A DNA stretch of 25,196 nt from an uncultured bacterium (GTDB lineage Bacteria > Babelota > Babeliae > Babelales > RVW-14): assembly GCA_963759805.1 (NCBI GenBank), contig CAVXAT010000003.1, positions 1 to 25,196 on the forward strand. The letters run 5' to 3'. Below are positions 1 through 25,196 of the stretch, in pieces. The notes below the pieces were generated by a model. The model was not told the DNA's origin, ran no database searches, and saw nothing but the letters and a program-made list of their open reading frames with translations. The position numbers and the translations under genes are program-made. The stretch's first letter is position 1. Every line of letters begins with the position of its first letter.

Positions 1-1
1 A

Positions 2-286
2 CATTCATGGCTACCGAAATTACCCAGCGATGGAAATGTTGTCGGCATTGATCAGTTTATTGGTGAGCCGGATTATCTTTATAAAGGATTCGGACCACTT
101 TTTATAAAACAATTTGTTGATGATCTTATCGCAAACGATCCAAGCATTACAGTTATTGTTGATCCTGACCCAACAAATTCTGTGGCAATAAGATGCTATG
201 AAAAGGTTGGATTCAAAAGGTTTGGCGTATATCAGGCTCCTTGGGGACCTGCATTGGTTATAACTCATAGTCAATATAAAAATTAG
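2..286 (+). CDS. GNAT N-acetyltransferase, AAC(6')-Ib/AacA4-like (5' partial; not in ORF track)
   Basis: Frame 2 reads HSWLPKLPSDGNVVGIDQFIGEPDYLYKGFGPLFIKQFVDDLIANDPSITVIVDPDPTNSVAIRCYEKVGFKRFGVYQAPWGPALVITHSQYKN*, stop TAG 284-286. GIDQ, xGxG and DPxPxNxxAIRCYEKxGF match the AAC(6')-Ib-type C-terminal half. Confidence 0.85.
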   Translation, partial: HSWLPKLPSDGNVVGIDQFIGEPDYLYKGFGPLFIKQFVDDLIANDPSITVIVDPDPTNSVAIRCYEKVGFKRFGVYQAPWGPALVITHSQYKN

Positions 287-321
287 TAAAATCGGGTTTT
301 ATCCAATTAAATTCGATGTTT

Positions 322-370
322 TTGCTTATTTAAGCCAATTTGCTACTTTAAACTTAGCAAATTAATAAGC
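322..370 (+). promoter_or_regulatory. Putative sigma70 promoter overlapped by an inverted repeat
   Basis: TTGCTT (322-327), 16 bp, TGc-TACTTT (341-349). Inverted arms AATTTGCTA (337-345)/TAGCAAATT (355-363) and GCTTATT (324-330)/AATAAGC (364-370). Confidence 0.35.
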
Positions 371-432
371 TGAAAACCTGAGCTAAAAATACGCAGGTCG
401 AAGATAAAATTTATAAATTTAGGGGCATTGAT

Positions 433-1350
433 ATGCAATTGGTTAGATCTTTAATTTATTCAATTTTTTTTATTTGCATTGTCGTAGTAAGCGCATCTAT
501 GTGTGCTGACCAAAGTAATTTTGAAGATAAAGCTGTTCAACAAGGAATAACGGCGAGGTTTTTTTTATCTGAATTAACTGTCCCAACTAACATGCCTAAT
601 GGTTCTTATGTGGATGGCCTAGAGGATGTCCTTAAGGAAATTTTAAAATCTGGTAGTTCAACTCAAAAAGAAACTGCTGCGAATTTTATTAATTACATGC
701 TGTTTAACTACAAATCAGAAGATTGGGTTGATAACAAGGACTTTAGTTTAGTAAGGGTTTTGTTTTCAGATGAATCGAAAAGAGAAAAATTTTTAAATTT
801 GTGCAAAGATGTGCATGCAAGGCAAACCAGTGTCATTTGCAATCCATCAGATAAAGATAAAGCAGCTTTCATGGACTTTATAAATCGTTGCAATGCTGCA
901 ATTGACTGCAATACTGGAATTAAAGATGTTATCGAGGATATCAGTCATTTAACGCTGGAATCATGCAACTACAATTTCAACAAGGATTTATTGAAAATCT
1001 GCACCAGGCTCACAAAGTACCCTGAATTCTTTGATGTAGGCTTAAAGTTTATGCAGGAATACAGTGAACTGGGTAGTCCATTTAGTTATGATGATGAATT
1101 TCATAAGTTCTATAGCAAATTAATCTTTAATAATACGGATCGATTTTGTACAACAGAAAAAATACAACAATACGTATTAAGCGATACTCAAAGTTGCAAA
1201 TTAATTGGCGCTCTTGTGATAGGAATGCTTATCTTTAAAGAATTTACCAGCAATGATTTACACGCATGTAAAAATGGTTACTTATATTTATATGATCTAG
1301 CAAATATAATCAGATACATCAGACTAAATTCTGAAGATGAAGTTTCATGA
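433..1350 (+). CDS. Hypothetical protein with N-terminal signal peptide, Cys-rich
   Basis: 305-aa ORF, AGGGG RBS-like motif just upstream, hydrophobic N-terminus; no family recognised. Confidence 0.75.
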   Translation: MQLVRSLIYSIFFICIVVVSASMCADQSNFEDKAVQQGITARFFLSELTVPTNMPNGSYVDGLEDVLKEILKSGSSTQKETAANFINYMLFNYKSEDWVDNKDFSLVRVLFSDESKREKFLNLCKDVHARQTSVICNPSDKDKAAFMDFINRCNAAIDCNTGIKDVIEDISHLTLESCNYNFNKDLLKICTRLTKYPEFFDVGLKFMQEYSELGSPFSYDDEFHKFYSKLIFNNTDRFCTTEKIQQYVLSDTQSCKLIGALVIGMLIFKEFTSNDLHACKNGYLYLYDLANIIRYIRLNSEDEVS

Positions 1351-1765
1351 CTTTATTTGGAATGGATTTAACGATTGTTACGCTAATGCTGATTTACAGG
1401 ATCAGCTTGATTCATTGTTTAGCGAGCATGATAATAGCCTACTGCGTAAAGATTTATTTATTGCAGGAATGTTATTTTCAAGAGCTTATTCGTACCAAAA
1501 TGTTAATTACAATTTCTTAGATATTTCATGTATTTACGGGCTACTAAGTTCAATTGGGTATAATGATCAAAACATCGTATATTTTTTGGACAGAGCCAGA
1601 AGCGAACAACCTACAAGCCTTGAAGATCTTATTGATTCTTGTTCTGGTCACACATGCTATTGCCATGATTGTCTTCTTGAAAAGGAAAAAAGTGATGGCT
1701 TCAGTGAAATTGATTTTAATGATATTGGCCTTATCGATGGTTTCAGTTGTTATTGCACAAATTAA
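1337..1765 (+). CDS. Hypothetical acidic Cys-rich protein (possibly a frameshifted continuation of 433-1350)
   Basis: 142-aa ORF overlapping the upstream stop by 14 nt; Cys clusters (CSGHTCYCHDC, CYC); similar composition to the upstream ORF. Confidence 0.6.
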   Translation: MKFHDFIWNGFNDCYANADLQDQLDSLFSEHDNSLLRKDLFIAGMLFSRAYSYQNVNYNFLDISCIYGLLSSIGYNDQNIVYFLDRARSEQPTSLEDLIDSCSGHTCYCHDCLLEKEKSDGFSEIDFNDIGLIDGFSCYCTN

Positions 1766-4095
1766 GTTAATTTGACTTTCAATTGTGTTAATTTCGAGCT
1801 TAATAGTTCAAGCTTTTGTTTTAGTTTAGTTAACGAGTTTTTTAGATGCTTAAGCTTTAATCGTAGATTTGTTTGTTGTTCAAAACTTGTCCACTCAGAT
1901 TGTGTAATTTCAGGAGATTCTTCAATAGCACGCATAATCTCTGCAGGGTCAAGATCTATAAGAAATTCTTTAAGCGGTTTAGTTTGTTTTTTAAAAAGAT
2001 CTCGAAGTACGAATAACTGAGCCTGATATTCAACAAGATTTAATTTTGCCAGGTATGTTAGTCCATAAAAATTAAGATTGCCCTCGTGGCTGCCTTTCTT
2101 GGACTCTTTAAATTTCCACAAGAATTGATCTTTGTTTGTTGGGGAACTGGCGGTTGAGGATTGAGGTTTTTGGCAGAGTAACTTAAAAACCAAGACTTTC
2201 CCATAAATTCAAATGAGATCGTTATAGACGCTGAATCCTTTATAAAGAAACCTGTTAGCTTAGTGTTTATAACAACATTTTGCAGTGTAATCCTCTGCTT
2301 TACCTGTTTTTTAATATCCAAGAATTTTTTAAACTCATCCTTGTCATGCAGGATTTCAGAAAAATCGTGAACCCTTCAAGCTCTTTAATAAAGAAAGTTT
2401 TTGAAGAAGTTCTACCTCGTAAAATTAAAAAGCTATCTCGCAAGAAATTGAGGATTCCATTTTGAACATCTGGGACTCCCGCATTTGGCAGGCTAATCTT
2501 AGCAAATAAATTAATGCTGTCTCCATGCTGCATTGAAACAATCTGTGGATAAATATAAAAATCTTTTGTGACGGCTACACCCTTACAGATAGAATCAATG
2601 CATGGAATCGACGGAAAATATCTATAAAGACTGGACATCCATGGCGGTAATTTATTTGCAGGCCATGATGCCTTTTGAGGTGCCAGCACAATGTTCGCAA
2701 AAACAATCTCTGAATATAATAGCAAAAACAGCTTATCTTTAATTTCAATATGCCCGTCTATGCCAAAACTTAAAGCATGTGCCGTCTCAGCTCCGCTTAT
2801 ATCAATTTCCTTTAATTGAACCTTTCCCAAAGCTTTTAAAATGTTTGCATCAGTCATATTTACGCAGCTATTAAAAACCTGAAACCAACCGACTTCAGGA
2901 ATTAAAGTCTGAGGAACATTATTAGGGCCAAGCAATCTAAGATACCAAAGTTTAGGTAAGGATACTTTACTTAAAACACTGAGTAAGCCGCTTCTTTGCT
3001 CCAATTCTCTTATTTCTGCCTTTATTTTTTTCATTGCTTCAACATCAGCAGTCTCTTTTTTGGCTCTAATTGCGACTAATTTTTCTACAAAATTACTGTA
3101 TCCATTTTGAAAGTTTTCTAATGCATCAAAGTACGCCCTAAGATTGACGTTGGATGAATCTTCCATTGTCCAGTCCGATGTTGTTCGAGCATCAGTGATT
3201 GCATCAACTATTATGAGATATTTTATTCTGACAGGCATCTTGTTCTAACCTGGATTAAATCAAGATTTTTACCACCTGCAACACACGTTGAAATTCGCAC
3301 GGATTTCGTATAAATCTTGTCGTTAAGGAAAAGTAAGGTGGTGGCCATATCGTTGACTGGCAGGCCTGCTACAGATGACTTTTCAGGGGCATCAGAAGAA
3401 TAATCTCCATGCCCAGACATGTATACATTGCAAGGCTGTGAGAGTTTTAACGCATCAAGGTCTTCAACAGGATTGAAAATCGAAGACATTTGATTAGGAT
3501 CAAATTTTTTATAGATTGTTATATCTAATGCCTTTGGCGCTGCAATATCGGATGACAAATCTTTTGCATATGGAATACATTTCAGATTTTCATCGGACAA
3601 TAACCTTTTGGCTTCTTCTGGCGCATCATCAGCCCAGGCTATTTTGGGAAATCTATCGTTCACAGAACCACTATACACTTCATTGGATGGGATATCTATT
3701 TTAGTCCATTTGGTTTTATTAAAAATTGGGTTGTCGTAATTGTGTGGAACCAATGCTAAAAATTGCGTATCTTGTATGTGATAGAAATCCCAATCAGATA
3801 AGTTAAAGTTAATTTTTACGAGAATATGATCTGGTTTATTTGTGTATTTTCTGATTACAAGATTTTTTAAGACATAATCTGACACAATGGCAATATCTAG
3901 AGCACCTTGTGAGATCGCACATGCAAAATCGTATGTTATTGCTCCACCAGTTCCCTTGCAGAAGCTTTCTTTACTACTTCCAATAAAAAAACCAATTCTG
4001 AGTGGTTTAACATTTTCACCAACAACAGGCTCAACCTTTGCTGCAAAAATAGTTGATCCTAAGAAAAACCCCCATAACATCATTAGCTTACGCAT
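1762..4095 (-). CDS. Secreted ~778-aa protein with clan CD (C80/caspase-like) His-Cys peptidase motif and C-terminal heptad helix; split by 3 frameshifts
   Basis: Four ORFs (3223-4095, 2300-3238, 2058-2321, 1762-2193) join by adding one A at each junction: ~3244 (QVR-NK-MPVR), ~2368 (EGF-ND-FSEILHDKDEFKKFLDIKK) and ~2168 (SAK-K-PQSS). Signal peptide; VYMSGHG...VAGL...VRISTC motif; RBS GGAG. Confidence 0.75.
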
Positions 4096-4112
4096 CCCTT
4101 GCTCCTTTTAAA

Positions 4113-5638
4113 TTAGTCCCATTTAAACGGCGTTTTTAACCGTTCCTCTAACCATTTTCGGTCGACTTTAGAACAATGATCACATTTTTCTTTAAAATTT
4201 TGTAAAACATCTTTGTAACATTCTATTGCTTCACCACGTCTACCGAGCAAATCCAAAACCTCTCCGCGCCAAACTTTTATGCAATGACCGAATTCTTTCA
4301 ATTGTTCTGGATTTGATTTTGGAACTGTATGTTCGTACTGCTGCAGCGCATATAAAGCATTTTCATAAAAGACGTGAGCATCATTCTTTTGAGGGCTAAA
4401 AAAACAATGGAAAAATAGCCACCATGTTGAAGCTTCTTTAGATTTTGTTTTAACGGCTTGATCAAATAGAGCTAAAATTTTATTCTCGCGTTCCTGCTTA
4501 TCTTGCAAAGATTGTGCCATGACTATTTTAAGTTCAAAATCTGAAGGAGGGTTTGGCCATGTCAGCCTATTCCCAGGCCTGTATTCTATTTGAGTTTTAA
4601 CAGCTTTCTCTAAAAATGTTTGTAAAATATCAAAAAACTTTTCTGGTTCATCCCAAAAAATACGATGTCCTGATTTTTTAAAGATTTCTACTTGGGAATG
4701 TGGGTGATTTCTACGCATGAATTCTGCTTTATCTGTATCCCATGTTAAATCCCATTTTCCCTCAAATATCAAAGTTGGAATTTCAAAATCATCACACATT
4801 CCATCCAATCCAATTTTATCTTCGTCTGAGCAAATCAAGTCTCTAAATCCAGGGGCAGGGTTCCATTCATAAAGAGCTTCCCTAATAAATCCTTCAGGTG
4901 TTGGCTTATAATAAGATTGACGTTTCCAATCTCCAGTCAGATGCGCATTGTATAAAGCTTGCACCAAGGTGAGTTGACCATCACCTTCAGCCAACCAAAC
5001 TTTTCTTATTGCGGCTTGCTCTTCCTTTGAAATAAACATCTGTTGCCGACTGGGCTTCATTTTGACTTTTTTAAGTCCATCAGCTGCCGCTACGAGAATT
5101 AATCCATTAACGTTTTCTGGATAAGTTAGAGCATAGCATTGTGCTAAAAATCCGCCATAAGACCAGCCAAAAACAGCCCACTGATCAATTTTCAATGCTT
5201 TTCTTAAGCTTTCTAAATCTTCGACAGCTTGTCTGACGGAGTAGGTTTTGCCTGTATCATCTAGACTTGATTTACCTGTACCTCGCTGATCGTAATAAAT
5301 TATGTGGCAAAATCCTTGGCTCGAGAAAAACATGGGTGAAAATCGTGATGTGTGCCTCCTGGCCCTCCATTGATTAAAACTAGCGGAATCCCACGGCCTT
5401 CTTCTTCGTAATAAAGTTTGCCGTCTAAAATATCGATGAATCCCTTTTTTAGATCAAATATTTCATCGCACAGTGGCGGCAGTTTTGAAATATCAAGAAT
5501 CAATTTATCTGGAATATTTACAACTTTATCAAAAATTGTTTCACGTGTTGAAGTGTTACGAAACCAATCGCAAGCTGGTAATGCCAATGATAAAATAATC
5601 ACAGCAACAAATACTAGAATTTTGGTATTATCCCTCAT
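4113..5638 (-). CDS. Alpha/beta hydrolase (proline iminopeptidase-like) lipoprotein with C-terminal TPR; one frameshift near 5310
   Basis: Lipobox-like LALPAC, NGGPGG oxyanion motif, YDQRGTGKS, nucleophile GWSYGG, catalytic Asp/His regions (GKWD, SGH), TPR-like WRGEVLDLLGRRGEAIECYKDVL. One extra T in a T4 run joins AKDF-CHIIYYDQRG. Confidence 0.85.
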
Positions 5639-5669
5639 TAGAACTCCTTTTTTTGTTTCAACTCAAATA

Positions 5670-6762
5670 TTATTTTTTACTCAACACATCTATGGCGTTT
5701 TTAAATTCTTGTGATTCAAAATTATCCAAAATTTGGCTAAAAAAAGTTTTTAAAACCAGTAAGCCATTTTCAGGTTTACTTAAATCAATGCTACGAATTT
5801 CTTTTACGAAATCGATAAACGTGGGGGCTGTGATCAATCCATATTTTTGGATGGTTTCTGCTGGCACCCTCTTTAGCCAATCGAAAACCCATTTAAGCAA
5901 AATTACCTGCTTCATTAAATAAAATTTTGCATTTTCCGCAGCAGAGGGCTGTCGTCCAAGATATGTTTCAATCAATATTTTTTCATGATCAGAATCGGAA
6001 TAAAAATACGAGGCCACTGTTGCTACATCAAAATAAGGATCGCCTTGTCCAGCATCTTCATAATCAACTGCTTTAAATTCATTTCCAAGAAATATTAAAT
6101 TCCCGCCGTGTAAATCACTGTGACACGGTATATTCGTTGTTAAGTGAGGCAGAAGTGCTTGATGAATAGTAGATAAAGACTCGCTCAATTTTTGTTAATG
6201 GCACATAGTCGCTGTACTTAGGCTTTATTGTTTTGAATACCGTTGTTAATGCGACTAAAAACATTGAAATCAGAATTTTCAAAGGCTGGGCCATTGATGA
6301 ATTTTTTGTAAAAGGTAAGCCAACGCAATATAAAATTGATGCTGACAGCTAATAAATCTTTCCTGATAAACATTCTAAATTATGTCTTGCCAGACAAATA
6401 TTCCATGATCACAATTCCACGAGAAGTGTCTGAAAAATAAACCTGTGGCCCATAACCAGCATCTGAGCGATTTTTAAATTATGAATTTCTAGATCACGAC
6501 CTTTTTGAGATTTATGAGTGATGAATCGAGCAACATATCTCTTTGATTCTGATGTAACAGCAAATAATTGAGCTCCAGAATATCCACCTTTGAGATCCAT
6601 TGCAAAAACATCGCCGGATAATGATAGTTCATCCTTCACTACTGCCGCTGCATATTTTTCATCAATGCGCGGTGTTTTTTTATGTGTCCAAGCACAGGCT
6701 GACATCACCAATACCATAATAATGACAGCAGGCATCAATGCTAGCTTTTCAGTTTTCATCAT
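5670..6762 (-). CDS. APH/choline kinase-like phosphotransferase with lipoprotein signal; several frameshifts between ~6470 and ~6190
   Basis: Lipobox-like VMSAC, LKGGYSG loop, YVARF, shifted-frame DAGYGPQVY and IMEYL, Brenner motif CHSDLHGGN, VDYEDAG and DPYFDVA. Start ATG at 6762 or 6759 after AGGA. Confidence 0.8.
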
Positions 6763-7237
6763 AGTTCCTAATGTAGGCTTCAATTTTCTGAATTTTAACA
6801 ATATCCTTGTCTCTGCCCATTAATCTGTACAGCTCAATTGACTTTGTAAGTGGTAAAACAGGTATTTGAAAATTATCCAAATCAATAATATTTGGATGTT
6901 CCAATAGGTGCGACATTTCATACCATTGCCCATCAGCTTGTGATTTTACTTTAAAATTACACATAACTTCAATTGAGCAGCCATTAAGTAAAAATTTACC
7001 CATAGTTGAATCAATAATTACCGATGATGCAATTTTGGGTAGTTGAATTTTGTAGTCAATTAGTGCCTGATTTATTTTTAAAATTCCTTCTTCATCCGTT
7101 AAAATATCGATATCGTCTGGCTGAATTTGCATACCGTTGAGGGCTAGTCCACAACTGCCAAAAACCATCCACCGAACGTCTGCCGTAGCCATCTTTTTTG
7201 TGACAAGTTTTAATACATCAATAAATTTTTTATCCAT
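6749..7237 (-). CDS. Pol-beta superfamily nucleotidyltransferase (ANT(2'')/Lnu-like)
   Basis: WMVFGSCGLALNG...PDDIDILTD (hGS..DxD motif) and IEVM third acid. Start moved to MDKKF (7237) behind AGGA, avoiding overlap with the upstream gene. Confidence 0.8.
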   Translation of the reverse strand: MDKKFIDVLKLVTKKMATADVRWMVFGSCGLALNGMQIQPDDIDILTDEEGILKINQALIDYKIQLPKIASSVIIDSTMGKFLLNGCSIEVMCNFKVKSQADGQWYEMSHLLEHPNIIDLDNFQIPVLPLTKSIELYRLMGRDKDIVKIQKIEAYIRNYDEN

Positions 7238-7247
7238 TGGATTCCTG

Positions 7248-8612
7248 TCATTCAATTTTCTCAGCCACTGTATCCTGACCGTGTTCATGAACTACCAATT
7301 TTTCATCCTTGCCTGATCCATCGCTAATGAAAGAAATTTGTACATCTGCAGTTTTTAAGAAAAAGGTCGTCTCTGATTCTGGATGCATTACAAATTTTCC
7401 ATGTCCAAGTACTTCAACAAAAAAATTATCCTGTTCATTTGAAACAACAAATGTTAGATTTTTGTCTTTTGTCACATAAGTTCCTGTGTACTTATCATAG
7501 ATCTCATGGGGTAATGTAATGGCTGCTCGTTTTTTGGGATATTCGGGTTTTTGTCCAAAAACAATGTGCGCAAGATTTTCCGATATCACATTAATAAAGG
7601 CATCTTCAGAATTGCTTAACAAAATTATGCAAACGTTGCGATCTACATATCGATTAATAATTGTGAATGCTCCAGGATTTAATCCAGTATGCTGCGTAAG
7701 CTTGCCATATGGTGATTGTAAGACGTACCAGCCATATCCGTAATTATCTTTGTATGGTGTAAAAATTTGCGCCAAGTATTCTTTGGATGTTAATTTTTGG
7801 GTGTATAGCGCACGATCCCATAAATATAAATCTTGTACTGTCGAATATAAGCTTCCTGCTCCCACTTCAAATGACATGTCAAGGTAGCTTGCATTAACAA
7901 TTTCACCATCCATAATTACAGCATAACCTGACGCTTTATTTTTTATGATTCTCTTACCATCGTCGCATCCGGTGTTTTTCATGCTCAGAGGATTGAAAAT
8001 ATGCTCCTGTAAAAATGTTTCATATTTTTTACTTGAAGCTTTTTCGATGATATAAGTCAGTAAGATGTAGTTATTATCGGTATAATCATGTTTTTCTCCA
8101 GGCTCAGATTCCAAAGTCTTATTCTTAAATAACGCAATTCTAGTTTCGAGGGTCTGTGGTTGAGTCTTATTTGTTTTATATTCTGAATTGTTTAAATTTG
8201 GTATTCCCGATGTATGAGTCAGTAAATGGTGAATGGTAATCTTATCACCGTTCGGATAATCTGGAATGTATTTTGATACTGTATCATTAACACTTAACAA
8301 TCCCTGTTCCTGTAGTTGCATTATCGCCATTGCTGTAAATTGCTTTGTAATCGATGCTAATTTAAATTTGGTCTGAGCGGTATTTGGAATATTGTGTTCG
8401 AGATTTGCCATTCCATAGCCTTTACTCAATACAACATTTCCATCTTTGGCAACTAAAACAGAACCACTAAACCAACCCTGATCTACGTATGCATTGATGT
8501 ATGAATCAATCTTGGATTTAAGACTTTTACGTTTATGCCTAGCATCGCAACTTGATAAGGTTAATGCAGAAAAGCAAATGCTTAAGATAATAAAATTTTT
8601 CCTAATTTTCAT
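7248..8612 (-). CDS. Serine hydrolase, beta-lactamase class C/PBP-related, with C-terminal DUF3471; lipoprotein-like
   Basis: FKLASITKQF (SxxK), LLTHTSG, YTD at the YxN position, GAGSLYST, HTG, C-terminal KYTGTY...PESETTFF domain; N-terminal LSSC lipobox-like motif. Confidence 0.92.
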   Translation of the reverse strand: MKIRKNFIILSICFSALTLSSCDARHKRKSLKSKIDSYINAYVDQGWFSGSVLVAKDGNVVLSKGYGMANLEHNIPNTAQTKFKLASITKQFTAMAIMQLQEQGLLSVNDTVSKYIPDYPNGDKITIHHLLTHTSGIPNLNNSEYKTNKTQPQTLETRIALFKNKTLESEPGEKHDYTDNNYILLTYIIEKASSKKYETFLQEHIFNPLSMKNTGCDDGKRIIKNKASGYAVIMDGEIVNASYLDMSFEVGAGSLYSTVQDLYLWDRALYTQKLTSKEYLAQIFTPYKDNYGYGWYVLQSPYGKLTQHTGLNPGAFTIINRYVDRNVCIILLSNSEDAFINVISENLAHIVFGQKPEYPKKRAAITLPHEIYDKYTGTYVTKDKNLTFVVSNEQDNFFVEVLGHGKFVMHPESETTFFLKTADVQISFISDGSGKDEKLVVHEHGQDTVAEKIE

Positions 8613-8636
8613 AAGATCCTTACGATTTTATACCGT

Positions 8637-9809
8637 CTATTCGATTTTCTCGGCAATTATATCTTTATCATTTTGCCGAAGAATTAAACCGATAATTTTA
8701 CCCGTTTTATCTTTTATGAATGTTATTTGTGCCTCAAGTATTGTGTAGAAAAATTTGATCTCAGACTCTGGGAATATTTCAAGCTTTTCTTGATCTGTCG
8801 CCTGCGCGAATAGCTTGCCTGATTCCTCTGTTATGGTGATGATAAAATTTTCGCGTAATTTGTATTTACCAACATATTTTTTAAACTGAGATCTCTGGGT
8901 TTGGCTTAATTCTATTACGCTCGATACAAGATTTATTTTTTGTTGTTTTAAAAAGCTTACAATTTCATCTGCTAATTCTTTGGGTGTGTTTTTAGCATCA
9001 AGTATCAAATCATAAGATTGCAATGGAACAATAGAAACTTCCTCTAATGTATCCAACCTGAATTGTTGTACAAATTCTTTATATTCTTTTTCTTCTTGTT
9101 TGGTAATTTCAGCAGCATAATTTTTAAGTTCTGGTGGCAGATTTTTTAGAAACGAACTAATTGACGAATTTATCAGGTGTTTCATATCTTTACTTGAAAA
9201 ACAATCAAGAACTTGCTCAGATTTTGAGCTCTGCGGTTTATATAATAACCGATATTGTGAAATTGGTTGTATTGTTTCTCTATGCTCTGCAGATATACCT
9301 GTTAAATTACGCTTCTCAACGCGGCCTATTGTAATATCTAAAGGACAGTACAATAAAACCTTAACCAGCTTTATTGCTTTTGACAGGCAAGAAATTGCGT
9401 CAGATTCTGTATCACTCTCATTCGTTGGAACCGTATCAACCAAAATATTATGGCCTTTTAATGCTTTATATTTAATCAAAGAATAATAATCAGTAACCAA
9501 TTTTTTATCGAAATCATTTTCCAGTTTTGCTCTTGTTTTTATGTCTAATTCTTTCGATTGAAGTTGTTCTGGAATAGGATAAGATCTTGTAAATGTGTCT
9601 ATGTCGATTATTTCATATGTGCTTCCATACATTTTTTTCAGCTCATTGATGATCGATGTTTTACCCGAGGAAGATGTTCCCATTATCATGACAACCACAC
9701 CTGGCGTGCATCTATGGTGCCTTATAGCGACATACGTAAATGAGGCTAAGATTGCACCTAAAAACAGTGCTGCAGCAATTGTGCTTGAGCCTTTTTTTAA
9801 GATATTCAT
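8637..9809 (-). CDS. Chloramphenicol-phosphotransferase-like P-loop kinase fused to DUF3471, with N-terminal membrane anchor
   Basis: IMGTSSSGKTS Walker A, ILVDTV, VLLYCPL...RVEKR, YDLILD; the last ~85 aa align with the DUF3471 of the neighbouring serine hydrolase. Confidence 0.75.
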   Translation of the reverse strand: MNILKKGSSTIAAALFLGAILASFTYVAIRHHRCTPGVVVMIMGTSSSGKTSIINELKKMYGSTYEIIDIDTFTRSYPIPEQLQSKELDIKTRAKLENDFDKKLVTDYYSLIKYKALKGHNILVDTVPTNESDTESDAISCLSKAIKLVKVLLYCPLDITIGRVEKRNLTGISAEHRETIQPISQYRLLYKPQSSKSEQVLDCFSSKDMKHLINSSISSFLKNLPPELKNYAAEITKQEEKEYKEFVQQFRLDTLEEVSIVPLQSYDLILDAKNTPKELADEIVSFLKQQKINLVSSVIELSQTQRSQFKKYVGKYKLRENFIITITEESGKLFAQATDQEKLEIFPESEIKFFYTILEAQITFIKDKTGKIIGLILRQNDKDIIAEKIE

Positions 9810-9827
9810 ATGTAGAGCCCCTTCCTT

Positions 9828-12050
9828 TTAATCAAGATTATTCTTGGCAACTATTTTTTGCCAGTTCTCTTTTACCCATTGTTCTACAGCTTTTGTGTTT
9901 TTGATATCTCCAATAAACTCAACATCCGGATGGTATGGTTCATTATTTCCTCTTGGTCTATTTCTGTAAACTTTCATAGGGATGCTTAAATATCCCAATT
10001 TACTTGGTAAATCGATGGTTCTTGCCTGCATGTATAAACTATCTGCTCCTGTTGTTTGTCCAAAAAGTTTTATCGAATGATTAAGTGATTGAAGCTCATC
10101 AATGAAACGTAGGCTTGCACTTCCAGTATACTTATCCGTCAATACTATAATTTTAGCACGACAAAGATTTTGATTATTTTTGGACAAGGTACTTACTTCA
10201 TCTCTATCACAGAGCAAAGGAATATCCTTTTTTAGATATATAGCCATCGCGTCATATAATTTTTGCCGCTGTATTACGCCTTCACTGTTGTTACCAAATT
10301 CTTTTTTTAAATTTTTAATTAAATCGGAAAAATAGTTTAAATTATCCTTGCTTACTCTCCAATCAACGTACACATTTTTATCCATGTTATTAATTTTTTC
10401 ATTAACATAGTCATCACCCAAAAGAGCTTCGAGTATTTTTGTCCCCCAATAAGAGTCTCCACCTGTATTTCCTCGCAAATCAAATATAATTAATTTGTGT
10501 TTTCGATAGTTAGGTAGTTGTTCTATAATTTTATTTAAATCATCTTGTTGTTGATTATTTGGATTAAATGTTGGAATGGTTATCCAGGCCGTTTTAGGCA
10601 TAAATTCTTTTAGCTCGAAGTTTTTAACTTGAAAAAAATCTTGGGGTGCATTTTTCAATTTAACTTCCGTAGAAATATTTAAGTGTGAATCATTGAAGTG
10701 TTTCGCATATTTTTGCATTACTTCATCGTGGTCTTCAATCGTTTTGACTTTGTTAATAGAATCCAATGCTTCTTGATGTGCAAAATTTAAAGTTTTATTA
10801 AACTCTGGATCAAGCTCATTGTACGGGCCTGGATGATTTTCCATTATTGTTTTAGTGATAAATTCTATATCGGATTTTGCCAGGGTTTGAAGCTGATCCG
10901 CTGTAAAAATTTTATGTCCCAATTTTTCTTCAAAGAAACTTAAGACATTCGGCATAACCTCATTTATGAGAACCTGGCTGACCTTGCATGCTGGCCCATC
11001 AAGCAAATCAGGTTTTCTGTGCGAAGCAAATCGCATAATCAATGTTGAGTTCAATAGTAATGACGTATCAATAAATACAGCATGGCCAACATTCTTGACA
11101 GTAAAAACCTTTGTGTTGGAATTTTCAGCATCAGCAAGGCGATGTATCGTATCCAAGAACGGTTTAGTTTCAGTTGCATAAGCATGAAAGTTTTTATTAT
11201 AAAGAAAGCTTTTTTCTGCAATCATAAACAAGAACGGTTTAGAAAACGGCTCAGCTATATCTTCACTTTGTGCACCGCCATCCATATTAATCCCACACGT
11301 TACTCGTGGATCTTTGCGAATAACTTTGGTAGCAGTCCTTCCTCCAAATGAATGCCCCATGATTCCAATCTTATTTGAATCGGCAAGGCTCCAGAAAACA
11401 TCTTTGGCTGAAACCAGCTCTTCAATTTTGTTGAGCACAAAGCTAACGTCTTGTGCGTTGGCTTCCACCAGTTGGGCTTTTCCTTTTGCATCACGAGTCT
11501 TTTCTCGATACATTGATTTAACAATGCGTCCATTAGGATAACGAACTGTTGCTGCGTTGTATGGATGATTAATTCCGACAACTATAAAACCATGACTTGC
11601 AAGTTCTTCTAGCATATATGTATATTGCTGAACCACCACACCTCCTCCATGTGAAAAAATGATGACTGGAAAAGGCTTTGAAGATTGCTCGACGATGGCA
11701 TTAGGCTGCGAATATGTTTTTATGGATTTTATTCCACTGAAAACAAATTTGGGTAAGCTAAAAGTATTGGATAGAAATTCTACGTGACTTTCTGCTGCGT
11801 CTGGATCATAAGAAACCCTGTTATCACTTTTATTTGTTGGGTAATAAACGTAAACCATGAGCTCGCGATTTGGATGCTCGGTATCTTCCGCGTTTTCTTC
11901 CTGGCGAGAGTTATCGATCCAATGATATTTCATCAGACCAACCCCGTATGATCCAGATGGCTGTGGAAAGTTAGAGATTGGCACGAAAATGAATGCGCAT
12001 GCCACTACGATTAAGCAGCTAGGTATTAAAATGTAAAATAATTTGTGCAT
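9828..12050 (-). CDS. Fusion of PAF-acetylhydrolase-like alpha/beta hydrolase and S41-family peptidase
   Basis: N-half: PSGSYGVG, RELMVYVYYP, PVIIFSHG, EELASHGFIV, GHSFGG, INMDG, GH. C-half: ENHPG, FNDSHL, WITIPTF, IFDLRGNTGG, VLTDKYTGSAS, GQTTG. Confidence 0.85.
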   Translation of the reverse strand: MHKLFYILIPSCLIVVACAFIFVPISNFPQPSGSYGVGLMKYHWIDNSRQEENAEDTEHPNRELMVYVYYPTNKSDNRVSYDPDAAESHVEFLSNTFSLPKFVFSGIKSIKTYSQPNAIVEQSSKPFPVIIFSHGGGVVVQQYTYMLEELASHGFIVVGINHPYNAATVRYPNGRIVKSMYREKTRDAKGKAQLVEANAQDVSFVLNKIEELVSAKDVFWSLADSNKIGIMGHSFGGRTATKVIRKDPRVTCGINMDGGAQSEDIAEPFSKPFLFMIAEKSFLYNKNFHAYATETKPFLDTIHRLADAENSNTKVFTVKNVGHAVFIDTSLLLNSTLIMRFASHRKPDLLDGPACKVSQVLINEVMPNVLSFFEEKLGHKIFTADQLQTLAKSDIEFITKTIMENHPGPYNELDPEFNKTLNFAHQEALDSINKVKTIEDHDEVMQKYAKHFNDSHLNISTEVKLKNAPQDFFQVKNFELKEFMPKTAWITIPTFNPNNQQQDDLNKIIEQLPNYRKHKLIIFDLRGNTGGDSYWGTKILEALLGDDYVNEKINNMDKNVYVDWRVSKDNLNYFSDLIKNLKKEFGNNSEGVIQRQKLYDAMAIYLKKDIPLLCDRDEVSTLSKNNQNLCRAKIIVLTDKYTGSASLRFIDELQSLNHSIKLFGQTTGADSLYMQARTIDLPSKLGYLSIPMKVYRNRPRGNNEPYHPDVEFIGDIKNTKAVEQWVKENWQKIVAKNNLD

Positions 12051-12057
12051 TTCTTCC

Positions 12058-13008
12058 TTACGGTATAGCCTGAACTGGTTTAAACTTGTTCTTATTACTC
12101 ATCTTCTTCTGATCCAGAATTTCTTTTGCCTCAAAATAACTTATATAGTCATCATCGTCACGCTGTTTCATCAACTCATGTTGAAAACGTGCGACTTCTA
12201 TATCAAGACCATCCATTGGCTGATTTACTGTAGCAGCTTTGTAAACAAACCCCTGACATTTAATTCCCATTTTCTTCATTTCTTCAACAACAGATTCAAC
12301 GTTTTTACGTCTATCATCAAAGAAGTAAACACATGAAGGTTTACATTTAACTTTTTCAAGAAATGTTTTTAAAACAACGCCCTTGGGAAAATAGCTTGCA
12401 CACGCTATTCCTTTATAAAAAACTACCGGTGTTGGATCTTTGTCTCTTTCTGCCTTATATTTTGCAGCATGCTCAGTTTTTTGTAACTCATCAAACCTGA
12501 TCTCTTGTTGCTCAAAGCTTGAACTGAAATCAAGACCTAGGGTCAAAAGCTCCTCATATCGTTGTTCTTCTAAACGATCGATCAAACCAATCTTGCCGGT
12601 ACTAACAAGTGTTAAAGCAATAACTTTAATACGTCGTTTTTGAATGGCTAGAATGGCATCAATCAGTGCTTGCTCGATTGGATGGACTTTCGTTTTTAAA
12701 ATCATTTTGCTTAAAAATAAATCCCAATGTTCTTCACCATTTTTCTTTGCTTTCATAAATGCAAAAAAGTCATCTGTTATTTTTTTTAATTCAGGGTTGT
12801 TGACAAACCGCGCCTGACCGACCGGATCTATTGATTCCAGAATTACGTAATCAACATCAAAAACGAATAAATCACTTGGAGATGCTTGATCAAAAACAGA
12901 TTTAACCTCTTGAATTGAGTTGATCTCTTTAATGTCTGACTTAGAAAAAGAACAGGCTGGTAAAATAGCCAGCATATAAAATAAAAAATTGTATTTAGAA
13001 ACCTTCAT
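12058..13008 (-). CDS. DUF2608 HAD-like hydrolase, lipoprotein-like
   Basis: FVFDVDYVI (motif I), VIALT, FYKGI, KGVVL, YFFDDRRKNV (motif IV); LPAC lipobox-like motif; RBS GGAG. Confidence 0.8.
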   Translation of the reverse strand: MKVSKYNFLFYMLAILPACSFSKSDIKEINSIQEVKSVFDQASPSDLFVFDVDYVILESIDPVGQARFVNNPELKKITDDFFAFMKAKKNGEEHWDLFLSKMILKTKVHPIEQALIDAILAIQKRRIKVIALTLVSTGKIGLIDRLEEQRYEELLTLGLDFSSSFEQQEIRFDELQKTEHAAKYKAERDKDPTPVVFYKGIACASYFPKGVVLKTFLEKVKCKPSCVYFFDDRRKNVESVVEEMKKMGIKCQGFVYKAATVNQPMDGLDIEVARFQHELMKQRDDDDYISYFEAKEILDQKKMSNKNKFKPVQAIP

Positions 13009-13032
13009 GAATTAATTCTCCAAAATATTAGG

Positions 13033-13067
13033 GTTGTCGGGTGACAATGAATATGCCACCCAGCAAT
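13033..13067 (-). terminator. Intercistronic hairpin after the transporter gene (weak terminator or mRNA stabiliser)
   Basis: Minus strand AUUGCUGGGUGGCA-loop-UGUCACCCGACAAC pairs using G.U; no strong U tract follows. Confidence 0.45.
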
Positions 13068-13079
13068 CGCTTGTTAATT

Positions 13080-14386
13080 CTATTCAATAAGCTTATTTTC
13101 TTGAACCAGCTTGCTATTTGTTGTTCCAACATACCAAGCGACAGGAATCCAGGCTGCAATAATTCCAAGCGATATAATTGATCCGTAAACAAGGAGCTCA
13201 GATAATACAGGAAATAGAGCATTTACCACAGAGCCCATACTCTTTGATGTTCGTCCACCAAATGCATCAACCCAACCCTTTGCTTTGAATTTGACATCCT
13301 TACTCGTTGGAATATACATAATTTCTTTACATGGATTATTCAAGGCATAACTCAATCCCTTGATTCCTACAACGCATGCAAGAAAAACGTAAAGCGATGG
13401 AAGACTCCATGCATACAGCACGAAACCCGCAATGGATAATGGATATAAAATCAAACAGGTAGTTAGTCCAAATTTTCTTATAAAAAAGCTTGTACCAACT
13501 AAGGCAAAAAGAAATGATATGCTGTTGACCGCAACGCCTTGCATTCCCAAAAAGGATGCAACTTTTTCGATAGAACCAAGTGATTGCTTTGCATAAAAAT
13601 TCATTTGATATTCAAGAATTGTGGTAATAATTTCGTAGGTTATAGAAACAACCAAAATTCCCATAAGGTATGGTTTCGTCCCTATCAAGCGTAACCCTTC
13701 AAAAATACCTGTGGATTTTTTTTCTTTACGGTTGCCATCGTTTGCTGTTTATATTTTTGTGAAAAGATTCTGATCAAAAAAGGAACAATGAGAACCAAGC
13801 AGGCAGCAATACCAACCAATGTTGGAACCCCAATGATTGATGCTAATGTCATAACAGCAACAGATCCTAATATCGAACCAAGCTGTGCTCCTGCTAAAAT
13901 CAAAGGGTATCCCTTTTTTGCAGATGCTGTATCCATAATACTTGCAACATAAGCCCAAAAAAGAGAAACAACTATTGATCCGAAGGCTTCAATGCCTACA
14001 TATAAAAACCATCCGAATAAACGATATTTGCTTGCATCAGTATTTGCAATGCCAATTGTTGGATGTGCAGCAAAATATGCTATTGAAAAGTATAAAACGG
14101 CGAAAAAACTTGTAATAACATAAATCAGGTTGGTTCTTTCAAACCAGTCGATTAACTTGTTATAAAAAAGTACAAGTAATGTTATTGAAACTAATGAAAC
14201 CATTTTTGCATACGGAAGACCTGTTGGGCCAACGATGTTCATAAATAATGCATTTTTTAATTCACGCATCATCCAGTAAGAACCAATGATGAAAAAAAAG
14301 ATTGCTGAAAGAAATCCAAATTTCTTTGCTTCTTCTAGCGAGATTTCGCCCCATAAAAAATGAACTACTTTTGTGATACAAGACAT
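13080..14386 (-). CDS. TLC/Npt-family NTP/NDP (ATP/ADP) exchange transporter; one frameshift in an A8 run near 13720
   Basis: FFFIIGSYWMMRELKNALF, PYAKMVS, SLFWAY, AKKGYPLI..GAQLG, KGLSYALNNPCKEIMYIPTSKDVKFKAKGWVDAFGGRTSKSMGS. Adding one A gives KKKKSTGIFEGLRLIGTKPY. Confidence 0.92.
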
Positions 14387-14624
14387 GAGAAAACCTTTCC
14401 ATTAAATAATTAATACATCTTCGCCCATGGAACATTTCCATAGACACATACATCTTACACACACATGTTGCGGGTCAGCCCGCAAAAGATATTGGAAAGT
14501 ATTTTTGAGCAGTGATTTCTTTACGGGTTTACCCATCCAGCCGCCGCGCGTTGCGCTTTGGCGGACATGCGTAAAGAATCTTTTGACACCATTTTAACGA
14601 AGAAATGTCAGAAAAGACACTCTA
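14387..14624 (-). promoter_or_regulatory. Long structured 5' leader of the transporter operon (candidate cis-regulatory RNA)
   Basis: Successive stems at 14579-14617, 14517-14578 (9-bp closing stem enclosing CCGCC/GGCGG and GCGC/GCGC), 14468-14485 (7-bp perfect) and 14423-14445 (10 bp, with G.U pairs only on the minus strand). Confidence 0.45.
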
Positions 14625-14630
14625 CACCTT

Positions 14631-14658
14631 ATTATACCTAATGAGACCTATAAATCAA
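14631..14658 (-). promoter_or_regulatory. Sigma70 promoter for the transporter operon
   Basis: Minus strand TTGATT (14658-14653), 16 bp, TATAAT (14636-14631). Confidence 0.6.
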
Positions 14659-14723
14659 TTTTGCATTGAAAATTAAGGGGTTTTTGAGCCTAACCGGTTC
14701 AAATTATGCAAAATATTGGGTTT

Positions 14724-15249
14724 TTAGCGACCATTTTTATCAACGCTTGTGTCGCGATGTAACTGTTTTAGTTTTGCCTTTTCTACTATTTTTTTCCGTT
14801 CTTCTGGCGTTGGTAAATCAGACTCTTTATTAACCCATGTTGGAATTTCAACAATGATGAATTTTGTCTCCCCAACATTTTCTTGCTTCAATCTCAAACT
14901 CATTAACCATTTTTTATATTCAGGTTCATACAATGGAAGCGTAGCCAAAACGATCTGAGAATTTATCGATCCTTTTAGTGCAAGCTGTTTTCGCCTTGAA
15001 CCAATAAGCCGCCGAGATATATTATAAGCTTTTGCAAAGTATTCTGATTTATTTGCGAATTCTGCGAATATTTCCGGTGATATTAAAAGTGAGAGTGGAA
15101 AATCTTCTATATTAATTGAGTCCTCGCTTCGGGCCCATTTGATTAATTTATTTGCCAGCGCATGAAATTCTTCGCTGCTTTGTGGCTATCTTGCCCAAGA
15201 TATCGGTGTTTGAATCCGTTTGACTCTTTCTTTTATGCTTCGTCATCAT
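14724..15249 (-). CDS. Phage terminase small subunit / DNA-packaging protein-like (~175 aa); frameshift near 15185
   Basis: AGGAG RBS (15259-15255) and ATG at 15249. The frame from ~15186 to 14724 is open: SSEEFHALANKLIKWARSEDSINIEDFPLSLLISPEIFAEFANKSEYFAKAYNISRRLIGSRRKQLALKGSINSQIVLATLPLYEPEYKKW..., an HTH-like region followed by an F..AY..A...IG.RR helix reminiscent of TerS. The ORF track shows only the last 74 aa. Confidence 0.55.
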
Positions 15250-15263
15250 TAATACTCCTGGCA

Positions 15264-16402
15264 TTATTTGTCGCATTTAAAATTAGATAGCCTTAGGGGT
15301 TTAAATTCACTTAGTTGTTTATGTATAATTTCAAACGAGTCTGTTTTTCTTGGAAGATTAAGCAACTTTAGTTCTTGAATTTTTTGTCCCAAGATCGTTG
15401 GCTGCATTTACCAAATAATACCTTAAGTTCGCGCTGATTCATATTATCCAGTGCCATTATTAATCCAAATTTTTGCAAAACATTTTTTGAATTCATATTT
15501 GGATTGTTTATGGCCAAAGCAGTTAAAAGTGGTATTTGGTTTGTTTTTTTATAGTCAAAATTTGGTGGAATGCTTGACTCCACTTCGTGCATGTAATGCT
15601 GTAGTACGCGCTGTGAAATTGATTCACTAAACAACTCTTTGAATTTTAACCCCACATTTATTTTCAGTAACTGAAACAGAGGATTAATTTTTTTGGGGCT
15701 ATTTAATCGTACTTCAAAACGTAGCACCTCAAGCATGTACGTTTTTTGTAGATCGCTTAGAATGCCTAATTGTATAGCGTTGTCATCTTCATTTGTACGC
15801 TTTTCGCTTTTATTTGCAGCCATTAAATCCTGTATTTTATCGTAGAATGCTATCTCATATGAATTGCAATGCATTTTAAAACAGTGCCCGCCATTTCTAT
15901 AGTCCTTTTCATTCATATCAAGAATTTTGCTAATATCCGAATTTCTTATCATTCTAATAAAATGAACAGGAAGTACTCCATCAGTTAAATGAATGTTTTT
16001 TGAATAGTGAATTGCATGTATTTTGGCATTTGCAAGATTTTCAAGAGAAACCTTAACACCCATGTTATCTAATTTGGTTTTTAATTTTTCAGTAACTGCC
16101 ATGAAATCATTCTCCTCAAGTTCATCAAAATTGTTGCCATGCATGAGTTTAGGAAGTGAGAGTTCAACTTTAAGAGTAAGAACAAAACCTGCCTGGAATT
16201 GCCGTCTAGTAAGGGTTAGGCGGGGCTTATACACTCCCGCCTGCAATTCTTTTTTTGTTGGATTTTGTTTTGCAAATACGTATCCATTTTTTCCCACCTT
16301 AAATTTGTTTGAGAGAATCCAGCTAGCAGATGGGTCAAATTTATCTGGTTCAATTATCTGAAAATTTTCGCTATTTAAAATCAAAATTACTGTGTCTATC
16401 AT
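15264..16402 (-). CDS. Phage/plasmid replication initiation protein (gene II/X, CRI/Rep_trans-like); frameshift in an A6 run near 15383
   Basis: MIDTV, YKPRLTL, VELSLPKLMHGNNFDEL, AIHYSKN, IAFYDKIQD, VLRFEVRL. One extra A extends the C-terminus to ...IQELKLLNLPRKTDSFEIIHKQLSEFKPLRLSNFKCDK*, ending just before the RBS of the next gene. Confidence 0.75.
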
Positions 16403-16667
16403 ATGATTTAACTACTTCTTCAAATTTTGAAATTACTGCCGCTTCCACAAGATCCCCAACTTCTTTACTTATTGGATGAAATACATTGAAGTTGCCAATA
16501 GATCCTTTCCTGGTTGGATAAGTTAACCTATATCCACCTTGAGCACGTGTAAAAATACCTATTGAGCCCAGAAAGAAACTGTTATCAAAGACTATGCTGG
16601 CAAAACCAACTAATCCGTCTTTTGCTTTAATTGGTATTATTTGAATTTCGCTTACCTTCGCTTCCAT
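16371..16667 (-). CDS. SpoVG-family nucleic-acid-binding protein
   Basis: KVSEIQIIPIK..DGLVGFASIVFDNSFFLGSIGI....GGYRLTYPTRK....FHPISKEV...VEAAVISKF matches the SpoVG pattern. Confidence 0.8.
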   Translation of the reverse strand: MEAKVSEIQIIPIKAKDGLVGFASIVFDNSFFLGSIGIFTRAQGGYRLTYPTRKGSIGNFNVFHPISKEVGDLVEAAVISKFEEVVKSYDRHSNFDFK

Positions 16668-16818
16668 ACGTTTTTCCTTCTTTTTTCATACGCCTGTCTA
16701 TTTGAATGAGGATGGTAAAAAAAACGACTAAATCATTCTGATCGGTTTCCGATAAAGGTGGCAGATCTTGTTGAACCCCCATATTATTTGGTTGAAGATA
16801 AAAATTAGAATACTTCAT
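16627..16818 (-). CDS. Small hypothetical protein (63 aa), first gene of the rep module
   Basis: GGGAG RBS upstream; amphipathic NDLVVFFTILIQIDRR helix; overlaps the SpoVG-like gene. Confidence 0.55.
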   Translation of the reverse strand: MKYSNFYLQPNNMGVQQDLPPLSETDQNDLVVFFTILIQIDRRMKKEGKTYGSEGKRNSNNTN

Positions 16819-16915
16819 TGAGCTCCCATTAGAAATTTGATGAACGGGCCAAGAGGTGGTTTCTTTTGGTTAAAAAATTAAATACTTTATAGCTTAAGAG
16901 TAAACCTAGCCCTGC

Positions 16916-16942
16916 AAATTAAGCGGGCCCCACTAAAGCCCA
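16916..16942 (+). repeat. 27-bp exact direct repeat, copy 1
   Basis: AAATTAAGCGGGCCCCACTAAAGCCCA, identical to 24024-24050. Confidence 0.95.
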
Positions 16943-16983
16943 TATCGTGGGAAAGCGTGAATGAATCGAATTTTTATGCGTTT

Positions 16984-17023
16984 AAATAGAAATGGGTAGA
17001 TATCAAAGTATGATGCCTACCCA
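16984..17023 (-). terminator. Intrinsic terminator of the 522-aa gene
   Basis: Minus strand TGGGTAGGCATCA-loop-TGATATCTACCCA followed by TTTCTATTT, ~35 nt after the stop codon. Confidence 0.65.
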
Positions 17024-17056
17024 CTAAATTGAGATTAAATATGTTATTAACTGATT

Positions 17057-18625
17057 CTAAGCGAGATTTGCTTGTTGTTGGTTATCTTGTTCTTTATAAA
17101 AATATTTAGGATTAATCTGTACGCTTTTTTTCATGACTATTAAAAAATCCTTAATACCAGTTTCTTTTTCAATACGTTTATTTATACCGCGACAAGCTTC
17201 ATACCATCTTGAATTAATATCAGCCATCGTTTCTTTGGTTGCAGACTCTTTTGTAATATCTTCATGTAACTCATCATAAAACCATTTTTTGGTAGATAGC
17301 CCATCATCCGACGCTATTGGTAGCCCATTTCTTGCCTCAAATATATCCTTCATGACCTCACCTCTATCGCCATCATCTTTAAATTGTAAATCAATACTTT
17401 GAACTCTAAGTGTTAATTTTTCACGATAAAATCTAGAGTCGAAGAACCGCTCCCTTTCAAGAGCCTCTTTTTCTTGCTGAGCCAGTTTTTTTATTCCTTC
17501 GGATATACGAGTCCAGTGAAGTTTAGTTTCAACAACATCCATGTATTTAGAGTTGCTAATTGTGTCATTTTTAGAGTTTATTAGATTGGTCAAATCATTG
17601 TGAATCGAGTTGCAGGCAAAGGCACTTAACCCCTTGCCATCCTCTAAATAAGTTTTTACTGTTTTTTCCCCATCTTTCAATAAGACATAAGGAAATACAA
17701 CATAATTCCAACTTGCTTCAAAATCATACCCTTGAGTTTGCTCAATACGTAATCTTTCTCGTTCATATTCATCATAGCTTGGTGAGAATGTAAATTTAGT
17801 GATGTTGCCTTTTGAATCAACTTCAGCAAATTTGTTAACAAAATCTAAAGAATCTTTATTGGCATTCTTAGCTATGGAATTCAACGCAATGCGAATACCA
17901 CTATATAATCCTCCTGCAAACCCATCGCTTGTCTCTATGCCATCCTTGTTTGCGTAAGGAAATCGTTCAATTAACATAGTTGTGGTATAATCTTGAGGTT
18001 TATTTTTTTCAAAATGCTTTCGAAGTTCAACATAATTAATTTGCATCTCGTTTAATGCTTTTTCTTCTAACAGAATTACTTCTTCAGTTTTGTCAGTAAT
18101 TCCATTTCTTTGATTTTCAATCCGTTTTGATAGTAACTTGATATAGAATGGTGAAATTATATATTGCTTAATTCCATTTTCATCTGACACAAATTGTTTT
18201 AAATAAATGATAGATCCAAGTTGTCTGTCACATTCTAAAATCAAAATCAACTTGTATAAGGTCCAATATTTTATGTCAATTGGTTGCTTTAAATGCAAAA
18301 AGTTACTGTGAATCGCATCAACACCTTGCCACTCACAATTTATGTTTTGTGTTATAAATAACGCAATTTCATGATGAACTGGAATCATTTCTTTTATTGA
18401 ATTTGCATTAGTTGTATTTATGGTACTTTGCTGGAGCTTGTTAGGATCAAGTATAATACTTGCAGCCCGTTCAAGATAAGGACTGTTTTCTAGAATTCTA
18501 CAAAGCTCATTTGAATTTAAGATACATTCGCGCTGTGTTTTTGAATTTATAAGATTTTTGAGTTGGAAATCAAATTGTTCTAATTCAAAGCTTAATCTTG
18601 AATGAGAATTAATATTTACATACAT
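17057..18625 (-). CDS. Hypothetical protein, possible C-terminal winged-helix DNA-binding domain
   Basis: Intact 522-aa ORF with AGGG RBS and its own terminator. The C-terminus WYEACRGINKRIEKETGIKDFLIVMKKSVQINPKY resembles a recognition helix plus wing (inference). Confidence 0.75.
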   Translation of the reverse strand: MYVNINSHSRLSFELEQFDFQLKNLINSKTQRECILNSNELCRILENSPYLERAASIILDPNKLQQSTINTTNANSIKEMIPVHHEIALFITQNINCEWQGVDAIHSNFLHLKQPIDIKYWTLYKLILILECDRQLGSIIYLKQFVSDENGIKQYIISPFYIKLLSKRIENQRNGITDKTEEVILLEEKALNEMQINYVELRKHFEKNKPQDYTTTMLIERFPYANKDGIETSDGFAGGLYSGIRIALNSIAKNANKDSLDFVNKFAEVDSKGNITKFTFSPSYDEYERERLRIEQTQGYDFEASWNYVVFPYVLLKDGEKTVKTYLEDGKGLSAFACNSIHNDLTNLINSKNDTISNSKYMDVVETKLHWTRISEGIKKLAQQEKEALERERFFDSRFYREKLTLRVQSIDLQFKDDGDRGEVMKDIFEARNGLPIASDDGLSTKKWFYDELHEDITKESATKETMADINSRWYEACRGINKRIEKETGIKDFLIVMKKSVQINPKYFYKEQDNQQQANLA

Positions 18626-18776
18626 CTTCTTACCCCTTTCAGGTAATAAAAATAGTTAAAAAATAAAACAACACCTAATCTGCTTCAAGACGCTCTACCC
18701 TTTTTTCAGGCATAATAGTAAGCAAATTTAATAGCAATATCAAGTGAAATTCGAATATATTTTTTTATGTATTTTT

Positions 18777-20466
18777 TTAACCATTCTTCTTGAAAAGCGT
18801 GTTATAATAATAGTTTTTGCAACAATTCAAATCATGCCTTAAGTGCGGCTGCTGCTGCCTTTTTAACATTAACATTTGAATAAGGCTATGGGCTAATGTA
18901 TGAGGCTGTTTCTTTGGTCTGATTACCAAAATAGGGTTCAACTTTAAGACTTGTGCAAACGGTCTGGATATTTTGTGCGCTACAATGGAGATCGATTTCG
19001 TGGTTGCGAAATGCACCAACGCATGTTGATCAGTAAAATTCAAGATAAAATCAAACGGTTTATTGGCTCTGAATCGAACTTCTCGACCATCTAGGGTAAG
19101 GTTCTGGAAGACCAATTTTATCAAAAGTCTTCTTTCTTCGATGTTTAGAATTTAAAAATAGCTCAGGAGCTCGGCTTAGCAGATCCAGAAGGTATTTTGC
19201 CGTTATTTCGTAATTATCGTCTGTCTCTTTAATCATGTAAAGCTTGCCTTCGATCTCAGAGATTTTCTCTACAAGCTCTTGACGATATTCGTCATATTCT
19301 TCCGCAGTAATACTCCCTTTGTTTTTATCCCAGTAAAGATTACGCTTCATTTTGTTTAAGGTTTCATGTTCCTTATTCAATTCATCAAGTTGTTTGTGTT
19401 TGAATTCTCTTTTTTCCCCACGAACAAGCTCGAGATTATTTGAGATTTTAACTGCGACATCTTGCGGGATTTGCATACGTCTAAAAAAATTAGCAATTTG
19501 CTCTGTGATTTCTTCTTCCTTCATATATGGTAAAGTATGCTTTGCTCTCTTTTTACTGCAATAATAATAAAAGTGGCCTTTTTTGTCTTCCGGAGTGATA
19601 GCATGATTGCATTTGCCACAAAGAATTAAGCTGCGATAAAAAAAAGCTTTTCCGGCGTATTTGAATCGTCTTTTGTTGAAACTTGCTTTATGCTGCTGAA
19701 CTTGGTCAAAAAGTGCCTTAGAAATAATAGGTGGGTAACGATGAGGGTATTCTTGCCCGTTCCAGCTCATGATTCCATAATAAAATTTATCTCTAAGAAT
19801 CCTGTCTGCGGTTCCTGGTTGCCACGTAATTCCATAATCATCTTTTAGCCTAAGGCATAGCAGCTCCATCGAATACCCCCTGGTTCCATACAACTCAAAC
19901 GTCTTTTTCACGATATTGGATGTATATTCGTCTACAACAATATCTGTTTTACTGTCTGAAATGGTTATGTTTTTATAGCCATAATGCGCCTTGCCTGGAA
20001 ATTCGCCCTTACTTAGCTTTTGCTCCTGAGCGCGTTTAACATTGTCGCTTATTGCATCAGAGTAATATTTTGACAATCCCAAACTCATACTAAAATTAAA
20101 TTTTTCTGCTGCGGAAAGTCTGCTATTTATGATCTGCCCGTCCGACGCAAAATGAAGTTCAATTCCATCATTTAGTGCCTTATCGTAAAGTACAGAGACC
20201 CGTTTATCGAAAACGTTTCTGGATAGCCGATCAACTTTATCAAAACATACAGCAACTTTATCCTTTTGTTTGATTACAAAATCTAAAATTGCATCAAAAT
20301 CTTTTCTTTTATTCTTATATGCGCTTTCATCAAAGCTGAATTCTTTGAGCAGTTCAAAGCCTTTATTCTGGCAATATTTTTTTAATCTTTCAATTTGCGC
20401 TGGGAGTGAGTTTCCCGCTTCTCGTTGTTCCTCGGTGCTAACACGTGCAATTATTATGGCTTTCAT
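18777..20466 (-). CDS. Large serine recombinase (catalytic, recombinase, Zn-ribbon and coiled-coil domains); frameshift near 19145, 3' end uncertain
   Basis: ARVSTEEQ (catalytic Ser), DKVDRLSRN, YGY, ILRDKFYYG, PIISKALFDQVQ, CGKC...YYYC. Removing one A gives SNIEERRLLIKLVFQNLTLDG...KPFD. RBS GAGG. Confidence 0.92.
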
Positions 20467-20586
20467 TTTTACCTCTTAAATTTTTAAATTATTTGGATTA
20501 TCATTATTTAACATTTATGCTTTAAAATCAACACATTTCAAGCATTTTCAACGTGCACTTTTTGTTACTGTTTAACATAAATTTAA

Positions 20587-20626
20587 GCGATAGAAGTCTC
20601 CCTTGATAAAAAAAAACTCCTATCGC
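20587..20626 (-). terminator. Long G.U-rich hairpin between the mini-recombinase and recombinase genes
   Basis: Minus strand GCGAUAGGAGUUUUUUUU-loop-AAGGGAGACUUCUAUCGC pairs fully only with G.U wobbles, so it is strand-specific. Confidence 0.45.
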
Positions 20627-20705
20627 CCTGATTTGTGTCGCTATATGGTATTTTCTTCAATTACCATTACATTAGATCGCCTTCGAAATCAAACAAATCC
20701 ACCCA

Positions 20706-20753
20706 GCCCGCTCGTGGTGAGCTTGTCGAACCATCGCCCATGGGGCGGCGGGC
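20706..20753. repeat. Solitary REP-like palindromic element
   Basis: GCCCGCTCGTGGTGAGCTTGTCGAACCATCGCCCATGGGGCGGCGGGC is a GC-rich patch containing the widespread TGAGCTTGTCGAA core, an outer GCCCGC/GCGGGC stem and an inner CGCCC/GGGCG hairpin. Confidence 0.55.
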
Positions 20754-20786
20754 AGATTTTCAAAAGAGATCTATTGTTTCTTTCAG

Positions 20787-21230
20787 CTACTCTCCACTGA
20801 TGGTTTCGCCTAAAGTTTGTGTATAATGCTTGGCTAATAAAAAACTTAAGTGAAATCTAAATTTATCAACTGCAGTAGAATTTTTGTCTAGAATCAAACA
20901 CTCTGATAGAAAATGTAGTTCAATTTCACCCTTTATTGCTTGTTCAAATAGTTGATGCGCTTTATCATTGAAGATTTTGTGAATCAAATGATTCTCGCGA
21001 TCAAAACAAACAGCAACTGGCTCATGCTGTTCTGCAAGTGCATTGATTATTTCATCAATTTTGTCTTGCTGTTTTTGATATGATTTTTTGCCCAGGCTAA
21101 ATTCTTTGACAACATCAAGTCCCTTTTTCTGACAATAAAACTTCAGACGTTCGATTTGGGCTGACAACGAATTATTTGCATCTTGTTTTTTGTTGCTAGA
21201 TTGAGCGATAATTATGGCTTTCATATTCAT
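20787..21230 (-). CDS. Stand-alone serine recombinase catalytic-domain paralog lacking the catalytic arginines
   Basis: Collinear with the first ~145 aa of the downstream recombinase (MKAIIIA, NSL.AQIERLK.YCQ.KG, KEFS, VAVCFD, IELHF, KF.F), but ARVS becomes AQSS and DRLSR becomes NHLIH. Confidence 0.85.
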   Translation of the reverse strand: MNMKAIIIAQSSNKKQDANNSLSAQIERLKFYCQKKGLDVVKEFSLGKKSYQKQQDKIDEIINALAEQHEPVAVCFDRENHLIHKIFNDKAHQLFEQAIKGEIELHFLSECLILDKNSTAVDKFRFHLSFLLAKHYTQTLGETISGE

Positions 21231-21287
21231 AAACTTTCGAAAAAATAATTAAATAAATAACTTACTTTGATTTTTGTTAATTAAGCG

Positions 21288-21575
21288 CTATATCATTACA
21301 TCTTCATCTCCTTTCCATTGCATCATTTGTCGAACAAATTTTCTTTCTAAAATTGCTTGATTTGTATAGCGACCATGCCTAAAATTCGCCTTAGCCGCAC
21401 GTTCTTTGCCTTGTTGAGTCTTTGGTCCAGTTGATAAGCCTCCGTGCAATCTACACCGACCATTTTTCATTGCCGGCTGCCGGCATGGTTGATGATTATT
21501 TCTTCGAGATTTTGCTCCGCATCTTTTAGCTTGCAATAACACCTTGGCAAGAAGTAGACCCCTACTTTTTTTCAT
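21288..21575 (-). CDS. HGGxSTG-domain protein
   Basis: RCGAKSRR....CRQPAMKNGRCRLHGGLSTGPKTQQGKER...ANFRHGRYT; start set at ATG 21575 behind GGAGG. Confidence 0.9.
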   Translation of the reverse strand: MKKSRGLLLAKVLLQAKRCGAKSRRNNHQPCRQPAMKNGRCRLHGGLSTGPKTQQGKERAAKANFRHGRYTNQAILERKFVRQMMQWKGDEDVMI

Positions 21576-22272
21576 TGTCCCCTCCCCCCTGGTTAATTTG
21601 ACCATTTACTACAGCTTGGCCACCACTTCCGACATTTACATGCTGAACAGTAACCTTTTGCTCTCCTTTGCGCCTGTATCGATTAAGAGTCTCTAGTGTT
21701 TCGTTATAAACACGCATAAGTTTCGTTGCTCTGTTTACATTTAGATCCACGCCTTCAGGTGTTTGTGCAGCATTTGAAGCTCTGCTCATAAATTCCATGT
21801 AATGGCTGTGAAGAGCAATAAGGCGGGTGCAAAGCATTCCCTCAAATTCGTCTTTTGGACTAAGTGATAATAATGCAGCATTAATTGAATTAAGCATTTC
21901 TGCTTGGTTATCTTTTGAATTTGTAAAAAGTGCATTGTAGGCTTGCGCTTGTAACATAGCTGCAAATCCAAAATCTGCCGATCCATAAATGGCGTAATAA
22001 TTTGCATTAACCAAATCAAAACTTGGATGATCTGGACGGGTTCCTTCAGCCGCTAAGGTTGTAACTTTTTTTCCGTCTTTATCTTCAGTGATATTTTGCT
22101 TAAATTTGAAGCAAGGCGTTGAAATTTTTATTTTCTCTTCCCATTGAGAAAGTCGCTCAGCATCAATCTCTTTTTGTGTTTTTTGAGTAGACAAAGGTGA
22201 ATTTGTAGGTAAGGTTTCTTTCATGCTTTCATTGGTAATGGGTAGTGATTTCTTATTTGCATCCTCAATCAT
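21562..22272 (-). CDS. Conserved hypothetical protein, typical partner of HGGxSTG genes
   Basis: PKDEFEGML...LIALH...M...NRATKLMRVY...LETLNRYRRKGEQKVTVQHVNVGSGGQAVV; overlaps the HGGxSTG start; AAGGA RBS. Confidence 0.75.
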   Translation of the reverse strand: MIEDANKKSLPITNESMKETLPTNSPLSTQKTQKEIDAERLSQWEEKIKISTPCFKFKQNITEDKDGKKVTTLAAEGTRPDHPSFDLVNANYYAIYGSADFGFAAMLQAQAYNALFTNSKDNQAEMLNSINAALLSLSPKDEFEGMLCTRLIALHSHYMEFMSRASNAAQTPEGVDLNVNRATKLMRVYNETLETLNRYRRKGEQKVTVQHVNVGSGGQAVVNGQINQGGGDNEKK

Positions 22273-22308
22273 TGTGGTTTTCCTTTTACTTAAAAAGTTT
22301 GACTTATA

Positions 22309-23940
22309 TCAATAGCTCCCTGTTGTGGAAATAATTTTTGTAGTTTTGGCCTTATTTCGTGATTTCTTTCTTCCGATAGCAAAAATTGTTTTAATTCTAA
22401 AAGATGCGTTCAACCGGTTTGTAACAGATTTTGTAAATCCATGATTTTTCAAAATATCCAGTTGTTTTTGAGTTGGTGGTAGATTGTGTGCCTCTTTGAC
22501 CCAATATCCATTTAAGTCGGTAAAATTCATGCTAAAATTCTCATACGCATATTTCTCACAAAGTTCAATGCAGCTGGATAAAGACTTTTGAAGAAGAAAC
22601 GTACGTACTTCCTTACTCATACAATTATGCGTTATAACAAGTCCATTTTCATGAGGTTTGATAATAACTTCATTCTTATTATCATCGTCTGTAAGTGATA
22701 TTTCATCGTCTCCGATATCTGCCCAGAAAAAGGTTGACTGAATACCGCGTATATCAAATTCATGATCAATATCTTTTAACGTTTTTATTCGTGAAATCCG
22801 TTTACTACGTTGATGCTCTTCCTCTTGATCTCCGTCCTCACGAATTATTTTAGCTTCGGGAATTATCTGATTTAATGAAATAATAAAACGCATATTGTGG
22901 TATCGATCTGTAAAGTCTAGAACTAGGCAATTCTCCTTCCCCTGATGGATTCTTAAACCTCTTCCTATCATTTGAGTGTATAGCAACGTACTTTTTGTTG
23001 GTCTTGCCATAACAATTGCCGTAGTAGAAGGTTCATCAAACCCCTCCGTTAAAACTATACAAGAGGTTATGACTTGAATTTTACCTTTTGCAAAATCAGA
23101 TAACACTTTTTTACGCTGCCCTTTGTCCATAGCCCCCCAGACAGCTTTAGCTTTGATTCCCTGATGATTAAATTCTTCGGCAAGATCATGACAGTGTTTT
23201 ACATTCACGCAAAAGACTATGGCCTTACGATTTGATGCATATTCCTTAAATTTATCGACAACGAATTTATTGCGATCTTTGGTATTAACCACAGTAGCTA
23301 ATTCTTTAGCGACAAAATCACCTTTATCAGAATGCACCTTGCTTAGGTTAAAACTGGTTAAAATTCGTCGGCCAATTACATCGGATAGGTAACCAGCCTT
23401 TATTAGTTCGCCAATAGTTATTGAATAGACCAATTTGCTGAAAACTTGTCCTAGTTCATTTTTATCCGATCTCATTGGTGTTGCGGTTACACCAACCAAA
23501 AGCTTTTCTGAATTGTCTAAAAAACCCAGATTCTTAATTATTCTTTGATATGAATTTGCCGGTGCATGGTGAGCTTCATCGATCATAAAAAGGTCAAAGC
23601 CCATTTCTTCAAGTTTCTTTAAATTCCCTGGCCTACTGCAAGTTTGAACCGAGGCTATAATAATTTGAGCCGCTAATTCTTTTTTTTCGGCATTATAGAT
23701 TCCAATATTGGCTTCTGGCCAGTACTTTCGAAAAGTCTTTTTCGTTTGTTGAATTAGTTCATCCAGATGAGAAATAATTAGAGCTTTTTTATTGAGATGT
23801 TTTGCGATGGCCGCCATCAGGATAGTTTTACCACCTCCTGTTGGAATAACTATAAGTTGACGGTTAATGCCGTTTTGAGATTCTTTTATTACGCAATCAA
23901 GAGCTTCTTTTTGATAGTTTCTTAGTGCCATTTGATCCAT
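22309..23940 (-). CDS. SF2 DEAH-box helicase (ResIII/Irc3-like)
   Basis: LRNYQ Q-motif, PTGGGKT, IDEAHH, VTATP, AIVFC, LTEGFDEP, ARPTKS, QMIGRGLR, CLVLDF; C-terminal PTQKQL motif. Confidence 0.93.
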   Translation of the reverse strand: MDQMALRNYQKEALDCVIKESQNGINRQLIVIPTGGGKTILMAAIAKHLNKKALIISHLDELIQQTKKTFRKYWPEANIGIYNAEKKELAAQIIIASVQTCSRPGNLKKLEEMGFDLFMIDEAHHAPANSYQRIIKNLGFLDNSEKLLVGVTATPMRSDKNELGQVFSKLVYSITIGELIKAGYLSDVIGRRILTSFNLSKVHSDKGDFVAKELATVVNTKDRNKFVVDKFKEYASNRKAIVFCVNVKHCHDLAEEFNHQGIKAKAVWGAMDKGQRKKVLSDFAKGKIQVITSCIVLTEGFDEPSTTAIVMARPTKSTLLYTQMIGRGLRIHQGKENCLVLDFTDRYHNMRFIISLNQIIPEAKIIREDGDQEEEHQRSKRISRIKTLKDIDHEFDIRGIQSTFFWADIGDDEISLTDDDNKNEVIIKPHENGLVITHNCMSKEVRTFLLQKSLSSCIELCEKYAYENFSMNFTDLNGYWVKEAHNLPPTQKQLDILKNHGFTKSVTNRLNASFRIKTIFAIGRKKSRNKAKTTKIISTTGSY

Positions 23941-24023
23941 ACAATTTCCTTGCAGTTTTCCTTACGTTTTCATATGTAAAAAATAATTAATAAAAACTAT
24001 CTTAAATTTAATATATGACTTGA

Positions 24024-24050
24024 AAATTAAGCGGGCCCCACTAAAGCCCA
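24024..24050 (+). repeat. 27-bp exact direct repeat, copy 2
   Basis: AAATTAAGCGGGCCCCACTAAAGCCCA, identical to 16916-16942. Confidence 0.95.
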
Positions 24051-24103
24051 CTATTTAAAAAAGACTGAATTTTACGTGATAAAATCAAGCCCAGAATTCA
24101 TTT

Positions 24104-24131
24104 TTGACTTTAAAAGCCGTTCTGGTAACTT
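24104..24131 (+). promoter_or_regulatory. Sigma70 promoter for T-box/aspS
   Basis: TTGACT (24104-24109), 16 bp, TGg-TAACTT (24123-24131); the predicted start lies a few nt before T-box Stem I. Confidence 0.6.
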
Positions 24132-24141
24132 AAATTCGAGA

Positions 24142-24375
24142 GGCGATGACGATGCTGACACATCTGAGCCAAGGAAAGAACGCCGAATTTGATTATCAAG
24201 TTTGTTTAGGACAATCCTTCGGGTGTGCCCGTGATAGCACAAAGTCATACCAGTGCATGGTGAGGCTGAGGGGTCAGACTGAATTGATCTGGCAAGTAAG
24301 GTGGCACCGCGAACAGCAATTCGTCCTTACATATTTATTAGGCAACTTATTAAATTCTGCGGGAGCCAAATATGT
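24142..24375 (+). ncRNA. T-box riboswitch with ultrashort Stem I, Asp (GAC) specifier, probably translational
   Basis: Stem I GGC-GAU-GA-C-GAUG-[CUGACA]-CAUC-UGA-GCC (24142-24170); Stem II AAGGA/UCCUU with AGAA; pseudoknot CGG/CCG with GUGC/GCAC; T-box GUAAGG-UGGCACC-GCGAA...UUCGU-CCUUAC (24296-24330); directly upstream of aspS. Confidence 0.9.
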
Positions 24376-25196
24376 TTTCAGAACAACGAATTTTATCATC
24401 TAATCTTAAGAACTATCTCAATAAAACAGTTAGTGTATCTGGATGGTTGCATAAGAAGCGCAATCTGGGGAAAATTGCCTTTCTTGTTGTACGTGACAGG
24501 CACGGGCTCATGCAGATCTTATTTATAATCAAACAGAAATAGCCAAGCTTGAACATTTACATCAAGGCTCGATACTCAACATTTCCGGTATGGTTGTTGA
24601 TGCCCCAAAAACTCAATTTGGTTGTGAATTACACAACGCTTCAATCGAAGTTGCCGTCGCCGTAATAGATCCAAGTCCAGTTGAAATAGATAAGCCAATT
24701 GATCATCGGCAAGAAGTTCTGGCTAACATTTTTGATTGGCGGATTCTGACCATGAGAAATGTAACAGAGCAAGGCATATTCAAAATTCAATCTGGTGTGA
24801 GTGATGCAATTCGTTCATTTTTAACGTCAAATGACTTTGTTGAATTTCACAGTCCAAAATTACTCGCTGGTTCAACTGAAGGTGGAGCTAAAGTTTTCAA
24901 ACTTGATTACTTTGGTAAGCAGGCAACGCTTGCTCAATCTGCTCAATTCTATAAACAGATTATGGTTGGAGCATTTGAACGTGTATTCGAATTTGGTGCA
25001 ACTTATCGCGCAGAGCCAAGCATGACATCTCGTCATCTAACTGAATTCATAACAGTTGACGTTGAGATGGGTTTTATAAATGGCATGGAAGATATTATGC
25101 AGACAATCAACGATATGATCCTGCATGTGGAACAAATCGTTCTGGCAAACTTACGAAAAAGAACTGCTCGCACTTAATGCAACAAAACCTTTGCTC
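24372..25196 (+). CDS. aspS: Non-discriminating (archaeal-type) aspartyl-tRNA synthetase, 3' partial; frameshifts near 24518 and 25140
   Basis: GGGAG RBS and ATG 24372: MFSEQRIL...VSGWLHKKRNLGKIAFLVVRDRHGLMQ (OB fold), then FVEFHSPKL, TEGGAKVF, LAQSAQFYKQ, FERVFE, YRAEPSMTSRHLTEF. His in GWLH and Pro in DAPK fit the non-discriminating type. Confidence 0.92.

Follow-up and report, generated by a model that had tools for sequence, protein, structure and literature searches.

Introduction

Why would a mobile element encode a stand-alone copy of the catalytic domain of its own class of integrase, stripped of three catalytic arginines? This question is raised by a short gene, referred to here as mini, which lies upstream of a large serine recombinase (LSR) gene. 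The arginines of the R-x-S and D-R-x-x-R motifs are catalytic residues of serine recombinases. LSR dimers are described as being held together by the catalytic domains and helix E (PMC3783163), and the step from dimer to tetramer is presented as a key control point of these enzymes (PMC11722253). The stretch of DNA analyzed, the window, has a length of 25,196 nucleotides and comprises the whole of contig C3 of a 1.5 Mb genome (G000). The ATP/ADP translocase and the small size of this genome point to a protist parasite of the Babelota type as the host. Its relevant features are collected in Table 1.

Table 1. Coordinates of mini, the neighboring integrase and further features of the window.
Feature	Position	Strand	Remark
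Mini gene	20787-21230	(-)	147 aa; LSR catalytic domain and first part of helix E; without DNA-binding domains
HGGxSTG-domain gene (NF041373)	21288-21605	(-)	directly upstream of mini
236-aa gene, no known family	21562-22272	(-)	adjoined by the HGGxSTG gene in 15 of 16 related loci
Superfamily-2 helicase (ResIII + Helicase_C)	22309-23940	(-)	first gene in the order helicase, 236 aa, HGGxSTG, mini
Interspersed palindromic (REP-like) repeat	20678-20783	.	just after the mini stop codon
20-pair hairpin, terminator-like	20585-20628	(-)	between mini and integrase; consensus match only
Two sigma-70-like matches	20497-20531	(-)	before the integrase gene; consensus matches only
Large serine recombinase (PF00239 + PF07508 + PF13408)	19060-20466	(-)	catalytic motif preserved; in the assembly, reading frame interrupted toward the C-terminus
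Second frame with family-typical recombinase C-terminal strands	18777-19124	(-)	relatives run from here into a tRNA gene
30-base direct repeat	16913-16942 and 24021-24050		upstream of the SpoVG-like gene and the helicase
SpoVG-like gene	16371-16667		relatives in LSR elements
344-aa gene, no known family	15368-16402		relatives in LSR elements
Split ATP/ADP translocase	13080-14386
Run of same-strand genes	2300-13008		likely island cargo

Sequence and Predicted Structure of Mini

The mini ORF contains no internal stop codon, and its product aligns with residues 1-143 of the neighboring LSR with 58 of 143 identities (41%), a single gap and an E value of 2e-36, in agreement with the original prediction of an uninterrupted, nearly gapless counterpart of the catalytic domain. 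The PF00239 domain spans the whole ORF and is recognized by a narrow margin (24.5 bits against a curated cut-off of 23.3). It is not accompanied by the helix-turn-helix of the resolvase/invertase or IS607 type, and neither PF07508 (Recombinase) nor PF13408 (zinc-ribbon), which would mark a complete LSR, gave a match in mini. Assignment as an IS607 transposase or as YneB was rejected at 15.6 and 19.5 bits, with cut-offs of 110 and 175, respectively. The C-terminus is located inside helix E, ahead of a conserved K-R, and no remnant of a DNA-binding domain was found in the spacer between mini and the integrase (best E value 0.05 over 119 queries); the ORF thus ends before the DNA-binding domains, as had been predicted.

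The expected loss of all three active-site arginines is borne out. In integrase numbering, R8 is replaced by Q, R80 by H and R83 by H, and D79 is additionally changed to N, while the nucleophile S10 is retained, a point absent from the original prediction. This serine (S12 in mini numbering) is invariant in all five known minis, and the arginines of the R-x-S and D-R-x-x-R motifs are Q, H and H in each of them, so that none carries the motifs of an active recombinase. The predicted retention of the hydrophobic core was likewise observed: relative to 165 close LSRs, 47 of 54 hydrophobic family columns are still hydrophobic in mini, a fraction of 0.87 as compared with 0.74 +/- 0.06 in neutral simulations, while only 15 of 48 conserved polar columns are retained.

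An AlphaFold model (pLDDT 83), whose input alignment included LSR domains, places a helix at residues 120-146 and predicts an alpha/beta core with a long helix E, i.e., the catalytic fold of serine integrases. The top Foldseek matches of this model are serine recombinases (E value 1e-5, TM 0.6), the best one being the catalytic domain of the TP901-1 integrase. The core strands and helix A remain near the LSR consensus (7/7, 12/17 and 7/8 columns). Helix E, which is 93% conserved among the 165 LSRs, matches the consensus at 10 of 27 columns in mini and at 4 of 27 in a further protein, P0340, and an invariant glycine is replaced by leucine; the excess of conserved-column loss in helix E over the core is not significant (P 0.47). 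The alternating hydrophobic face of helix E is retained. A complex prediction for integrase residues 1-160 and mini, run without controls, gave a score of 0.02, which is weighed neither for nor against binding.

Mini Shows Signs of Purifying Selection

Four homologues of mini were identified, one with 79% identity (P0002) and three with 93-96% (P0003, P0004, and P0005). All five sequences, mini included, have a length of 145-149 aa, share the identical dead motif and are free of stop codons and frameshifts. Among 56 other short proteins obtained by profile search, both motifs were judged by eye to be intact in 53 and were cut or changed in three; the 53 motif-intact proteins look like ordinary LSR fragments.

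Comparison of the mini gene with contigs of four runs yielded 22 listed differences, none of which is an indel (35 of 43 per-contig differences appear in the underlying table). Half of the 22 are silent, corresponding to a pN/pS of 0.26-0.40 with P values of 0.002-0.03 depending on the transition bias. Ten fall within one 23-base tract of a single run, which has likely recombined, and if this tract is excluded, 6 of 12 differences are silent (P 0.02-0.09). The run contigs probably overlap with the homologue protein records and are therefore not a sample separate from P0002-P0005. Almost all amino acid-changing strain differences (10 of 11) are located in codons 111-130, in or beside helix E. 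P0001 and P0002 differ by 31 changes, which are of a more conservative kind than neutrality would predict, with a mean BLOSUM score of 0.42 vs. about -0.3 (P about 0.01).

When the integrase domain was allowed to drift neutrally to 50% identity in simulations that did not count indels, an open frame survived in 6 and 12 of 600 runs, and the stem leading to mini has accumulated about 1.1 changes per site without a break or a remnant. As a control, nine short-frame LSR matches from related genomes were considered. Eight of them keep all five catalytic residues and one shows a single change; in eight of the nine, the rest of the LSR gene is present in another frame or past an insertion. The marks of a pseudogene, namely stop codons or frameshifts, a remnant of the lost part and a neutral pattern of change, are absent from mini, which shows signs of purifying selection. 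The original prediction had taken divergence without stop codons as selection for a non-catalytic role and had named the absence or random truncation of homologues, together with a dN/dS near 1, as the outcome that would speak against it. Instead, the four homologues have the same length, with no sign of random truncation, and pN/pS lies well below 1, which supports selection for a non-catalytic role.

One run contains a divergent tract at the 3' end of the gene (20803-20859) that still encodes a mini-type helix E and reaches a stop codon at about the same length. The end of P0004 is of the same kind, and it follows that more distant mini alleles likely exist and recombine.

A Specific Pairing of Mini With the Neighboring Integrase Is Not Supported

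The pairing of mini with this particular LSR, as implied by the original prediction, is not supported. Ranked by identity to mini, the neighboring enzyme is only the 71st of 161 recombinases, the closest LSR family members reaching about 40-46%, and a sister relationship of the two, as expected for a local duplication, received a p-AU of 0.14, which neither establishes nor dismisses it. One run contig can be aligned in parts to the window between 24207 and 20499, two others extend as far as 20499, and all three then differ from the window at this point, 33 bases before the start of the integrase gene, which shows that mini is kept while the downstream DNA differs. Among the leaders compared, only that of the LSR of a related genome, G014, both resembles the diverging end of run X7 (3 mismatches in 15) and leads into a family-type start. 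As a sequence resemblance, this weakly hints that another LSR may follow mini in the X7 strain.

A fused reading of mini and the integrase was ruled out by the 320 bases with a repeat and stop codons that separate them. The core of the REP-like repeat has 35 matches on 11 contigs of G000 and a folding z of -2.5, and the repeat matched no Rfam family at the gathering score.

The description of the neighbor as an active paralog could not be confirmed, as its catalytic motif is kept while its C-terminal strands are out of frame, the last ~40 family residues being encoded in another one. This frameshift may be an assembly error: over 1540 bases at its end (23656-25196), the contig overlaps contig C15 of the same genome at 99.5% and differs from it by three single-base indels, one of which breaks a tRNA-synthetase gene in the window; in C15, this gene stays open over 300 codons. 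A similar error may account for the split ATP/ADP translocase. In the protein collection, no relative of the window integrase exceeds 63% identity. A tRNA gene is found close to the LSR in 35 of 42 related loci (L008-L049), and in two aligned tails (G001:C49 and G004:C55) the coding end reads into the tRNA 3' end. Neither a tRNA gene in the window nor an att partner for its element was found.

The Upstream Module

The genes preceding mini form a module whose parts recur elsewhere. Of 261 genomes, 16 have relatives of the 236-aa gene, and primase-like, helicase or LSR genes often lie in their vicinity; a literature search under the term HGGxSTG returned no entry. The order of the 236-aa gene, one further gene and mini is found again in an NCBI assembly (MFH1254648.1 and MFH1254650.1, two accessions apart) and in the run contigs. 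Mini itself is absent from all 16 related module loci. The nearest relative of this element, G014:C12, carries a full LSR gene directly after its helicase, 236-aa and HGGxSTG genes and lacks mini, indicating that mini is dispensable.

Rarity and Recurrence of Dead Catalytic Domains

In a survey of 261 genomes of the phylum, matches to the catalytic domain were obtained in 101 genomes (210 places); the mini form was found only in G000, which contains six other matches to the domain. A full profile scan, of which the best 150 of 625 matches were considered, added 147 new proteins. Among these best 150 matches, the mini family forms one small cluster at 50% identity, and three further proteins are short, cover nearly the whole domain and have several dead catalytic residues: P0309 (139 aa), P0230 (145 aa), and P0318 (151 aa).

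The proposed search for homologous short ORFs beside LSRs thereby uncovered another dead domain that immediately precedes an LSR. At locus L073, P0309 ends in a stop codon that shares bases with the start of an LSR gene; 19 codons of this gene, with an intact R-x-S motif, lie before the end of the contig. The upstream gene fragment at this locus is related to the 344-aa gene of the window, suggesting an element of the same kind, and the upstream neighbor of the dead domain there is not the helicase module. P0309 shares 35% identity with mini, and a test of a single origin of the two gave a p-AU of 0.5, compatible with one origin or two. The same value was obtained for a common origin of mini and P0340, which share 7 residues at 38 jointly derived sites; a weak single-sequence model of P0340 (pLDDT 59) has the same order of secondary structure elements as mini. 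P0230, encoded on a contig of 706 bases, groups with a different LSR class and, if a real gene, would therefore have a separate origin. Taken together, mini is a rare but recurrent pseudoenzyme gene of LSR elements that is under selection.

P0230 also matches TIGR04323 (LIC12192 family, 122 positions) weakly, at 16.9 bits with a cut-off of 55, and this short family may also be resolvase-like. A 174-codon frame at L074 (G210:C68:500-2393) belongs to another LSR class, has one changed catalytic arginine and is not accompanied by a remnant within 1.3 kb; it could be either a pseudogene or an early mini.

Scans of JGI metagenomes, GTDB genomes and IMG/VR for mini returned no match beyond one ordinary LSR. 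In GTDB, no place matched a pattern designed to detect dead domains whose end lies 95-125 bases ahead of an LSR start; this pattern represents one codon choice and one spacing and would miss the spacing of the window itself. A short dead partner was found at none of 80 viral LSR loci, the plasmid search for mini gave one distant match annotated as a recombinase, and a PDB sequence search gave no real match. In the ESM Atlas, mini retrieved resolvase clusters of 150-155 aa.

Comparison With Known Systems

Mini shares its fold, helix E and the nucleophile serine with the TP901-1 integrase's catalytic domain (PF00239, PDB 3bvp). It differs from LSR catalytic domains in being a separate gene, in the replacement of R8, D79, R80, and R83, and in the absence of the recombinase, zinc-ribbon and coiled-coil parts. 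Directionality factors are, like mini, small, non-catalytic, element-encoded and located near the LSR gene (PMC12286644; PMC3783163). As far as described in these sources, however, they bind the junction of DBD2 and the coiled-coil, and none is named there as derived from an integrase catalytic domain; the function of mini, in turn, is putative.

A precedent for an inactive domain that regulates active subunits by protein contact is given by the accessory subunits of Tn3/gamma-delta resolvase (PMC9943657). Unlike mini, they are described as full copies with a DNA-binding domain, and their S10A forms are engineered (PMC9943657). Adi of phage ICP1 resembles mini as a small protein that modulates an LSR in a conflict between elements (PMC9638900). 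It is, however, encoded by the phage and makes the LSR destructive, and the abstract indicates no paralogy to recombinases (PMC9638900). Several serine recombinase genes per element, some of them in tandem, are reported for SCCmec (CcrA/CcrB/CcrC) and for gin of Bacillus cereus (girA/girB/girC; PMC5595907). In that account, the Ccr genes and the three gin genes are described as recombinase genes, unlike mini (PMC5595907). The neighboring LSR scores far under the Ccr cut-offs, and mini matches no Ccr model.

The titles and abstracts searched, largely of papers outside subscription journals, contained no natural dead catalytic-domain gene beside an LSR; lists of candidate directionality factors in paper supplements could bear on the novelty of mini.

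Possible Functions of Mini

As the fold is kept while the ability to grip and cut DNA is lost, the simplest action of mini would be to join LSR subunits and spoil them. It is tentatively proposed that mini acts as a protein brake which binds subunits of the LSR family and prevents the formation of cutting complexes, a reading that we prefer without considering it secure. In this model, mini would be expressed at the end of one unit with the helicase, 236-aa and HGGxSTG genes and would bind an LSR subunit through the core that it has kept and through the hydrophobic side of its helix E. The resulting mixed dimer would hold only half an att site, so that the cut by four subunits could not be completed. 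Such a brake would limit excision of its own island as well as entry or excision of sister islands. Its target is likely the LSR family rather than one cognate enzyme, since mini stays while the downstream DNA differs and since six other domain matches exist in G000. Several observations speak against a brake: the divergence of helix E, the clustering of strain changes at codons 111-130, the absence of mini from G014:C12, its presence in 1 of 261 genomes, and the hairpin and promoter-like sites (consensus matches) that separate mini from the integrase. In particular, the match of its helix E to only 10 of 27 consensus columns weakens a simple heterodimer picture.

A broader generalization, according to which mobile elements repeatedly convert a copy of their integrase catalytic domain into an independent pseudoenzyme with control over the LSR family from within the dimer or tetramer, is conceivable but somewhat doubtful. 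If true, it would add a yet undescribed control layer, distinct from directionality factors that bind the coiled-coil, and might act as immunity between sister islands competing for tRNA sites. A dead catalytic domain that tunes integrases would represent a second control route beside factors acting on the C-terminal part. It would offer integrase engineering a ready means to turn recombination off or to change its direction, and would clearly exemplify the origin of a pseudoenzyme in an enzyme of a mobile element.

Alternatively, the domain might have been recycled outside of recombination, for example as a partner of the helicase, the 236-aa protein, the HGGxSTG protein or a host protein, and would then lie beside the integrase merely by origin. 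This is rather unlikely, although the stable neighbors of mini in the NCBI assembly and the run contigs are indeed the upstream genes. The old active-site face also appears to have been remodeled first and preserved afterward: within residues 47-57, 2 of 11 positions agree with the LSR consensus and all 11 are identical between P0001 and P0002, and within residues 78-100, 6 of 23 agree with it and 21 are identical, both segments having been chosen after seeing the data. With loops fixed beforehand, the contrast is not significant (7/44 vs. 24/101 differences, P 0.38). Furthermore, the dead domain of L073 is coupled to an LSR and has another upstream neighbor than the helicase module, and the leader-like end of run X7 weakly suggests that an LSR comes next in that strain, too.

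A role as positive cofactor or directionality factor, in which mini would serve as a coiled-coil decoy or push against the catalytic domain at its regulatory corner and thereby switch or stimulate recombination, is judged unlikely. Inactive catalytic domains are described as working at accessory sites in Tn3 resolvase (PMC9943657), and directionality factors are reported to have varied folds (PMC12286644). In addition, the core strands and helix A of mini, though not helix E, have stayed near the LSR consensus, and the start-stop overlap in L073 suggests matched amounts of dead domain and LSR. However, resolvase accessory subunits are positioned by DNA-binding domains, which mini lacks, and the directionality factors described in PMC12286644 bind the DBD2/coiled-coil junction. 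An essential excision factor should also be common, whereas mini is missing from the 16 related module loci and from the 260 other genomes, and the DNA downstream of mini varies between strains.

Finally, mini could be the slowly decaying remnant of the former integrase of the element, which survived a deletion and has since travelled with the module, given that it occupies the position of the full LSR in G014, that broken LSR genes are common in the phylum, that its family is a single small cluster at 50% identity among the best 150 of 625 matches, and that the changes R to Q, R to H, D to N, and E to K would each require one G-to-A step, as in the usual A+T-rich drift; this is improbable in view of the control frames, in most of which all five catalytic residues are intact and the remainder of the gene lies in another frame or past an insertion (8/9 each), and of the long stem of mini without stop codons, its pN/pS below 1 and its conservative changes.

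Other Features of the Element

Insertion of the element in comM was ruled out, as comM is whole on another contig. The two copies of the 30-base direct repeat are alike at 29 of 30 positions, and a shared promoter or operator is possible. Relatives of the SpoVG-like gene and of the 344-aa gene occur in LSR elements of related genomes, and G000 also has its own separate SpoVG gene. The run of same-strand genes shows Pfam matches of the hydrolase, beta-lactamase-family, phosphotransferase, and aminoglycoside-adenylyltransferase-like type and is likely island cargo, some counterparts being located beside the G014 element.
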